DNA from: a virus
Taxonomy: Duplodnaviria > Caudoviricetes
Length of the DNA: 64,000 nucleotides
Virus record (IMG/VR): IMGVR_UViG_3300033120_000804
Coordinates: 1-64,000 of that record
Reading direction: 5' to 3' (one strand)
Position 1 is the stretch's first letter; the number at the start of each line of letters is the position of its first letter. Of this stretch, positions 1 to 64,000 are shown piece by piece. Position numbers and translations under genes: made by a program. A model generated the notes under the pieces. It had not been told where the DNA came from. It saw only the letters and a program-made list of their open reading frames with translations, and did not search any database.

Positions 1-2
1 TT

Positions 3-689
3 GATCCATTTGAAAGTCAAAATGAAAGAAAATGGTTAGAAAAAGAATTAGATTTAGATCTAAATCATCATAAACAAAAAGAAAATCAATGGCATAAACT
101 TAGTTTATCATTAGCTAAAAATCCAATTACTTTACATTTAAATGATCCTAAACAGTATCTTCAATATGTAATTGCAAGAGCTAATGCTAATCAAATTGCT
201 AAATCAGCAGATGCTCAAATAACAAAACAACACAGATATGTTATTACTTCTGTAGATGAAGATATTAAAACTGAAAGTAAATCAGCAGATTTAAAAATCA
301 AATGCTACATGGCTTTAGGTAAACTTAAAGATAGTAAAGAAGACATGCTAAATTTCTTGAGAGTATATGGTAAAAAAGTATCTTCAGTATCTAAAGAAGA
401 TTTTCTTTTAACTGAACTTCAAAAAATCATTGATGAAGACACACAAGGTTTCTTAAAAACATATGAAGATAAAGATTCTTATGAAATTAAACTGTTAATC
501 TCAGATGCTGTAGAATGTGGAGCAGTAATTAAAAATGGCAGACAGTATTCATTGCCAGGAGGAGATCTGCTTTCAGCTACAGGACTACCTGCTACAATCA
601 ACAACGTAATTGAGTATTTAACATCTCCTGCTAATCAGGATATTTTAACAACAATTGAAACAAGAATTAAGAAATCTAAAGAAAAATAA
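3..689 (+). CDS. 5'-truncated conserved crAss-like protein (gene usually just downstream of the major capsid gene)
   Basis: The frame is open from position 3 (DPFESQNERKWLEKELDLDL...) into the 309..689 ORF, so the real start lies upstream of the window. Position in the head module. Confidence 0.65.
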   Translation, partial: DPFESQNERKWLEKELDLDLNHHKQKENQWHKLSLSLAKNPITLHLNDPKQYLQYVIARANANQIAKSADAQITKQHRYVITSVDEDIKTESKSADLKIKCYMALGKLKDSKEDMLNFLRVYGKKVSSVSKEDFLLTELQKIIDEDTQGFLKTYEDKDSYEIKLLISDAVECGAVIKNGRQYSLPGGDLLSATGLPATINNVIEYLTSPANQDILTTIETRIKKSKEK

Positions 690-692
690 TAG

Positions 693-1400
693 ATGACAGC
701 TACTGACATGGAAGAAGAATTCTTAATTCTTTATGATAAAATTACTAATTTTGATGCTCCTGGATATACACCACATGAGATCAGTAGATTTTTAACTAAA
801 GGACAAGAAAGAGTTTTTCTTGATTTGTATAATCCATTAGGTAATTCATCTAAAGAAGGCTTTGAAGAAACTGAAGCTAGAAGAAAAGAATTACAAGAAT
901 TGGTAGTAGGTGCAACATGTACTGTATCAGCATCACAAGTAGGAACATTAACAAATGGAGTTTTTTATGATTTACCTTCAGATTGTTTATTTGTTGTACA
1001 AGAAGAAATAGTGATGCAATCAGCTAATAGCTGTTTAAATAATAAAAAATTAAGAGTTAAACCAATAACTTCTGATCATTATGAAATAAATAAAGATAAT
1101 CCATTTAAAAAACCTTCAGGCAAAAGATATGCTTGGAGGTTGGATTATTCTGGTAGAAAACATGAAATAATATCAGATGGTACTTTTACTGTATTAACTT
1201 ATAAAGTAAGGTATCTTAAAAAATTAACTCCCATCATTATAGGAGTAGATACTGTTGACGGCGTGTCTGGACCACAAAGTTGTCAACTAAACACTATAGT
1301 ACACAGAAGAATAATAGATGAGGCTGTAAAAATGGCAACAGGAATTACAGACCCTCAGCTTTATCAAATTAAATCAATTGAAAAACAACAAGGTGAATAA
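693..1400 (+). CDS. crAss-like head-tail connector/ring protein
   Basis: N-terminus MTATDMEEEFLILYDKITNFDAPGY..EISRFLTKGQ and C-terminal C.L...VH..I.DEAV resemble the conserved crAss ring protein; synteny. Confidence 0.7.
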   Translation: MTATDMEEEFLILYDKITNFDAPGYTPHEISRFLTKGQERVFLDLYNPLGNSSKEGFEETEARRKELQELVVGATCTVSASQVGTLTNGVFYDLPSDCLFVVQEEIVMQSANSCLNNKKLRVKPITSDHYEINKDNPFKKPSGKRYAWRLDYSGRKHEIISDGTFTVLTYKVRYLKKLTPIIIGVDTVDGVSGPQSCQLNTIVHRRIIDEAVKMATGITDPQLYQIKSIEKQQGE

Positions 1401-1427
1401 TTATTAATTAAAATTAAAATTTAAAAA

Positions 1428-2645
1428 ATGGCAACACAATCTCAAAGAGATATTCAGTTACTATTTATTGGTCAAGCAGCTACTAAGACAACTGGAGATA
1501 TTTCTTCAATGAATAGTGGTGAGATCGGAATCTTTACACCTGGAGGTGTGAGATTAACTGAAGCAACTGCTGCTACAGCTCAAAAATTTATAATTGTTAA
1601 AAAAACACCTGGGACAGGGGGTATTCCTTTAGTTTCTGGAGTAATTGATAAAGCAACTATTAAATCTGCTGTACGAACAAATTATGTAGCATCTGCTGAT
1701 CAAGTAAGTATTGTTGGTTATAATGGAACTAATGGTTCTATTACAGTAGCTAATGATAATCGTTACATTATGCGTTTTAATATCCGTCAAGGAAGAGTTT
1801 CTAATTTAGGAGGTCTTTACATTAAACATGCATATTATGTAAGTGATACATCAGCAACACAATTAGAAATTGCTAGTAATCTAGTAAAAGCTGCTATTGC
1901 AGAATTTTCAAAAGAACCAGATAAAATTGTTAAAGTAGAGATGCTTTCAGATGATGCTGGAGCAGCACTTGGAGCTGGTACTTTAACTGTAGTTAATGGA
2001 AGTAAATACGTTGTAGCTTCCTCTGGATCTCATGGTGCATTACCTGGTAATGTAATAAGAATTGGAGGTACTGCAACAACAACTCCTGTATATGTAGTAG
2101 AAGCTGTTTCAGGTACTGAAATTAAACTTGCAGTTCCTTATCAAGGAGTTTCAGCAACAGGTGTTACAGGTGAAAACATTACGACACTTACTGGAGCATT
2201 TGGTGTTAAATCAACAGGTTTATCTTTACCACATAAAGTAGGAAAACTTGCTCAAGATTTATCTCCATTAATCTTTGATATTACTTTAGAAAACTTTGGA
2301 GGAACTACATTTACTAATACTGCATCAAGTGCAGGTAATGGTACTGAAAAACAAGTTAAAGAACTTGAGTTCTTCTTACAAGGTAATGAAGGTGATTTCT
2401 TAAGAAAAGGAGAACCTAATATTTTCCCTGATCGTACAGAAGCATCAGGAACTTATAATCTAATTAATATTGAAACAGAAGAATTGTACAAAGATTCAAT
2501 TGTAGCAGGACCAATTAGAAAAGGGTTTATCTTAGCATTACCTATTCCATCTCCAAACTATGCAATTACAGGTACTGCAGATGACATCACTGATGTACTT
2601 GAGGTATTAGCATTTGGATCTGCAAATGGTAACTTAGCAGTATAA
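1428..2645 (+). CDS. virion structural protein (auxiliary capsid protein-like)
   Basis: G/T/A-rich beta-type protein with a GxGTxKQVxELEFFxQG motif, followed by a strong terminator; crAss-like gene order. Confidence 0.6.
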   Translation: MATQSQRDIQLLFIGQAATKTTGDISSMNSGEIGIFTPGGVRLTEATAATAQKFIIVKKTPGTGGIPLVSGVIDKATIKSAVRTNYVASADQVSIVGYNGTNGSITVANDNRYIMRFNIRQGRVSNLGGLYIKHAYYVSDTSATQLEIASNLVKAAIAEFSKEPDKIVKVEMLSDDAGAALGAGTLTVVNGSKYVVASSGSHGALPGNVIRIGGTATTTPVYVVEAVSGTEIKLAVPYQGVSATGVTGENITTLTGAFGVKSTGLSLPHKVGKLAQDLSPLIFDITLENFGGTTFTNTASSAGNGTEKQVKELEFFLQGNEGDFLRKGEPNIFPDRTEASGTYNLINIETEELYKDSIVAGPIRKGFILALPIPSPNYAITGTADDITDVLEVLAFGSANGNLAV

Positions 2646-2665
2646 TATATACTAAATATTTAATT

Positions 2666-2694
2666 AAAGGGAGGGTTTCCAGCCCTCCTTTTTT
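2666..2694 (+). terminator. intrinsic terminator
   Basis: GGAGGG-TTTCCAG-CCCTCC hairpin followed by TTTTTT. Confidence 0.85.
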
Positions 2695-2705
2695 ATATAT
2701 AAAAT

Positions 2706-3272
2706 ATGGCAGTAGCTTTAAAAATAACATCATGTATTGATAATTGTAATACTTTATCTATATATGATAATACTTTACAGAATAGTGCAACAAATTTAGG
2801 AGGTTGGAATTTTGATAATCCAAATCCTTCTGAATCAAATAGTACTTATCTAGAAATAACTTACCCAGATAATACTATAGAAACAATAACTTTAGAGACA
2901 ATAACTCAACCAACAACAGTAACTACTAAATTTTTGTTAGCTTCTATACCTTTAACAGGAAATGGTAAGTATATAATTAAATATTATGTAAATGTAATTG
3001 ATTCTGAAGATGATCCTGGTGTAAGATTTACAAGAACTAATTGTATTACAATATATAATTTATGTTCTATAAGATGTTGCATAGATAAAATGTGGATTAA
3101 AACATTAAATAATGATTGTAAATGTACTAACAATAGTGCTTCTGTATTAGAAGCGGAATCTTTATATAGATTAGCATTGAGTGCAACAGGTTCATTAAAT
3201 GATTCTACAAGAGATAAATTAATTAAGAAATTAGAACGTATCTGCAAATTAGCAGATTGTAAATGTAAATAA
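2706..3272 (+). CDS. tail hub/fibre-attachment structural protein (Cys-rich C-terminus)
   Basis: Ends ..LERICKLADCKCK; first gene of the tail-fibre block. Confidence 0.5.
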   Translation: MAVALKITSCIDNCNTLSIYDNTLQNSATNLGGWNFDNPNPSESNSTYLEITYPDNTIETITLETITQPTTVTTKFLLASIPLTGNGKYIIKYYVNVIDSEDDPGVRFTRTNCITIYNLCSIRCCIDKMWIKTLNNDCKCTNNSASVLEAESLYRLALSATGSLNDSTRDKLIKKLERICKLADCKCK

Positions 3273-3273
3273 T

Positions 3274-3918
3274 ATGTGTACAGGAAATCAAGATTGCGGA
3301 GATTGCTTTGATACTGGATTTATAACCCTTCCAACTGGAGATACTGGTCTACAAGGTCCTATTGGTATTCCCGGTGTAGATGGTATTGATGGGACAAATG
3401 GTATTGATGGAGGATACATTAATGCTTCTTCAATAGCAGATAATGGGTTATTCTCAGGAAATAATACAACTATTACATTGGCAACCGTACCAGTAGTACT
3501 TGTTAATGACTTAGATAGACTTAGATTAAAGATCTTATATGAAAATAATATCCCCCCAGTTTCACAAGGTTTAGGTTTAAATTTTGAGTTATTTGGTACT
3601 AATGGAACTTATTTACATTTACATGCTACCCCACAGAATTATGGTAATTCTTATTTTAAATTTCCTTTTGATTCTGAACAAGCAGTAATAGAAATTGAAT
3701 TAGTAAGAGTTTCAAATACTGAAATAATATCTACTATTAAATGTAGTATTTGTTCATCTGGAGTAGCTGATGATATTATTAGTTATAATGCTTATAGTTT
3801 AGCTACAGGATTTGATTTAGATATTAATTCTTATTCAGTTAGATTAAGTTCTTTTTTCCCTAGTGCAGCTACTATAAAAATAGTAGGAATTTTTACAGAT
3901 AAAATATTAGCTAACTAA
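3274..3918 (+). CDS. collagen-repeat fibre protein
   Basis: GDTGLQGPIGIPGVDGIDGTNGIDG Gly-X-Y repeat after a Cys-rich N-terminus. Confidence 0.6.
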   Translation: MCTGNQDCGDCFDTGFITLPTGDTGLQGPIGIPGVDGIDGTNGIDGGYINASSIADNGLFSGNNTTITLATVPVVLVNDLDRLRLKILYENNIPPVSQGLGLNFELFGTNGTYLHLHATPQNYGNSYFKFPFDSEQAVIEIELVRVSNTEIISTIKCSICSSGVADDIISYNAYSLATGFDLDINSYSVRLSSFFPSAATIKIVGIFTDKILAN

Positions 3919-3919
3919 G

Positions 3920-4489
3920 ATGACTAATAATCAAAAAATAACTTGGATTCAGTATTTTCAATATTTACATTCTTTATGGGGAGAAGAATTTAATAATAAA
4001 CTATCTTTAGGAGAATGTTCTAAAAAAATGTTAGAAGAAAATTCTATTATATCTAATTTAATATCCATATTCTATAGATATAAACCCTTTGATCAAGAAG
4101 TAACCAATGCTTATAAATTTAAAATTAATTTTAATAGTTATACTAGCAATGAGTTTGAATTAACTTACAATCAAAATGGGTCTGATTTATTTACTTTTAT
4201 AGGTATTAAAGAGGAAGTAATTACTTACATACTAACTGAATTAAATTCAACTTCTGATTTAATAGCATTTTACAATACTGATTATATATATGTATATTCA
4301 TATAATACTATTTATACTTATTCTGATTTACCTATTATAACAATAGTACCAGATAGTGAAGATGATATTACAGTTACTATTGATACTTTATTAAATCAAA
4401 CTGATGAAATATTAAATACATTAAATTGTCTAACATTAGATGAAATGTGTTTAATAAAACAAAAATTACTATCATTATTAAAAAATTAA
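3920..4489 (+). CDS. putative tail hub/structural protein
   Basis: 189-aa ORF in the tail operon; NCLTLDEMC at the C-terminus. Confidence 0.45.
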   Translation: MTNNQKITWIQYFQYLHSLWGEEFNNKLSLGECSKKMLEENSIISNLISIFYRYKPFDQEVTNAYKFKINFNSYTSNEFELTYNQNGSDLFTFIGIKEEVITYILTELNSTSDLIAFYNTDYIYVYSYNTIYTYSDLPIITIVPDSEDDITVTIDTLLNQTDEILNTLNCLTLDEMCLIKQKLLSLLKN

Positions 4490-4492
4490 ATT

Positions 4493-4864
4493 ATGGGATT
4501 ATTAGATGAACATAAATCAGAAATAAGTGCACTAAATGCATTAGTTCAATTACAAGGAGGAAGTGGAGGAACATCTGCTACTTTGGGGAATTTAGACACT
4601 AATATAGAAACATTAGTTACTGAACAAAATGCAGGAACAATTACTACTGGAATATTAGCTCCTGTATTACCTTACACTATAGCAGATGGTTTATACAATT
4701 CGTTTACAATTATAACTACAGGCTCTGTAAGTATAGATTCAATAACGGTTCCAGCTGGGTTGTCTTACACCTATTCTTGTAACTCAAATGAAACTCTTAC
4801 AGGTAAAGCACTTGCAAATATATCAGGAGGGTCTGTAATTATACTAACTCAACAAAAATTGTAA
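4493..4864 (+). CDS. putative fibre-associated structural protein
   Basis: 123 aa, G/T/S-rich, tightly packed in the operon. Confidence 0.45.
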   Translation: MGLLDEHKSEISALNALVQLQGGSGGTSATLGNLDTNIETLVTEQNAGTITTGILAPVLPYTIADGLYNSFTIITTGSVSIDSITVPAGLSYTYSCNSNETLTGKALANISGGSVIILTQQKL

Positions 4865-4865
4865 T

Positions 4866-6740
4866 ATGGGAAAAACAAACGTTAGCCTAGCTTCCTCAAT
4901 AAAAACTATAAATGGAAATTCTATTTTAGGAACTGGAGATTTAACAGTAGCTTCTGTAGGAACGGCAGTAGTAGATGTTATAGCCTATAGTAACACTAAT
5001 GCTGTAACTAGCAATGCTGTAGCTGAAAGAGCTATTAGTCCCTATCCCTTCCATGCTCAATCTACTTTTGATGGAATATCAGATAATTCTAAGTCTTTTA
5101 TAAAGGATTTAATTATTGATGGTGGAGACAAAAACTGGAGAGTTTCAGTATTTAATGCTCAACGTAATCTTTCGACAATCCATCAAATAAGAATAGCTGT
5201 TTATCAAGAGGATGGCATAACTTTAGATACAACTGTAGGCTCAAGTGGTTTGATTGGTACATTTTCAGTTGTTGGGTATGTAGAGCCAGCAGAGACAAAT
5301 GGTACAAGATTAGATACTTTAGAACTTACTCCATCTGGTTGTGATAGAATTAGATTGGTAGTTGATTGGAATAAATTAGCTAGTGGAGCACAAATACTAC
5401 CTAAAAATTACAACACATATGGTTTTGATTCCAAATGTTTTAAAGATAATTTTGTCTATGGTAATTCTATTAAAAGCGAGCTACCTTTAGCTGAGGAAAA
5501 TGTTTGGGAGCGTCAGAATATACTAACACTAGGAAATTTAAAAGAGGCTATTTTAGACTGTAAAATTTACGGCGCATCAGCAACTAAAAGATATGGGGTA
5601 GAACAATTAAGAATGGATACAAACCCATCTTCTAGAAGTTTTATATCTATATGTGAATTCTCAGAAACAGGGGTAAAAGGAAGTAGAGTTGCAATATTTG
5701 ACAATTTAACATATACTCTTCCAACAGCTGTTAATGGAAGACAAATTTCTGATTTAACATTAGTAGAATCTTCTGGTTCAGGTATTGTTGCTGAAATAAA
5801 AATAGATTGGGCTAAAATACCAAGAAGTGGTACATTTTGGAATGGCTCTGGTTATTGGTATACAAATACTTTTCAAAAAAGAGACGGTATTTTTTCTCAA
5901 AAGACATATCAATCTACATATACCCCTAATGGTTATTTTGTTAAAAACTTCCAAATTGATGGAGTAGATTGTAGATTAACGACATCTGATGGGTATACTA
6001 ACACGGGGGAAAGTGATTATTTAATGTTATTAATGCATGGAAATGGAGGAGATTACACTTATACCCCATCTGCTTCATTTGTAGCATTTTGTAAGGCAAA
6101 TAAAATATCTTTTGCCTGTACAAATGGGCAAGATGAAACAACAACTCCATTTACTACTAATGCATCTGGATGGGGAAATGAAGTATATTTAACAAGATTT
6201 TTAAAACTACAAAAACACTTAGCTTCTAATTATAATTTTCATGAGTCTGTTATATTAGTAGGGGCAAGTATGGGGGGATTAGCTATGGGTCATTTTGCAT
6301 ATACTAGGCCTTTCCCAATATTGTTTTGTCTAGGTGTTGGGTCTGTACCTGATTTAGAACTTATTTTTAATACAGGAGGAACTACTCGCAAAGAACCAAT
6401 TAGGAACGCTTATGGGATGGCATCTGATGGTTCAGATGATGCTAATTTATCTGTCTTTACTCAAGGGTATAATTGGAATAAAAAAGGATTAATAGAAATA
6501 GCATCTGTAGAACATAGATTATTTATGCCTCATATTTATTTATATTTAGGAACAGGAGATACAACAGCTACTGTAGAATTTGGAGGTATAGCAAATTATA
6601 ATAGCATAAAGGACTCTATAAATAGAACTGGAGGTTATTGTGTAACAAAAGATATTGGAAATAGTTACACTCATGCTGATAATGAGATATATAATCAGTT
6701 TTTAAGTGATGGTATATTAAATAAAGAATTAGGTATTTAA
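4866..6740 (+). CDS. tail fibre/spike with C-terminal alpha/beta-hydrolase (esterase) domain
   Basis: N-terminal IKTINGNSILGTGDL fibre motif; HGNGG oxyanion loop; GASMGG nucleophile elbow (6261-6278); GTGD acid and YTHAD His candidates. Confidence 0.65.
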   Translation: MGKTNVSLASSIKTINGNSILGTGDLTVASVGTAVVDVIAYSNTNAVTSNAVAERAISPYPFHAQSTFDGISDNSKSFIKDLIIDGGDKNWRVSVFNAQRNLSTIHQIRIAVYQEDGITLDTTVGSSGLIGTFSVVGYVEPAETNGTRLDTLELTPSGCDRIRLVVDWNKLASGAQILPKNYNTYGFDSKCFKDNFVYGNSIKSELPLAEENVWERQNILTLGNLKEAILDCKIYGASATKRYGVEQLRMDTNPSSRSFISICEFSETGVKGSRVAIFDNLTYTLPTAVNGRQISDLTLVESSGSGIVAEIKIDWAKIPRSGTFWNGSGYWYTNTFQKRDGIFSQKTYQSTYTPNGYFVKNFQIDGVDCRLTTSDGYTNTGESDYLMLLMHGNGGDYTYTPSASFVAFCKANKISFACTNGQDETTTPFTTNASGWGNEVYLTRFLKLQKHLASNYNFHESVILVGASMGGLAMGHFAYTRPFPILFCLGVGSVPDLELIFNTGGTTRKEPIRNAYGMASDGSDDANLSVFTQGYNWNKKGLIEIASVEHRLFMPHIYLYLGTGDTTATVEFGGIANYNSIKDSINRTGGYCVTKDIGNSYTHADNEIYNQFLSDGILNKELGI

Positions 6741-6743
6741 ATA

Positions 6744-7334
6744 ATGAGAACAAATATTAAAAATTATACAGATAATCAATTATTAAGTAGATTAGAATCT
6801 TTAAGTACGTTTAAAGGATGGAAAAAAGGTATCTACGATATTTGGATAAGATCAGAAGAAGATGAATACAATAAATTTGATGATAAAGTTTATACTTTTG
6901 AGTGCTTAAAAGATAATACAAAACCTGTATTTATAATGGTATGTACAGGTACAACTAATGCAGGCGCTCAAGGATTAAAACATTTTGAAAAATATAACAA
7001 AAAAGGATGTGCCATATTATGTGATGATATAATTATATATGATTCTCATATTTATGGACTTCATGGTAAAGATCAATATCCTGCTTATATACAATCTTTT
7101 GAAGTAGGTTTTCCTTACACAAGAGATAATGATAAAGATAATAAGGCAGAAAATTATGGTAAAATATATAAAGATAGAATAGGTGCAAATTGTCATAAAG
7201 CAGGAGAAGCTACTGTATACATTAATGGTAATTCAGTAGCCTGCCTAGTAAGAAATGTATTAAAAGAATTCAAAAAATGGATGAAGTTTATGAACAAAAG
7301 AAAATTGAGTGTAGCAATATTAAAAGAATTCTAA
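6744..7334 (+). CDS. putative endolysin (L,D-peptidase-like His/Cys motif)
   Basis: NKFDD, GTTNAG, RDNDKD and GANCH...NSVAC motifs; directly upstream of a holin. Confidence 0.6.
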   Translation: MRTNIKNYTDNQLLSRLESLSTFKGWKKGIYDIWIRSEEDEYNKFDDKVYTFECLKDNTKPVFIMVCTGTTNAGAQGLKHFEKYNKKGCAILCDDIIIYDSHIYGLHGKDQYPAYIQSFEVGFPYTRDNDKDNKAENYGKIYKDRIGANCHKAGEATVYINGNSVACLVRNVLKEFKKWMKFMNKRKLSVAILKEF

Positions 7335-7774
7335 TGGATAACCAACTAAAAACTCTTGTGTACAGTGTATTTATATATCTAAATATGGATACAGAACCCG
7401 TAACTATTTTTGTTTATTTAATGCTTGCTGATACAATATTGGGAGCTATTAAAGTATTAAGAATTAATCCTTCAAAATTTAATTTTAAAGAACTTCTTTT
7501 AGGGTTTGTAGTAAAGCCAGCTTTATTAGTCTTCCCAATGACAATTGCATTAATAGGAAAAGGCATAAATTATGACTTAACTATATTAGTATCATTATCT
7601 ATTAAAATTCTTATTGTTAGTGAAGGCATTAGTATTATTAGTAATCTAATATCTATTAAAACTAAAGAGGAAACTCAAGATTTTGATATAATAACAAAAC
7701 TTTTAAAAAAGACAAGAAGTTTTTTAGTTGGAATAGCTAATAAATTATTAAACGCTTTAGGTAAAGATAAATAA
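7334..7774 (+). CDS. holin (phage holin family 4-like)
   Basis: Three hydrophobic segments with LMLADTILG and SEGISIISN motifs. The likely start is the ATG overlapping the upstream TAA (7334), not 7277. Confidence 0.7.
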   Translation: MDNQLKTLVYSVFIYLNMDTEPVTIFVYLMLADTILGAIKVLRINPSKFNFKELLLGFVVKPALLVFPMTIALIGKGINYDLTILVSLSIKILIVSEGISIISNLISIKTKEETQDFDIITKLLKKTRSFLVGIANKLLNALGKDK

Positions 7775-7785
7775 GAAATTTATTG

Positions 7786-7793
7786 TATATTTG
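7786..7793 (+). promoter_or_regulatory. Bacteroidota-type -7 promoter box (TAnnTTTG)
   Basis: TATATTTG 14 nt before the ATG at 7808; the same box recurs before several other genes. Confidence 0.55.
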
Positions 7794-7807
7794 TAAAAAT
7801 ATATTAT

Positions 7808-8740
7808 ATGGATAAAGAAAAAGTAATAAATTTCCTTTTAGAAAAACCAGGATATTTAAAATCAGGACCTAGTGTCTTAATAGGAATGTTTAATATAACA
7901 GAACAAGAAGCAAAAGAGGCTTTAGTTGATGCTAGAATAAGACAAACTATGAACTCTATTAAAGAATTAGGTAAAGATGTACAGGAAGTAAATCCACTAT
8001 ATTCAGAATTCTTAGAATGGAAAAAGAAAAATACACCATTTAAAAGTAATAAAAAAGAAATTTTACCAGAGCCATTTTTAACAGGAGACCCTAATAATGT
8101 TTTAGTTATTGGAGATCTTCATGAACCATTTTGTTTAAAAGAATATTTATATTTTTGCAGACAGATACAAGAAAAAGATAATTGTGGTACTGTAGTATTT
8201 ATAGGTGATATTATTGATAATCATTTCAGTAGTTATCATGAATCTGAATCAGAAACATATGGTCCAAATAAAGAATTTGAATTAGCTAAAGAAAAAGTAC
8301 AAAGGTGGTACTCAGTATTTCCAGAAGCTTATGTAACTGTAGGTAATCATGATAGATTAGTACATAGAAAAGCTAAATCGGCAGGTATTGCAGATCAGTG
8401 GATTGTTGATTATTCTACTGCATTAAGTACACCAAATTGGAAATTTGTACATGAAGTAATACTTAACAATGTATGTTACAACCATGGTGAAGGGGGAAGT
8501 GCAAGAATGAGAATGAAAACAGAATTATGTTCTCAAGTACAAGGACATCTGCATTCTCAATTTTATATTGAATATGCTGTTGGTTCTAAATATAGATTAT
8601 TTGGAGTTCAAACAGGTTGTGGTATAGACAGAAACTCTTTTGCTTTTGCTTATGGTAAAAATGGACCAAAACCAGTAATAGGATGCGGAACAGTATTAAA
8701 TAAAGGTACTCTTCCTTGTTTATATCCAATGAATTTATAA
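7808..8740 (+). CDS. calcineurin-like metallophosphoesterase
   Basis: GDLH, GDIID, GNHD, HG and GHLH motifs. Confidence 0.85.
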   Translation: MDKEKVINFLLEKPGYLKSGPSVLIGMFNITEQEAKEALVDARIRQTMNSIKELGKDVQEVNPLYSEFLEWKKKNTPFKSNKKEILPEPFLTGDPNNVLVIGDLHEPFCLKEYLYFCRQIQEKDNCGTVVFIGDIIDNHFSSYHESESETYGPNKEFELAKEKVQRWYSVFPEAYVTVGNHDRLVHRKAKSAGIADQWIVDYSTALSTPNWKFVHEVILNNVCYNHGEGGSARMRMKTELCSQVQGHLHSQFYIEYAVGSKYRLFGVQTGCGIDRNSFAFAYGKNGPKPVIGCGTVLNKGTLPCLYPMNL

Positions 8741-8746
8741 TAAATT

Positions 8747-9430
8747 ATGGCAACTTACGCAGAATTAGCATATGATGTTTTAGATATACTAAGAAATAGT
8801 AATATATCAGATGATGAAAATATCACTATAGATCATATATTATTTCATTTTGATACTCAAAGAGATCTTTGGTTAAGAAATGAATATAACAAACCAGGTA
8901 GATCTATTGATACTCAAATAGAACAAGATCTTAATTGCTTAGAATTAGAATTAGCAGATACAGCAGATTGTTGTGAAATAGCAACAGGTTGTAGTATATT
9001 AAGAACTAAAAAAGAAATACCTAAATTAGTAGAATTTCATAATGGAATTGGATTAACTAGAATAGGTTTAGTATCTAAAATTAAAGTACCATTTGCAATC
9101 ATTCCTTATGAGAGAGTACCCTATGCTACTTTTAGTAAGTACTTTAAAGGAGTATATGCTTTTCTTTTAAATCAGAAAATATACCTACTTACTAATAATA
9201 ACTATGATTATTTAGATTATATTAATGTAAGAGGAGTATTCTCTAGTCCTAGAAACCTAATTGATTTTAAATGTAAGGATGAACCTTGTTTTAGTTATGA
9301 TGATGAATACCCATTAAACTCTTGGATGATTCCTTATATCAAAGAGCAAGTATTAAAACAATTTGGAATGTCTATTCAAATGCCTTCTGATGAAAGTAAT
9401 GATGCAGCTAACAATCTAAAGAAAGCTTAA
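8747..9430 (+). CDS. crAss-like tail ring protein
   Basis: SDD..I..HI.F, C.ILRTKKEIP, RGVF..P and YP motifs; synteny. Confidence 0.6.
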   Translation: MATYAELAYDVLDILRNSNISDDENITIDHILFHFDTQRDLWLRNEYNKPGRSIDTQIEQDLNCLELELADTADCCEIATGCSILRTKKEIPKLVEFHNGIGLTRIGLVSKIKVPFAIIPYERVPYATFSKYFKGVYAFLLNQKIYLLTNNNYDYLDYINVRGVFSSPRNLIDFKCKDEPCFSYDDEYPLNSWMIPYIKEQVLKQFGMSIQMPSDESNDAANNLKKA

Positions 9431-9976
9431 ATGGAAATCAAAGGAAAACAAAAGGAAAAGTTTAAAACAGATATTAAAACTAAAGATTTCTATAATCACT
9501 ATTTAAATTATTATCTAAGAGAAGATAAGAAAATAAACAAAGAATCAATTTACTATATCCCTTATAATACTTATAGCGAAATATTAGATGAAGTAAATTC
9601 ACATATAAGAGACCTTATTCTAAATGAAAGATTTAATTTTATAATGCCTCATAGAATGGGAGAATTAGAAATTAAAAAAACTAAACCTGAACCATATATA
9701 GATGAAGAAGGTAAATTAGTAAATACATTACCTATTGATTGGAAAGCTACAAAAGATCTTTGGCAAAGTAACTCAGAAGCTAAAGCTAATAAGAAGCTTG
9801 TAAGACACTTAAATAAACACACACAAGGATATGTAGCTAGAGTATGTTATAATGTAGCACAAGCAACATATAACTATAAAAAAGTATATAAATTCATTCC
9901 TACTAGAACTTTGGTAAGAACTTTAGCTTCTATTATGAAAAATCCAGATAGCAAAATTGATTATTATTTAAAATAA
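9431..9976 (+). CDS. IHF/HU-like conserved crAss protein
   Basis: MP.RMG.L.I.K, PIDWKATK.LW, N.HT.GY and YKF.P.R motifs; position before the tail tube gene. Confidence 0.6.
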   Translation: MEIKGKQKEKFKTDIKTKDFYNHYLNYYLREDKKINKESIYYIPYNTYSEILDEVNSHIRDLILNERFNFIMPHRMGELEIKKTKPEPYIDEEGKLVNTLPIDWKATKDLWQSNSEAKANKKLVRHLNKHTQGYVARVCYNVAQATYNYKKVYKFIPTRTLVRTLASIMKNPDSKIDYYLK

Positions 9977-9981
9977 ATTAT

Positions 9982-10245
9982 ATGAAAAAAGAAAATTTAG
10001 TGCAATTAAAGGACTCTGTTGAAATATGTAATACCTTTTCTGAGGAAAAAGATGGTATTTGCAAAAGAGTTGAAGTTAGAAAAGTAAATAACGGATACGT
10101 AATTAGCATAACTGAAAATGGGTATAAAGGAGAAAAATGGATTAATAATGAAGAAATGTATATCAGTAAAGTTAATCCTTTAGAAACTCCAGATAAATCT
10201 TATAAAGAAGTATTAAAAGAAGCTTTAGATAATCTTAAATTGTAA
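9982..10245 (+). CDS. hypothetical protein
   Basis: 87-aa ORF, translationally coupled to the next gene. Confidence 0.5.
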   Translation: MKKENLVQLKDSVEICNTFSEEKDGICKRVEVRKVNNGYVISITENGYKGEKWINNEEMYISKVNPLETPDKSYKEVLKEALDNLKL

Positions 10246-11084
10246 TGAGTATATTTAATGGTAAATATGTTAGTGTTTATGAAATAATAAATTCAGCATA
10301 TAGAGACTCGGGTATGTCTAATGAATTAAATATAGCAGATGCTATAGAATGGGCTGGAGAAGCTATTGAATTCATTGGAGGTATGAACTATTTTGAGGAA
10401 AAGGTAGAAGTACTTTTAGTAAATAATCATAAAGTTAAAATTCCTTGCTCTTTACATATTATTAATGGTATTAAAGCTAAGGTTGACAAAAATGCAACAG
10501 AAATTGAAGAATGTCTATTTGATATATCTTCTTTTTCTCCTATGATTTATAAATCTAGTATATATCATAAATATATAACTAATAATGATGTTACTAGTAC
10601 GCCTAATAACTTAGCTAATAATTTAACTAGCAAATTAACATACAATGTTAATGATAATTACATCTTTACTAATTTTGATAAAGGATTTATAGCCTTATCT
10701 TATAAAGGTATTGTAGTAGATGAAAATGGATTTCCTAAAATACCAGATGATGTTAAAGTTAAAAATGCAGTTAAATATCATTTACTTTGGAAATTAGCTT
10801 TTATTAAAATGTTAAGTGGCAAAATTAGTGGACAAGCCTACCAAATTATAGAGAGAGATAGAGATTGGTATATTGGAGGAGCACAAACTAGATCTGTAAT
10901 GCCTAATAATGATCAATTAGAAAGTATTAAAAATAACTGGATAAGATTAATACCTAAAATTAATCATCATTCAGACGGATTTAATAGTCTAAATATTCAA
11001 GAACAAAGAGAAGTTAAAAATAATATTGATAACAACTCTTTAAGAGGGCAGAGTAATATTAATATGTACACTTATAAAAGATAA
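10245..11084 (+). CDS. tail tubular/ring protein (P22 gp4-like)
   Basis: IEWAGEAIEFIG, DENGFPKIPD and WYIGGAQ motifs of the crAss tail tube protein. Confidence 0.7.
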   Translation: MSIFNGKYVSVYEIINSAYRDSGMSNELNIADAIEWAGEAIEFIGGMNYFEEKVEVLLVNNHKVKIPCSLHIINGIKAKVDKNATEIEECLFDISSFSPMIYKSSIYHKYITNNDVTSTPNNLANNLTSKLTYNVNDNYIFTNFDKGFIALSYKGIVVDENGFPKIPDDVKVKNAVKYHLLWKLAFIKMLSGKISGQAYQIIERDRDWYIGGAQTRSVMPNNDQLESIKNNWIRLIPKINHHSDGFNSLNIQEQREVKNNIDNNSLRGQSNINMYTYKR

Positions 11085-14000
11085 TGAAAAGTAAACAAGG
11101 GTTTTTAGAGGGCTTAGATTGGGATTCAGCTAAAAATAAAAGAAATTCTACTTCAGCTTATTCTTTAAAAAACTTTAGAGTAATAACTGATAAAGGATTA
11201 TCTTCTGGATCATTAGAAAATGAAAAAGGAAATCTTTTAAGTTTTGTTATACCTAATATTCCAGAAATGGAACTTACTGATATTACTATACCTACACAAA
11301 CTAATTTAACTATTATAGGTTATGCTACAATGGTTAACTCAGTTATTTTATTTACTACAAATAACTCAGATTTAGAGCCAGATAGTTATGGACAAATATG
11401 GAAATTTGATTATGATGAAGAAACTAATACTATTATAGGCATAGACCCAGGTAATATATTAAATATTACTAATCATCTTATATATAATAATAAATTAAAT
11501 TTTAGTTCTGTACATAGAATTAAAGCATTATGTAGATATGAAAATGAAAAAATAGGAAGAGTATATTGGACTGATTATCACAATGCAGTAAGAGTGTTAA
11601 ATTTATTAGATCCAGATACATTAAATATCCCTTTAGATACAGTAGATTTAAAACCTAATGTAGATTTTGCTCAACCTAATATATTATCTATTGGTGTAGG
11701 TAATTTACCAGTAGGTTCTATAGTACAATTTGCATATAGATTATTAGATTCAAGAGGAGCAGAAACATTATTTTCTCCAGTAAGCGTATTAACAAATTTA
11801 ATTTCAAATGATTATAACACATTAATACCTTCTGATATTAAAGGTACTCAGCCCAATACATCTAATAGTAAAAGTGTTACTTATAACATAATAGGATTAG
11901 ATACTAACTATAGTTATATAGAACATTATATTGTAGTTTATTTATCTGAAAATAATAAAAAAATATATAAATTCAGAGAAGATCCTATTCCTTCTTCTGG
12001 TGAATTAATAGTTACTTGTGATAGTATAGCAGAGGCTGTTGAAATATCTTATGTTGAGTTTAATATGTTGTATTCAGGATTTGATGTAGCAAAAGATATT
12101 GAAGTTAAAAACAGTAGATTAATTGCAGCTAATACTAAAACAAAAACATTTGATATAGATTTTGATGCTAGAGCATATAGATTTAATAATACTTCCTCTG
12201 CGTTATTAAAAGATTTAAATGAAGCTAATATTACTTTAAGTGGACCAAGTCCTGTATATAATAGTGTACCAGAAGAATATGATGCTATCAATATTTATAA
12301 CAATGAAGCTGATGTTAACTGGGAAACTTTAAATCAATATAAGTATCAAGTAGATGGCACTACATTAGGAGGATCTGGGTTAAACATTTCTTATAAATTT
12401 GTTACAGATGAATTAATTGGCAATGGATATGCTACAATGTTACCTACACCTTCTAAACATATTAAAGGTTATAAAAATCCACCTGGATCAACAAAAACAT
12501 TAAATGTATTAGAATCTGATGGCACTATAAAACAAATAAATACAGAAAATCAATTATTAAGCTTAGCTTCTCAATGGGGGAGTTCTAATTTAGTTGGTTA
12601 TACTAGAGGGGAGACATATAGATTTGGGATAGTATTTTATAACAAAAAAGGCTCTACTTCATTTGTTAAATGGATTGGAGACATCAAATTTCCTGAAGTA
12701 TCAGATGGATATCCTATTCAAAACGCTGATGATTCATTTAGTACAGCAAGATTATTTACAATGGGTATTTCTTTTACAGTAGATATTTCATCTGTTAGAG
12801 ATCAGATATCAGGATATTCTATTGTAAGATTAGAAAGAAAAGAAGAAGATAAAACTAGATTAGGTTCTGGTATGTTAATGCATTTTGATTTTCATAGTGG
12901 AGGTGATTTTTATTCATTACCTCATAGATGGGAATCTACAGGTCCTAATGGAACTCCTGCTGCAGCTAATAGACCTTATAATATAGAATATACATATTCT
13001 GTACCTGGAGATCATAATAAACATCTATATCATTTATCAGATAGACCTGGTTTTGGACCAATTGGTACTGAAGGTGTTGGATATTTAATTTCTCCAATTG
13101 GACAAATATATAATAACAACTTTAAAGCAGGAGATTGGTTACAATCTAGGGCTTATTACAAAGCAAGAGTATTAAAATACTCAGACAGTGGTACTAATAA
13201 TGGTGAAGCAGAAGATCTTAGAGAATATGCATTTGCATATAAACTATCTCAATATATTACAGATGATGTAAAAGAAAGAGTACAATTACATGCTACACAA
13301 ATACTAGGTCAGGGTGAAATCTCAACAGTTGATGATGAAGGAATACTAGTTTCTCCTATAGATATTGTAAATGCTTATGCTTGCAGAACAGGGGCAGTAG
13401 TTTCTGCATATAATAAAACACCATTAGGCATTGGAAATAGAAAATTAGTATTTGGTATTAAAACCACAGGAACTACTATCCCAAATGTAGATGCAGGATT
13501 TACATGGAAAGGGCCTACTTCTACAACAGCTAGTAGATATACTGGTCCAGCTGCTGGTGCAACGGATACTATAGAATTTGATGGAGGAGATATATCTAAT
13601 CAAGATCTGTATTTTAAAGAAGTTGTATATGGTAGATATTTAACAAATCAATATAGAGGTAATGATTTTATTACTAGAAGTAAAGATTCATATATTGGGA
13701 CTAATCATTTTCAAGTTGTAAATGAAAATATAACAAATTCTCTTGAATTTACTGTATATGGTGGAGATACTTATATTAATTATTATGATCAAGAACACAT
13801 AGAACAATATTGGAGTGGAGATCCTGTAGTTAATGGCGCATTAAAAGCTCCAGGTACAAATAGATTAGGTGTAGCAGTATGTTTACCTACTGAGTCTACA
13901 GTAAATACTAATTTTAGAGCAGGTAGAACTTGGGCTGGAGATAGAGTTTTTGATAACATGGGGTTATATCAAAGTAATGAATATTCTATTTATAGTATAT

Positions 14001-15343
14001 ATGAGCAACAAAATAATACATTTGAAAAATATTTTGCAAAAGATTTCTTATTTCAAGCAATAGAAAATCATCTTCACCAGTTATGGGCTTCAGATAATAA
14101 AATAGATGGTGAATTAGTAGATAGTTGGAGATCTTTTAAATCTAATAATAAAACAGAAGTAAATGGAGTATATGGTCCTATTAATAGAATAATTACATTT
14201 AAAGATAGGTTATACTTTTATCAGACTAAAGCTTTTGGAATTGCTTCTATTGATGATCAAAGTGTTATTCAAGATAGTTCTGGACAAGAATTAATAATTG
14301 GTACTGGAGGAGTATTTCCTACATATGGGTATATATCTACTATTACAGGGACTTTTCATCAATTTGCAGTAAGTCCTTCTGAATATGGTTTATATCATTA
14401 TGATGCAAATCTTAAAAAAGTATATAGATTTAATGGAACTCAATTAGAAGCATTATCTGATTCTAAAAGAATGGCTAGTTTTTTTCAAAATGAAATATCA
14501 AATAGGATAACAGATAAAGATTATACTGTCAGTACTAATGGAGATTATTTAGGAGGAGTGCATTCTGTGTATGAACCTAAATATAATTCTATAATATTTA
14601 CTTTTTTAAACTCTACTGTTGCAGCTAAACTCGATACTTATTTAGTAGGGAATAATTCTTATGTATTTACTAAAGGAGATTTAATAAATGTAAATGGAGT
14701 TATTTATGAAGCTGTAATTGATTATACATATAATTTTGATCCTGAAGAGCCTACAGTTCCTAATTTTGGAAATACTAGTAGATTTAAATTAGCAACTGCT
14801 AATACTTCAATAATTTTTAATGAAGCTTTGCAAGCATTTGAAGAATTTCCAGATTATACTCCTAATATTTATATTCCATTAGGAAGAAAAATTATTTCTA
14901 CTAATCCAGAAAACAATAAAGGATATTTACATTATGAAGGAGAGTATGGTAAATATTATGATCAATACTTTGATTCAAAAATTAGTGTTATGATGAGTAA
15001 TGATTCTGATATTATTAAGATATATAATAATTTAGCTTTCAAATCTGAGTTATTTGATTCAACTGGAAATGATATTTATAACGAAACTTTTAATACTATT
15101 AGATTAAAAAATAACTATCAAGATACTGATTATATTGATCTTACTTATTCTAATACTGTTATTCCTGCAACAATAGGGGATATAAAAAGAAGAATGAGAA
15201 CTTGGCATTATACCATACCTAGATATGAAAATGCAAGATTAAGAGATGCTTGGATGCAATTGTATTTAACCTTTGAAAATAACAATAATAAGAGATTAGT
15301 AATGCATGAAATTGAAGTATCATATACTCCATCACCATTTTAA
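11084..15343 (+). CDS. tail stabilisation/muzzle protein (P22 gp10-like)
   Basis: 1419 aa with GYTRGETYRFGIVFY, VYGGDTYI, DSWRSF and RLRDAW motifs. Confidence 0.8.
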   Translation: MKSKQGFLEGLDWDSAKNKRNSTSAYSLKNFRVITDKGLSSGSLENEKGNLLSFVIPNIPEMELTDITIPTQTNLTIIGYATMVNSVILFTTNNSDLEPDSYGQIWKFDYDEETNTIIGIDPGNILNITNHLIYNNKLNFSSVHRIKALCRYENEKIGRVYWTDYHNAVRVLNLLDPDTLNIPLDTVDLKPNVDFAQPNILSIGVGNLPVGSIVQFAYRLLDSRGAETLFSPVSVLTNLISNDYNTLIPSDIKGTQPNTSNSKSVTYNIIGLDTNYSYIEHYIVVYLSENNKKIYKFREDPIPSSGELIVTCDSIAEAVEISYVEFNMLYSGFDVAKDIEVKNSRLIAANTKTKTFDIDFDARAYRFNNTSSALLKDLNEANITLSGPSPVYNSVPEEYDAINIYNNEADVNWETLNQYKYQVDGTTLGGSGLNISYKFVTDELIGNGYATMLPTPSKHIKGYKNPPGSTKTLNVLESDGTIKQINTENQLLSLASQWGSSNLVGYTRGETYRFGIVFYNKKGSTSFVKWIGDIKFPEVSDGYPIQNADDSFSTARLFTMGISFTVDISSVRDQISGYSIVRLERKEEDKTRLGSGMLMHFDFHSGGDFYSLPHRWESTGPNGTPAAANRPYNIEYTYSVPGDHNKHLYHLSDRPGFGPIGTEGVGYLISPIGQIYNNNFKAGDWLQSRAYYKARVLKYSDSGTNNGEAEDLREYAFAYKLSQYITDDVKERVQLHATQILGQGEISTVDDEGILVSPIDIVNAYACRTGAVVSAYNKTPLGIGNRKLVFGIKTTGTTIPNVDAGFTWKGPTSTTASRYTGPAAGATDTIEFDGGDISNQDLYFKEVVYGRYLTNQYRGNDFITRSKDSYIGTNHFQVVNENITNSLEFTVYGGDTYINYYDQEHIEQYWSGDPVVNGALKAPGTNRLGVAVCLPTESTVNTNFRAGRTWAGDRVFDNMGLYQSNEYSIYSIYEQQNNTFEKYFAKDFLFQAIENHLHQLWASDNKIDGELVDSWRSFKSNNKTEVNGVYGPINRIITFKDRLYFYQTKAFGIASIDDQSVIQDSSGQELIIGTGGVFPTYGYISTITGTFHQFAVSPSEYGLYHYDANLKKVYRFNGTQLEALSDSKRMASFFQNEISNRITDKDYTVSTNGDYLGGVHSVYEPKYNSIIFTFLNSTVAAKLDTYLVGNNSYVFTKGDLINVNGVIYEAVIDYTYNFDPEEPTVPNFGNTSRFKLATANTSIIFNEALQAFEEFPDYTPNIYIPLGRKIISTNPENNKGYLHYEGEYGKYYDQYFDSKISVMMSNDSDIIKIYNNLAFKSELFDSTGNDIYNETFNTIRLKNNYQDTDYIDLTYSNTVIPATIGDIKRRMRTWHYTIPRYENARLRDAWMQLYLTFENNNNKRLVMHEIEVSYTPSPF

Positions 15344-15401
15344 TTATTTAACGTAATTAATTAAAAACCATACAATTATGTTGTATATGTAATAAAATTT
15401 A

Positions 15402-15409
15402 TATATTTG
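15402..15409 (+). promoter_or_regulatory. Bacteroidota-type -7 promoter box
   Basis: TATATTTG 4 nt before the ATG at 15414, with TTG about 20 nt upstream. Confidence 0.55.
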
Positions 15410-15413
15410 TATT

Positions 15414-17753
15414 ATGGAAAAAAATAAGAAATCCAAAAATAAAAAACCATTAGTAGTAAACCCTTATTTCGTGTTAGGTTTACTTGATAATAATAATGCA
15501 TTAGGAGGTCCATTAGGCAATCCTAATGGCAATACTAATAGTCCTAAAACGCTTAATCCTAATTATAAAACTCAATTAGATGAGTATAATCAAGCTTTAA
15601 ATTTTAATAAAAATGCAGGAAGTAATAGAGGTGCTTTATTATCTGCTGATGAAATAAATTCTTTAGGAATTTCTAATACTAGTCCTTCTGGTTTAAAAGC
15701 TAAAAATATTTATAAATCAAATGTTGGTAATAACATGCATTTTATAGAATATGAAAAACCAGAAGAATATTTTATTACTCCAGCAGTAACACCTCAGGTT
15801 TCAAAACAAGGAGTATACAGAGACCCCTTCACTAATCAACCATTACCTATAGAAGAATATGGTTCACCTGGACAAGTAGATAAGCAATTAGCTCAAGGAG
15901 TAGATCCTAATAGTATAAAGTTATCTAATATTAAAGAACAACAAGATAAACAAGCTGTAATGGAGAATAATAAGAGATTATTACAATCTATGACAGAAGA
16001 ACAAAAAGCAGAAGCTAGAAGTTTAAAATTAACTGCTGGTGAATATTTAGCTAAAAAAAATAACAATGTAGTAGAACAATTTGCTTATGGTGGCAATATG
16101 TTAACTACTCCAGAAGAAGAAAGATTAGGAAATGCTTTACCTAAAAATGAATATTCTCATGTTAATGTAAATGGAGAAACTGGAAAAGGAGCATTATCTG
16201 GTGCTTTAACCGGAGCTGCTACAGGAGCTACTATGGGATCTGTAGTACCTGGTTGGGGAACAGCAGTTGGAGCTGTTGTTGGGGCAGTGGCTGGTGGTAT
16301 TAGTGGAGGCATTAAAAAGAAAAAGGCAGCTGAAGCACAACAAGCTATGGATCAACAAATATATGAGGAAAGTGCTAACCAAGGTTTGTACGCATTAGGA
16401 GGTCCATTAGATGTTGATTCTATTGTAGGAGAAAGACATGAAAATGGAGGTGTTAAAATGGGAGGTGCAGAAACAGAAGGAGGGGAAGCCAAGCTAGGAA
16501 ATTATATTTTCTCAGATAGACTTACTCCTAAAAACTCAAAAAGAACATTTGCACAAGTAGCTAAATCTATAGAATTTAAATATAGAGAAAGAGATAATGA
16601 TGGTCCTGCTTTAAGATCTAAAGAAAAAGAATTAGAAAGCCTAAAAGCAGAAAATGATATGGTTAGAAAAGAAACTCAATTGAAAGAACAACAATTGACT
16701 AATGCAATTAAAGCAGATGTATTTGCTTATGGAGGCTATTTTAAACAAGAAGGTGGTAATTTAATTATTGATGATTCTCATAATGATATTATAAAACAAT
16801 TAGCTAAAACTAAAGGTATTTCTTCTTCTGATTATAAAACTAGATTATTAGCACTTGGAGGAAACTTAAATGATGGAAATCCTCCATATGATGATAATAT
16901 GTTAGCTACACAAAATCAAGGAAATGAGTTTTTACCTATAGAAGATTACTTACAACAATCATTAACTACTTCTGGTAACTATACAGATCCTTCTCAATAT
17001 GAAGCTTATGCTCCTTCAGAAGAAAGTGATATAGAAAGAATGTATAATCTAGCTAATAGAAATAGAGGGTTAGAAAATTCTAATGCATTACCTACAGAAG
17101 AAGATTTATTTAGCCAAATTAATAATGATCCTACAACTAAGACTAATAAATTTGGTAACGAAGAAAAAGCATTGCTTATGTCATCATTGCCTGCTATTGA
17201 CAATTTAATTGCTTCAGGAGATAATAGTAAAACAACTCTTCAAAAGTTTAATCCTGAAATGTTAGACTTAGATTCTCAAAGACAAATGATAGGTAGAGAA
17301 ATTGCTAAAGCTAGGACTGTTGGAAGAGAAAATATTAGAAGTACAAGTAATTCATCAGGAGATTATTTAAGTAATATGGCAGCCCAAAATGCAGCTTTAA
17401 CTGATAGTTCTATGGATGCTTTATCACAAAGTTATTTAACTGAAGCCAATAGCAACACTCAAATTAGAAATCAAGCTAAAGCAGGTAATACTGAGATTGC
17501 AAATCAAGAAAAAATACTTAATGAACAAAATAAGGATTTAAGAAGATCATTACAAAATCAAGCAATTGCTAATGTATCTACCAATGCTCAAATGTATCTA
17601 AAAGATAAAAAACTGACATCAGAGAATAAAAAACAAAATGATAATATGGTTAAACTAATTAATAGTTTAGGGTATAATTATAAGTTTGAGGACGATAACG
17701 GAGCAATGTTATTAAAATTTAAAGAAGTGTTGGACAAAAATAAACCTCAATAA
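15414..17753 (+). CDS. virion cargo/ejection protein (crAss cargo protein 1-like)
   Basis: G.RHENGGV, AETEGGE, YIFSDRL and TFA motifs; Gly-zipper hydrophobic segment; repeated A[LY]GG. Confidence 0.7.
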   Translation: MEKNKKSKNKKPLVVNPYFVLGLLDNNNALGGPLGNPNGNTNSPKTLNPNYKTQLDEYNQALNFNKNAGSNRGALLSADEINSLGISNTSPSGLKAKNIYKSNVGNNMHFIEYEKPEEYFITPAVTPQVSKQGVYRDPFTNQPLPIEEYGSPGQVDKQLAQGVDPNSIKLSNIKEQQDKQAVMENNKRLLQSMTEEQKAEARSLKLTAGEYLAKKNNNVVEQFAYGGNMLTTPEEERLGNALPKNEYSHVNVNGETGKGALSGALTGAATGATMGSVVPGWGTAVGAVVGAVAGGISGGIKKKKAAEAQQAMDQQIYEESANQGLYALGGPLDVDSIVGERHENGGVKMGGAETEGGEAKLGNYIFSDRLTPKNSKRTFAQVAKSIEFKYRERDNDGPALRSKEKELESLKAENDMVRKETQLKEQQLTNAIKADVFAYGGYFKQEGGNLIIDDSHNDIIKQLAKTKGISSSDYKTRLLALGGNLNDGNPPYDDNMLATQNQGNEFLPIEDYLQQSLTTSGNYTDPSQYEAYAPSEESDIERMYNLANRNRGLENSNALPTEEDLFSQINNDPTTKTNKFGNEEKALLMSSLPAIDNLIASGDNSKTTLQKFNPEMLDLDSQRQMIGREIAKARTVGRENIRSTSNSSGDYLSNMAAQNAALTDSSMDALSQSYLTEANSNTQIRNQAKAGNTEIANQEKILNEQNKDLRRSLQNQAIANVSTNAQMYLKDKKLTSENKKQNDNMVKLINSLGYNYKFEDDNGAMLLKFKEVLDKNKPQ

Positions 17754-17755
17754 TT

Positions 17756-19723
17756 ATGGCTAAAAGATTTTATTCAGGAGTTCAAGGTCAGTATGTAAGT
17801 CAGTTTGTGCCCTCAAATATGCCTGTAGATTTAATGCTTAAAGGCATTGAGATGAAACAAAATAAGTATGATAAACAATCATTATTAAATGATGAGTTAC
17901 AAGCATATAAAATAAAAGCATTACCAGGAGAAGATACTAGATATGCAACTACTTGGAAAGGTAAAATAGATGAATTTGTTAATGGAGCTATTGATCAAGA
18001 CTTGGCGTCTCCTGAATTTCAAAGAAAATATAAAGGTTTTATTAAAGATTTTAGAAATGACAAAGACCTTCAAAAAGTACAAGGAGCATACGATACTCAT
18101 CAAAAAGCTTTAGAACGTATTCAAGATTTAAAGAAAAAAGGAGAAACTGCTGCTGCTGATGAGATGTTACATGAATATCAAAGAAGATATGGTTTATATA
18201 CTGCTAATGAAGGTAAAGGTTTTAGAGGAGATATAACTTTAGATCCTAATGATATTGGAGAAGGAGTAGATAAATATGGCGAATCTATTAAATACTTTAA
18301 AGATTTAGAAGAATCAGGTTCTGAAAATGTAGCTTTTTTAAATCAAGGTATTGCATATAAAAATGGTTGGACAGGTATTTCTGATAAAAGAGTAAAACAA
18401 CAAGCTGATAATTTATATAACGATTGGTCAGCATCTGCACCTGGAAGACAATATGACAATTTGTATAATATGCAAAAAGGAACTAGTGAATATGAATTAT
18501 CTAAATTAACTCCAGACAAAAGAAAAGAGTTTCAAAATGAAAAAGAAAATTGGAAAAGAAATCAATTCTTAGAAATAGGTAGAACTGTAGTTCATGGTAA
18601 ATCTACTACTAATATTGATGATGCATATAATATAAGTGAAAAAAGAAGATATGAAGAATTAGATGATAATGCTATTATTACTGGACAATTACAAGGACAA
18701 ACAGTAGCTAATCCAAAATTATCTTGGGATGCACAATTAAACCAAATTGGTGAAAAAACTAATGCAATTAATGCAGAGTTAAAAGCTATTGCTAATGGTA
18801 AGACAGTTGCTCCTGGTACAGAAGGATTTTTAAAAAGTCAATTAAATAATCTTCAACAAGAAAAGCAATTAGTTGAAAAAGATAAAAATCAAAAATATAA
18901 AGAATTTTATGATAAAGCTAAAGAAGAAGTATTTAAAGAGAGTATAGGAGAACAAAATAATATTAATAGTCCTTATAAAAACCAACAATTTAAAGAAGAT
19001 AGGATTAAAACACTTACTAATCAAAAATGGAAAGACTATCTTAAAAATGAAAGTAATGTTGTAGAATATGTAGGAACTATTTCTGTACCTAAAACTAAAG
19101 GAAGTATTGCAGCAGCTGAAGAAAAAATGATTAGAACTCAAGGGGGAGCTGGATATACTTTTTATGATGCTAAAACAGGGAAAGAAATTAATATTGATGA
19201 TTTTTCTAAATTTGAATTAGCCGGATTAACTCAAAATGAATATAAAGGAGGAACAGGTAAAGTAGGTAAAGTAACTACTAAAGAATGGATTGTAGACCCA
19301 AATAACGAAGATAAAAAGAAATTAGTAGAAGTTAATAGACATGTAATTGCAGTATCTAGAGATCCTAACAGACAAGTATCTAATATATCTTATGCAAATA
19401 CATATTTTGATCAAAGTAAACAACTAAGAGCTAATGGAAATACTGAATCTGCTGTTGCTGCTGAAAGACAAGCAATGCGTTTATTAGATCCTCAACTATC
19501 AACAGCATTTGATAATGCAGGTAAATCTACTAGTTTTAAAAGTGGACCTATTGGGTTTAAAACTTCATCTGGTACTAAAGTATTAACTAATATAGAAAAA
19601 TTAGATGATGGGTCTTATAATGTAACATTAATGGATGAAAACAAAAATGTTATGGCTCCAACTGCTAACTTTACAGATATTGAAAGAGCTAAACAACAAA
19701 TATTAAATATCTCATTAAAATAG
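17756..19723 (+). CDS. virion cargo/ejection protein
   Basis: N-terminal YVSQFVP..P motif; lies between cargo protein 1 and the giant proteins. Confidence 0.55.
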   Translation: MAKRFYSGVQGQYVSQFVPSNMPVDLMLKGIEMKQNKYDKQSLLNDELQAYKIKALPGEDTRYATTWKGKIDEFVNGAIDQDLASPEFQRKYKGFIKDFRNDKDLQKVQGAYDTHQKALERIQDLKKKGETAAADEMLHEYQRRYGLYTANEGKGFRGDITLDPNDIGEGVDKYGESIKYFKDLEESGSENVAFLNQGIAYKNGWTGISDKRVKQQADNLYNDWSASAPGRQYDNLYNMQKGTSEYELSKLTPDKRKEFQNEKENWKRNQFLEIGRTVVHGKSTTNIDDAYNISEKRRYEELDDNAIITGQLQGQTVANPKLSWDAQLNQIGEKTNAINAELKAIANGKTVAPGTEGFLKSQLNNLQQEKQLVEKDKNQKYKEFYDKAKEEVFKESIGEQNNINSPYKNQQFKEDRIKTLTNQKWKDYLKNESNVVEYVGTISVPKTKGSIAAAEEKMIRTQGGAGYTFYDAKTGKEINIDDFSKFELAGLTQNEYKGGTGKVGKVTTKEWIVDPNNEDKKKLVEVNRHVIAVSRDPNRQVSNISYANTYFDQSKQLRANGNTESAVAAERQAMRLLDPQLSTAFDNAGKSTSFKSGPIGFKTSSGTKVLTNIEKLDDGSYNVTLMDENKNVMAPTANFTDIERAKQQILNISLK

Positions 19724-19726
19724 TAT

Positions 19727-22700
19727 ATGGCTAAACAAAATAATGATCATGATAGAATTAAAGAATTATGGAATAGTTCTTTAGATGAGGTTAATAGTAC
19801 TCAGAACGTAGGTAGCACATCTGTAGTAGCCGGAAGTCTAAAAAAACATATAGATCATATAAAAGCAGAAACTGATTTAAATTGGTACCCAGAAGAAGGT
19901 TATGATGCTTTAAAAGATAAAATTAAACTAGCTGATTTTAATGAAGGTAAAAGAAAAGCAGAAGAGCAAGGTTTTTTTGGAGAGGCCGCTGGCTTTCTTG
20001 CACAAGGAACTAGTGAAATTGTATTAGGGACTTTAGAAGGAGTAGGTTATTTAGTTGATGATGTATTTAATGCAGTATCAGGGGGAGAAAAAGATTATTC
20101 TAATTGGTTTTCAGACGCAATGAGTGGTGCTAATGACTGGGTAAAAGAAAATGCACCTATATATCAAGATCCTTTAAATCAAGAAAGATCTACTTGGCAA
20201 AATATGATTCATGGTGATGGTTGGTGGGCACAAAATGGGGTTAGTTTAGCTAGTGCTGTATCATTAATGATTCCAGTTGCAGGTGCTGCTAGAGCTTTAG
20301 GATTTGTTGGTAAAGCAGGGAAAGTACTAGGTACTGCTGGTAAAGTTGGTAAATTAGGAAAAGTAGGTAAGATTATAACTACTCCTATTAATCTTGTAGA
20401 TGATGTAGGAAGAACTATGGGTTTTGAAACCCAATTAGGAAAACAAATAACTAATGGAATTAGCAAAAGTATTATTTCCAGACATTTAGAGAATAATATA
20501 GAAGCAGCAGATGTATTTAAACAAAAATATGATGAATATATTAATCTAGGTATGTCTCAAGAAGATGCTAAAAAACATGCAGGAGCAGCAGCTTCATTTA
20601 CATATAATGCAGGATGGGCTAATATATGGCAAGATGCTCTTCAATACACTTTATTAGCTAAAGGATTTAATATTTCTAAAGGAATTACAAGTACTAAATT
20701 AGCTAAAGCAACTGGTAGTAGTACAGCAAAAGCCCTGACTTACAATATGGGAAGAAAAGGATTAGAGTTTGCTACTGAAGGTATGGAAGAAGCTTATCAA
20801 TTTATTATTGCAGAAGAGGGAAAACATTTAGCAGATGTACAAGCAGGATTAGTAAACCCAGATGAATCTACTTTATCAGATAGATTAAAAAAATACTCAG
20901 AAGATTCTGAACTATGGACTTCTGCTTTTTTTGGTGGTTTAGGAGGAAATATATTTTCAACTGCTTTACCCGCTATTAATAAGTTAACAGATAAATTAGG
21001 ATCTGATGCAGAAAGTAAATTAGATGAAAATCAATCTCGTTTAAAAGAAATTTTAACTTGGAAAGAAAGAGAGTCTCAAGCTATCAGAGATTATTTTGAA
21101 TCTCAACAAATAGATGATGAAAAGGGATTTGAAATAGCTAAAACCAAAATGAGTTTCAATACTGGTGTTAGAGCTGCAATGGAAGGTAACTGGGCTATTA
21201 GAAAAGGACAATTAGAAGATCTTAAAAAAGCTACTCCTGAAGAAGTTGCACAAACTTTAAATATCCCAATTGAAGCTGTAGATGATTATATTGCTAATAT
21301 AGATAATCATATTAAAACTTCAGAAGAAGCTGCTAAATTATATGCTTCTAATGTAAATAAATATGGTGAATCCACTGCTTATCAAGTTAGTTACTTGCAG
21401 CATATGACTAATCATTATAATAATAAGATTCCAGAATTAGGAAAAGTTATTGAAGATGAAATTCAAAAAGTACCTGGAGTAAATAATCTAACTCCCCAAG
21501 GTAAACAAATGTTTAATAGCAGATTAACTACTTTAGCAGCTAAAAAAGTTATTGATTATAATAACAATTTAATTAATAAGAAAAAAGAATTATCAGAAAC
21601 AGATAAAGAATATTATAAAAAAAGAAATAATTATTTAGATAGTATTATTGAATCTAATAATCAAACTATTGAAGAAGCTAAGACATTAGGTGTATTATCT
21701 CCTAATGATAGAATTGCTTTAAGTTATTTAAATGGAGGGGTAACAGATGAATTAGTTAACGCAAGTATTGAAAAAGAGCTTGCAGAAATGTATGTAGATA
21801 AATGGTTAGAGGATATAGATAGTTTAACTTCTAAAGATGCTCAAAATAAAATTAAAGCAAAACAAGAAGAAGTTAGTAAAAAACAGCAGGATAAAATTAG
21901 AAAAGAAACTAATAAACAGAATGCTGAAGCAGCTAATCAAAAAGCTAATAAAATACCGGATTATAAGCCAACAGTTGATTTAGAAGAAGCTGAAATAGGT
22001 TCTCAAGAGCAAGAATCAAAACCAGTTGATTTCAAGGATTTACATAAACTTATTGAAGAAGGGCAAGTAAATACTAATCAATTAGATGATTCTGTATTAG
22101 AAGCCTATAGTAGTTGGAAAGAACAAAATATTAATATATCTGAAGATGTCATTGCTAATGAAGAAAATGTAACTTCTAATTTAAATACTATTGAAACACA
22201 AGTTTCAGATAATATAGAGGACTATATTAAAGGTTCTGATGATATATCTACAGTAACTCAAGTAAGTACCCCATTAGCTTATTTATCTGTTAATAATAGC
22301 AGAGCTACAGAAGAAGATAAAACTCCTGAAAATATAGCATTGTCTAATTTTTTAGAATCTGGCGAATCTATTAATGATATTGATATTGTATTTGAAATAG
22401 ATTTTGATTTCTTAAATAAGGAGAATCCAAAAGGTTGGAAAACTAAACCTATTGATACTATATTAAATAGTTTAAATAATAATAAACCATTAACTACAGA
22501 GCAGCTAGAGGTACTTCCTATTAAAGGAATGTTTTATAAAAATGATAAACCATTTATTTATAATGATATACATCTTAGAATGCATATTCATGAAGCTGAT
22601 TTCTTTAGAAGAATACCTAATGCTTCAGCTGAATTTCAAATAGAAAAATCATTACAACATAAACAATTAATTTTAGATGCTTATTACAATAAACAAAAAT

Positions 22701-24973
22701 TAAAATCAAGTTTAATTAGTAAATCAAATGGCACTATTAATAATGATAGCTCAGAAAATGCATTTAATAAAAATATATTATCTGATGTAATTAAGAAATC
22801 ATATGAAAATATGGAATTTCTTTATGGCGATACTTTAGGAAGTTATTTAAAATCTAATAAAAAACTATCAGAAGACTTTCAAACATTGTTTTCTTCTACT
22901 AAAGGTTCTGTTTATATCAAAGTTGAAACAGCTAATGGTAAAACATTTCCATTAAGATTAAAAAGTAGTAAAGTGAGTGAGTCAGAAGCTGAATTAATCT
23001 ATTCACTGTATATAACTATAATGAAAGACTTTAGTTATTTAAATAAACCAGTTAATACTAAACTAGAAAATGATATATCTCTTGGAGATACCATTAGGTC
23101 AAGTGATCAAGCTATTATAAAAGGCCTTAATAATTATTTAAATTTTGATAAGATTACATATAACCAATTATTAAATCACCTAATCTTTGAAGGTAAAACA
23201 ACTGCTAATAAAAAAGAATCTAGATTAATGCTAATGCCTTCTCAAGAAATAGAAGGTAAAAAAATACCACCTACTCTTGTATTTGGGGAAAATAGGTTAG
23301 CTTTAAAAGAATTATTATTAGATGACAATAAAACTAAATTTATTGGGAATTTAACTGCTAATAGAAATAGACAAATAGATATTAATTACTTAGGTGATAA
23401 TACTTATAAAGAATACATTGATGTAAATAAAATAGTTACTACTAATATTATTCCTTCTGATACAGGAGTTATATTTATTCAACCTGTAATTGAATATAAT
23501 GATAATTTAGTACCATTTAAAGAAGAAATTAATGAAAAGGAGGTATTTATTCCAAAAGAAAATTTAATACCTTCAGAAGAGCTAGATGAGGGTTCTGATT
23601 TATCTGCTTTGATTTTGAAAGCTTTAGAAAAAAATAAAGTAAATTCTTTAGGTTCAAAAGAGGAAAGTACTAATTCATTTTTAGACAATATAAATAACAT
23701 TGCAGAAGATGCTAAAGAAGATGGGGAAACTCCATTATTTAGTAAAATAAATAATTCTACTAAAATTACTTCTTTAACTGAAGATTTAGTAAATAAAATA
23801 ATAGAAGATCCAAATACTAAGTTATTAGATTTAAATAATCTAATAGAAAATTTAGTAGAAAAGGGTAAAATAAGATCTCGTAATAGTATTATAAGCAAAA
23901 CTGAAAGAAAAACAATAAACTTTTTAAATAAATTAGGAATTAGTGATTATACAAATGAGTATAACTTATCAGATAAAGATTTAAAAAAATATTATTTAGA
24001 TCTACTTGATAAGATAACTCCATTTATAAAAGATACTAAAATTTATTCATACAAAGATTCTAGAATTGGTTTAATTACTGGTGCAACTAAACAAGCTGGT
24101 TTTGCTACATATTCTAATAAAATATATTTAGGAGATATAGTAGGTTTAAATTTAAAAACTTTAGTACATGAATTAATGCATTCTGTTACCCAACATGCTT
24201 TAAATGAAAAAAGTAGTTTATATGATAGTAAATTTCATAATAACATTAAAGACCTTTTAAAAATAGCTAAAGAAAATATTAAAGAAAATTATTATGGTTT
24301 AAGTAATGAACACGAATTAATTGCAGAAGCTTTTTCAAATCCTGAATTTCAAGTAGCACTTAGTAAAGTAAAAACTGGTAAAAAGGGTAGTTCTTCTAAT
24401 ATATTTCTGGATATACTTAATGAAATATCTAAATTTTTCAAAAAAGTTTTTAAATTAGATATAAACTCTACATTATTGGAGGATATATTTGATGCAGTTG
24501 GAAATAAATTAGAAAATACTACTGATATAAGTACTAGTCAGCAAAATAGTAATGTTGAATTTTCGTTAATTAATTCTAAGAAAGAAATAGTAGATTTTGC
24601 TAAAGGTAAATCAATTAATTATCAAATTAATAGTGCAAATACTGAAATCTTAGTTCCTTATTCTAAATTTAATAAATCTATTGCTTATAATATTGCTAAA
24701 AAAATGGTTACTAAAATTAATAAAGAATATCCTGGAGCAGCTTCTTTAAATACTGCTTATAGTACTGGAGCAGCTGTTAATATACATCCTAAGCAACTCA
24801 AAGCAGATGAGGTAGTAAACAATCCATTTCAAAGAGATTTAAGTTATTATAAAGGAGATATAGCATTAATGGAGCAAGAAGAAGGATTTAATTTCACAAA
24901 ATATGAAATAACTCCTGAAGAATGGGTATCTTTGACAAAAGAGGAGAAAAGTAAAATTATTAAATGTAAATAA
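19727..24973 (+). CDS. giant ejection protein with membrane-like N-terminal region and zincin metallopeptidase motif
   Basis: Hydrophobic Gly/Ala segments and EG.EE..Q; HELMH (24167-24181) plus downstream ELIAEAFSNPEFQ. Confidence 0.7.
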   Translation: MAKQNNDHDRIKELWNSSLDEVNSTQNVGSTSVVAGSLKKHIDHIKAETDLNWYPEEGYDALKDKIKLADFNEGKRKAEEQGFFGEAAGFLAQGTSEIVLGTLEGVGYLVDDVFNAVSGGEKDYSNWFSDAMSGANDWVKENAPIYQDPLNQERSTWQNMIHGDGWWAQNGVSLASAVSLMIPVAGAARALGFVGKAGKVLGTAGKVGKLGKVGKIITTPINLVDDVGRTMGFETQLGKQITNGISKSIISRHLENNIEAADVFKQKYDEYINLGMSQEDAKKHAGAAASFTYNAGWANIWQDALQYTLLAKGFNISKGITSTKLAKATGSSTAKALTYNMGRKGLEFATEGMEEAYQFIIAEEGKHLADVQAGLVNPDESTLSDRLKKYSEDSELWTSAFFGGLGGNIFSTALPAINKLTDKLGSDAESKLDENQSRLKEILTWKERESQAIRDYFESQQIDDEKGFEIAKTKMSFNTGVRAAMEGNWAIRKGQLEDLKKATPEEVAQTLNIPIEAVDDYIANIDNHIKTSEEAAKLYASNVNKYGESTAYQVSYLQHMTNHYNNKIPELGKVIEDEIQKVPGVNNLTPQGKQMFNSRLTTLAAKKVIDYNNNLINKKKELSETDKEYYKKRNNYLDSIIESNNQTIEEAKTLGVLSPNDRIALSYLNGGVTDELVNASIEKELAEMYVDKWLEDIDSLTSKDAQNKIKAKQEEVSKKQQDKIRKETNKQNAEAANQKANKIPDYKPTVDLEEAEIGSQEQESKPVDFKDLHKLIEEGQVNTNQLDDSVLEAYSSWKEQNINISEDVIANEENVTSNLNTIETQVSDNIEDYIKGSDDISTVTQVSTPLAYLSVNNSRATEEDKTPENIALSNFLESGESINDIDIVFEIDFDFLNKENPKGWKTKPIDTILNSLNNNKPLTTEQLEVLPIKGMFYKNDKPFIYNDIHLRMHIHEADFFRRIPNASAEFQIEKSLQHKQLILDAYYNKQKLKSSLISKSNGTINNDSSENAFNKNILSDVIKKSYENMEFLYGDTLGSYLKSNKKLSEDFQTLFSSTKGSVYIKVETANGKTFPLRLKSSKVSESEAELIYSLYITIMKDFSYLNKPVNTKLENDISLGDTIRSSDQAIIKGLNNYLNFDKITYNQLLNHLIFEGKTTANKKESRLMLMPSQEIEGKKIPPTLVFGENRLALKELLLDDNKTKFIGNLTANRNRQIDINYLGDNTYKEYIDVNKIVTTNIIPSDTGVIFIQPVIEYNDNLVPFKEEINEKEVFIPKENLIPSEELDEGSDLSALILKALEKNKVNSLGSKEESTNSFLDNINNIAEDAKEDGETPLFSKINNSTKITSLTEDLVNKIIEDPNTKLLDLNNLIENLVEKGKIRSRNSIISKTERKTINFLNKLGISDYTNEYNLSDKDLKKYYLDLLDKITPFIKDTKIYSYKDSRIGLITGATKQAGFATYSNKIYLGDIVGLNLKTLVHELMHSVTQHALNEKSSLYDSKFHNNIKDLLKIAKENIKENYYGLSNEHELIAEAFSNPEFQVALSKVKTGKKGSSSNIFLDILNEISKFFKKVFKLDINSTLLEDIFDAVGNKLENTTDISTSQQNSNVEFSLINSKKEIVDFAKGKSINYQINSANTEILVPYSKFNKSIAYNIAKKMVTKINKEYPGAASLNTAYSTGAAVNIHPKQLKADEVVNNPFQRDLSYYKGDIALMEQEEGFNFTKYEITPEEWVSLTKEEKSKIIKCK

Positions 24974-27900
24974 TGGAAAATTGTATTAACCGCAGTCTGC
25001 CTGAGTTCTTACAGATTCAAAAAGAAACAGGATTAAATTCTACTATACTAGCAGCTAAAATATCTTTATGGCAAGATACTAATGGACTGGATAAATTTCC
25101 TACTATAGAAGAATTAAATCTACAGGAATTCTATGACAATAGTCTAAAGAGTCATCCAGAATTATCAGATATACAAACTAATGAAATAATATCTAATTTA
25201 TGTTTTATTGCTTTGTATGACATTACAGAACTAAAAAATATAGTAGATCAATTAGATTTAAGTAAAGTAGAGAAACAATTGGCAATGAGACTTAAATCAT
25301 TTTTAGCTGATACCAATCTGTCTGAAGAAATTAAACAGGAATATGTTCAGAGATTTCAATATATTTTAAATGATCAAGGTAAACTTCATAGTTTTTGGAA
25401 AAATAGAATATTTAGTTATATTGAGACTAATTTTAAAATCCAAAATCTAAGTTCTATTGATTATACAGATGAAGATTTATTAGAAGATAGTGATGCATCG
25501 GATGGTAGTAATGCTATTTTTGAAGCACAATCTCATGAAACATCTAGTTACTTAAAGGCTACTCCTAATATTAAATATATTATTGGAACTATTCCTGATA
25601 TAAAAGAGTATAAAGATGGTAAAGTAATATATAATAATGGAGATTTCTTAGGATTACCTCTATTAAAAGATCCTAAAACTGTTTGGAGTTCTGTATCTAA
25701 TTCAGTATATGAAATAGTACAACATAAAAATGAAGAAGGAGTATTACAAGATCCTTATAGTTTAATGATTAGTAAACTAAAAGCACAAATCAAATACAAA
25801 CCAGAATTAGGATTCTTAGCAGATAAAGTATCTAAAATGGACACTATAGTTAAAACTCAATTTGTCAATACATTCTTACAACAAAAAGGAAGATATATTG
25901 ATCATATCATTGCAGGGAATGCGGGTGCACCTATATCTAAAATTACTGATTCTAATACTGAAAGTAGAGATACTAATATATTAAATCAATGGAATTCATT
26001 ATTTATCAAAAAATATAGTATAGGAGATAAATATAATTCAGAAATACTATCTAAATTAAAAGATGCTATTAGGGATTATGATACTATATTTAAAGAAGAA
26101 ATTAAGGCAGGTAATATTACTAATAGGAGTTTTAGCAAATTAAATACTATTTTTAATAGTTTAGGAATTAATCTAAATCCAAATACTATTCCTTATATTT
26201 TAGAAACTAAATATAATAATATATCACAAGCTACGCTTCCTTTAGCTTTAAGAAATCTTACCTTAGATTTATATAATGCATTAACTCAATTAAAAAATTT
26301 AAATGCAGATACAGAAATCACATCTAAAACTAATTTACTATTAAATAATAAATCATTTTTTAAAGAAATACTAGCTAATTCTGAAGCTTATTTTACTAAA
26401 GTAGGTGGAGAGGATATGTTTAAAGGCCCAGAAGGTAATAAGACTTATCTAATGCAAAACCATTCTACAATGTCTATTAAAATGTCTGAGTGGAAAAATA
26501 ATGATTTTGAGTATTTAAATGACCTAAAACAAAATGATTATTCATCTAATTCTTATTGGTTAAATCAATTATTAGATAACAATAACTCATTAAGAAAAGA
26601 TTTTATTCTTACTCCTTATGGCAACTTTAGATATAATACTGAAGATAATAATACATTTGGAGATAAAGCCTCTAATCTAAAACCTATTGATTCTTATATA
26701 GATCAATTCAACAAACAATTAAATGGTTATTTTATTGGTCTAGCTGAAGCAGATAAAGGACAACAAACTTATATCAAAGGACCTAAACTAGTTGAAGGTG
26801 AAATAACTTATGATGCTACAACAGATAATATACATTTAAATAGAGATATAACAGATATTACTACTATTTTATCTGGTTATCTTTTAGGCGAATTAAGAAG
26901 AATGCGTACTGCTTGGGAAGCAATGTATGGAGAAAATAAATTAAAAGATGAAAAATTAACTTTATACTACCATTATGTAGAAGGCAAAGATGGAGTAAAG
27001 CTTCCTGGGAATGCATTTAATAGTTTTATATTTCCTAATATCAATTTAATTGAATTAGGTTTAAAAAATGAGGATACAGATATTCCTGGAGAAATACTAC
27101 TAGATAAATTAAATATTACTACTCTACTTAATAATTCATTAGTAACAGATTATATTAATGAAGTTATTATAAATAATATCAAAGCTAATTTACAAATAGC
27201 ATTAGATAATGAATTAATATCTAAAAGAGTAGAAACTTCTACTACTGGAACTACTATTACAAAATATACTAATAGATGGATTGATTCTAATTATTTAAAT
27301 AAATATAATTATTATTTAGATCCTTCTGTACAATCTTCAGCTATAGTATCATCTATTGCAGATTATACTATTAACTCTATTATAGGTAATATTGAACAAA
27401 CAATGTTATTTAATGGAGATCCTGCTTTATATAAAGTAAAATATGCTACAGAAGAAATAGAAGAAAAAGGTGTAAAAAAGAAAGTTCAAAAACAATGGAT
27501 TGAGCAAGATATATTTGCAGACTTTAAAAAACGTATACCTGCAATTGGAGCCAATGGTAAACTATTTAGAATATATAATGATGAAAATGGTATTCCAGTA
27601 GTCAGATCTCATTATACATCAGCTACTATTGCCAATATTAATGTTAGTTCTTCTGTATTTGGAAACCCAGATAAAAAAGGGGAGTTTAATGAAGATGTAA
27701 TCAAGAATATCGCTGAATATACCAATACTCCAATTGAAGAAGTTAAAACACTTTTAAAACCATATTTAAATATAAATCAAACTGATGCTCAAGCTTGGAT
27801 AACATTAGATGTTTATAAAGAGAGAATGTTAGGTTTAGGTAAATGGACAGAAGAACATGAAATTTCCTTTGATAAAATAAAAAAAGGAGAAACATTATCA

Positions 27901-29583
27901 TTTAAAGATAAATCTATTTTAGCACAACCATTAAAAACTGTACATGTAGAGTTAAAAAAGAATTCTCAGAATACAATGATAATGCATTATAATAAGCAGT
28001 CTGAAGCAGTATTACTTCCATTCTTAACCAAAGGTACAGAATTAGATAACCTTAGATTGGCTATGGAAAGCCAAAAAGTTGATCATATAATTGTACTAGA
28101 TGGTAAAAAAGTAGGTGCTTCAGGTATTACTAATATTCTGGACGAACAAGGAAAAATTAAACCTAGTTCTGATATTATATTTAATTCTACTAATTTATCT
28201 TATAGAGGTTTATTTCTACAACAAGATTTACCTCCTCACGGTATAGATAGTAGACTAGTTGGTAGCCAAGCTGTTAAAAATGTAATGAGTGTTGTATCTA
28301 AAGATGAAATAGGTCTTAAATTAGTAGATCAATACCATTCAGTAATATCTAAGTTATCTGATAGAGGTTTACTTAAAATTAAATCTGTATTAGGATATGA
28401 TCCAGTATTAAAATTTACTGAAGATTCTAATGGAAAGTCAAGATTTTTTGATACTCTTCATAAAGAATTCTATAATGACTTATCAGATAACTATTTAATT
28501 GGTTTAAAAAAGAAATATCCTATTGATGCATTACCATTAAGAAATAAGATCCAGAATAAACTACATGCTCTTATTACTAAATCGGCTGTTAAACTACAGC
28601 AATTAGGAGGAGCATTAATTCAAATATCAGATTTAGGATTAATAGGCGTTGAAGTAGATATGAATACTCCAGTTAAAGATGGTATTATTTGGTTTAAAAA
28701 TCCTACAGAAAAACTTAAAGCAATGAGTATTAATGAAAAAGGTGTTAAACCTGCTCAAATATTAATGCCTTATGCTAAAATGATGCAAGATCCTAGAATT
28801 AATCTTATTATTAAAAATAAATTTGGAGTAAATTCATATAAAGAATTAAGTGCTAATCAAATTAAAGAATTAATTTCATCTAAAGTATTAGAAGGATTAT
28901 CTTACCGTATTCCTAATCAAGGTCCTTCATCTAATGATGCTTTTGAAATAGTAGGTATATTACCCCCAGAAATGGGAGATAGTATTGTATCATTCTCTGA
29001 TATTACTACTAAAACTGGATCTGATTTTGATATTGATAAAAGTTTTATTATTCTACCTAATTATCATTTTGATGCAAAAGCTAATAAAATTAGATATGTA
29101 GAGTATGATCCTTTAAATGAAACCAAAGAAGGTTTAGAAAATAGACGTTTAGAGCTCATGAGAGAAATGCTAATGCGCCCTGAAGCATATTTATCAGTAA
29201 TGGCTCCATTAGATGATCCTTGGTTAGAAAATGTAGCTAAAGATTTATTTCCTGAATCACTAAATAACAATGATTTACAATTTTTCAATGGAGTAGAACA
29301 GTTAAGTAATAAGATATTATTTGATAATGCTAAATCATTAGTAGGTACTATTGCAAATCATATGAGTAACCATTCTTTATTTTTACATGAAGATATTGGA
29401 TTCAATGATTATTACTTAGGAAAAGGAATTAAAACAGGTGCTGTAGAAAAAATTGAAAATAATGATGTATCTTTGTCAGAAGATAAATGGGAATTAATTG
29501 TAAGTAAAGATGATTCAATGACAAAAGATACTTGGGAAAGTTTATCCAACAAAGAAAAAAATAAAATCTTAGAATGTTTATAA
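24973..29583 (+). CDS. virion RNA polymerase, catalytic (N-terminal) part
   Basis: NQTDAQ, YRIPNQ and GSDFDIDK (DFDID at 29023-29037) motifs of crAss-like two-barrel RNA polymerases. Confidence 0.9.
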   Translation: MENCINRSLPEFLQIQKETGLNSTILAAKISLWQDTNGLDKFPTIEELNLQEFYDNSLKSHPELSDIQTNEIISNLCFIALYDITELKNIVDQLDLSKVEKQLAMRLKSFLADTNLSEEIKQEYVQRFQYILNDQGKLHSFWKNRIFSYIETNFKIQNLSSIDYTDEDLLEDSDASDGSNAIFEAQSHETSSYLKATPNIKYIIGTIPDIKEYKDGKVIYNNGDFLGLPLLKDPKTVWSSVSNSVYEIVQHKNEEGVLQDPYSLMISKLKAQIKYKPELGFLADKVSKMDTIVKTQFVNTFLQQKGRYIDHIIAGNAGAPISKITDSNTESRDTNILNQWNSLFIKKYSIGDKYNSEILSKLKDAIRDYDTIFKEEIKAGNITNRSFSKLNTIFNSLGINLNPNTIPYILETKYNNISQATLPLALRNLTLDLYNALTQLKNLNADTEITSKTNLLLNNKSFFKEILANSEAYFTKVGGEDMFKGPEGNKTYLMQNHSTMSIKMSEWKNNDFEYLNDLKQNDYSSNSYWLNQLLDNNNSLRKDFILTPYGNFRYNTEDNNTFGDKASNLKPIDSYIDQFNKQLNGYFIGLAEADKGQQTYIKGPKLVEGEITYDATTDNIHLNRDITDITTILSGYLLGELRRMRTAWEAMYGENKLKDEKLTLYYHYVEGKDGVKLPGNAFNSFIFPNINLIELGLKNEDTDIPGEILLDKLNITTLLNNSLVTDYINEVIINNIKANLQIALDNELISKRVETSTTGTTITKYTNRWIDSNYLNKYNYYLDPSVQSSAIVSSIADYTINSIIGNIEQTMLFNGDPALYKVKYATEEIEEKGVKKKVQKQWIEQDIFADFKKRIPAIGANGKLFRIYNDENGIPVVRSHYTSATIANINVSSSVFGNPDKKGEFNEDVIKNIAEYTNTPIEEVKTLLKPYLNINQTDAQAWITLDVYKERMLGLGKWTEEHEISFDKIKKGETLSFKDKSILAQPLKTVHVELKKNSQNTMIMHYNKQSEAVLLPFLTKGTELDNLRLAMESQKVDHIIVLDGKKVGASGITNILDEQGKIKPSSDIIFNSTNLSYRGLFLQQDLPPHGIDSRLVGSQAVKNVMSVVSKDEIGLKLVDQYHSVISKLSDRGLLKIKSVLGYDPVLKFTEDSNGKSRFFDTLHKEFYNDLSDNYLIGLKKKYPIDALPLRNKIQNKLHALITKSAVKLQQLGGALIQISDLGLIGVEVDMNTPVKDGIIWFKNPTEKLKAMSINEKGVKPAQILMPYAKMMQDPRINLIIKNKFGVNSYKELSANQIKELISSKVLEGLSYRIPNQGPSSNDAFEIVGILPPEMGDSIVSFSDITTKTGSDFDIDKSFIILPNYHFDAKANKIRYVEYDPLNETKEGLENRRLELMREMLMRPEAYLSVMAPLDDPWLENVAKDLFPESLNNNDLQFFNGVEQLSNKILFDNAKSLVGTIANHMSNHSLFLHEDIGFNDYYLGKGIKTGAVEKIENNDVSLSEDKWELIVSKDDSMTKDTWESLSNKEKNKILECL

Positions 29584-29584
29584 T

Positions 29585-29938
29585 ATGAAAATACAAGAAA
29601 TCTTAACAATGCTATTTGAAATTGAAATAGTAGCTCATGTAGCACATTTACAAACTACATCTTATGCAAAACATATGGCTTTAGATCAATTATACAATGA
29701 TATTGTAGAACACAGAGATACACTTGCAGAAGCTTGGCAAGGAGAATATGGTATAGTATCTGGATATGGTGATTTAAGTTTTAAAGAAGGGACTGATATT
29801 GTAAAATATTTAGGAGAGTGTTGTAAATCATTAGATACATTTAAAAAAGAAGTAGATGAGTCTTACATTCAACAAATACTAGATAATGTAAGTGAACTTT
29901 TGTATAAAGTTAAATACAAACTTGTAAATCTTAAATAA
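29585..29938 (+). CDS. ferritin/Dps-like four-helix protein (DUF5856-like)
   Basis: H.AHLQT.SYA.H.AL..LY, D.LAE.WQG.YG and YKL..L motifs. Confidence 0.75.
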   Translation: MKIQEILTMLFEIEIVAHVAHLQTTSYAKHMALDQLYNDIVEHRDTLAEAWQGEYGIVSGYGDLSFKEGTDIVKYLGECCKSLDTFKKEVDESYIQQILDNVSELLYKVKYKLVNLK

Positions 29939-31923
29939 TGGCTTATTGTATTGATATAAATCATTTTAAAGTAAAAGAATTAGCAGAACAACTAAATTTA
30001 CCAAGAATAGTAACTGCTGCTAAAATAGCATTGTGGCAAGAAGAAAATAATAATTTTGATCTATTTCCTGAAATAGAAGATTTATCTACTACTAAAGTTA
30101 AAGAAATTAATCAAAATAATACTTTACTATCTAATAGATTTGACGAGTCTGGAAATAAAATAGAAAATACATTAGGTGCTTTCATGAATGCTATTGTAGA
30201 TGCTGCTAAAGATCCTTATATTTCTAGAGCTAATATTAATCAATTTACAGCTGGAACTGCTTTTATGTTAGCTAGAGCTGGAGTAGATAGAGAATGGATT
30301 GTATCATTTATTGGCCAACCCATACTTAAAGATTTATATTTAGAAACTCAAAAAGCAGAAAGTGAAGCATCTAGTGAAAAAAGAGATGATAAAGGAAAAA
30401 AATTAAAACCCTTAGATATAATAATTAAAAAATACAAAGGACAAGATTTTGTTAAGGAGCAATTAAAGAGTTATAAATTAAAAAAAGATAAATTAGGTAA
30501 TATTATATTATCTACAGAAGAACTAATATCTTCTATTAAAGAACCTGATTTAGATAATTCAGACTTTGTTAATAGACAACTTGAAGTTTTAAATCAGTTT
30601 ATTGAATGGCAAGGTAAATCAAGAGAATTAAATGATTTATTAAAATTAACTAAGGTAGATGTAGATGGCGCATTTAGAAATTTAAATAGAGTAAATTTAT
30701 ATTTAAAACTATATAATAATGTAGTAGGTAATAATAAATTTATTGGTATTGATAATATTCTAGGAGTTAATCCAGAGTCTAAAAATATGATTGCCACCTA
30801 TATTAAGAATGGGCCTAAAGCTGCTAGAGAAATGTATGGAAGTATGTTTTTAGAAGCAACTCCTGCATTTGATAACTTAACTGATCAAGTATTAAAATCA
30901 GCAGGTTACTTAGATCTAGGTATGACTAAGAAAAACGAAATGCTCTTAGATTGGATTAGTAATGAAGTCTATGCTTATACAATTGCTAATACAGATTACT
31001 TTAATATAGAACAAGATCAATTAAAAGAAATCTTTTTTGGTTCTAAAAGCTCTCTTGATTTAGGGGAAGAAATAATTAAATATAGAAAAGATAATCCTAA
31101 TATATTATTAGATTCTTTAAATATAGAAATATCAAGTAAGGATTTAACTAATGGAGAATTTCTTAAAACACCTTGCAAAATAACTTTAGATAATAATGAT
31201 CAAGTAAAACAATTACAAAATCAGTTTTATAAAGAATGGGAAAAATTATATTATGATAATCCTACACTTGGTAAGAAATTAGTACAGTACGCATTTTACT
31301 CATCTGGATTCTATTCTAAGAATAGTTTACAAGATCATATTCCTTTGAATATCCTAAATTCAACAGGTTATTTTGATGATTTTACAGATAGTAGAAAATT
31401 CTATTCCAAAAATCAATTTGCTTTAGATGCTTCATTAGATACTATTTATAAAAATCTATATTATATCAATGAGTTAGTACCTAAAATTAACCTAGCTATT
31501 ACAAGTGCAATAGCAGATGATAAAGGTAATGTATTTGATACAAATGATGGTTTTATATTAGCTGATTTAAATCCTAGTTATATTGCTGGATTAGATAGTA
31601 ATAATTCAGTTGTATGGAAAAGATTTTTAAAGACTACTGATAACTTATATCAATGGCAAGGTTATACTGAAGATGGATTGGGAGCTGTTTATTTAAAGGT
31701 AAATAAATTAGGTTTTAATAACTTAGGTAGATCACTTAAAGAATATAATGCAAATGACTCAATTATAACTGAAAATAATATAAGTTTACCAGAAGCTTTA
31801 ATTAAAGTAGCAAGTGGATTAAGTTCTATAAAATACCCAGTAACTAAGTTTACTGAAAAAGATATTGAAAATGTAGTACAAAGTGATATTACAGAAAGAT
31901 TAAATTATTGTAAAATAGTATAA
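29938..31923 (+). CDS. virion RNA polymerase, C-terminal part
   Basis: G.KI...L..F.NA.VDAAKDP.I...N.N..T and F..QP, a block that normally follows the catalytic region within the same chain. Confidence 0.75.
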   Translation: MAYCIDINHFKVKELAEQLNLPRIVTAAKIALWQEENNNFDLFPEIEDLSTTKVKEINQNNTLLSNRFDESGNKIENTLGAFMNAIVDAAKDPYISRANINQFTAGTAFMLARAGVDREWIVSFIGQPILKDLYLETQKAESEASSEKRDDKGKKLKPLDIIIKKYKGQDFVKEQLKSYKLKKDKLGNIILSTEELISSIKEPDLDNSDFVNRQLEVLNQFIEWQGKSRELNDLLKLTKVDVDGAFRNLNRVNLYLKLYNNVVGNNKFIGIDNILGVNPESKNMIATYIKNGPKAAREMYGSMFLEATPAFDNLTDQVLKSAGYLDLGMTKKNEMLLDWISNEVYAYTIANTDYFNIEQDQLKEIFFGSKSSLDLGEEIIKYRKDNPNILLDSLNIEISSKDLTNGEFLKTPCKITLDNNDQVKQLQNQFYKEWEKLYYDNPTLGKKLVQYAFYSSGFYSKNSLQDHIPLNILNSTGYFDDFTDSRKFYSKNQFALDASLDTIYKNLYYINELVPKINLAITSAIADDKGNVFDTNDGFILADLNPSYIAGLDSNNSVVWKRFLKTTDNLYQWQGYTEDGLGAVYLKVNKLGFNNLGRSLKEYNANDSIITENNISLPEALIKVASGLSSIKYPVTKFTEKDIENVVQSDITERLNYCKIV

Positions 31924-31925
31924 GA

Positions 31926-34900
31926 ATGTATATTTGTTTTGATGAAAATGATGAAGGTTGGCAAAAATTAGTACAATCTTTTGGAGGTGATGAAAAAAAA
32001 GCATTTGCAGCTTGGGAAGCAAATAACTATAACTATTCTGATGATATATATTCTAATATAGCTCAAGATGCAGTATTAGAAGAAGATGTAGCTGAAGAAC
32101 CTAAAGATAAATATTATAAAGAGAAACAAATTGTTCTAGATAAAGCAGAATCTATTCTAAAACATAAATTAAAGTCTTTAAAATATGCTGTAAATAAACA
32201 TGAACATTTAGATACTTTGGTAACTCAAATGAATGGAGTACTTCAGGATCTAGAAAACTATGAAACTGACTTTGCAATCATTAAATTTATCCAGGGTTCA
32301 GAAAGAATGATTAACTCATCTTTAAAATGGCTGGAGAAAATTGAAAATGACCCTTCTAAGCTCAATGCTAATACACTCAAAAGAATATACGAAAGTGTAT
32401 CTCAATTTGAGATTTTAAACACTCTCTCAGAAGACTTTTTTGAAGATCCTGAGCATAAAGAAGAATATAGAAAAGTATCTGATTTATTAAGTAAGATTAA
32501 TAATATTCATAATAGATATATTACTGAGGCTAGGGACTTCTTAGTAGACCATATTACTCCTGGTTTTCAAAAAGTAAAAGCATTTTATGAAGAAAAAGCA
32601 GAAAGAGAGTATAATGAATCCAAGTTAAAAGTAGATAAAGCAAGAGGACTTAATAAAGAAGATCTTAGAAAAGCTAAGCAGGAATATATTTATAGATATT
32701 TAGCAGCTAATAAAACAACTATTGATAAAGAAACTAAAGAGTATGTAGAAAACATGGTTGTTCAAATTGCTGATATTAGCTCTTTAATTAGATTTATTGA
32801 GAACCCAAGAGACATTAATCATGATATTATTGGAGTTGCAACGGAAGCTTTAGATTTATCTAATAGAGATGTCAGACAAAAAACTATTAATAAAACATAT
32901 GAAGGTGATAAATTAAACAAAGCTTTTATTGATTATATAGGTAAACAATCAGATCCTAAAAAACAATATGCAGAGTTATTTGCTACAGATGAAAAAGGAA
33001 ATATATTACCTATATTAGTTAATGAAGATTCATTTAATTGGAAATCATTTACAGAGAAGTATAAAGATACGCCAGTAATGGAATTACATACTTTTTTATA
33101 TAATTTATCTAAAGAAAAAACAAAATTAACCGGAACATATAAATCATTAGGATTCAAATTACCATCTATTAATAAAAGTAATTTAGAAAGATTTTACTCA
33201 AATGGTAGTCTTGATACATTAAAACAAGGATTTTTAGATCATTTTAGAATTACTGCACAAGATACTGATTATGGTCAAGTAGAAATAGATGAAGCTAATG
33301 ATAAAAAATTAGATATTAAAAGTACTATTAAAGTTAAAGCTAATGCTCAGGGGTTAGAAAGATCTGAAATTCCTCTATATTATAGATATAAAATAGATGA
33401 AAAAGATTTAAGTTATGATATTGTAAGTTCATTCTTAATGGATTATAATAATTCCTTGCAATTTAATGCTAGAACAGAGACAGGGTTATTTCTAGAAATG
33501 CTTAAAGATGTGGTAAATGAAGCTTCAGTAGAACAAAGAGTAACATTAACTAAAAAACTAAAAATAGATAGTTTAACTGGTAAAACAGTAACTACTACAG
33601 CAGAAACATCTAACGTAGCTAAAGCACTAGAATCTTTAATTAGACATAGAATTTATGGTATTTCAGTTGAAGGTGATCCTAAAACAGCTAAAATATTAAA
33701 TCAAATAAAAAATGCTACTTCATTTATTACATTAGGAGGTAACGTATTATCAGGAGCTGCCAATTATTTACAAGGAGAATCTGTAATGCTTATTGAAGCT
33801 ATTGGAAACAAAGACTCAAAATTCTCTATTAAAGATAGAGCTAAGGCTAGTTTAAAGTTTGATAAAGATATTGGTAATATAATGAAAGATATAGGAGAAA
33901 TAACTCCTACTAGTAAAACTAATAGATTAATTACTTACTTTGATGCATTATCTGATTTTGAAGTAAATGAAAATAAATTTATTAAAAATAATAAGTTTAA
34001 AAAAGTAATGGATTCTGGAGCAATGATGTTTGCTAATCAATTTGCAGAATATACAGTTCAAACTGTATTAATGTATAGTAGATTAAATAATATCAAAGCT
34101 TTAAATAGCAGTGGTAAATATTTAACTAAAGAATTTACAGAAACAGCTAATAGAGATGAAGCTATATCTATAGATGAAGCTATTGTAGGTTGGTCAGAAG
34201 AAAATAATCCTATATTTCATAAGTCTGTATCTAAAACAGATATTACTTCAGATTTAAGTGAAAAAAGTATGTTTAAAATAGAATCTGATATTAAAAGAAT
34301 TAATAGAGATTTATATGGTAACTATGATTCTTTAAATAAAAGTGAATTAGAAAGAAATGCTTTTGGGGCCCTATTAACTCAAATGAGAAAATGGATTGTA
34401 ACAGGTATTCAAAAAAGATATAGAGGTATTGGTAATGTAAAAACTAAAACTGAAGATCTAGATATTAAACAAAGAAGTTTTAATACTCAAACAGATCAAT
34501 TTGAAGAAGGTACTTATACTACATCAATAAAATTTCTATACAATTTAGTTAAAGAATGGAAAGCTTTAAGAATGAAAACAGTTCCTGAAAATTGGAATAA
34601 ATTAACTAATAATGAAAAAGCTAATATTAAGATGACTATGGTTGAAATAGGTATGGCGATATCTTTATGGGCATTAGCTACTGCTTTAAGATCTGGAGAT
34701 GATGATGATGAAGATAAACTATTATTAGCTTATTTATCTAGAAGATTATATTCTGAATTAATATCATTTGCAAACATTAATGAAGCCCTTAGAACATTTA
34801 GAAGCCCTATGATGGTAACTAATACTATGGAATCTATAGTAGATGTCATTACACAAGCTTCTACAGCTCCTACAGAAGAATATGAAACAGGTTTTAATAA

Positions 34901-35000
34901 AGGAGAAAATAAACTTAAACATAAATTAGTTAAATTGATTCCAGTTTGGAAACAATATGATAGAAACTTGGAACAATCTATGTTATTTTTAGAAAAATAA
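31926..35000 (+). CDS. giant ejection protein (last gene of the RNAP cluster)
   Basis: 1024 aa with LYGNY, G.L..QMRKW, EEGTY.T and a hydrophobic C-terminal segment. Confidence 0.65.
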   Translation: MYICFDENDEGWQKLVQSFGGDEKKAFAAWEANNYNYSDDIYSNIAQDAVLEEDVAEEPKDKYYKEKQIVLDKAESILKHKLKSLKYAVNKHEHLDTLVTQMNGVLQDLENYETDFAIIKFIQGSERMINSSLKWLEKIENDPSKLNANTLKRIYESVSQFEILNTLSEDFFEDPEHKEEYRKVSDLLSKINNIHNRYITEARDFLVDHITPGFQKVKAFYEEKAEREYNESKLKVDKARGLNKEDLRKAKQEYIYRYLAANKTTIDKETKEYVENMVVQIADISSLIRFIENPRDINHDIIGVATEALDLSNRDVRQKTINKTYEGDKLNKAFIDYIGKQSDPKKQYAELFATDEKGNILPILVNEDSFNWKSFTEKYKDTPVMELHTFLYNLSKEKTKLTGTYKSLGFKLPSINKSNLERFYSNGSLDTLKQGFLDHFRITAQDTDYGQVEIDEANDKKLDIKSTIKVKANAQGLERSEIPLYYRYKIDEKDLSYDIVSSFLMDYNNSLQFNARTETGLFLEMLKDVVNEASVEQRVTLTKKLKIDSLTGKTVTTTAETSNVAKALESLIRHRIYGISVEGDPKTAKILNQIKNATSFITLGGNVLSGAANYLQGESVMLIEAIGNKDSKFSIKDRAKASLKFDKDIGNIMKDIGEITPTSKTNRLITYFDALSDFEVNENKFIKNNKFKKVMDSGAMMFANQFAEYTVQTVLMYSRLNNIKALNSSGKYLTKEFTETANRDEAISIDEAIVGWSEENNPIFHKSVSKTDITSDLSEKSMFKIESDIKRINRDLYGNYDSLNKSELERNAFGALLTQMRKWIVTGIQKRYRGIGNVKTKTEDLDIKQRSFNTQTDQFEEGTYTTSIKFLYNLVKEWKALRMKTVPENWNKLTNNEKANIKMTMVEIGMAISLWALATALRSGDDDDEDKLLLAYLSRRLYSELISFANINEALRTFRSPMMVTNTMESIVDVITQASTAPTEEYETGFNKGENKLKHKLVKLIPVWKQYDRNLEQSMLFLEK

Positions 35001-35030
35001 TAGAAAGTAAAAAATTTTAGAAAGTAAAAT

Positions 35031-35057
35031 AAAAAGGGAGTTGCTACACTCCCTTTC
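35031..35057. terminator. bidirectional intrinsic terminator at the strand switch
   Basis: AAAGGGAGT-TGCTAC-ACTCCCTTT hairpin with A/T tails, between convergent genes. Confidence 0.85.
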
Positions 35058-35063
35058 TTCATT

Positions 35064-35486
35064 CTAAATTTCTGGTATTGTTTCTTTAGATTTATAAAAT
35101 TGATATAAAGTCTTCATATCTTCATAACTACCTTTATACCCTTTCTTATTTTCAAGTCTAGAAATAGTAGAAGCTGAGATATTAGTTAAATCTTCTACAT
35201 CTTTTTGACTTAATTCCAACTTCTCTCTAGTTTCTCTAAAATACAATAGTAATAAATCATATTCTGGCATTATTACAATTTCATTAGTATTAACTACAAT
35301 AGGTTTTTCTTCTTTCAACATATGAGCTAATTCTAGTTCATAATATTGAGAATCTTTACTTGTAGATAATCTTTCTAAAGATAAAATTTCATTTTTATAA
35401 TTTAAGATTCTAATTCTATAATAGAAATAAAATATTACTGCTACTATAATAGCAGTACTTAAAATGGATGTTATAACTTCTATCAT
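35064..35486 (-). CDS. membrane-anchored XRE-family HTH protein
   Basis: N-terminal transmembrane helix; REKLELSQKDV...ISASTISRLEN. Confidence 0.65.
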   Translation of the reverse strand: MIEVITSILSTAIIVAVIFYFYYRIRILNYKNEILSLERLSTSKDSQYYELELAHMLKEEKPIVVNTNEIVIMPEYDLLLLYFRETREKLELSQKDVEDLTNISASTISRLENKKGYKGSYEDMKTLYQFYKSKETIPEI

Positions 35487-35498
35487 AGTTTTTTTAAT

Positions 35499-35702
35499 TT
35501 AGCTTATTTTAATTGATTTTATTTGTTTGCATTTAGGACATTCATAGATTTTTTTAATACAATAAGGATAATTAGAAAACTCATTTTCATATTTATTTAT
35601 ATATCTTTCAAATACCCATTCATGTTCACAAGTCTCTTTATTAGATATTAATCCAATAACACATAATAATACTACTATTATTAAACATAAAATTATAATC
35701 AT
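35499..35702 (-). CDS. small membrane-anchored Zn-ribbon protein
   Basis: Transmembrane segment, then CEHEW...CPKC. Confidence 0.55.
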   Translation of the reverse strand: MIIILCLIIVVLLCVIGLISNKETCEHEWVFERYINKYENEFSNYPYCIKKIYECPKCKQIKSIKIS

Positions 35703-35717
35703 AAATATTTTTTTAAA

Positions 35718-38700
35718 TTAAGCACCACACATCTCACAATCATCCGGATTATCTAAACTACAACTTATTTGTTCTTGTATTTCTTCTTTCTCAGCAGTAA
35801 ATTTAATAGCATCAGCAGCAGCTTTTGTTCTTAAATAATACATACCTGTTTTTAAACCTAATTTCCAACCATAAAAATGCATGGAAGTAAGTTTACCAAA
35901 ATTAGCATTCTCCATAAATACATTCATAGATTGAGATTGACAAATAAATTTACCTCTATCTGCTGCCATCTCTAATATTTTCTTTTGAGAGATTTCCCAA
36001 ACAGTTTTAAATACTTCTTTTACTTCTGTTGGAATCTCTGGAATATTTTGTACAGAGCCATTTTCATTTTTAAGCTTATTAATAATAGTATCATTCCATA
36101 AATCTAAACTTATTAATTTATCTACTAAATGTTTGTTAACCATTATAAATTCACCTGATAAAACTCTTCTAGTATATAAATTAGAAGTATATGGCTCAAA
36201 ACATTCATTATTACCTAAAATAGAAGCTGTTGATGCAGTTGGCATTGGAGCTAATAATAATGAATTTCTAATTCCATATTTAACAATCTGAACTTTTAAT
36301 TTTTTCCAATTCCAATTGCTAGATTTCTCTACTTCTTCTGTTTTATTCCACATATCATACTGTAAAATACCTTTAGAAGCAGGAGATCCTTCAAATGAAT
36401 CATAAGGCCCCTTTTCAATTGCAAGATCCTTAGAAGCTGTTAAACTAGCAAAATAAATAGTTTCAAATATTTTATCATTTAGTTCTTTAGCTTCCTCTGA
36501 ATCAAAAGCAATATTCATCATTGCAAATGTATCTGCTAATCCCTGAATCCCAATACCAATTGGTCTATGCTTAAGATTGCTTAATTTAGTTTCAGGAGTA
36601 GGGTAATGATTACTATCAATAACTCTATTTAAGTTAATAGTTAATTCATAAGATAAGTCATATAATAAATCATGATCAAAGAAATAACCTAAAAATTCTG
36701 ATTTACTATTTGCTGCTAATTTGCCTCCATATCCTTTTACTAGACATTTATTAACTGCAATAGAAGCTAGATTACAAACTGCTTGTTCTGTTGGAGAAGT
36801 ATATTCTAAAATCTCAGTACAATTTCCGGTTAAAATGCCATTAAAAACAGCTTTGTGTTTTAAAGGTTCATTTACACAATAGGTGTCAGAAATAATAGTA
36901 TTTCTTTCTATATCTATAACTTTTATATAATTTTCAGATTGTCTATTGCTAGATAAAGTTCTTGATAAATTAAGCCTTTTACAATCTAAACCTAAATCAA
37001 GTAATTTTGAAGTTTCAATTCCTCCTAAATATAATCTATATGCAGATTTACACCATCTTTCACAAGATTCTCCATTTCTATTTTTAAAAGTTCTAAATGT
37101 CTCATCAGATTTAAGAGTTAATTTGCAATTAACCCCCATAGTATCTAACATTTTTTTAACATTTTCTAGAAATTCTTTATTAACAGCAGTTATTTCTATA
37201 TCTTTACCATTAGAATGACCATCTCCGTCACAATAACCAGCAAACCAGTCAAGTTTAACATTTAATGAATAATCAAGAGGTACTTTATATTTATTTTCCA
37301 TTTCTGGGTATAAAGTAAGATTTAAAGACCCTTCTGTTGTTAATTTTCCAGAAGTAGTTTTAAGGTTAATATACCCCTTTTTATACAAGTCAATTTTTGA
37401 TCCATATAGAGTTATTCTCTTATGTTTTCCAAAATCATGGCCATCTGCACAATATAAACCATGTGTATAAGGATATAAAAAATCATTATTAGAATTATCA
37501 ATAGCTGGCATTGAAAATCTACTAATTCTATCTCCTACTATTAAATCTTCAGCATTAACAATTTCTTCATATAATTTTCCTTTGTTATTTTTACCTGGAC
37601 GTTTAACATAAAACTTATGATAAGGAGTACAATCTAAAATGCTACCATTTGAAAAACTAAAAGTATGTAAATTTACATTTTCCCCTGTTTTTCTTACAAT
37701 AGTATCTGAAAATTGGGTACCATTCCATACTTTAACATTTTGATTTTCTAAAGATGAAATAATTTTATAACCTTCATCTGTTAATATTTCAGTATGAGCA
37801 GCCACACATAAATTTGAAGATTTTATTGTCCCTAGATTTTTCTGATTAGATTTTTTATTCGCTGCGTCCTTGTAGACAACAAACGGCGTACCTGTTTCAA
37901 TTTGGGAATCTAAAATCTTAGTCCAAAGTTCTTGAGCTTTAATAGTCTTCCTACCTTTGTTCTCAGCTTCATATCTCTCATATAAGAGCTTAAATTCATC
38001 TCCATATACATCAGATAGTCCTGGACATTCATTAGGACACATAAGAGTCCAGTTTTCATCAGCTTCTACCCTCTGCATAAATAAATCTGGTATCCATAAT
38101 GCTGGAAATAATTCTCTAGCTCTTAATTCCTCCTTGCCAGTATTCTTTCTGATATCTAAAAAATCAAATACATCAGCGTGCCAAGGTTCTAAATACATTG
38201 CAAAAGAACCCTTGCGCTTATTTCCTCCTTGGTCCCACCATCTAGCTAGTTCATTGTATGTTTTTAATAAAGGAATTAGTCCTTTAGAAGTACCACCAGA
38301 ACCTTTAATGTATGATCCAGTAGCTCTAATGTTATGAATAGCTAAACCAATGCCACCTGAGGCAGCTGAGATAGTAGCTACATCTTTTGCAGTATCCATA
38401 ATACCTTCTAAACTATCTTCTTTATTTGTCAATAAGAAACAAGAAGACATTTGAGGTTTCGGTGTACCTGAATTAAACAAAGTAGGAGTTGCATGTGTGT
38501 AATAACCATTAGCTAAACTAAGATAAGTTTTTTCTATATTAACTATATCTAACCCATGAATGCCAATAGCAACTCTCATATACATATATTGAGGAGTCTC
38601 TACAATATTTCCATTAGATCTAATTAAATAAGACTTATATAATGTTTTTAAACCAAAATAGTTTCTTTCATAATCTAATTGAGGAGTTATAAGTCTCTCA

Positions 38701-39095
38701 ATAAAATCTTTATTTATATTAAAATCAGCAATTAATTTATCAGAAACTAATGGAGCATCTTCCCCTGTTTTAGCATCTTTATTATTATAAAGAATATCAA
38801 CACATTCTCCAAAAGTTTTAGGAGTATTTTTATGAAGATTAGCAACAAGTATTCTAGAAGCTAAATATGAGTATTCATAATGCTTAGTAGATAGCATTGC
38901 AGCATTCTCTGCTAATAATTCATTAATTTGTACAGTAGTTACTCCATCATATAACCCAGAGATAGTTTTCTGGGTTACAATACTAGGATCTACAAAAGTT
39001 AATTTAGGTTCTAAATTAGCTAAATGTTTTACATGTTCAGTTAACTTATGCCAATTAGCATCAACTAAATGTCCACTTCTTTTTTTAATTTTCAT
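35718..39095 (-). CDS. nrdA: ribonucleotide reductase class Ia large subunit, intein-containing
   Basis: ATP cone, ATPTLFNSGT, SSCFL, SSNL|C..|CTEI, APMPTAST, KTGMYYLR and C-terminal CEMC. Confidence 0.95.
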   Translation of the reverse strand: MKIKKRSGHLVDANWHKLTEHVKHLANLEPKLTFVDPSIVTQKTISGLYDGVTTVQINELLAENAAMLSTKHYEYSYLASRILVANLHKNTPKTFGECVDILYNNKDAKTGEDAPLVSDKLIADFNINKDFIERLITPQLDYERNYFGLKTLYKSYLIRSNGNIVETPQYMYMRVAIGIHGLDIVNIEKTYLSLANGYYTHATPTLFNSGTPKPQMSSCFLLTNKEDSLEGIMDTAKDVATISAASGGIGLAIHNIRATGSYIKGSGGTSKGLIPLLKTYNELARWWDQGGNKRKGSFAMYLEPWHADVFDFLDIRKNTGKEELRARELFPALWIPDLFMQRVEADENWTLMCPNECPGLSDVYGDEFKLLYERYEAENKGRKTIKAQELWTKILDSQIETGTPFVVYKDAANKKSNQKNLGTIKSSNLCVAAHTEILTDEGYKIISSLENQNVKVWNGTQFSDTIVRKTGENVNLHTFSFSNGSILDCTPYHKFYVKRPGKNNKGKLYEEIVNAEDLIVGDRISRFSMPAIDNSNNDFLYPYTHGLYCADGHDFGKHKRITLYGSKIDLYKKGYINLKTTSGKLTTEGSLNLTLYPEMENKYKVPLDYSLNVKLDWFAGYCDGDGHSNGKDIEITAVNKEFLENVKKMLDTMGVNCKLTLKSDETFRTFKNRNGESCERWCKSAYRLYLGGIETSKLLDLGLDCKRLNLSRTLSSNRQSENYIKVIDIERNTIISDTYCVNEPLKHKAVFNGILTGNCTEILEYTSPTEQAVCNLASIAVNKCLVKGYGGKLAANSKSEFLGYFFDHDLLYDLSYELTINLNRVIDSNHYPTPETKLSNLKHRPIGIGIQGLADTFAMMNIAFDSEEAKELNDKIFETIYFASLTASKDLAIEKGPYDSFEGSPASKGILQYDMWNKTEEVEKSSNWNWKKLKVQIVKYGIRNSLLLAPMPTASTASILGNNECFEPYTSNLYTRRVLSGEFIMVNKHLVDKLISLDLWNDTIINKLKNENGSVQNIPEIPTEVKEVFKTVWEISQKKILEMAADRGKFICQSQSMNVFMENANFGKLTSMHFYGWKLGLKTGMYYLRTKAAADAIKFTAEKEEIQEQISCSLDNPDDCEMCGA
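36822..37808 (-). mobile_element. intein (329 aa) with LAGLIDADG endonuclease in NrdA
   Basis: Starts CVAAHTEILT; block B TPYHKF; HGLYCADG and FAGYCDGDG motifs; ends AVFNGILTGN before the catalytic Cys. Removal restores SSNLCTEI. Confidence 0.92.
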
Positions 39096-39886
39096 TAATT
39101 TATTATATTATTGTTCATAAAAATCTCTTCTTCTGTATAGAATACACTATATAATTCTGCATCTGGATGTAACTCAGACCCTATTTTTTGTTCCAATTTT
39201 AATTTTTTTTCTGGATGTTTAGTCAATATCTTACCTAGATCACTATCTATAGTAAAATTATTAAATGTAAGTATTCTTTCTTTTGCATCCTGTGAGATTC
39301 TAGAATATTTACCATCTATTATTTTTTGTACATCTTCTTTTCTATTATCTGGAACTTTAAAAGAATATATAGTTTGAAATTTATCAACTTCTATTGTATC
39401 CTCATATAGAGGATGTGTTTTTAAGTCATCTTCAAATTTAGTAAAATCAGCAGTCCCTGAAAATCTATATAATAAATATATATTATTTCCGTAATCTCCT
39501 TCAGCTTCTAAACCTATAAAACAATTTATAAATTCTTTACTAAATCTATAATCTTCTTTTATACCTCCTAAAAAAGGCATAATAAAAGTACTTGATTTAG
39601 TTACACTTGTATGTGTGTAAAGATAGTAACCTTCTCCTAAAAATCCTTTTGTATTTTCTCTAGTTATTTTCTTTATTTTATATTTATCTTTCTTTAAGAT
39701 GAGTAAATTATCCAAAGTTAAATTAAAGCAATCATGATAATTTAAACCAGTAATTACTTGATCAGGATTCTTTATTTCATAATCACTGTGTACAGGATTT
39801 AAAACAATAATCCTTTCATTATACTTGTAAAAATTAAGTGTTGCTTTATTATTAGACAATGTTATTGAATAATTTTTTTTAATCAT
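39095..39886 (-). CDS. conserved crAss-like hypothetical protein
   Basis: GKYS.IS..AK..I and ELYS motifs; operon position. Confidence 0.5.
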   Translation of the reverse strand: MIKKNYSITLSNNKATLNFYKYNERIIVLNPVHSDYEIKNPDQVITGLNYHDCFNLTLDNLLILKKDKYKIKKITRENTKGFLGEGYYLYTHTSVTKSSTFIMPFLGGIKEDYRFSKEFINCFIGLEAEGDYGNNIYLLYRFSGTADFTKFEDDLKTHPLYEDTIEVDKFQTIYSFKVPDNRKEDVQKIIDGKYSRISQDAKERILTFNNFTIDSDLGKILTKHPEKKLKLEQKIGSELHPDAELYSVFYTEEEIFMNNNIIN

Positions 39887-40608
39887 TAAGTGAGTATTTC
39901 TACAGGATCTCCTATAATTGGTATAGGAAGTCCTTCATTTATAAAATCAGTATCAGTTCTAAGAAGATAGACTTGTCTAAAGTTTTTTTGAAATTCATAA
40001 ACTCCTATTGATACATTCTTATAATATTTTAAATACTCATTCAAAACTACAGAAGGTAATTCATTTAAGTTACCACCTTCTATAATAGCTTTAGACTTTA
40101 TTTCTCCAACACCAGGAATACCTTTAATGTTATCAACATTATCACCACTTAACGCCTGCTGCATAAGAAATTTATAAGCCTCTTCTTTTGTTGTTATTCC
40201 CTTGGCAAACTTCTTATAGTTAAAGTATTGTCCAGGAACTTGATTTATTACATCTTTATCTGGAGAACAAATTACAGTTTCATCTGTTAAATTATTAGCT
40301 AAATAACTAATTACATCATCAGATTCTACATTTTCTATAAATGTTGCTCCATAATGCTCAATCATATAGTATTTTAAAGTCTTAATAAACTTTAAAGATT
40401 GAGCAGGTCTTGTACCTTTATATTCTTTATTAATAGAATGCCTAAAGTAAGTACCTATTGAAAGATAAAGATAGTAATGTGTAAGTTTATTATATTTAAT
40501 TATATTAGATAGTAGAGAGTCCACTTTCTTTATAGAATCTTGTATAGACCCTCCACTACCAATATAACAAATAGAATCTCCATCAATTAATCCTATTTTT
40601 CTTTTCAT
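39886..40608 (-). CDS. 5'-3' exonuclease/RNase H (T7 gp6-like)
   Basis: IDGDS, YKGTR, ESDD, SPDKD and GDNVDNIKGIPGVG. Confidence 0.88.
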   Translation of the reverse strand: MKRKIGLIDGDSICYIGSGGSIQDSIKKVDSLLSNIIKYNKLTHYYLYLSIGTYFRHSINKEYKGTRPAQSLKFIKTLKYYMIEHYGATFIENVESDDVISYLANNLTDETVICSPDKDVINQVPGQYFNYKKFAKGITTKEEAYKFLMQQALSGDNVDNIKGIPGVGEIKSKAIIEGGNLNELPSVVLNEYLKYYKNVSIGVYEFQKNFRQVYLLRTDTDFINEGLPIPIIGDPVEILT

Positions 40609-41204
40609 TAAACTTTTTCTTTTTCTAGTATTTCAATATTAAATACTAATTTGCGATCTTTTGGATCTGTAACCCAATGATATTTTTTACGTCCACTTTC
40701 TAATACATACTCAGGACTATCATTAGGGATAATTTTTTCTTCTATTAAAGCATCTTCAAAAAACTTCTCTAAAAGCCACATATTTGATATATCTGGCATC
40801 TTACCTCTATGTACTTCATATATGTCAACAGAGATGCTTAAATAACGGTTTTCATCTACTTTAATTGGTTTTAATTGCTCATTAATATACTTTGCAAAAT
40901 AATTATGATAATACTGGGCTATTTTACCTCTCATTATGTAATTAAGTTCTGCATTGTATAGTGCTTGACCATTAAGAATCCAAATATTTTCTTTTCCTAC
41001 TTTTATAGAATTTTTTAAAAATCTATTACCTAGATCATCTTTACAATATAATTTTCCACCTACCAATGTAGGCTCCTTTGAACAAATTGCAAGATATTTC
41101 TTAGGTAACTTTTCCTTATCTTTAAATAACCAATATTTAGGACTAGTTTTTTTTGCTTTAACAAAATAATATTCCCATTCAGGAATAATTACATGATATA
41201 CCAT
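40608..41204 (-). CDS. RusA-like Holliday junction resolvase
   Basis: PDISN...KFFEDAL....IIPND motif. Confidence 0.65.
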   Translation of the reverse strand: MVYHVIIPEWEYYFVKAKKTSPKYWLFKDKEKLPKKYLAICSKEPTLVGGKLYCKDDLGNRFLKNSIKVGKENIWILNGQALYNAELNYIMRGKIAQYYHNYFAKYINEQLKPIKVDENRYLSISVDIYEVHRGKMPDISNMWLLEKFFEDALIEEKIIPNDSPEYVLESGRKKYHWVTDPKDRKLVFNIEILEKEKV

Positions 41205-42195
41205 GTGTTTTTAAATAATTTGACAAATCTAATAAAGAATATTTTTTAACATAATCAGAACAATCTTTTACTTTGTATTCTTCTGGTACAAAGATATAAG
41301 AAATATCATATAAATTTGATAGTTCTAATGCATTTCTTTTTCCAGTAGAATCATTATCATAAAGAATTACTATTTTTTTAAATCTTTGTTTCAAACTATT
41401 TATAAATTCTTCATAAATCTTTGACCCCTCAGACTGAGGAGCTATTGAATAAATATTTAATTTAGATAAAACTAATATATCTTTCCATGATTTAGTTATA
41501 ATTAATAAATCACCTTTATCAGGTAATAAATCATAACCTTGAAACACAGAGGTAGATACATTACTTAACCATTTTATTTTACTATAAGGTTGGTAAATTT
41601 TCCATAACTCATTATTATTAGAGTCTAGTCCAAAATAATAACCATAACATAAATTACTAGCTTTATAATATATACCATTAATCCAAAATTCTTGTAAAGG
41701 AAAGATTTTTGCTTTTGTCAGATCTTCTGATGATATACTATAGTTATCTAGCCAGTATCTTTTATCATTTATATTTAAACTTCTTTTTCTTACTTGTATT
41801 ATAGTAAATTCTTTCTCTTTAAATTCTAAATAATCTTTATTGTGTATAATAGGTTTTTTAGTAGTAGTAGTATTAATATTGTAGATACTATTATACATAT
41901 TTATAAGACCTAAATTAAAATCACTATTAATTATTGCTAAAGCATCATTAAAACTAACATTATATTTAGCTTTTACATAGCTGAAACAATTTAATTGATC
42001 TGGAAATCTAAAATCCCTATAAAATAGATCACTATTCTTAAATAGAATTGCACATGTTGGATTTTTATCATTTCTTAATTCACTACAGAATAATTTACCA
42101 ACCTCATTAAAACCTGCTATATAATATTTAAAAATATCATACGATGTTATCTTGTCTAATACAGCATTAGCTGTTAAAGCTAACATCACTTTCAT
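41179..42195 (-). CDS. dnaG: DNA primase (crAss-type TOPRIM)
   Basis: S.LRNDKNPT, ITKSWKD, APQSE, YDNDSTG and KDCSD. Confidence 0.85.
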   Translation of the reverse strand: MKVMLALTANAVLDKITSYDIFKYYIAGFNEVGKLFCSELRNDKNPTCAILFKNSDLFYRDFRFPDQLNCFSYVKAKYNVSFNDALAIINSDFNLGLINMYNSIYNINTTTTKKPIIHNKDYLEFKEKEFTIIQVRKRSLNINDKRYWLDNYSISSEDLTKAKIFPLQEFWINGIYYKASNLCYGYYFGLDSNNNELWKIYQPYSKIKWLSNVSTSVFQGYDLLPDKGDLLIITKSWKDILVLSKLNIYSIAPQSEGSKIYEEFINSLKQRFKKIVILYDNDSTGKRNALELSNLYDISYIFVPEEYKVKDCSDYVKKYSLLDLSNYLKTHGISCNYS

Positions 42196-42211
42196 AGTTT
42201 TACTTTATTTA

Positions 42212-42778
42212 TTAAAATGGCATACCATCTGGAGCAGGAGTTTCTGCCATTGAATCAGTTGTACCTGTTGTACTTGGAGGTGCAGGTTTTACATAAATAT
42301 CATATTGAGGGTTAGTAGTAAATTTACCCTTACCATCTTCTGCTGCAAATGGAGGAAATGATGGGAATACTGCATACCAATTTCCATTACTTGTATTTTG
42401 TTTATAAATAATTTTAAGATCTAGTTTTTTACCATAATTAGGAGAAAATACTTTTTCTTCCAATTTATTAATAAAATCAGCAAAAGAACTTACATCCTTT
42501 ACAGCTTCATTATATTCTTCTTGAGATACTAATTTAGTACAAATATGTAGAATATTAGTATTTAAGATTTTAATCCCTGTCTCTTTATCAGAATCAAAAA
42601 ATGATATATTAAGCATATAACCATTTGATTGTTTAAATGTTAATACTGCTCTTTTATCAGTGCCTTCTGCTAATCCAAAACTCACTATTTCATTACCTTT
42701 AACACATTCTCCCACAAGTTCTCTTGCAGTGATTAAAGATTTACCATTTTCATCTGTTGTATTACCGTATTTTTGCAT
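42212..42778 (-). CDS. putative single-stranded DNA-binding protein
   Basis: Flexible tail ending DGMPF; lies between the Sak4-like ATPase and the primase. Confidence 0.5.
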   Translation of the reverse strand: MQKYGNTTDENGKSLITARELVGECVKGNEIVSFGLAEGTDKRAVLTFKQSNGYMLNISFFDSDKETGIKILNTNILHICTKLVSQEEYNEAVKDVSSFADFINKLEEKVFSPNYGKKLDLKIIYKQNTSNGNWYAVFPSFPPFAAEDGKGKFTTNPQYDIYVKPAPPSTTGTTDSMAETPAPDGMPF

Positions 42779-42855
42779 AATAATTTTTTTCTAATTTATT
42801 TGTTTTTACTTTCCTTTACAAGCTCTTTTATTCTTATTTCTATCAAATCTTTTAG

Positions 42856-43170
42856 TCAATAAGGAAGATCGTCTTCTATTTTTTCTATAACTACTTCTTC
42901 AACTTTAGGTTTTCTAAATTCCTTTTGATTCTTCATCAATCTTTTAAATACATCTTCTGAAAGATCTTCTTCAAAAAGTACTTTAGGGACAAATTTAGTT
43001 GCCTTAATATCAGGATCTTTAAAAACTAATCTTAACTCTTTCTCAGTTAAATTATATTTTTCCATAATAGATCCAATTTCAGGATTATAAGCCTTATCTG
43101 TAGGTCTTTTTGAATATCCTGCTAAAATATCAGCTTTAATAGCTTCTCTTGATACTATAATTTCACTCAT
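42856..43170 (-). CDS. hypothetical protein (acidic DDLPY tail)
   Basis: 104-aa ORF. Confidence 0.5.
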   Translation of the reverse strand: MSEIIVSREAIKADILAGYSKRPTDKAYNPEIGSIMEKYNLTEKELRLVFKDPDIKATKFVPKVLFEEDLSEDVFKRLMKNQKEFRKPKVEEVVIEKIEDDLPY

Positions 43171-43180
43171 TATTATTTAT

Positions 43181-43870
43181 TTATGCATTATTATATTTGT
43201 GAATATATTCAGATACTAATCCTAAATCATTAGGAATATTAATATTTGGAAACATTCCAATAGGAGATCTAGCAGGATATTTACCATCATGATTAGTAAT
43301 AAATGAATAACTTACCTTACTTTCCTCATTTTTAGAAACATCTGAATATAAAATTACTGTAAATAACCCCTCTAAAGTTAAATATGAATCAATCATATGT
43401 CCTATGGTTTTCATTTTATATCCTGTCTCTTTATCTTCTTCTGGGTGCCACATAAAGTAGACATTTAAATCAGATCTTGTTTCTTTACAGGTAGTGATTA
43501 ATTTAGCTAAATTAGCACCCATATCTGTAAATTTATTATAGCCAGTTTCTTTAGCTCTAGCCATAAACTCAAAAGCTAAAATGTATTGACCATCATCAAT
43601 AATAATATCTTTAATATCTTCTCTAGAATCTGAGATATATTTGATTACTTTACAAATATCTTGTGAACTAGAGCTTTCAACTAAATTACCTCCTTCACTT
43701 ATTTTACCACCATAGAGTTTTTTCCATCCTCTAAATGGTAAATCCTTGCCTGCTACATTAATTATAACAGTTTGTTTAGGGTCTAAACCCTTAATTTTTA
43801 ATTCAGGTACTTCTCCAATACTAGTACTTTTACCAGTTCCAGATTTCCCCACAATAGCAATTGCTGACAT
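43181..43870 (-). CDS. AAA_24/Sak4-like ATPase
   Basis: GKSGTGKST, K.LPF.G, IIIDD.QY, GYNKF, K.KT.G and ARSP.GMF. Confidence 0.85.
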   Translation of the reverse strand: MSAIAIVGKSGTGKSTSIGEVPELKIKGLDPKQTVIINVAGKDLPFRGWKKLYGGKISEGGNLVESSSSQDICKVIKYISDSREDIKDIIIDDGQYILAFEFMARAKETGYNKFTDMGANLAKLITTCKETRSDLNVYFMWHPEEDKETGYKMKTIGHMIDSYLTLEGLFTVILYSDVSKNEESKVSYSFITNHDGKYPARSPIGMFPNINIPNDLGLVSEYIHKYNNA

Positions 43871-43895
43871 TTAATAATTTTTAATAATTTAAAAC

Positions 43896-43977
43896 CTTGT
43901 AGCAGGAACTGCAGATTAGTTCAATAGAATAACCATGTTGCTACAAGTAGAGTTCCCACTCTTATCTCTGCAGTCCC
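43896..43977 (-). ncRNA. putative pseudoknotted cis-regulatory RNA
   Basis: 11-bp outer stem, a hairpin with a GNRA-type loop and a 9-bp crossing helix, in a GC-rich intergenic patch. Confidence 0.5.
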
Positions 43978-44024
43978 TTTTGTTTTGGTTTGTTTTTAAC
44001 ATACTATTTATTGATTAAGTATAT

Positions 44025-45005
44025 TTATGCTCTCTTTACCCAGAGACCATCTTTTTGAATATATGTACTATTATCGTTTTTCAAACTAGCCATATATTGA
44101 TATAATTCAGGAGTCATTTCAGATGCTTTAGGTAGTTCTCTAAAAGTACCTGAAGGGCCTATAAAGTTTAAGCCTACGTTAATATTAGGTTCTCCATCTC
44201 TATTTGCGATTATTTCTAAATTTCTATAATGATTTCCTAGTTTAAGAATATCATATTTTTGAAACTCTTTCATTTGATAGAAAGAAGGATTAAATAATGC
44301 TAATATTACATTTGCATCCCGTACAGTATATTTACTATCTCCAAAATCTTTTGCAGTAGGTGTTAATCTACCAGATTTATGCCTTTCATCATTTTCACTA
44401 TCAAAAGCTAATTGTTGAATTGCAATAGGACTCATTTTAAATAAGTTTCTACAGAATACGAAATATGAAGATAGCTTATCAATGTTTTCCTTTAATTTAA
44501 AACCTCTCTCTTCCCTAAGTAAAGCAATATGATCAATAAATCCTAACCAATATGCTTTTTTATTTTTAGGTATAAAGCTATCTACTCTCATAATAGGATC
44601 TTTAGCAGGGTCTTGTTGTATATTTTTATACAGTACTTCACCCTTTGTTTTGCCTTTATTAAATAGATAATTATAAATACCTGTAGGGTTATCTACATCA
44701 GCATGAATAGTTAAAATATCTTCTAATTCATCAAAATAGTTTCTATATTTTAATATTAAGTCATATAGTTCTCCGCTTATTTTATTCTTACCTCTAGATA
44801 ATACTAAATTAGCATCTGCTATAATTCCATAGTCATGCCACAGTTTTCTAGAAATACCTTTAATAATCTTAGTTTGAACATCAATTTCATAAGAAAAATA
44901 ATCAATATCCAACTCAAATCCATCTAACTCATCCTTATCTTTTAAGGCTTTATAATAGTCAAAAGCTCCATAAAGAAATATATCATCTGCCAGACTCGTT
45001 TTTCC
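44025..45005 (-). CDS. dnaB: DnaB-like replicative helicase, exon 2
   Basis: Begins GKTSLADDIF; FSYEI, IDHIAL, IQQL, DFGDS and ANRDG motifs. Confidence 0.85.
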   Translation of the reverse strand, partial: GKTSLADDIFLYGAFDYYKALKDKDELDGFELDIDYFSYEIDVQTKIIKGISRKLWHDYGIIADANLVLSRGKNKISGELYDLILKYRNYFDELEDILTIHADVDNPTGIYNYLFNKGKTKGEVLYKNIQQDPAKDPIMRVDSFIPKNKKAYWLGFIDHIALLREERGFKLKENIDKLSSYFVFCRNLFKMSPIAIQQLAFDSENDERHKSGRLTPTAKDFGDSKYTVRDANVILALFNPSFYQMKEFQKYDILKLGNHYRNLEIIANRDGEPNINVGLNFIGPSGTFRELPKASEMTPELYQYMASLKNDNSTYIQKDGLWVKRA

Positions 45006-45061
45006 CAGTGTTGTTAACGTAAAGGCTCTTTATCCTTTACTTCTATATATTACTATATAGC

Positions 45062-46060
45062 TCAGACTATATCATCACTAGAATAGCCAAAATACTCTTT
45101 TTTTAAAATAATATTAAAAGTAGTATTTTCTATTCCAGGCAGGGCGCTCGTGTCAGCATTACTATCCTCAGCATTATCTGTTTGGATTTGGCTGTTAGTC
45201 GTTGAACCTTCTAAAGTATTACTACTTAAGCTTGGCTGCTGATTATCCTCACCGACTGTGATAGGACTTCCCAGCAATTCACCCTGTTTTTTAAGGTCTT
45301 CTATTAAATATCTATTTTTATATAAATTACGTTTATTTTTCATAGCTCTTGAAATTGTTTGAAATGTTTTATTAAAAAAAGTACCACAACTTTTATAAGA
45401 ATCAAATTCATAATAGATACCTGTGTAAGTATCTAAAACTAATAAAGCTTTCTGCCTCTTTAAAGAAACCTCTGTGTAATCTCTTCCTAAATATTCTTCT
45501 ATAATTTTACTATCATTTGAATATTTCCATTGAAATCCCCCAGCAGTTCTATGTTTTCCTTTTAGAACCCTTGTTATTTGACATGTTGAGATATTACATT
45601 GATCAGATGCTTTAGTAACAGAATTATATTCAATAATAAAATTACCCTTTAAATCATATTTCTTTATTTTCTTTTCACTATAACTTTTTATTTTTCCAGA
45701 CTTAATTCTAATTAGTCTAGTCTCAGACATCTTTTTTCTTGATTCATCTGTTACAGTTAAACGTATAACATCTTTCTTTAAATTATAATCTCCAAAAAGA
45801 TTAATCCATTTTTGTTCTACAATAGCTAAATTTTCAATACTACTCAATTCTAACAAAAAACAGATGAAATTTTCTTCAAAATATTTATTCCAAGCGGATT
45901 GAAGATATGAATTTTCATGCTTATTGTTACGTAATAAAGACCTATGTTTTAATAAACGATTTTTTATATTTTTTGAACTTCCTATATAACATTTATTATT
46001 AAATGTATTTTTAATGCAGTAAATCCCAATTGATTTCTCCCACTTATTGTCAATTTTCAT
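45062..46060 (-). CDS. GIY-YIG homing endonuclease with NUMOD-type DNA-binding domains
   Basis: GIYCIKN...CYIGSS, R...H...L, YDLKGNFI.EY.S and TAGGFQWKY. Confidence 0.9.
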   Translation of the reverse strand: MKIDNKWEKSIGIYCIKNTFNNKCYIGSSKNIKNRLLKHRSLLRNNKHENSYLQSAWNKYFEENFICFLLELSSIENLAIVEQKWINLFGDYNLKKDVIRLTVTDESRKKMSETRLIRIKSGKIKSYSEKKIKKYDLKGNFIIEYNSVTKASDQCNISTCQITRVLKGKHRTAGGFQWKYSNDSKIIEEYLGRDYTEVSLKRQKALLVLDTYTGIYYEFDSYKSCGTFFNKTFQTISRAMKNKRNLYKNRYLIEDLKKQGELLGSPITVGEDNQQPSLSSNTLEGSTTNSQIQTDNAEDSNADTSALPGIENTTFNIILKKEYFGYSSDDIV

Positions 46061-46074
46061 ATATCATATTTACA

Positions 46075-46082
46075 CAAATATA
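46075..46082 (-). promoter_or_regulatory. intron-internal TAnnTTTG promoter box
   Basis: TATATTTG 14 nt before the endonuclease ATG. Confidence 0.5.
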
Positions 46083-46127
46083 ATAAATATTATTTAATGA
46101 GGGATAAAATATTTAATTTTCTTTTTA

Positions 46128-46277
46128 AACCTTACTAGAAGCACCTATTAAATAATAAGTTTTCTGTTGTATGTTAGGTAAATATTGTTTAAGTCTTTCA
46201 AAAGCTATAGGTATTCCTTTATTGTTACCTTTTAATCCATCATCAATTTGTTCTAATGCTCTATCAAAATAACTCAT
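46128..46277 (-). CDS. dnaB: DnaB-like helicase, exon 1 (missing from the ORF track)
   Basis: MSYFDRALEQIDDGLKGNNKGIPIAFERLKQYLPNIQQKTYYLIGASSKV; ATGA overlap with the upstream gene. Confidence 0.85.
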
Positions 46278-46654
46278 AAAGTTTTTCTATAGTAAAGTTC
46301 GTTTTCAATTATATCTAATAAATGTTGTTCTATGTGTGATTTATATATTAAAATATCTTTAAGCTGTCTTAATTTTAAATCTTTTATTAACACCCATTCA
46401 ATTTGTAAGTCTTTATGTAATCCTTTGTATGTAGCAATTGACCATCTTAAATTATTTCTTCTAGTCTCATGACTACCATCATCTAATATGGTCAATTCTT
46501 CCCAGTCCACTTCAGATACCCTTCTTAAGTAATCATTACCTCCATCTATTGCTACAGAGCCACATTTACAAAATTTAAAATCATGTATATGATAAGATTG
46601 TATAACTTCTTCACATACTGGACATCTAATTTTGTTACATAAATATTTACTCAT
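46274..46654 (-). CDS. Zn-binding phage protein
   Basis: CPVC...S.H.HDF..CKCG...DGG..YLRR. Confidence 0.65.
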   Translation of the reverse strand: MSKYLCNKIRCPVCEEVIQSYHIHDFKFCKCGSVAIDGGNDYLRRVSEVDWEELTILDDGSHETRRNNLRWSIATYKGLHKDLQIEWVLIKDLKLRQLKDILIYKSHIEQHLLDIIENELYYRKTL

Positions 46655-46995
46655 AGTTTTTGCATTTTTATTAATTTTTTAAGAATTAGTTTTTCCATAG
46701 ATAGATCTTCTTTGATATTAATATTTTCTTCTATTGGTTTTTCATTTAAATGTATGATCTCATGTGAAAAAACCCAATAACATTTTGTGTAATCACTAAT
46801 ATTGATTTTTTTATCATCTAAAGTGTAAGCACTCCCCAACCTCCCCCCCCCTCCCACCAACCCAACTTCTTCACTAAAATTTATTAAGATTTCCTTTCGT
46901 CCTGCCATAGCCCTAATACTTTTCTCTTTAAAGCCTATTACCGTAGCATTATATGTTTTCTCAAATAAAACTAAATCACCAATATTAAAGTCCAT
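46651..46995 (-). CDS. hypothetical protein containing a G-rich tract
   Basis: F.IGD.V start and CYWV motif. Confidence 0.55.
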   Translation of the reverse strand: MDFNIGDLVLFEKTYNATVIGFKEKSIRAMAGRKEILINFSEEVGLVGGGGRLGSAYTLDDKKINISDYTKCYWVFSHEIIHLNEKPIEENINIKEDLSMEKLILKKLIKMQKL

Positions 46996-47001
46996 ATTAT
47001 T

Positions 47002-47211
47002 TTAAATAATATTTATCCAATGAAACCAAAAATATATTTGATAACACCACATTAATAAATTAAGTATACTTCCAAAAGTGTTTGTATTAAAACCAAAAGT
47101 TACAAGTAATGGAGCAATACTACATTCAAATATTTTTATCCAAGATAACATTCTAATTACAGTAAAATAAAATGTTAAACAAAATAATGTTATTTTTAAA
47201 AATTCTATCAT
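47002..47211 (-). CDS. small membrane protein
   Basis: Hydrophobic 69-aa ORF. Confidence 0.5.
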   Translation of the reverse strand: MIEFLKITLFCLTFYFTVIRMLSWIKIFECSIAPLLVTFGFNTNTFGSILNLLMWCYQIYFWFHWINII

Positions 47212-47213
47212 AA

Positions 47214-47423
47214 CTAATAATCTATTTCTATATAAAATGTTTCCTCTTCAATTCCAGGATGATTCTCTTTAAACCAAACATCTAACGGATTACTATTATC
47301 TAATGTATCAATATGCACTTCTACATAACAATTACTAGGATATTCTTTTAACCATTGTGGTATTAACTCTTCTGGTATAGAAGAATAACTTACTACTTTA
47401 CCATTAATTTCTTTTAAACTCAT
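47214..47423 (-). CDS. hypothetical protein
   Basis: 69-aa ORF, tightly packed. Confidence 0.5.
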   Translation of the reverse strand: MSLKEINGKVVSYSSIPEELIPQWLKEYPSNCYVEVHIDTLDNSNPLDVWFKENHPGIEEETFYIEIDY

Positions 47424-47425
47424 AT

Positions 47426-48016
47426 TTATATTTCTTTATGAAAAGATCCCCCTCCATTCTCAATTTGAGATAGATAATTATCTTTTCCTTTAATATCTTC
47501 AATCATTGAAGCTAAAGTAGAAGTTCTTTCTCCTTTTCTAACTTCTTTAAAAATGAAATAATCAGCACATTGCATATAATTGTAATTCTGCCTACTCATT
47601 TCAAATACATAGACTCTAGTAGCCTCATATATCTCTTCTTTGGAGAACTCTGGATACTCTTTGCAGAATATTACCATTTTCTTAAAACAGGCTCTCTTAT
47701 CACCTCTAGCAGGTCTACCTGTAGTTCTAACACCTTCTGGAAAGATTTGTCTCCATTCATCTATCCAACTTTCAATTAAAAGAGGGGAAGAATCACTTTT
47801 GAGTATATCTATAAATGCTTGCCTCAATAGGATACTCCCCTCTGTTATCTTACAAAATCCTTTGGCTTCTAAGTTTTTATTTAAAATATTTATTTGTTGT
47901 TGAGTTAAACCAGGATAATCTACATTTTTGTAGATACAAATTAAATAACAATATTCTGTTGGTGTTAAATTATACTTTTGTAACTTATATAAATTAAAAG
48001 AAATGTCCAGACTCAT
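47426..48016 (-). CDS. putative replication-associated DNA-binding protein
   Basis: wHTH-like N-terminus, I..AT..Y and YMQ.A.YFI.K motifs; near the helicase. Confidence 0.45.
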   Translation of the reverse strand: MSLDISFNLYKLQKYNLTPTEYCYLICIYKNVDYPGLTQQQINILNKNLEAKGFCKITEGSILLRQAFIDILKSDSSPLLIESWIDEWRQIFPEGVRTTGRPARGDKRACFKKMVIFCKEYPEFSKEEIYEATRVYVFEMSRQNYNYMQCADYFIFKEVRKGERTSTLASMIEDIKGKDNYLSQIENGGGSFHKEI

Positions 48017-48257
48017 GTCTCCTTGCTTCTAATTCATAATCTTCTGTAGTAAATATCTCATGAAGATTATATAGCTCATTATAACTTTCTACATTTTCTT
48101 CTGTACAAATTACATCAAAAGTTTCACTGATTGCTTTGGCATATTCTTTATTAGTTTTAATAAAAGAATTTTCTAATTGAACTGTTTTAAGCATTTTACC
48201 TAACTCATGTAATTCTACAGTTCTTTGATCTGTTTTTATATTTAACTCATCTAACAT
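47994..48257 (-). CDS. hypothetical protein
   Basis: 87-aa ORF. Confidence 0.5.
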   Translation of the reverse strand: MLDELNIKTDQRTVELHELGKMLKTVQLENSFIKTNKEYAKAISETFDVICTEENVESYNELYNLHEIFTTEDYELEARRHESGHFF

Positions 48258-48279
48258 AACTTATATTTTAAATTGATAA

Positions 48280-48705
48280 TTAACTAAAATGAAGTTCTAA
48301 AAACTCATTTAATTTATTACTTGTTTCCTTTATTTCATATAAATGACTCCTTACATCACCTTCTAAATACCAAACTACATACCCACGATTAGTTCTGAGA
48401 TCAAATCCTAAACCTGAGGCTTTATTCCTAAGAAATTTATCTCCTGTATATTTAAGCCAATAATGTTTACCATTATTTTTAGTAGAATAATTTAATGTCT
48501 TCTCTAATTCTACTTCAATACAAAAAGGAATATTATCAAACCCATCTATTTCCCCATGTCTATCTATATCTAAAATAATATAATTTTCTGAAGGACAGAT
48601 GGCTAATTGATAACCATCTGGTACTTTACCTTCAAAAAAAATATTGTCTGGTACTAAAGACCATTTTACAATTGGAGTCTTTTCTTTTAAAAGAAAACTT
48701 TTCAT
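48280..48705 (-). CDS. Prim-Pol (AEP-fold) catalytic domain protein
   Basis: K.P..KW, ILDID, T.NNG.HYW and DLR...GYVV. Confidence 0.75.
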   Translation of the reverse strand: MKSFLLKEKTPIVKWSLVPDNIFFEGKVPDGYQLAICPSENYIILDIDRHGEIDGFDNIPFCIEVELEKTLNYSTKNNGKHYWLKYTGDKFLRNKASGLGFDLRTNRGYVVWYLEGDVRSHLYEIKETSNKLNEFLELHFS

Positions 48706-49010
48706 TACATTTTATATCCTTTAGTATTAGATGGATTAGTCCACCAAGTACCATAATTATTATCATAAGCATATTCAAATACTCTATATAACTCTGCACT
48801 ATCATCAGCAGACAAAGGTAGAGATAAAAATTCTTCAATAGCTTCTTCTACTTCCTCTACTTCATCAATATCTAGATATAATGCATAACCAGAAATTATA
48901 GTAAAATCATAGTTTCTTCTACCATCTCCAAATGTTAATCCATTATTTTTAATAAAGTTTATAAGAATAGTTTTATTATCTATTTCTACTTCTTCTTTTG
49001 TTTTACTCAT
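48705..49010 (-). CDS. hypothetical protein (possible PriCT-like helical partner)
   Basis: GDGRRN motif; translationally coupled to the Prim-Pol gene. Confidence 0.4.
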   Translation of the reverse strand: MSKTKEEVEIDNKTILINFIKNNGLTFGDGRRNYDFTIISGYALYLDIDEVEEVEEAIEEFLSLPLSADDSAELYRVFEYAYDNNYGTWWTNPSNTKGYKM

Positions 49011-49210
49011 AATGCTTTTGAATAAGGGTTATTTTCAATCCATTCTGACAAAAAAGCATCCAATTCAGAACCTTCTAAACCTAAGTCAGAAAATTCTTTG
49101 TTTTTAATTTTTGCCCAGTTTTCTTTTGTATTTGCTAAATTTCCACTACTTCCAGAATTATCATCTGCTTGTAATGATGCTAACAAATCTTTAATTGTTG
49201 GTCCTGCCAT
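49007..49210 (-). CDS. hypothetical protein
   Basis: 67-aa ORF overlapping its downstream neighbour. Confidence 0.55.
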   Translation of the reverse strand: MAGPTIKDLLASLQADDNSGSSGNLANTKENWAKIKNKEFSDLGLEGSELDAFLSEWIENNPYSKAL

Positions 49211-49211
49211 A

Positions 49212-49958
49212 TTAAAATGATTTTACTTTTTCTTGTAATAGTATAATTTCTTCCTCAGTAATTTCATGAGTCTCTAACCATACATTACATATTTGTTTAA
49301 CTTTTTCTAGATCTCCTTTATAATTCTTAAGTCTATCATCAAAATCAGTTGATTTAAATACTGATTTATAACTTAACATTTCATCAATGATCTCTATGTA
49401 TTTCAATACTACTTTATCTGTATTGTAACCTCTTTTGTGGTATTTAAAACATCTTTCTAATTGTCTTAAAATTCTTGAACACTTCCACAAATCTAATTCA
49501 TAAAAAGCAAGATTCCATTTATTCCAATCAGCTGCCATCCCTGGAGAATCTGATAAATCAAGTAATTTCTGACTTCTTATATCAAAAGCTTTAGCAATAA
49601 TGTTCATATCAAAAGTAGATAATACACCAAAAGCATTTTGAGATTGTTTTTTAAATATGATATTTATATCAACGCAAAGATTATACTTAAATTTTATAGT
49701 TATTAATCCTAATTTATTTAAACTTGATTGTTTCTTATTAATATACTCATCAAATTTCCATTGTTCAAGAGGATCTAATATTTGAAACAAATCATTATAG
49801 TGCATTGCAAAAAGTACTTTAGTTAAGGATTGTTCATTATAGACAAAAAGATCTACATCTTGTCCTGGAAAATAATCTAATAAAGCACTGCCTGTAATAC
49901 AACCATCAATAGGCTGACTTTTCAGCCAACCTATTGCGTTGTTTATTTGTTCTACCAT
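49212..49958 (-). CDS. Pol-beta-superfamily nucleotidyltransferase
   Basis: ITGS...QDVDLF, FD.NI and R..KY.KRGY. Confidence 0.7.
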   Translation of the reverse strand: MVEQINNAIGWLKSQPIDGCITGSALLDYFPGQDVDLFVYNEQSLTKVLFAMHYNDLFQILDPLEQWKFDEYINKKQSSLNKLGLITIKFKYNLCVDINIIFKKQSQNAFGVLSTFDMNIIAKAFDIRSQKLLDLSDSPGMAADWNKWNLAFYELDLWKCSRILRQLERCFKYHKRGYNTDKVVLKYIEIIDEMLSYKSVFKSTDFDDRLKNYKGDLEKVKQICNVWLETHEITEEEIILLQEKVKSF

Positions 49959-50449
49959 TATAGCAAATCAATAACTTCTTTTAATGATTCTTGAACATCT
50001 TTGATTGTATAAATTTTATTCAATTTAACAATACCATTTCCAAAAAACAATCCATGTTCTTCAAACTCATTAATGATATTGAATTCTTGCATAAAATCAT
50101 TAAGACGAGACACATTAGCCATCTCTTCTTGATTTTTAGTAAATGCAAGAGCTTCTTTCTTCAATTTCTCTGTAATGTCCCCTACAGCTTTCTTAGGCAT
50201 ATCAAAGAACTCCTTTTTAGCTTTACCTTGTAGTTTAGCCATTACTTCAGCTTTTACTTGGTCTATACTAGCAGAAGCAGCAGTATCTTTAAATGTCTTC
50301 CCTTTACATGCTGCTGCAAATTCAACAATAAATTCTGCACGTCGTTGAGCTGCTACAAAATCTGCATTTGTTACTGGGCTTTCATCTTTTGCAGATAAAT
50401 AACCTCCATTAAGTAATTGAAGTCCGTCTTTTTTGATAAATTTTTCCAT
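49958..50449 (-). CDS. hypothetical protein
   Basis: 163-aa ORF inside the MoxR/VWA cluster. Confidence 0.6.
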   Translation of the reverse strand: MEKFIKKDGLQLLNGGYLSAKDESPVTNADFVAAQRRAEFIVEFAAACKGKTFKDTAASASIDQVKAEVMAKLQGKAKKEFFDMPKKAVGDITEKLKKEALAFTKNQEEMANVSRLNDFMQEFNIINEFEEHGLFFGNGIVKLNKIYTIKDVQESLKEVIDLL

Positions 50450-50461
50450 TTTAACTTTTTT

Positions 50462-51490
50462 TTATTTATTTAAATATTTCACCCAATCTTTAATATGTTC
50501 CGTTGTACTGGGTGTAAACCAACGAGCATAACCTGCTAAAGTATCATTTTTACGAGTATGGAAAGAAATTACTTTTTTAATTTCCCACTTGTTTAATTTT
50601 TGACCATCTACATCAGCAATTTTTTTTGTACCTGAATTATAAGTATTTCCCCAATCATGACCTGGATTATCTTCATCCCCAAATACAATAGCTGTTTCAT
50701 ATTTCCTAACTTCTGAACTTAATAATGCTTTAAAGTAAATTTGATCATTATCCATTTCATTTTCTTCATAGATTGTATCTACATTTAATGTATGGATATT
50801 TTCATAAGTATATAATGTAGATTTAGAACCAGTGATCATTATATCTGCATAAAAAGATTCACCTAAATGTTTAGCTAACATTAAACAGGTAGAAGATACT
50901 CCTCTAGGAATACTTCCTGAAATATCAATAATAATTAAATTTCTACTTGGAGAATTCATTTCTACTCCTCCATACATACCTCCTAATTTCTTATTGTACA
51001 TTAAAGGATTATGTGTTGCAAAATTATGGATATTAGTACTAATAGCTTCTTCAATACTATTTAGCCATACAGGGAATACATTTAATTGTTTTAGTTTATC
51101 TACATCAACAATAGCAGCATTATCCTTTAAAAAGGATTTAATTGAGCCTTTTCCTTCAAAATTTGATTTTACTTCTTTAGGTTCATCAGTTAACCAATAT
51201 TCTTCATCTGATTCTTTATAACTAAAACATTCTAGTCCTCCAAAGCCATATGATTCCATATCAAGAAATCCTGCATCCTTTAAAATTTGTTTAAAATTAA
51301 AAGGATAACCAGTTGCTACTGCTTTTTGATATAGAACCTCATATTCTAATATCCTTAAATAGTCATCATACTTAGATTCCTCACCATAAAAAAAAGGAAC
51401 ACCTATTGGTAATTCCTCTAATTCTTCTCTATTTGTAATAAAGAAGATTTTTGGTAATGGAATCTTTTTTTTACTTTCAAATAATCTCAT
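50462..51490 (-). CDS. VWA (MIDAS) domain protein
   Basis: IIIDISGSI (DxSxS) and IVFGD; adjacent to an AAA+ ATPase. Confidence 0.75.
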   Translation of the reverse strand: MRLFESKKKIPLPKIFFITNREELEELPIGVPFFYGEESKYDDYLRILEYEVLYQKAVATGYPFNFKQILKDAGFLDMESYGFGGLECFSYKESDEEYWLTDEPKEVKSNFEGKGSIKSFLKDNAAIVDVDKLKQLNVFPVWLNSIEEAISTNIHNFATHNPLMYNKKLGGMYGGVEMNSPSRNLIIIDISGSIPRGVSSTCLMLAKHLGESFYADIMITGSKSTLYTYENIHTLNVDTIYEENEMDNDQIYFKALLSSEVRKYETAIVFGDEDNPGHDWGNTYNSGTKKIADVDGQKLNKWEIKKVISFHTRKNDTLAGYARWFTPSTTEHIKDWVKYLNK

Positions 51491-52062
51491 TCTTCATGTG
51501 TTTTACTAAATCTAACCAAGGCATCATTTCATTTGGAGCAAATGATTCACCATTAGGCAGTTTTATGTTTTTCTTTGTTGTGTTTTTAATAGGAAGATTT
51601 AAAATAGGCATTAGTTTCTCTTCATATGGTGTTGGGCACTCTGCTATAATCATTGAAATAGCTTTGTCTAAACTTCTTGGTGTGTCGAAATTTCTACCTG
51701 CAAAATCTTCTTCTTTAATAAGCTTTACTAAGCTTGTTACTTGTTTGGCTGTAAGCATATATTTTTCCATGATGTAGTTTTTAAACATATCAGGGTCAAA
51801 TATAATAGGATACCAAACAAACCTTTCTTTAATTTGAGGAGTTAAAGGGCTCATTCCTTGTTCATTAGCAGCAGCTACAATCATAATATTAGGCAAAGAT
51901 TTACCTGAAATCATTCTTCTGTTTTCCAATACAGTTAAACAAGCTGCTAATACAGTAGGATTACCATTTAATAATTCATCAAAAAACAAAATATCTCCGT
52001 CTACTAAACTATCTAATTTATCAAAATTATAATAAATCATTTGTTTAAGATCTTTATCTGGC
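51477..52062 (-). CDS. MoxR-like AAA+ ATPase, exon 2
   Basis: PDKD.., Walker B ILFFDE, VAAAN, ERF and TPRS. Confidence 0.82.
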
Positions 52063-53224
52063 CATTATGTTCACTTAGAGACGTTAATTCTAAGCAGTTA
52101 ATTTAATAACATCTGTATCTTTCAATACAGTTCAGACTATATCTTGATCTCATAGAGATCTGTGTATTTCCATTCACTTGAATGTACTCCTTGCTAAAGG
52201 ATAGTCGTTGAACGTTTCCCATTTTAAAGGGACTCCGCTGCTGATTGCCCATTCGACATCTTAATAATTTTCAAACATTCACGCTTACTCTTTGGAGTTA
52301 CGTTGTAGTTTATTAAGCTTTAGGGGTTTCCAGCAATTAACACAATATCAAATATACATCACTGTATATTAGGACGCTATAAGTGTTTTGCTTGCATAAA
52401 ATTGCAAATATTTTTGATATTTTCGGTTAAGATATATATTTGAATCTTTGTAAATCCAATTTAGAAATAAACAAATATCATATCTTGAGAAACAAAGTTC
52501 TGCTACTTTATTTTTATATCTAATTCTTGTTTTTATATTAAATTTTTCTAACAAGAAATCGGATAATTTTTCACAAAATAATGTACTAGAAGTAATTGAA
52601 ATATCTTTTTCACCTAACCAACCATCGCCATCAAAAAAACCTCTTAAATAGTCTTTAAATAGTTCTTCTGGTACTTGTTCAGTTGTTGGTAAATCCAAAT
52701 TAAATGTTTTTCTAGGAATACATCCTAATTCATTTAACCTATCAGATATTCTTTTATTTGAAATTTGCAAACCATATTGATCTGTTCCAGATGTCTTTCT
52801 GCAAAAAGTTAAAGGTTTATCTGGTTGAAGTAAATTATTTAATTTTACTAAAACTTCTTTATCAGATTCTTTTAAAAACATACTAACTTTAGTGTTATTC
52901 ATGTGATTACAACCATCTGCACAAAGAAATCCAAGAAAATAAGCTTTTTCTTCACAATCAATTTTATCAAAGTAGTATTGATTTATATCATACTTTCTAA
53001 AATGATTTTCTTTTCTTTTACCTTTTAATCCCTCTCTATTCAAAAGACATGCTATTGAGCTTATGGACTTACCAAACTTATCTGCAAGTTCTTTGTAAGT
53101 ATACTGATAAGTATTATACATTTCAAATAATTCTTCTTTTTCTTCTTTTGTTAACCTATTTTGTTTCATGTTGTAAATATACAACAAAAACCTATTAATA
53201 TCAAATTAAAACCTTATTTATTTC
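52063..53224 (-). mobile_element. group I intron in the MoxR-like ATPase gene
   Basis: P AATTGCTGGAAA, Q AATCAGCAG, R GTTCAACGACTA and S AAGATATAGTC elements; the AT|G junction gives SGIAMPDKD. Confidence 0.9.
52369..53169 (-). CDS. double-motif LAGLIDADG homing endonuclease
   Basis: YFLGFLCADG and YLRGFFDGDG motifs plus an N-terminal HTH; likely start is the ATG at 53169, after a TATATTTA box. Confidence 0.9.
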   Translation of the reverse strand: MKQNRLTKEEKEELFEMYNTYQYTYKELADKFGKSISSIACLLNREGLKGKRKENHFRKYDINQYYFDKIDCEEKAYFLGFLCADGCNHMNNTKVSMFLKESDKEVLVKLNNLLQPDKPLTFCRKTSGTDQYGLQISNKRISDRLNELGCIPRKTFNLDLPTTEQVPEELFKDYLRGFFDGDGWLGEKDISITSSTLFCEKLSDFLLEKFNIKTRIRYKNKVAELCFSRYDICLFLNWIYKDSNIYLNRKYQKYLQFYASKTLIAS

Positions 53225-53421
53225 ATCGCGATACCACTAATTTCAAAAGGAGACATTTGTGAAGTAATAAACTCAACTAACTTCACACCTTTTTCTTTTG
53301 CAAATTGCTCTATCAATTTAGTTTTTCCTAATCCAGGATTCCCAATAAATAATGGAACAATTGTTTTTCTTAATTCTTCATTTTCATATACTCTTTGAAG
53401 TACGCTTGTTATATTCTTCAT
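53225..53421 (-). CDS. MoxR-like AAA+ ATPase, exon 1
   Basis: Walker A GNPGLGKT and SQMSPFEISG. Confidence 0.82.
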
Positions 53422-53435
53422 TTATTTTATTTATA

Positions 53436-53876
53436 TTAATCTTTATATTCTAATTTATATGGTTTATAAATACTATCCCATAATTTTCTTTTAGCTTTAT
53501 TAAATTGAATTCTTTTATCTTCTATAGATTCCATTAGTACAAATGATTCTTTTAATTTATCTAATGTTAATGGACTAGAATCCCAAATAAGCTTTTTACT
53601 TGTTCTATTTATATAGGCTATTAATCCCTCATCTTTTCTTCTTCTTGGTGTTCTTGGTCTAGGATAATATTCTTTATATAATTTTTGAAACTCAGATCTA
53701 TATTTTTTATGAATTTTTACTGGTATTTGTTTATACAGTGTTTCCCAAGGAAAATAATTAGGATTATTAGTTATAATTTCATCTAATTGATTAGCTAGAT
53801 CTTGTCCAACTGGACTTCCACTAGCTAATACAACAAATACAAATAGTACCTCATTAGGTATATTTTTATAATCCAT
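53436..53876 (-). CDS. hypothetical protein
   Basis: 146-aa ORF. Confidence 0.55.
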   Translation of the reverse strand: MDYKNIPNEVLFVFVVLASGSPVGQDLANQLDEIITNNPNYFPWETLYKQIPVKIHKKYRSEFQKLYKEYYPRPRTPRRRKDEGLIAYINRTSKKLIWDSSPLTLDKLKESFVLMESIEDKRIQFNKAKRKLWDSIYKPYKLEYKD

Positions 53877-54337
53877 TACTTTTTAAGATTATTTCTTATT
53901 TCTTCAATAAATTCTACAATCCATTCATAACCAGCATCTACTCTTTTTCCACTGTATTCATAATAATGACAAAAAGGTAGAGTACTTACTTGTAGTTCTT
54001 TTTTAAATCCAGGAAAAGTATCTAATTTAATAGTAATTGCTTCCTTAATACAATTCTTAAACTCTTCTGAATTCTCTTCTAAAAATCTTTTAGTAGAAAA
54101 TAGATCAAACACTGTTAATTCTCTACCTAATTGTTTAGCTTTATATCCATGTAATTCTTTTAGTCTATTATCTCTAGTAATTAACCAATACCAGTATCCT
54201 TCTATTGATTTAAAATTACCATGATTAGGTATTTCAATTGGAGTGTAAGCAAAATTACTTAAAAATTTTCCTAGATTAGTTTTAGCTTTAGAATAGATAT
54301 TAATATGTGTTACTCCATCTTCTCCTTCTATAATCAT
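53876..54337 (-). CDS. NADAR-like protein
   Basis: LSNF..TP, F.SIEGYW, G..AK.LGR and L.S.LPF.HYY. Confidence 0.55.
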   Translation of the reverse strand: MIIEGEDGVTHINIYSKAKTNLGKFLSNFAYTPIEIPNHGNFKSIEGYWYWLITRDNRLKELHGYKAKQLGRELTVFDLFSTKRFLEENSEEFKNCIKEAITIKLDTFPGFKKELQVSTLPFCHYYEYSGKRVDAGYEWIVEFIEEIRNNLKK

Positions 54338-54612
54338 TTGTCTAGTTTTATTTTAAAGTCAGGTATTTTTATTCTTTCTTTGTTTAACTTTTGAACATTG
54401 TATAAATACTCAGTAATACAATATTTACCAAAAGTTATATAATTAATGAATTTATGATACCATTTATTGTTCTTTACAATAGGTCCATCTGTAACTATTA
54501 AATCAAAGCTATCATTTGATTGTAATAAATCACTTTCAGTAAATACACCTTTATTTAAAGTTATTTTAAAACAACTTTCAGCTAATCCAAATAGTTTTTC
54601 TTTATTTTCCAC
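54334..54612 (-). CDS. hypothetical protein
   Basis: 92-aa ORF. Confidence 0.5.
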   Translation of the reverse strand: MENKEKLFGLAESCFKITLNKGVFTESDLLQSNDSFDLIVTDGPIVKNNKWYHKFINYITFGKYCITEYLYNVQKLNKERIKIPDFKIKLDK

Positions 54613-55738
54613 TTTCTATTAAATAACGATATTGGATAAAACCTTTGAAATTATTACACCAAGCTGCATAAGGATAATAAGTTTCACTTACATTTTCTAA
54701 TTCTGTAAAATAATCATTTCCTTCTTTTGAAATATTTCTTTCTCCCTTAAAAAATCTTCCATATTCTTCATCACTCATAGCTTTAGCGCAATGTTCAAAT
54801 GGTGAATAGTGTCCGTCTTTCAATAGTATATCATGCAGTTTAATATCAGCTTCATAGTCAATTTTAGGATTGTCACCTAAAGTTTGATAGGATAATCTAG
54901 CACACCTGGCAGTAGAAATTTTTAATTTTTGTAAATTCTGCAATTCTTTAACTTGTTCTTTTCCATCTAAAAGTTCATTTGGAACATACATAAACGTCTG
55001 TCCATCTTCTTTAACTTTATGAAAAATTACAGAAGGATCAATGTTATCTCCATAAGGAATATGCCACTCTCCAGGTTGTAATTCTTTTGGTGTACTTTCA
55101 TTATAAGCATCCCACATAGCTTCAGCCAAAGCCATCATATGAATTTCTGATTGACCTTCATTCATTAATAGCCATTTTACAGTACTCCAATCTTCAACGT
55201 TCATATTTTCAGAAACATGAGTACTAGTAAAAGTAGGATTCCAAAATTTATTTACAAAGTCTTTTTTACTTTTATAGTATTTATTTTCTGGTTCAGCATA
55301 GTAAAGAGGGCATCTAATATTAAAGAAATTTTCAAATTCAGTAGAAGTGATTAAAACTTTATGCCACATAAATGGTTCAAGTAACCGATTACAAAGCTGT
55401 TTAGTTACTCTACTATTTAAAAATTTAGCTTGTTTAATAGCTTGAATACCTGCTTCTTTCCAATTATAAATAGCATAATCTATGTCACTTTGGTTAGTTA
55501 AATATTCAGTGCCTTGCATACCTTTATGGTCTTTTTGCCAAGCAATTGGAATAAAAGGATTTTCTTCTACTGATTTTAGCATTTTTTCAAATGGAATAGC
55601 TCTACTTGATGCTGAATTTCTACTAAATAATCTATGTGTATTTAATTCTGCTAAAATAAATCTAGGAAATACAACTTCCATTGTAGTAATTCTATTTCCG
55701 TTACAAATTGAATCAGCTACTATTTTTGCACTAATCAT
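54602..55738 (-). CDS. thyX: flavin-dependent thymidylate synthase
   Basis: AELNTHRLFSRNSASSR, KQ..NRLLEPF, ARCARLSY and H.SPFEH. Confidence 0.9.
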   Translation of the reverse strand: MISAKIVADSICNGNRITTMEVVFPRFILAELNTHRLFSRNSASSRAIPFEKMLKSVEENPFIPIAWQKDHKGMQGTEYLTNQSDIDYAIYNWKEAGIQAIKQAKFLNSRVTKQLCNRLLEPFMWHKVLITSTEFENFFNIRCPLYYAEPENKYYKSKKDFVNKFWNPTFTSTHVSENMNVEDWSTVKWLLMNEGQSEIHMMALAEAMWDAYNESTPKELQPGEWHIPYGDNIDPSVIFHKVKEDGQTFMYVPNELLDGKEQVKELQNLQKLKISTARCARLSYQTLGDNPKIDYEADIKLHDILLKDGHYSPFEHCAKAMSDEEYGRFFKGERNISKEGNDYFTELENVSETYYPYAAWCNNFKGFIQYRYLIESGK

Positions 55739-55740
55739 AT

Positions 55741-55893
55741 TTATTTCTTACGTTTAAATAACACCTTAATAAAATTAGGTATTGTAGTAGGCAATTCTTT
55801 ATTCTGTTTTTGTGCTTCTTCAAATAATTTAAAAAATCCTCTTAAAGTATTTTCATTTTTTAAACTATATGGTTTTTGAAATCCATTTTTCAT
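55741..55893 (-). CDS. small hypothetical protein (50 aa, not in the ORF track)
   Basis: MKNGFQKPYSLKNENTLRGFF...KRKK; fills the intergenic gap exactly. Confidence 0.45.
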   Translation of the reverse strand: MKNGFQKPYSLKNENTLRGFFKLFEEAQKQNKELPTTIPNFIKVLFKRKK

Positions 55894-55895
55894 AA

Positions 55896-56324
55896 TTAAT
55901 CAATAATGTTTAATTGTTTTAATATTTTACTTAATTCACTTTTATTTTTAATATACCCATCAAAGATTTGCACATATTTAATTTCATTATCTACATCAAA
56001 ACCTATTCTTACTCTATAAGATTCTTTATTAAAATAAAGTTGATATTTATCTTTTTGATATTTATCTGTTCTAGTAGTTAGCATTAAAATATATTTAAAT
56101 CTAAATTCTTCAATATTTTCTTGATCTAAGTATTTAACTCTAGTATTATTAGGAATAGTTAACCCTCTTTCTACATAAGTCAAATCATTAATAGAATCAA
56201 CTGTAGCTTTTTGCCATTTTAAATTAGATATATCTTTTACTGTGCCATCATGATTTTTATATTCATATTCAAATCCAATACAAAATTCATTTATTATAGG
56301 TATATAATATTTATTTTCCATCAT
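55896..56324 (-). CDS. hypothetical phage protein
   Basis: KYY.P.I.EF..GFEYE, RVKYLD and F.G.IKNKSEL motifs. Confidence 0.6.
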   Translation of the reverse strand: MMENKYYIPIINEFCIGFEYEYKNHDGTVKDISNLKWQKATVDSINDLTYVERGLTIPNNTRVKYLDQENIEEFRFKYILMLTTRTDKYQKDKYQLYFNKESYRVRIGFDVDNEIKYVQIFDGYIKNKSELSKILKQLNIID

Positions 56325-56667
56325 CTTTTTCCATTAATTTTAATTCTTCTAATGTAGTTTCTATACCTACATGTTTCTGATAATGAGGAGTTTCTTCTCC
56401 TTTTGTAATTTGAAAAGAACTAACTTCATCAAAATAAGCATACAAATAAGTAACTCTATCATAATTAACTGAATAAAGTGGAGGCTCAATTCCTAATCTA
56501 AATAACTCCTCTCTAATAGATCTAGAAAGTTCAATATCCCCATTTACTTTAAATTTCATTGTATTTCTAATAGGTATAGTATTTTTGATATTTTCTTCTA
56601 TATATTCTAAATCTTCTTTCTGTAAAGAGATCAGTAATTTTCTTATTTCTCTATTACTATTTTTCAT
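56311..56667 (-). CDS. hypothetical protein
   Basis: Shares an N-terminal IxKLLxSLQ peptide with its neighbours. Confidence 0.55.
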   Translation of the reverse strand: MKNSNREIRKLLISLQKEDLEYIEENIKNTIPIRNTMKFKVNGDIELSRSIREELFRLGIEPPLYSVNYDRVTYLYAYFDEVSSFQITKGEETPHYQKHVGIETTLEELKLMEKDDGK

Positions 56668-56673
56668 ATTTTA

Positions 56674-57135
56674 CTATTTAATATTATAAAAATCTTTATA
56701 AATATCTAAAAAAGTATCTCCTACAAAAACAGTATGTTCTGTACAACTAAAATAAACACAATGTCCATATAAATTTACAGTATCAGTTATGTATGAGTTA
56801 TACTTAAATTTATCTTCTACTATTTGAAAAGAAGGATAGTATTTTAATATTCGCTTATCTAAAAAATCTAATTCCAAATCTTTATTAAAAAAACTTTCAA
56901 TTTGATTTAACCTTTCTTGTGCACATAATTTTTTAGGATTAATAAAATCTATAAACTCTGACTCATGCCAATATCTTAAACCAGTAACCTTACAAAACTC
57001 TTTGTAATTTTTTACATTCTCCATTACATATTCTATAGTAACATCTTTAAAACCAATTGTTTCTTTTGGAATATCTTCTATTTTTTCATCTTTTTGAGCA
57101 GATTTTAATAATTTAAATATTTCTTTATTTTTCAT
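56674..57135 (-). CDS. paralogue of the DGR target protein (diverged VR)
   Basis: ENVKNYKEFCKVTGL, AQE.L.QIE and KYYP.F shared with 57326..57787. Confidence 0.75.
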   Translation of the reverse strand: MKNKEIFKLLKSAQKDEKIEDIPKETIGFKDVTIEYVMENVKNYKEFCKVTGLRYWHESEFIDFINPKKLCAQERLNQIESFFNKDLELDFLDKRILKYYPSFQIVEDKFKYNSYITDTVNLYGHCVYFSCTEHTVFVGDTFLDIYKDFYNIK

Positions 57136-57242
57136 TAATTTACTTTTTATAAATCTTCTTCAATATTTTAATATTTACCAAAGCTTTTTAGTATCTTGAT
57201 TTTTTGCCAAGAGGCAGGGTTTTCACTTAATTTGTAAGTAAA

Positions 57243-57304
57243 AGGTGACTACGTCATTAGTATAATCATGATTATCATTGTAATCATTGAAGACTAACTC
57301 ACTA
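57243..57304 (-). repeat. DGR template repeat (TR)
   Basis: 62-nt non-coding repeat that differs from the VR only at adenines; followed by CCCTGCCTCTTGGCAAAAAA. Confidence 0.92.
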
Positions 57305-57325
57305 AAAAGTCTAAATGAAAACCTG

Positions 57326-57787
57326 TTAAAGAATATCTTTGTATAAATCTATATATGTTTTTCCTACATAAGTAGCAATCTCTTTAGTCTCAAAGCAGGC
57401 GACCACGCCAAAAGTACAAACAAGAGCAACATAGCAAACATGGAAGACCAACCCACCACTCTTATTTATATTAAAATAAGGATAATATTTATATTGAGAA
57501 TGATTACTCCAATCTTTTTTCCAGTTTTGACCAAAATAATGCTCAATTTGAGCTAACTTCTCTTGTGCAAGTGCTTTAGTTGGATTAGTTTTAGTTAAAA
57601 ATTCTACTGCTAACCATTCTTTTAATCCCGTAACTTTACAGAATGCTTTATAGTCTTTTACATTTTCAATAATATAATTGAAATCAACTTTCTTAATTTC
57701 AGTTTCTTTTTTAATTTCTATTTTCTCATCTTCTTCATCTTCCTGTAGTGATCTAAGTAATTTTTGTATATTATATTTTTCTTTCAT
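57326..57787 (-). CDS. DGR target protein
   Basis: DWS...Q.KYYPYF-[VR]-F...E.A.YVGK.Y.DLY; contains the VR. Confidence 0.85.
   Translation of the reverse strand: MKEKYNIQKLLRSLQEDEEDEKIEIKKETEIKKVDFNYIIENVKDYKAFCKVTGLKEWLAVEFLTKTNPTKALAQEKLAQIEHYFGQNWKKDWSNHSQYKYYPYFNINKSGGLVFHVCYVALVCTFGVVACFETKEIATYVGKTYIDLYKDIL
57397..57458 (-). repeat. DGR variable repeat (VR)
   Basis: Encodes GGLVFHVCYVALVCTFGVVA; 18 mismatches to the TR, all opposite TR adenines. Confidence 0.92.
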
Positions 57788-57920
57788 AATTATTATATTT
57801 ATTTTCTAGGTTCCTAAAATTTGCATGTGAAGTCCATCCATTATAAGAAGCTCTTGATTTTTTATTATTATATTTTTTAATCATTTTAATATAATTTTTC
57901 TTAATTCTTTTTCTTATATT
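57771..57920 (-). pseudogene. DGR reverse transcriptase, C-terminal remnant
   Basis: NIRKRIKKNYIKMIKKYNNKKSRASYNGWTSHANFRNL resembles the SY.GW..H thumb motif. Confidence 0.75.
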
Positions 57921-57922
57921 TG
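57915..57922 (+). promoter_or_regulatory. TAnnTTTG promoter box
   Basis: TATATTTG 4 nt before the ATG at 57927. Confidence 0.55.
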
Positions 57923-57926
57923 TAAT

Positions 57927-58292
57927 ATGGCAAAATATACAGAATATAATTTAAAATACAGAGAAAAAGGCTTAAAGAACGATCCTTTTAGATTTCTATA
58001 TTATAATACAAAAGGTAGTTCTAAAAGACACAATAGAGAATTTAAAATTTCTAAAGATTTTTTGTTAGAACTATATGCAAAACAAAAAGGTAAATGTTAC
58101 TACACAAATAGAATTTTAAAAACTGAATTTGGTTTACAAGATTCTTTTTCTGTGGATAGAAAAGATCCTTCTATAGGATATTTACCAGAGAATACCGTAT
58201 TATGTTGCTGGCAAGTAAATAGAATGAAAAGTAATGCTACTATTGAAGAATTAATTCAATTTGCAAAAGATATATTATTAACCTTAAAATAG
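57927..58292 (+). CDS. free-standing His-Me finger (HNH-like) endonuclease
   Basis: Q.GKCYYT, SVDRKDPSIGY...N.VLCC..VN.MK; the only credible + strand gene in the - strand block. Confidence 0.8.
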   Translation: MAKYTEYNLKYREKGLKNDPFRFLYYNTKGSSKRHNREFKISKDFLLELYAKQKGKCYYTNRILKTEFGLQDSFSVDRKDPSIGYLPENTVLCCWQVNRMKSNATIEELIQFAKDILLTLK

Positions 58293-58401
58293 CTGACTAT
58301 TAATGTGCTCTCAATAGGTTATTCACTTATAGAAATATTCCCTAACACCTCTTCTAATCCAGTAAAGATAGGCTATTAATACTCATTCTTCAAATTCACC
58401 T

Positions 58402-58473
58402 TTAAGAATTATCAGCTAAAATTAAATTATCTAAATCATATATTTGGCGGTATAAATTTCCTATTCTTTTCAA
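58402..58473 (-). pseudogene. DGR reverse transcriptase, N-terminal remnant
   Basis: TTG start, (M)KRIGNLYRQIYDLDNLILADNS*, a typical DGR RT N-terminus with a premature stop. Confidence 0.75.
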
Positions 58474-58482
58474 TTATATATT

Positions 58483-60441
58483 TTAATGTTCCCATAAATC
58501 AGAAACTATTGCATCAGCTTTTAATATCACTCTTTTGCACCAAAAACTACCTGCTAATTCCATTAGTTCTTGTAATTTATTTTTAGCTACTTCAGATAAC
58601 ATTTCATCAGATTCTAATACAATTTCATCATGAACAAGCAAAATAATTTTAATTTGATTAAACAAATAATTTTCTTGTAACCATTCATGAATTAATATTA
58701 TTGCAAGTTTGGTTATAGACCCAGCTGTTCCCTGAATTACATAATTCTGAGCCGCCCTACCCATAGTACCTTCTAGCTTATTAGCTGTCTTATAGTCATT
58801 ATGTAATTTAGCTTCTTGTAGTTTATTATAGTCTTTAAAATAAAATTTTCTTCTAGTGATTTCATCAATAAGTATATAACCTTGTTTAAGACTTTTATCT
58901 CTCTCTTTTGAAAAGAAATCTTTTAGACCAGGAAAAGCTTCAAAATAAGCATTATATACTTCATCTCCTTCTTCTACTGATATGCCTAGATTAGCTGCTA
59001 TAGTATATCCATTGCCTCCATAATCAATTGCAAATCCACTAGCTTTTACTTTTTGACGCAAATCCTTTCTTTTAGATTTAACATCTTTTAACTCTATATC
59101 AGCTAACTCTTTTTTATAGACTAATTTAGCAGTATAAGAATGAATATCTCCTAGATTTTTATCATAAAAAATAAGTAAATCTTTATCTAATGATTTATTT
59201 ACTAGAATGATTTTTTCTTGTCCCGTGTAGTCAGCATTAATTAATTTTTTACCTGGCAATGCATCAAAAGCATATCTAAACTCATGTTTACTCGGAATAT
59301 TTTGGAGGTTGGGTCCACTAGAACTTATACGCCCTGTATTCAGAATTTGCCTGTAATTAGAATGTAATCTATTAGTAATTGGATTTAAATACTTAAAAAA
59401 CTTAATACCAAAAGTAGTTATAGTTTGTTCAAATTCTTTAAACTTAATATATAAAGTTACAAATTCTTTCTTTTTAGAGTCTAATAAAGGGTCTAGAAGC
59501 AATATCCTAACCTCTTTGGCTTCTACTGTATAACTAAGCTTTTTAGTAGTCTTAGAAACAGCCTTAGGGCATATATCAAGATATTTAAAAAATTCTATTA
59601 CTTGTTTAGATGAAGTCCATTGAATATTACATTTTAAATCATCACTAAATAAATCTAATTGAGGATTTATAAATTTTGAATCTCTGTAATTTTCTATAAT
59701 ATAATCGTCTAATTCTTTTTTTAATTTTTGGAATTCAATTAGATTGTTATCATAAGTTTTTATCCATTTATCTTTATTTAAATGAACCCCTGTATATTCA
59801 ATTTCAGCTAATGCAGGTAGAAATCTCATTTCTAATCTGACTACTGGCTCTAAATCTTGTATTTTTAGTTTTTCTAATTGAAAATTCCTAATTAGTAATG
59901 GATGTAAAATATCTTCTGCACCATATTCTATTTGTCTTTGAGTGTAAGGTTTAGACTGTATATTCAAGAATTCTAATCTTGTACTCTTATCTACAGTTTT
60001 ACCTAAATATCTTTTATTTAAAGCTTCTAAACTGTTCTCTAAATCATACCCACAATTTAGTATTTGCTCTACAATCATAGTATCATATAAGTTATTTATA
60101 CGTATTCCATAATTATGTAACAAATGTTTGTATTCAAATTTTAAATTTTGTCCAACTTTAATTTTATTTGGATCTGTAAGTAATGGATACAATAAACTTA
60201 TATCTATATTTCTTACATCAATAATATATTGATTAATCTCGTCTCCTATTTGTAACATAACAATCTTAGAAGTATAAGGATCTAATCCTTCTATATCTAG
60301 ATATTTATTATATTTCCTAGTAGTTTCAATATCAATACTAATTACTTCTTTATATTTTAGATAATCAAAACACTCTTCAATAGAACAATGTTTTACTACA
60401 TCTTGTAATAAAGAAGTTTGGTTTGTAATTAAATAAATCAT
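58483..60441 (-). CDS. polA: family A DNA polymerase with 3'-5' exonuclease
   Basis: DIETT, TGRISS..PNLQNIP, ADYTGQE, RQKVKASGFAIDYG, IQGTA and VHDEI. Confidence 0.95.
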   Translation of the reverse strand: MIYLITNQTSLLQDVVKHCSIEECFDYLKYKEVISIDIETTRKYNKYLDIEGLDPYTSKIVMLQIGDEINQYIIDVRNIDISLLYPLLTDPNKIKVGQNLKFEYKHLLHNYGIRINNLYDTMIVEQILNCGYDLENSLEALNKRYLGKTVDKSTRLEFLNIQSKPYTQRQIEYGAEDILHPLLIRNFQLEKLKIQDLEPVVRLEMRFLPALAEIEYTGVHLNKDKWIKTYDNNLIEFQKLKKELDDYIIENYRDSKFINPQLDLFSDDLKCNIQWTSSKQVIEFFKYLDICPKAVSKTTKKLSYTVEAKEVRILLLDPLLDSKKKEFVTLYIKFKEFEQTITTFGIKFFKYLNPITNRLHSNYRQILNTGRISSSGPNLQNIPSKHEFRYAFDALPGKKLINADYTGQEKIILVNKSLDKDLLIFYDKNLGDIHSYTAKLVYKKELADIELKDVKSKRKDLRQKVKASGFAIDYGGNGYTIAANLGISVEEGDEVYNAYFEAFPGLKDFFSKERDKSLKQGYILIDEITRRKFYFKDYNKLQEAKLHNDYKTANKLEGTMGRAAQNYVIQGTAGSITKLAIILIHEWLQENYLFNQIKIILLVHDEIVLESDEMLSEVAKNKLQELMELAGSFWCKRVILKADAIVSDLWEH

Positions 60442-60446
60442 AATAT

Positions 60447-60474
60447 AAAAAAGGAAGACTTTTACATCTTCCTT
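60447..60474 (-). terminator. intrinsic terminator immediately upstream of polA
   Basis: AAGGAAGAT-GTAAAA-GTCTTCCTT followed by TTTT on the - strand. Confidence 0.65.
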
Positions 60475-60480
60475 ATAATG

Positions 60481-60639
60481 TTAATAATATTTCTTACTAT
60501 TATCTGTATAAATAATAGTAATTTTAGTTTCCTTTCTATTAAGGCTTACTTTTTTAACTTTCTTTGGTTGTTTCTGAACTTCTACATAATTAAATGATAA
60601 TGTACATAAGCTTAGACTAAACACTAATAAAATTTTCAT
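60481..60639 (-). CDS. small secreted/membrane protein (52 aa, not in the ORF track)
   Basis: MKILLVFSLSLCTLSF signal-like N-terminus. Confidence 0.45.
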   Translation of the reverse strand: MKILLVFSLSLCTLSFNYVEVQKQPKKVKKVSLNRKETKITIIYTDNSKKYY

Positions 60640-60810
60640 AATATTGAATTTAATTGAATTTATATTTTAATTTATTTTCTAAATTTTATTAAATAACAAT
60701 AGGAAGCAGTATAGATACTTCCTATCACCTAACTTTACTAATTAACCAATACAAAATATGCAAACGTATATGAAATAATAATAATCTATACTTATTATTA
60801 AGATTTTTAT

Positions 60811-61017
60811 TTAATGTTTATCACTAAATAATCTAGATCTAACAGCAGCATCTTTAGCTTCAAGAAGTTTTCTTAATGTTACTTCTTTTTCACTATTTTC
60901 TATGTGTGTGTTATTAATTTCTTCTGCCAATAAACAGAATGTTTTTGATGTTTCTTTTAAGTTTGGAGGTAAATGCTCATACTTAAAATAATCCATAATA
61001 GAATCTTCATTACTCAT
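60811..61017 (-). CDS. small helical-hairpin protein
   Basis: YF.YEHLP..L...SK.F..LA and EK...LRKLLEAKDAAVR. Confidence 0.6.
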   Translation of the reverse strand: MSNEDSIMDYFKYEHLPPNLKETSKTFCLLAEEINNTHIENSEKEVTLRKLLEAKDAAVRSRLFSDKH

Positions 61018-61027
61018 AATTAATTTT

Positions 61028-61441
61028 TTAAACTGTTCTATGAATTACTGCTGGCCCAGTCATAAACCAAGGTTCTCCACCGCCAGGAGCTGATATTGAA
61101 TTACAATCTCTCCACTCCCAAAAACCTGTAGAAAGATTAATAGTTAAATCTCCAATTTTAAAAAACATTTCTCCTTTTCTATCAGCTTCCTGAAGATCCT
61201 TACAAGTTTCATAACCTTGTTCACCAGTAAGTTCAAGTCTGACTCCAGTGTCTTTGTTTTTTAATTGAAACCAATAATCTTTTCTTTTCTTAAGATCTTC
61301 TCCAATTTTCCAGTTTTCAATATCAGATTCATTAATACTAATGATTCCTCCTTCATCAGGAATTTTCATCCCTTGATCTACTAATGAGATACAATACAGA
61401 CCAAATAGTACCATATCTTTTTTGTTAAATGTTGTTACCAT
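61028..61441 (-). CDS. hypothetical protein
   Basis: MVTTFNKKD.V.FG.Y...D.ENW N-terminal domain. Confidence 0.55.
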   Translation of the reverse strand: MVTTFNKKDMVLFGLYCISLVDQGMKIPDEGGIISINESDIENWKIGEDLKKRKDYWFQLKNKDTGVRLELTGEQGYETCKDLQEADRKGEMFFKIGDLTINLSTGFWEWRDCNSISAPGGGEPWFMTGPAVIHRTV

Positions 61442-61507
61442 CTTCTTTATTTTTCATGGATTAACAAACTTGCTTACTCTAATCAAGGATTTTCAGCTTT
61501 CTCCTTG

Positions 61508-61579
61508 TGGTCCCTCAGAGAATCGAACTCTGGATCTAAAATTTATGAGATTTTTGCTTTACCCCTAAGCTAAGAGACC
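61508..61579 (-). tRNA. tRNA with CAT anticodon (Ile2 more likely than Met)
   Basis: GGTCTCT/AGGGACC acceptor, GCTT/AAGC D stem, AAAAT-CTCATAA-ATTTT anticodon arm, CAGAG-TTCGATT-CTCTG T arm; CCA not encoded. Confidence 0.9.
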
Positions 61580-61588
61580 TGCCTTTAA

Positions 61589-62026
61589 TTACAAAGATTC
61601 TACTTCTTTATAAAGTTTATTATTAACAGTAATTAACCCTCCTTTATAATAAGTAATTGAATTACTTACAGTATGTTTAGATTCTTTTACTGCAAAAGAC
61701 ATTTCTTCTTTAACTTGTTTAAGTTTCTTAGTTTTATAAGGCCCCCTTCTAGCTTTAGGATTTCTAGACTCAAGTTTAGTAGCACTTTTCTTTTGTAATT
61801 TCTCAAACTCAATTGCTGTAACTCCTCTATATTTTGAATTAGATCCAGTCCCACTTAAAACAACTAAATAACCTTGTTTTACTAGCTCTCTTGTATAAGC
61901 ACCAATAGAATGGTACGTTCTCTTGAAAATATCTGCTAATTCTTGATTAGATTTTCCTTCAATTTTTAGTTTGATAAATTTGGCTCTATCTGGTAGAGTC
62001 CAATGTGTAAAATGATTATCTGCCAT
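61589..62026 (-). CDS. HTH DNA-binding protein
   Basis: WT......L...GKSNQELADIFKRT..SI. Confidence 0.6.
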   Translation of the reverse strand: MADNHFTHWTLPDRAKFIKLKIEGKSNQELADIFKRTYHSIGAYTRELVKQGYLVVLSGTGSNSKYRGVTAIEFEKLQKKSATKLESRNPKARRGPYKTKKLKQVKEEMSFAVKESKHTVSNSITYYKGGLITVNNKLYKEVESL

Positions 62027-62027
62027 T

Positions 62028-62276
62028 TTATGTTGTTTTAATTAAACTTCTAAGTTCTTCTGCTTTTTCTAAATACCATTGAGACTTTTTTATATCTAAT
62101 CCCATTGGTTGACCTGGTTTAGATCCTAATCTCATTTTGTATTTAAAAGCTGTTATTTCACAATGAGTAATTACTGCTTCTATTCCCCAGATCTTAATCA
62201 TCATATCAATAGTTTCCATTTGAAATTGTTTATAATGATCTGGGTTTACAAAATCATAATGTACGTTCTCTGACAT
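62028..62276 (-). CDS. DUF3310 / T7 gp1.7-like nucleotide kinase
   Basis: VNP.HY....ETID, FKY..R.G.K and D..K..WYL. Confidence 0.75.
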   Translation of the reverse strand: MSENVHYDFVNPDHYKQFQMETIDMMIKIWGIEAVITHCEITAFKYKMRLGSKPGQPMGLDIKKSQWYLEKAEELRSLIKTT

Positions 62277-62538
62277 AATTTACTTTATTAATATATTTCC
62301 AAATTTCAAAATTCAGAAAAGGTTTACTACCTAAATTATTACTGGATTTTTTCAAAGCTTTTAATTTAACTTTGTCTTCTTCTGATTTTTGAAATTCAGA
62401 TCTATTTAATACTAAAGCAGGTTTAATAAGATTATTTTTTTCTAAAACTTCTTGTTTTGTTATAGTATCAGATACTAGATCATTAATACTACTATTTTTA
62501 TTTAAAGGTTTATTTTTAAACTGTTGTTTTATCTTCAT
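62254..62538 (-). CDS. hypothetical protein
   Basis: 94-aa ORF. Confidence 0.45.
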   Translation of the reverse strand: MKIKQQFKNKPLNKNSSINDLVSDTITKQEVLEKNNLIKPALVLNRSEFQKSEEDKVKLKALKKSSNNLGSKPFLNFEIWKYINKVNYVRERTL

Positions 62539-62846
62539 TAATTGTAGATTTCTATGTTATTAGTTTTAAACTTTACTTTGTTATTACTTAGATAAAGATA
62601 CTCTCCATTTAATTTAAATAAAAATAGACTATTACTTTTACCTGAATTAAAATCATCGTAGTAAAAATTTATAGTGAAACCTGCTCCATTTATATTATAA
62701 GATTTATCTTTTTTATTTATTTTAATTGTACAATTCTTAATTGTATCCTTTTCAAAGATTATAGTTGAATTACTATATTCTAAATACTCTTGACTAAATG
62801 TAATATTACTAATTAAAGTAAACATTACTAATATTAAATTTTTCAT
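62538..62846 (-). CDS. secreted protein
   Basis: Bacteroidota-style signal peptide ending TFS|Q. Confidence 0.55.
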   Translation of the reverse strand: MKNLILVMFTLISNITFSQEYLEYSNSTIIFEKDTIKNCTIKINKKDKSYNINGAGFTINFYYDDFNSGKSNSLFLFKLNGEYLYLSNNKVKFKTNNIEIYN

Positions 62847-63005
62847 AATTAATTGATTAAGTTATCTACTATATATGCGCATAATATACCAAATAGTATT
62901 GATATTAAACATCTAAATTCAAAAGAATAATTGATTAACAAAGTCATTAAAATAGGATGTAAAATTAAAACTACAATTATGAACACCAATAAAAATATAG
63001 TTAAT

Positions 63006-63407
63006 TTAGTCATCCTGATAAATAATTAGACAGTTAAGTTCTTCAGCATTTTGAATTTTCCAAAAATTCTCTTTAGATAAATATTTTTCAAGAATATCAT
63101 CACATACAAATACTTCATACATTTTTGATTCTTGCTTTTTATTACTACTATAGGCAGTAAAAATTAGAAAGTTTTTCTTAGTTCTTTTAACTGAAAATCC
63201 TGTCTCATATTCTACTATTTTAATTTTTTTAATAGTGTTAAGAAATCTTTTACTATTAAATCTAAGACTTTTCTCTTTTAAATTAGTTAAATTAATAAAA
63301 TAGAGTTTACCTACTTTATAAAATCTAAATTTGTTTTTAGAAAAAAATCTTAGATTTAAACATTGAATTAATACCACTCCTAGTATTATAATAATTGCTA
63401 TTATCAT
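63006..63407 (-). CDS. membrane-anchored hypothetical protein
   Basis: N-terminal transmembrane segment. Confidence 0.5.
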   Translation of the reverse strand: MIIAIIIILGVVLIQCLNLRFFSKNKFRFYKVGKLYFINLTNLKEKSLRFNSKRFLNTIKKIKIVEYETGFSVKRTKKNFLIFTAYSSNKKQESKMYEVFVCDDILEKYLSKENFWKIQNAEELNCLIIYQDD

Positions 63408-63437
63408 TTTTTATTTGTTAAGCTTAGTTAGTAATTT

Positions 63438-63956
63438 TTAGTAAGTTTGGTAATTAGCATTTTTTTTAATTGGTTTATTTTCATATTTTATCCAAAAAGA
63501 ATTTTCAAAATAGTTAGCATCCCATTTTATTTTTCTAGAAGGCTCTAAAAATAATTCATTGCCATTATAAGTCATTTGGGAATTATAATAATTTTCATTC
63601 ATTATAAAATGAACATTATTATTGAATTCTACTTTAATATAAAATCTGCCATTACAATCTTTAATCTCTTGTCTTATGTAATTTAATACTACAGATGAGC
63701 TATAATAAGGAATCTCATCTTCTATAAATATCTCTGAGTAAACTAAATCAGATAAATTAATTATAGTGTCAGGAATTTGTTTATTATATCTATAAATTGA
63801 TAATGCTCCTTGAGTTTTTGCACTAAAAATAAAATTTACTTTAACTTCATCTTGAATGGTTTTTTCAAGTTTTTCTAAAAGAATTTCTCTAGAATCTACT
63901 TTTTTATTACAAGAGTAAGCTATTACTCCTAATAAAATAATCATAATTGTTTTCAT
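63438..63956 (-). CDS. putative lipoprotein
   Basis: MKTIMIILLGVIAYS-C lipobox-like signal. Confidence 0.55.
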   Translation of the reverse strand: MKTIMIILLGVIAYSCNKKVDSREILLEKLEKTIQDEVKVNFIFSAKTQGALSIYRYNKQIPDTIINLSDLVYSEIFIEDEIPYYSSSVVLNYIRQEIKDCNGRFYIKVEFNNNVHFIMNENYYNSQMTYNGNELFLEPSRKIKWDANYFENSFWIKYENKPIKKNANYQTY

Positions 63957-64000
63957 AATTTCTATTTTAAAGGTTGTCTAAATCCAGAATACTATCTATT

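Follow-up and report, generated by a model that had tools for sequence, protein, structure and literature searches.

The closest described system is the pre-ejectosome of cyanopodophage A4, in whose cryo-EM structure (PDB 9K2V, 9K3A) gp27 Cys1715 and gp26 Cys5 form a disulfide and the C-terminal helix of gp27 sits in a cleft of gp26 (PMC12002296). These are consecutive giant ejection proteins that are otherwise poor in cysteine; in A-4L, the two residues are the sole cysteines of 1717-aa and 1114-aa proteins, one lying 3 residues from the C-terminus and the other at residue 5. The solved A4 joint, a docked C-terminal helix that a disulfide locks in place within the capsid, is a single link that involves no RNA polymerase, and the bond was not generalised, nor were portable module families or a splitting cassette described (PMC12002296). 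In N4-like phages (Schitoviridae gp50/gp71), the ejected giant proteins, including the virion RNA polymerase, are strongly depleted of cysteine, for which the authors cite passage through the oxidising periplasm (PMC11445570); the polymerase there is a single polypeptide of ~3,500 aa with zero cysteines. Among the Crassvirales, the cargo proteins gp67-gp66-gp65 of phi14:2 and gp47/gp50/gp49 of crAss001 have been found in virions by MS (bioRxiv 10.1101/2020.03.07.982082 and PMC10172136, respectively), and neither study mentions terminal cysteines or end modules. In split inteins, too, one gene is divided between two ORFs, and terminal modules involving cysteine rejoin the products. Short matched C- and N-terminal helical peptides order consecutive giant subunits, each translated separately, in modular polyketide synthases (docking domains) and non-ribosomal peptide synthetases (COM domains), where they are dispensable upon gene fusion and serve substrate hand-over rather than packaging or ejection. 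To our knowledge, these domains are not locked by cysteines and have no homology to the modules described below.

Here we analyzed a 64,000-nt stretch of viral DNA (the window), in which, judged by homology, ORFs 19727, 24973, 29938 and 31926 are the virion RNA polymerase cargo block of a crAss-like phage (Crassvirales). The four ORFs (4,969 residues; Table 1) encode a gp67-like protein, the polymerase in two pieces and a gp65-like protein, in that order, and BLASTP against phi14:2 matched them to gp67 (E 1e-15), two fragments of gp66 (E 1e-89 and 9e-35) and gp65 (E 2e-81); ORF 19727 is also homologous to crAss001 gp47. The DFDxD catalytic motif of the central protein reads DFDID at residues 1351-1355 of ORF 24973. 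Upstream of the block are the genes for the muzzle and for cargo protein 1 (Pfam crAss_MUZ in ORF 11084-15343 and crAss_CARG1 in ORF 15414-17753). The blocks of phi14:2 and crAss001 are homologous to it, with the same order, a DFDxD polymerase mid-block and the same terminal cysteines, but in the window the polymerase is split by a cassette and the gp67-like protein has a zincin motif. Neither Pfam nor PHROGs assigned a family to the four giant ORFs or to ten other proteins that carry the N-module described below, megablast of the region against phages and a single-protein scan of viral contigs gave no match, and a PDB sequence search with ORF 31926 returned nothing meaningful. An earlier note on this DNA had ORF 29938 directly following ORF 24973, but a DUF5856/phrog_858 gene of 117 codons lies between them.

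Table 1 Features of the cargo block, in window positions
Feature	Position	Strand	Basis
gp67-like cargo protein, 1748 aa	19727..24973	+	Homology to phi14:2 gp67 and crAss001 gp47; HELMH zincin-type motif at 24167-24181; sole Cys is residue 1747
C-module, junction 1 (helical tail ending C-x)	24908..24970	+	Cys codon 24965-24967; member of the C-module alignment
Virion RNA polymerase, N-terminal fragment, 1536 aa	24973..29583	+	Aligns with phi14:2 gp66 residues 222-1374, E 1e-89; DFDID at 29023-29037
N-module, junction 1 (M-x-x-C arm and helical hairpin)	24973..25116	+	Cys codon 24982-24984; residues 1-55 hit by the local N-module HMM (E 3e-27); aligns pairwise with the junction 2 copy
Insert of ~680 bp splitting the polymerase gene (C-module, TAA, DUF5856 gene, ATG, N-module)	29437..30117	+	Alignment to unsplit P0012
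C-module, junction 2 (48 aa and stop)	29437..29583	+	Cys codon 29575-29577; kept in split partners P0013, P0018, P0019
DUF5856/phrog_858 Dps-like passenger gene, 117 aa	29585..29938	+	Pfam PF19174 E 8e-21; phrog_858 E 2e-22
Virion RNA polymerase, C-terminal fragment, 661 aa	29938..31923	+	Aligns with phi14:2 gp66 residues 1574-2099, E 9e-35; Cys658 codon 31909-31911
N-module, junction 2 (60 aa)	29938..30117	+	Cys codon 29947-29949; kept in P0003, P0004, P0005, P0007
gp65-like cargo protein, 1024 aa	31926..35000	+	Homology to phi14:2 gp65, E 2e-81; sole Cys is residue 4, codon 31935-31937; the C-terminus, as the chain end, lacks Cys
Second flavour of N-terminal module (ORF 31926)	~31926-32030	+	

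The terminal sequences quoted in the earlier note were all found where it had placed them, and its remark that the giant proteins are otherwise poor in cysteine was borne out. The four ORFs contain eight cysteines in total, against ~89 expected from the 1.4% cysteine of the window ORFs outside the block, and six of the eight lie within 4 residues of the terminus that faces the next protein. The positions are 1747 of 1748 only in ORF 19727; 4, 77 and 1535 of 1536 in ORF 24973; 4, 413 and 658 of 661 in ORF 29938; and 4 only in ORF 31926. The outer termini of the block, namely the N-end of ORF 19727 and the C-end of ORF 31926, have none, and two cargo ORFs upstream of the block have zero cysteines. 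If eight cysteines were placed at random, the probability that each of the six named 4-residue terminal windows would hold one is ~7e-14. In contrast to the cysteine-free polymerase of the N4-like phages, the crAss block retains cysteines precisely at the inter-protein junctions. A CxxC motif search of the window gave no obvious candidate for a thioredoxin or sulfhydryl-oxidase gene.

The junction cysteines reside in two kinds of terminal module. The C-module, ~22-48 aa long, consists of a helical tail that ends in C-x(0-2), and the N-module is a region of ~50-60 aa with an extended arm that starts M-x-x-C, followed by a helical hairpin. In an AlphaFold2 model of the junction 2 C-module, the last helix is predicted to reach the cysteine (pLDDT 77.5), and in a model of the junction 2 N-module there is a predicted extended arm at residues 1-9 and helices at 10-19, 23-37 and 46-49 (pLDDT 80). 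The likeness of the modules that the earlier note had noticed is real: ORFs 24973 and 29938 share 18 of 49 residues of the N-module in an alignment that begins at residue 1 (pairwise E 2e-5), and the C-modules of ORFs 19727 and 24973 align at their extreme ends (9/20 identical, E 0.04). For the divergent third pair, which would join ORF 29938 to ORF 31926, both cysteines are conserved (C658 without exception in 9 homologues, the gp65-like N-terminal cysteine in 31/31), but BLAST did not detect the pair itself. At the DNA level, the two N-module copies keep their register, at a spacing of 4965-4968 nt and 70-85% identity. The junction 1 and junction 2 modules of the window are paralogous (37% and 33% identity), so specificity for order is not guaranteed. 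The N-module profile matched 532 protein clusters, and among the 150 listed matches all start at about residue 1 except one with a likely mis-set start. A cysteine occurs at position 3-6 in 143 of 144 N-module matches and is the sole invariant column of the N-module alignment, as it is of the C-module alignment. The N-module is portable, being found on both polymerase-like and gp65-like bodies. Neither module matched Pfam, and both are thus uncatalogued families; the N-module profile had no match among PDB sequences, a Foldseek search of PDB with the N-module model yielded none at E 0.001 or better, and tblastn of the 60-aa N-module against phages gave none.

The terminal-cysteine rule held in every locus examined, which covered three Crassvirales families (Steigviridae, Intestiviridae and Suoliviridae): phi14:2, crAss001, IAS virus, p-crAssphage, crAss002, cr1_1, cr4_1, cr107_1, cr116_1, cr118_1, cr128_1, cr271_1 and 23 environmental loci. 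The gp65-like proteins have a cysteine in the first 8 residues (31/31) and never near the C-end (0), and the gp67-like proteins have one at the C-end (11/11) and never at the N-end (0). The cysteines are absent where neighbouring genes are fused and present where they are split. First, in ten gp67+gp66 fusions of 3,450-5,060 aa, the C-terminal cysteine is the only one kept and no N-module occurs internally. Second, fused gp66+gp65 proteins keep only the N-terminal cysteine. Third, the unsplit polymerase P0012 lacks the junction 2 cysteine pair and both modules; its residues 1-1476 correspond to residues 1-1488 of ORF 24973 and its residues 1479-2078 to residues 61-661 of ORF 29938 (89% and 87% identical). 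Because this relative aligns on both sides, the split in the window is a discrete insert of ~680 bp. The same contrast was found between unsplit P0006, which lacks the pair, and split P0005, and P0009 is split at a different site and again starts with a cysteine. The other split forms were paired as P0004/P0018 and P0005/P0019. Upstream DNA was present for 52 IMG/VR loci, and in all of them the gene that precedes the N-module gene ends in a C-module, with the cysteine within 4 residues of the end (an intervening DUF5856 gene was skipped in three), so that both module types co-occur at adjacent genes. Sequence comparison thus supports the modules as junction-specific pairs. In the gut phages more internal cysteines were seen, nine in the IAS polymerase ORF and seven in p-crAssphage gp44. 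In crAss001 gp50, the C-terminal cysteine is 10 residues from the end.

We consider that the cargo proteins are probably joined head to tail by docking of C-module on N-module together with a probable disulfide, and we put the probability of this explanation as a whole at roughly 0.6. The C-terminal helix of one protein would dock on the N-module of the next, and the two adjoining cysteines would form an intermolecular disulfide once the particle is out of the reducing cytoplasm. Since the host cytoplasm is reducing during assembly, the disulfide would form only late, and until then the modules alone would hold the chain. Separately translated proteins would in this way become a single linear pseudo-polyprotein with its order fixed and its members in 1:1 stoichiometry, which may underlie ordered packaging, sequential ejection and refolding. 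As the links would be at the very ends of the proteins, we propose that the chain would remain able to pass through the tail, and reduction in the cytoplasm of the next host would take it apart. Disulfides are present in crAss001 virions (PMC10172136), in a study that also refers to 'R and NR samples'. Complex prediction for the junction 2 pair gave an ipSAE of 0.42 versus 0.02 for the best control, with 100% contact agreement over three runs and a partner pLDDT of at least 69; in calibration, the mark was attained for 58/80 solved complexes and for 2/110 mismatched pairs, and at scores of 0.60 or below only 7 of those 80 did so, along with both passing mismatches. This prediction weakly suggests that the junction 2 modules bind each other. 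The plug-and-socket chain of the earlier note is partly supported: cysteine conservation and module co-occurrence (52/52) agree with it, and binding is weakly suggested in silico.

The A4 joint provides a precedent by analogy, since no sequence homology connects it with the crAss cargo (phmmer of gp26/gp27 gave none at E <10, and the best BLASTP hit had E 0.23). Both cases combine consecutive Cys-poor giants with near-terminal single cysteines, but A4 has one solved link, whereas the crAss block would have a chain of three. The statement of the earlier note that it knew of no description of such a system has to be qualified: for the Crassvirales we found no published description of the terminal-cysteine rule, the modules or the splitting cassette, but the head-to-tail ejection-protein disulfide of A4 has been solved (PMC12002296). 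The junction-only rule and the matched modules yield a hypothesis testable at the bench, that the cargo is a disulfide-linked pseudo-polyprotein. If true, it would explain what sets order and stoichiometry, why evolution can interchange fused, separate and split layouts of the genes, and why cysteine is purged elsewhere from the ejected proteins. If the modules bind, they could possibly serve as orthogonal protein-tethering tags.

Other roles for the termini have to be weighed against this tether. The modules and cysteines might act independently of each other, as packaging or portal-binding signals, as membrane or redox sensors after ejection or as sites of another modification, with no link between proteins. 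The occurrence of the N-module on different bodies is as expected of a targeting signal, and the module contact comes from prediction. We nevertheless regard this as unlikely, because the C- and N-terminal cysteines come and go together with fission and fusion, the N-end of the first protein and the C-end of the last never carry one, a C-module precedes the N-module in every one of the 52 loci, and a 126-aa adaptor protein in two loci (L089 and L090) has a cysteine at both ends. Alternatively, the chain logic may hold with different chemistry, the terminal cysteines and neighbouring side chains binding a shared metal ion, in the style of a zinc hook, or another cofactor. Paired gain and loss would fit any bridging chemistry, such a site could form in the reducing cytoplasm, and in the consensus a His often precedes the N-module cysteine and a Glu the C-module cysteine. 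However, neither residue is conserved (Asn and Tyr precede the cysteine in the window's two N-modules), which leaves one invariant ligand per side, and the solved A4 case is a disulfide. With no second conserved ligand, a zinc site is possible but unsupported, and we judge the metal reading improbable.

Returning to the head-to-tail tether, the split at junction 2 would have arisen by insertion of a junction copy consisting of a C-module, a stop, the DUF5856 gene, a start and an N-module, and we propose that the polymerase halves thereby keep a tether. More tentatively, the module pair may be a portable, self-sufficient tethering unit: a junction copy with its passenger gene would split a giant cargo gene in frame, the halves staying tied by a docked, disulfide-locked joint, as a non-splicing counterpart of a split intein. 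If so, crAss-like phages could fragment and rearrange the injected protein chain and add passenger genes to it, and the scatter of the cassette among close relatives would be explained. In the polymerase tree, the split forms are scattered, each sister to an unsplit form, and the starred branches force at least four changes. DUF5856 homologues (45-48% identity) occupy the same slot in L038, L047 and L056, and between hosts that share 32-56% identity in the polymerase body, the cassette N-module shares 53-69%. One metagenome scan returned unsplit polymerase forms only. The scatter of the split forms, the recurring DUF5856 slot and the cassette N-module identities would suit a mainly selfish or neutral junction copy that spreads with DUF5856 by recombination, the modules merely making the split tolerable with no part in ordered ejection. 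Against it, Pfam and PHROGs detected no nuclease or integrase in the insert, only DUF5856/phrog_858, and the order-wide rule at ordinary junctions would be left unexplained; we think such a purely selfish origin doubtful at best, and it is compatible with the tether rather than opposed to it.

It is very unlikely that the cysteines reflect translational coupling, as a nucleotide-level by-product of stop and start codons that overlap, or are left over from sites at which a polyprotein was cleaved: junctions 1 and 2 do share the overlap and similar surrounding DNA, and the fused polyproteins of some relatives are said to be 'likely cleaved' (bioRxiv 10.1101/2020.03.07.982082), but the cysteine lies anywhere from 1 to 10 residues from the terminus, none is present at the former junction of fused forms, and the gp47-like gene, which is on the opposite strand in crAss001, IAS, cr116_1 and cr128_1, still encodes the C-terminal cysteine, so that the constraint acts on the protein and not on junction DNA, and these cases largely refute the idea. 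A split intein was rejected as well. Pfam gave no Hint-domain match at a cutoff of E 0.01, the modules of 48 and 60 aa are too small, and the cysteine is 2 residues short of the C-end in the former and residue 4 in the latter, with no terminal Asn and nucleophile; intein cysteines lie at extein-intein boundaries, whereas the cassette modules have theirs at the extreme termini and would stay in the mature proteins. A split by a free-standing homing endonuclease was likewise discarded on the ORF content of the insert. In contrast, the polymerase of cr116_1 is interrupted at the DFD motif by an ORF in which a LAGLIDADG-like motif was seen by eye.

The window is, judged by its sequence, from a crAss-like phage. 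ORF 24973-29583 and ORF 29938-31923 are homologous to successive parts of phi14:2 gp66, meaning that the window encodes its virion RNA polymerase as two pieces; the earlier note overlooked the DUF5856 gene sitting between the halves. All the protein termini quoted in that note were found in the window, and its claim of matched Cys-bearing modules at the gene junctions held on alignment, both for the two N-terminal modules (N-modules; alignment from residue 1, E 2e-5) and for the two C-terminal modules (C-modules; alignment at the extreme ends, E 0.04). The DNA of both N-module copies aligns in register with 70-85% identity. The four cargo proteins are Cys-poor, as claimed: their 4,969 residues include 8 Cys, of which six are no more than 4 residues away from a terminus that faces a junction. 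Cys is absent from both upstream cargo proteins and makes up 1.4% of the remaining ORFs of the window.

Features of the cargo gene block in the window
Feature	Position	Basis or content
Crassvirus muzzle protein	ORF 11084-15343	Pfam crAss_MUZ, E 2e-151
Cargo protein 1 domain	within ORF 15414-17753	Pfam
gp67-like protein, 1748 aa	ORF 19727-24973	resembles phi14:2 gp67, crAss001 gp47
Polymerase fragment 1, 1536 aa	ORF 24973-29583	aligns to phi14:2 gp66 residues 222-1374; DFDID catalytic motif
Dps-like gene, 117 aa	29585-29938, between polymerase halves	Pfam DUF5856, phrog_858
Polymerase fragment 2, 661 aa	ORF 29938-31923	aligns to gp66 residues 1574-2099
gp65-like protein, 1024 aa	ORF 31926-35000	resembles gp65, gp49
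Insert	~29437-30117	in order: 48-aa C-module, stop codon, DUF5856 gene, start codon, 60-aa N-module

The junction-facing terminal Cys, whose conservation the docking proposal of the earlier note needed, is conserved in homologues from 12 named phages (phi14:2, crAss001, IAS virus, p-crAssphage, crAss002, cr1_1, cr4_1, cr107_1, cr116_1, cr118_1, cr128_1 and cr271_1) spanning the families Steigviridae, Intestiviridae and Suoliviridae, and from 23 environmental loci. The rule is general and order-wide: gp67-like proteins with a complete 3' end carry a Cys within 4 residues of the C-terminus (11/11) and none at the N-end; every separate polymerase carries one Cys at residue 3-6 and a second within 10 residues of the end; and gp65-like proteins have a Cys in the first 8 residues (31/31) and none near the C-end. 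Many of these proteins are otherwise Cys-free, such as a 2,667-aa polymerase with Cys at 5 and 2664 only.

The seeming exceptions can be put down to technical causes: crAss002 has a likely mis-set start, IAS has ambiguous bases, contig L007 is frameshifted, and the cr116_1 polymerase is interrupted by an ORF with a LAGLIDADG-like motif. In crAss002 (L020, NC_055828.1, 4229-16966), an M-S-C start at residues 33-35 agrees with the sister phage cr107_1 and with the rule, and the annotated start of gp33 is probably 32 codons too early. The polymerase and gp65-like genes of L007 are each broken (7703-7709, 13871-13876), by overlap/frameshift and by an in-frame stop, probably through assembly error or a defective genome. 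In cr116_1 (L024, NC_055882.1, 4915-15780), the polymerase ORF ends exactly at the DFD catalytic motif, followed by the 215-aa ORF (its motif judged by eye) and then the remaining polymerase; this interruption appears to be of intron or intein type, a distinct route to splitting the gene. Stop-codon recoding occurs in some crAss-like phages, and the late and cargo genes of cr4_1 (L034, NC_055893.1), whose reading frames hold many stops when translated with table 11 (gp26 has 38), fit it; read through assuming TAG=Q, they obey the rule.

Searched against 1.84 billion representatives, a 53-position N-module profile matched 532 clusters (E ≤ 1e-3). Among the 150 matches listed, all start at about residue 1 save one, likely a start error, and Cys, the sole invariant column, is at position 3-6 in 143 of the 144 examined. 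The module occurs both on polymerase-like bodies, where a C-terminal Cys is also present, and on gp65-like bodies, 25/26 of which lack it, and is therefore portable. The 1603-aa protein P0017 shares 67% identity with ORF 24973 in the N-module, is unrelated in the remainder and has Cys4 as its sole Cys, which suggests module exchange between differing cargo bodies.

The two modules also co-occur at adjacent genes. Among 54 IMG/VR loci with an N-module gene, 52 include upstream DNA, and in all 52 (some of them near-duplicates) the preceding gene ends in a C-module, a conserved acidic helix with Trp/Phe followed by a Cys within 4 residues of the end. In the divergent phages L038 (5622-5978), L047 (5636-6001) and L056 (5630-5998), the gap between the C-module gene and the N-module gene is exactly where a homologue of the window's DUF5856 gene (45-48% identity) is found. 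These are ordinary junctions rather than the polymerase split site, and the insert in the window therefore resembles a copied junction of this DUF5856-bearing type. That this Dps/ferritin-like gene recurs in the same slot may be due to conserved synteny or to targeted insertion, or may point to a functional link, e.g. a redox or assembly factor. At L089 (5586-5993), and likewise at L090, two giants, a Cys-ending polymerase and an N-module gp65-like protein, are bridged by a 126-aa protein that has a Cys at residue 3 and ends in a C-module with terminal Cys; it looks like a small chain link.

Gain and loss of terminal Cys track gene fission and fusion. Fused gp67+gp66 proteins (n=10; 3,450-5,060 aa) keep the C-terminal Cys alone, fused gp66+gp65 proteins keep the N-terminal Cys alone, and a local N-module HMM found no internal N-module in any fused protein. 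Conversely, the polymerase P0012, with 89% and 87% identity to the two fragments of the window, is unsplit and has neither junction Cys; its residues 1-1476 align to ORF 24973 1-1488 and 1479-2078 to ORF 29938 61-661, which therefore delimits a discrete insert (the cassette) in the window. The same contrast separates the split P0005 from the unsplit P0006 (70% identical), and P0009, split at another site, again has a Cys-bearing N-end. In a polymerase C-part tree of 34 rows, the five split forms do not group together: each has an unsplit form as its sister, and at least four changes are required by the starred branches. Between hosts, cassette N-modules show 53-69% identity and the polymerase bodies only 32-56%; repeated transfer would fit this pattern, and so would repeated precise loss. 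The split polymerase C-fragment P0003 (818 aa) carries an extra ~150 aa right behind its N-module (residues ~50-215), without a match in Pfam; at the cassette site this segment could be a passenger domain.

The best-supported explanation of this comparative pattern is a head-to-tail tether of the cargo proteins. As to binding, bond chemistry and function of the modules, we infer that the C-terminal helix would dock onto the N-module of the next protein and that neighbouring Cys of the docked ends would lock as a disulfide, joining the proteins into a linear pseudo-polyprotein that would serve co-packaging and threading and be freed by reduction in the next host's cytoplasm. Rival explanations are that a metal bridge joins the ends, that each end has an independent role, or that the cassette is mainly selfish. 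A nucleotide-level artefact is largely excluded, since the gp47-like gene lies on the opposite strand in four phages and keeps its C-terminal Cys there, which therefore points to constraint at the protein level.

In AlphaFold2 models, the N-module (pLDDT 80; no significant match in the PDB) has an extended arm (residues 1-9, with Cys4) followed by helices 10-19, 23-37 and 46-49, and the C-module (pLDDT 77.5) has three short helices, the last reaching the Cys. The docking proposed in the earlier note was weakly supported for the single pair modelled, that of junction 2 (ORF 24973/ORF 29938; ipSAE 0.42 vs 0.02 for the best control), with contacts agreeing 100% between the runs and partner pLDDT of at least 69. 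In calibration, the mark was reached by 58/80 solved complexes and 2/110 mismatched pairs, and at scores of 0.60 or below by only 7/80 solved complexes plus both passing mismatches.

The proposed tether is akin to known kinds, the A4 gp27-gp26 disulfide and synthase docking-domain logic. In the cryo-EM structure of cyanopodophage A4, the gp27 C-terminal helix is inserted in gp26 and held by a Cys1715-Cys5 disulfide (PMC12002296); in the A-4L genome these are the sole Cys of the two proteins, which have no sequence homology to crAss proteins. Cys depletion in ejected proteins of N4-like phages was ascribed to periplasm passage (PMC11445570). The phi14:2 preprint reports the three cargo proteins fused into a polyprotein in some phages, Cys being unmentioned (bioRxiv 10.1101/2020.03.07.982082), and the crAss001 atlas describes disulfides in the tail and gp57, the termini of gp47, gp49 and gp50 being unmentioned (PMC10172136). 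We found no description of the terminal-Cys rule, modules or cassette for Crassvirales in the literature; new here are the rule's order-wide reach, both module families and a junction cassette that splits genes.

A HELMH zincin-type motif (24167-24181) lies in the window's gp67-like protein, in a region matching phi14:2 gp65 residues 243-333; the protease domain appears to have moved among chain members across different phages. Judged by CxxC motifs, no thioredoxin-like gene is evident in the window; in two gut crAss-like phages, p-crAssphage (L019, 18905-20172) and cr128_1 (L025, 4918-5163), such genes are annotated fairly near the polymerase block and could be relevant to reducing a putative cargo disulfide.

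Follow-up and report, generated by a model that had tools for sequence, protein, structure and literature searches.

The locus analyzed here raises the question whether a DGR (diversity-generating retroelement) diversifies a small protein encoded outside the structural genes of a phage, or whether it did so in the past and has come to a halt. The window, i.e. the whole stretch of 64,000 nucleotides analyzed (positions 1 to 64,000 of the IMG/VR virus record IMGVR_UViG_3300033120_000804; Caudoviricetes), is part of a genome of 91,650 bp with a GC content of 27.5%. On the - strand, the cassette reads in the order polA, reverse transcriptase (RT) stub, ORF A with the variable repeat (VR), template repeat (TR), spacer hairpin, and ORF B.

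Template and variable repeats

The target gene ORF A (57326-57787, - strand) encodes a protein of 153 amino acids and carries the VR (57397-57458, - strand; 62 nt) at codons 110-131, near its 3′ end, as expected of a DGR target. The TR (57243-57304, - strand; 62 nt) is non-coding and begins 21 nt past the stop codon of ORF A. Direct comparison of both repeats reproduced the counts of the original prediction, namely 18 mismatches in 62 nt, all located at TR adenines (18 of 21); these substitutions comprised nine A>G, seven A>T, and two A>C changes from TR to VR. All other TR positions (41 out of 41) were identical in the VR, and the similarity ended sharply at both sides of the repeat. When each TR adenine was replaced by N and the resulting pattern was searched in the entire 91,650-bp genome, two sites only were retrieved, the TR and the VR, with zero mismatches each, so that the search for further VRs that had been proposed yielded a single VR. 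Similarly, a genome-wide scan for repeats with differences restricted to a single base returned the TR/VR pair as the sole pair, with neither C- nor G-restricted repeats being found in the same scan. As a control, 10 shuffled genomes were searched, in which the maximum number of non-adenine matches was 14-17, compared with the 41 observed. In the reading frame of the VR, the TR consists mainly of the codons AAT, GAT, TAC, CAT, and TAT, and inspection of the codons confirmed that no adenine change can create a stop codon. In addition, the hypervariable patch of the protein family alignment coincided exactly with the VR, both flanks being conserved. The assignment as a DGR-type pair is thus supported by its uniqueness in the genome, by its distance from the shuffled controls, and by the intact cassettes of relatives described below, and the adenine-only TR/VR pair is a genuine DGR product.

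A separate observation concerns the 5′ ends of the repeats, where the first 11-33 nt, holding the conserved Gly-Gly-Leu/Trp codons in most pairs, contain adenines in the TR (AGT GAG TTA in the window). Among the 5′ ends examined (57295-57304 in the window, and the related loci L003-L006, L009, L010, L012, L014, L018, L020, and L044), the VR showed a G opposite these TR adenines at 62 of the 84 positions, versus 213 of 643 elsewhere in the repeats. The 5′ end of the L004 TR contains an in-frame TAG. This G bias reflects either a strong selection that filters each retrohoming event or a rare transfer of these positions.

Reverse transcriptase remnants and an inserted endonuclease gene

No cognate RT of the DGR clade (RVT_1 with the motif GxxxSQ) was present beside the TR. 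Its place is taken by two remnants, retrieved by both tblastn and HMM searches, of which the N-terminal one (58396-58473, - strand) comprises 26 codons followed by stops, and the C-terminal one (57771-57935, - strand) comprises approximately 50 codons with the natural stop and overlaps with the start of ORF A. Indeed, tblastn with the RT of the related locus L004 aligned residues 1-25 at 58473-58399 (68% identity; E 1.7e-4) and residues 271-314 at 57929-57795 (53% identity; E 1e-6), and an HMM built from 11 RTs of the family (320 positions), run on the six reading frames, matched with positions 1-26 (iE 1e-3) and 268-317 (iE 1.2e-10) only. At the site of the RT core, an HNH/endonuclease VII-like homing endonuclease gene is found in inverted orientation (57927-58292, + strand; phrog_3322 endonuclease, E 2.7e-24; phrog_1035 endonuclease VII, E 1.7e-18). 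These alignments show that RT codons ~27-267, all catalytic motifs included, were replaced by the HNH gene, so that the cassette has no functional RT. The original prediction, from which this loss was absent, is hence borne out as to the TR/VR pair, which is real, and probably not as to present hypervariability, the RT being nonfunctional.

Elsewhere in the 91,650-bp genome, no RT was found by Pfam RVT_1, tblastn, or the family HMM; neither was there an RT-like ORF bearing YxDD, nor a match with Avd (PF05635) at E<=0.1. The genome record is linear and has an estimated completeness of 96%, so that an RT in the missing end is possible. A search of the literature retrieved no paper on a homing endonuclease replacing the RT of a DGR.

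Cassettes in related loci

Neither a scan of viral contigs with ORF A as single protein nor a tblastn search with ORF A against GenBank phages gave a match, and relatives were obtained solely via the family alignment, through which 50 loci (numbered with the prefix L) were fetched. The lineage has a common layout of one to three tandem small targets, a TR of 57-84 nt located approximately 20 nt past the last stop codon, a spacer of ~100-117 nt in most loci, and an RT of ~320 amino acids. The order target(s), TR, gap of ~100-117 nt, and full-length RT occurs in L005, L006, L012, L014, L018, L022, L026, L040, and L044; in L048, the target(s) and TR are followed by a gap of 228 nt and an RT truncated by the contig end. 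A second layout, RT, target, TR, is found in L004 and L020. More precisely, L004 has the order target, RT (RVT_1, E 9e-20), target, TR, one TR matching two VRs. The motif GNYLSQ was found in the RT translations of both L004 and L026, the latter also containing YADD. The RT is always within ~0.5 kb of the TR in intact relatives, and most relatives have no ORF, and so no Avd gene, between target and TR. That the family is genuinely targeted by DGRs is evident from these intact cassettes.

Other loci are incomplete. In L003, a LAGLIDADG gene (Pfam E 2e-12) precedes a C-terminal RT stub; stubs are all that is seen of the RT in L009/L011 and L010; L027 contains a truncated RT, L016 contains a decayed TR with six non-adenine mismatches, and many loci lack any TR. 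RT loss thus recurs among the relatives. Perfect TR/VR pairs were also found in the RT-less loci L003, L009/L011, and L010, by a scan that detects perfect pairs only.

Several loci showed further peculiarities. In L009, the ORF that immediately precedes the RT stub and target (L009:3337-3648) matches with the Acb2/Tad1 hairpin domain (Pfam E 5.6e-8), and this anti-CBASS/anti-Thoeris sponge domain is the lone hint of an anti-defence neighborhood. Two different TRs (694-760 and 2273-2338) occur in L020, where the elements are arranged as target, TR, RT, target, TR; past the latter TR, a GC-rich terminator-like hairpin takes the place of the conserved spacer hairpin. In gut members, the last target is separated from the TR by an extra ORF of 110 amino acids (L026:4207-4539; no Pfam match), which could encode an accessory protein in place of Avd.

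Spacer hairpin and other cis elements

A structured spacer follows the TR, as is the case in DGRs. The spacer hairpin (57200-57216, - strand), 27 nt past the TR in the 3′ direction, consists of a stem TGCC, a loop TCTT, and a stem GGCA, followed by an A-run. A 4-bp hairpin with an A-run 3′ of the TR was found in all 16 aligned loci, with compensatory changes in three of the four base pairs. The spacer also contains a TTGGTA box (57177-57182, - strand), whose T, G, T, and A do not vary among the 16 aligned loci. Both the hairpin and the TTGGTA box are intact in the window. The interval originally assigned to the TR/VR pair, which started at 57200, does include both repeats, and it takes in this conserved hairpin 3′ of the TR as well. 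By analogy with other DGRs, the hairpin may play a role in priming. A GC-rich inverted repeat 3′ of the VR (IMH/hairpin) was not found, the region containing an AT palindrome only (57345-57360).

The target protein and its family

ORF A belongs to a large uncharacterized phage protein family (phrog_11581, E 1.4e-10; function unknown). A profile search with the ORF A family retrieved 1,996 clusters at 50% identity (E<=1e-3), whose members are mostly 130-190 amino acids long, some being tandem fusions; the closest homologues (P0002-P0005) share 73-78% identity with ORF A. No Pfam family was found for ORF A, its paralogue ORF B, or 84 homologues. ORF B (56674-57135, - strand) also encodes 153 amino acids and shares 42% identity with ORF A (E 1e-31). 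It was considered as a further target of this TR but rejected, since at best 18 of the 41 non-adenine positions match and the S-G-G-L motif is absent.

The ORF A protein has no signal peptide. An AF2 model (pLDDT 87; pTM 0.76) predicts a helical part (residues 36-86) that is followed by a beta-hairpin (strands 100-107 and 113-121) and, past a loop, by a pair of C-terminal helices, with the VR corresponding to the second strand and the loop after it; an N-terminal helix (residues 3-16) was poorly modelled (pLDDT below 60). The C-type lectin-like fold of DGR variable proteins such as Mtd, TvpA, and TaqVP, which had been put forward for verification, was not detected. Foldseek of the model against the PDB gave no informative match (best E 0.86), the top Z in VIA-align (wide) was 4.3, lectins being absent from the matches listed, a profile search against PDB sequences returned nothing below E 0.2, and BFVD and the ESM Atlas yielded uncharacterized phage proteins only, several of these from crAss-like viruses. 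The motif G-G-x-F ... G-x-V bears a loose resemblance to lectin-type VRs, and these searches leave a C-type lectin fold possible. We infer that ORF A most likely encodes a soluble protein that binds a ligand and is made together with the early/replication genes.

Genomic context

The original prediction had located the small target beside polA in a replication block and had set it apart from tail fibres, and such a location was indeed found. The upstream neighbor encodes a family A DNA polymerase (polA; 58483-60441, - strand; Pfam DNA_pol_A, E 4e-57, with a 3′-5′ exonuclease domain). The - strand block at 35.7-64 kb contains the genes for ribonucleotide reductase (RNR), primase, ThyX, and PolA, and the + strand block at 1-35 kb contains giant ORFs; ORF A is situated within the - strand block of DNA metabolism, outside the structural block. 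The PolA of the window is approximately 30% identical to the PolA of crAss-like phages, and the source is probably a crAss-like, AT-rich phage of ~92 kb.

The genome is rich in mobile endonucleases, among which a GIY-YIG/NUMOD homing endonuclease at 45062-46060 (- strand). A MoxR-like AAA ATPase gene (51477-53421, - strand) is seemingly split into a Walker-A part (53218-53421) and a C-terminal part (51477-52040), between which a LAGLIDADG endonuclease ORF is located (52369-53187; Pfam E 1.2e-11); this split may represent an intron or a gene disruption. The large subunit of ribonucleotide reductase (35718-39095, - strand) displays family matches at residues 1-437 and 719-1123, and the ~280 unmatched residues between these are possibly an intein. 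Similarly, the ThyX-like thymidylate synthase of 378 amino acids (54602-55738, - strand) has its best Pfam stretch at 276-318 and its best phrog_85 stretch at 2-151, pointing to an insertion or to divergence in the middle part.

State of the cassette and alternative explanations

Taken together, it is quite probable that the locus is a dedicated DGR of a ~92-kb, probably crAss-like phage in an early phase of decay, whose RT was destroyed by the HNH gene and whose VR is now frozen. While the RT was still intact, a transcript of the TR and spacer would have been reverse-transcribed with random incorporation opposite adenines, a mechanism for which the adenine-only signature and the intact relatives argue, and the cDNA would have replaced the VR, so that codons 111-130 acquired their current sequence. 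As the sequence shows, RT codons ~27-267 were subsequently displaced by a free-standing homing endonuclease gene of the HNH type. Since no cognate RT is left in the genome, the VR would now be an ordinary frozen coding sequence, with the TR and hairpin still without drift. The target, which had been called hypervariable, is therefore probably not so at present, given that the RT core is replaced by the HNH gene and that the VR is identical in the contigs of two samples. Indeed, contigs from runs X1 (coverage 84x; presumably the source sample) and X2 (~3x; same study) were identical to the window over TR, VR, and HNH insert, a comparison at contig level, at which rare VR variants are invisible. 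One additional contig, with its loose end beside the VR at 57463, resembles a homologue from another organism and not a VR variant. The perfect match at the 41 non-adenine positions and the intact hairpin indicate either a very recent RT loss or a continued use of the cassette, the latter being less likely, and the window fits an early stage of decay upon RT loss.

Continued use would require that the TR-spacer RNA is employed in trans, either by an RT encoded in the ~4% of the genome that was not assembled, or by that of a co-infecting relative, or of a prophage, with the same spacer hairpin. The perfect non-adenine match, the intact hairpin and TTGGTA box, and the perfect TR/VR pairs in other loci that show just an RT stub would agree with this; also, the genome is linear and 96% complete, and the spacer hairpin occurs family-wide, so that a related RT could plausibly recognize it. 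We nevertheless regard such activity as unlikely, for no RT was found in 91.6 kb with any of the three search methods, all intact relatives have their RT within ~0.5 kb of the TR, and the VR was the same in the contigs from both samples. Moreover, bRT-Avd of BPP-1, the DGR RT that has been characterized, uses the TR-spacer RNA of its own system, and the apparent perfection of the pairs is partly due to detection bias, the pair of L016 being decayed. A broader version of this idea, namely that RT-less cassettes are kept instead of decaying and borrow an RT in trans from co-infecting relatives sharing the spacer hairpin, is rather improbable, and more so than activity in the window itself. If true, it would amount to DGR hitch-hiking, and homing endonucleases could remove an RT without ending diversification.

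Two other explanations can largely be set aside. The RT gene could still be alive if it were interrupted by an intron or intein-like element with the HNH gene and spliced back; the abundance of homing endonuclease genes and split genes in the genome would be in line with this, as would the collinearity of the N- and C-terminal RT pieces on the same strand. The distance from RT start (58473) to RT stop (57771) is, however, just 703 nt, of which the HNH ORF takes 366, HMM positions 27-267, and with them all catalytic motifs, are missing in every frame, and the RT pieces are in different reading frames. Because only ~76 recognizable RT codons lie between this start and stop, compared with 320 in relatives, splicing cannot restore the RT, and this reading, which we consider highly improbable, was rejected for lack of coding sequence. 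Least likely of all, with a negligible chance of being correct, the repeat would be a coincidental or recombinational duplicate unrelated to reverse transcription. In favor of this are the shortness of the repeat (62 nt), the AT-richness of the genome (27.5% GC), and the missing RT, but a duplicate of this kind does not account for 41/41 non-adenine matches against at most 17 in shuffled genomes, for mismatches confined to adenines and going to all three other bases, for the same layout beside intact RTs in more than 10 relatives, or for RT stubs at the expected place. The frozen cassette with a destroyed RT hence is the preferred explanation.

Comparison with known systems

Compared with the founding DGR, that of Bordetella phage BPP-1 (mtd, avd, TR, brt), the cassette shares a TR/VR pair with adenine-specific substitutions, a VR toward the 3′ end of its target, a TR rich in AAY-type codons that are immutable to stops, and a structured spacer after the TR. 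It differs from BPP-1 by the absence of avd, a much shorter TR, the lack of a detectable GC-rich IMH/hairpin past the VR, a target of 153 amino acids in the replication block instead of a tail-fibre tip, and an RT reduced to a stub (~320 amino acids in relatives).

A closer counterpart is the distal target of Quimbyvirus/Bacteroides phage LoVEphage (LoVEphage protein QVQ57199.1), which belongs to a homologous protein family (hhalign probability 98.3%; E 1.5e-14; 139 aligned columns). In both cases, the VR is located at an equivalent site near the C-terminus with adenine-only mismatches, and the gene is found outside the structural module, among genes for DNA metabolism or modification. The VR in the QVQ57199.1 gene measures 113 nt and differs at 19 positions, all TR adenines, from the TR located ~15 kb away next to the LoVEphage RT. 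In the gut member L026, target 2 matches with this hypothetical protein of LoVEphage, whose gene is located among methyltransferases and an RtcB ligase. The LoVEphage target, however, is remote from the TR and RT (~15 kb), and a tail-module target is served by the same TR, whereas the small proteins of the window and its relatives are the sole targets of a compact dedicated cassette. Furthermore, the LoVEphage protein has the longer VR (113 nt versus 62 nt) and an extra insert, and the RT is destroyed in the window. This distal, apparently non-structural second DGR target of Quimbyvirus was described before, with the speculation that it is involved in phage-host conflict (Benler et al. 2021, Microbiome 9:78, PMC8008677). 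The intracellular binder originally suggested for the window, which would act in host takeover or anti-defence, restates this speculation on the homologous target. C-type lectin domains have been reported in both Quimbyvirus targets, ORFs 47 and 80 (PMC8008677), whereas no lectin fold was detected for the ORF A model. Because the ORF A family is homologous to the LoVEphage/Quimbyvirus distal target, diversifying a small non-structural phage protein has a precedent.

DGR cassettes with a fragmented or deleted RT have been reported for epsilon crAss-like phages (Viruses 2024;16:513, PMC11054128). As in the window, whose phage is probably crAss-like too, target, VR, and TR persist in these remnants without an intact RT. 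In contrast, the target of the epsilon crAss-like remnants is a large C-type-lectin receptor-binding protein, and RT replacement by a homing endonuclease was not described (PMC11054128).

Significance

Systems of the kind found here, in which a DGR diversifies a small phage protein outside the structural module, are already known, and the member in the window has lost its RT. At the level of detail, three aspects are new, namely the compact, avd-less cassette lineage dedicated to the ORF A protein family, the conserved spacer hairpin of this lineage, and the recurrent removal of the RT, in the window by an HNH gene. The lineage, without avd and with very short TRs, would be missed in such genomes by standard DGR finders that center on the RT. 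The window provides a clean natural example of DGR death, in which a homing endonuclease gene stands in for precisely the catalytic core of the RT and TR, hairpin, and VR are pristine, and the same RT loss has occurred several times in relatives, once with a different endonuclease family. Finally, a large unnamed phage protein family (~2,000 clusters; without Pfam entry or detectable solved fold) is hereby tied to the one published non-structural phage DGR target.
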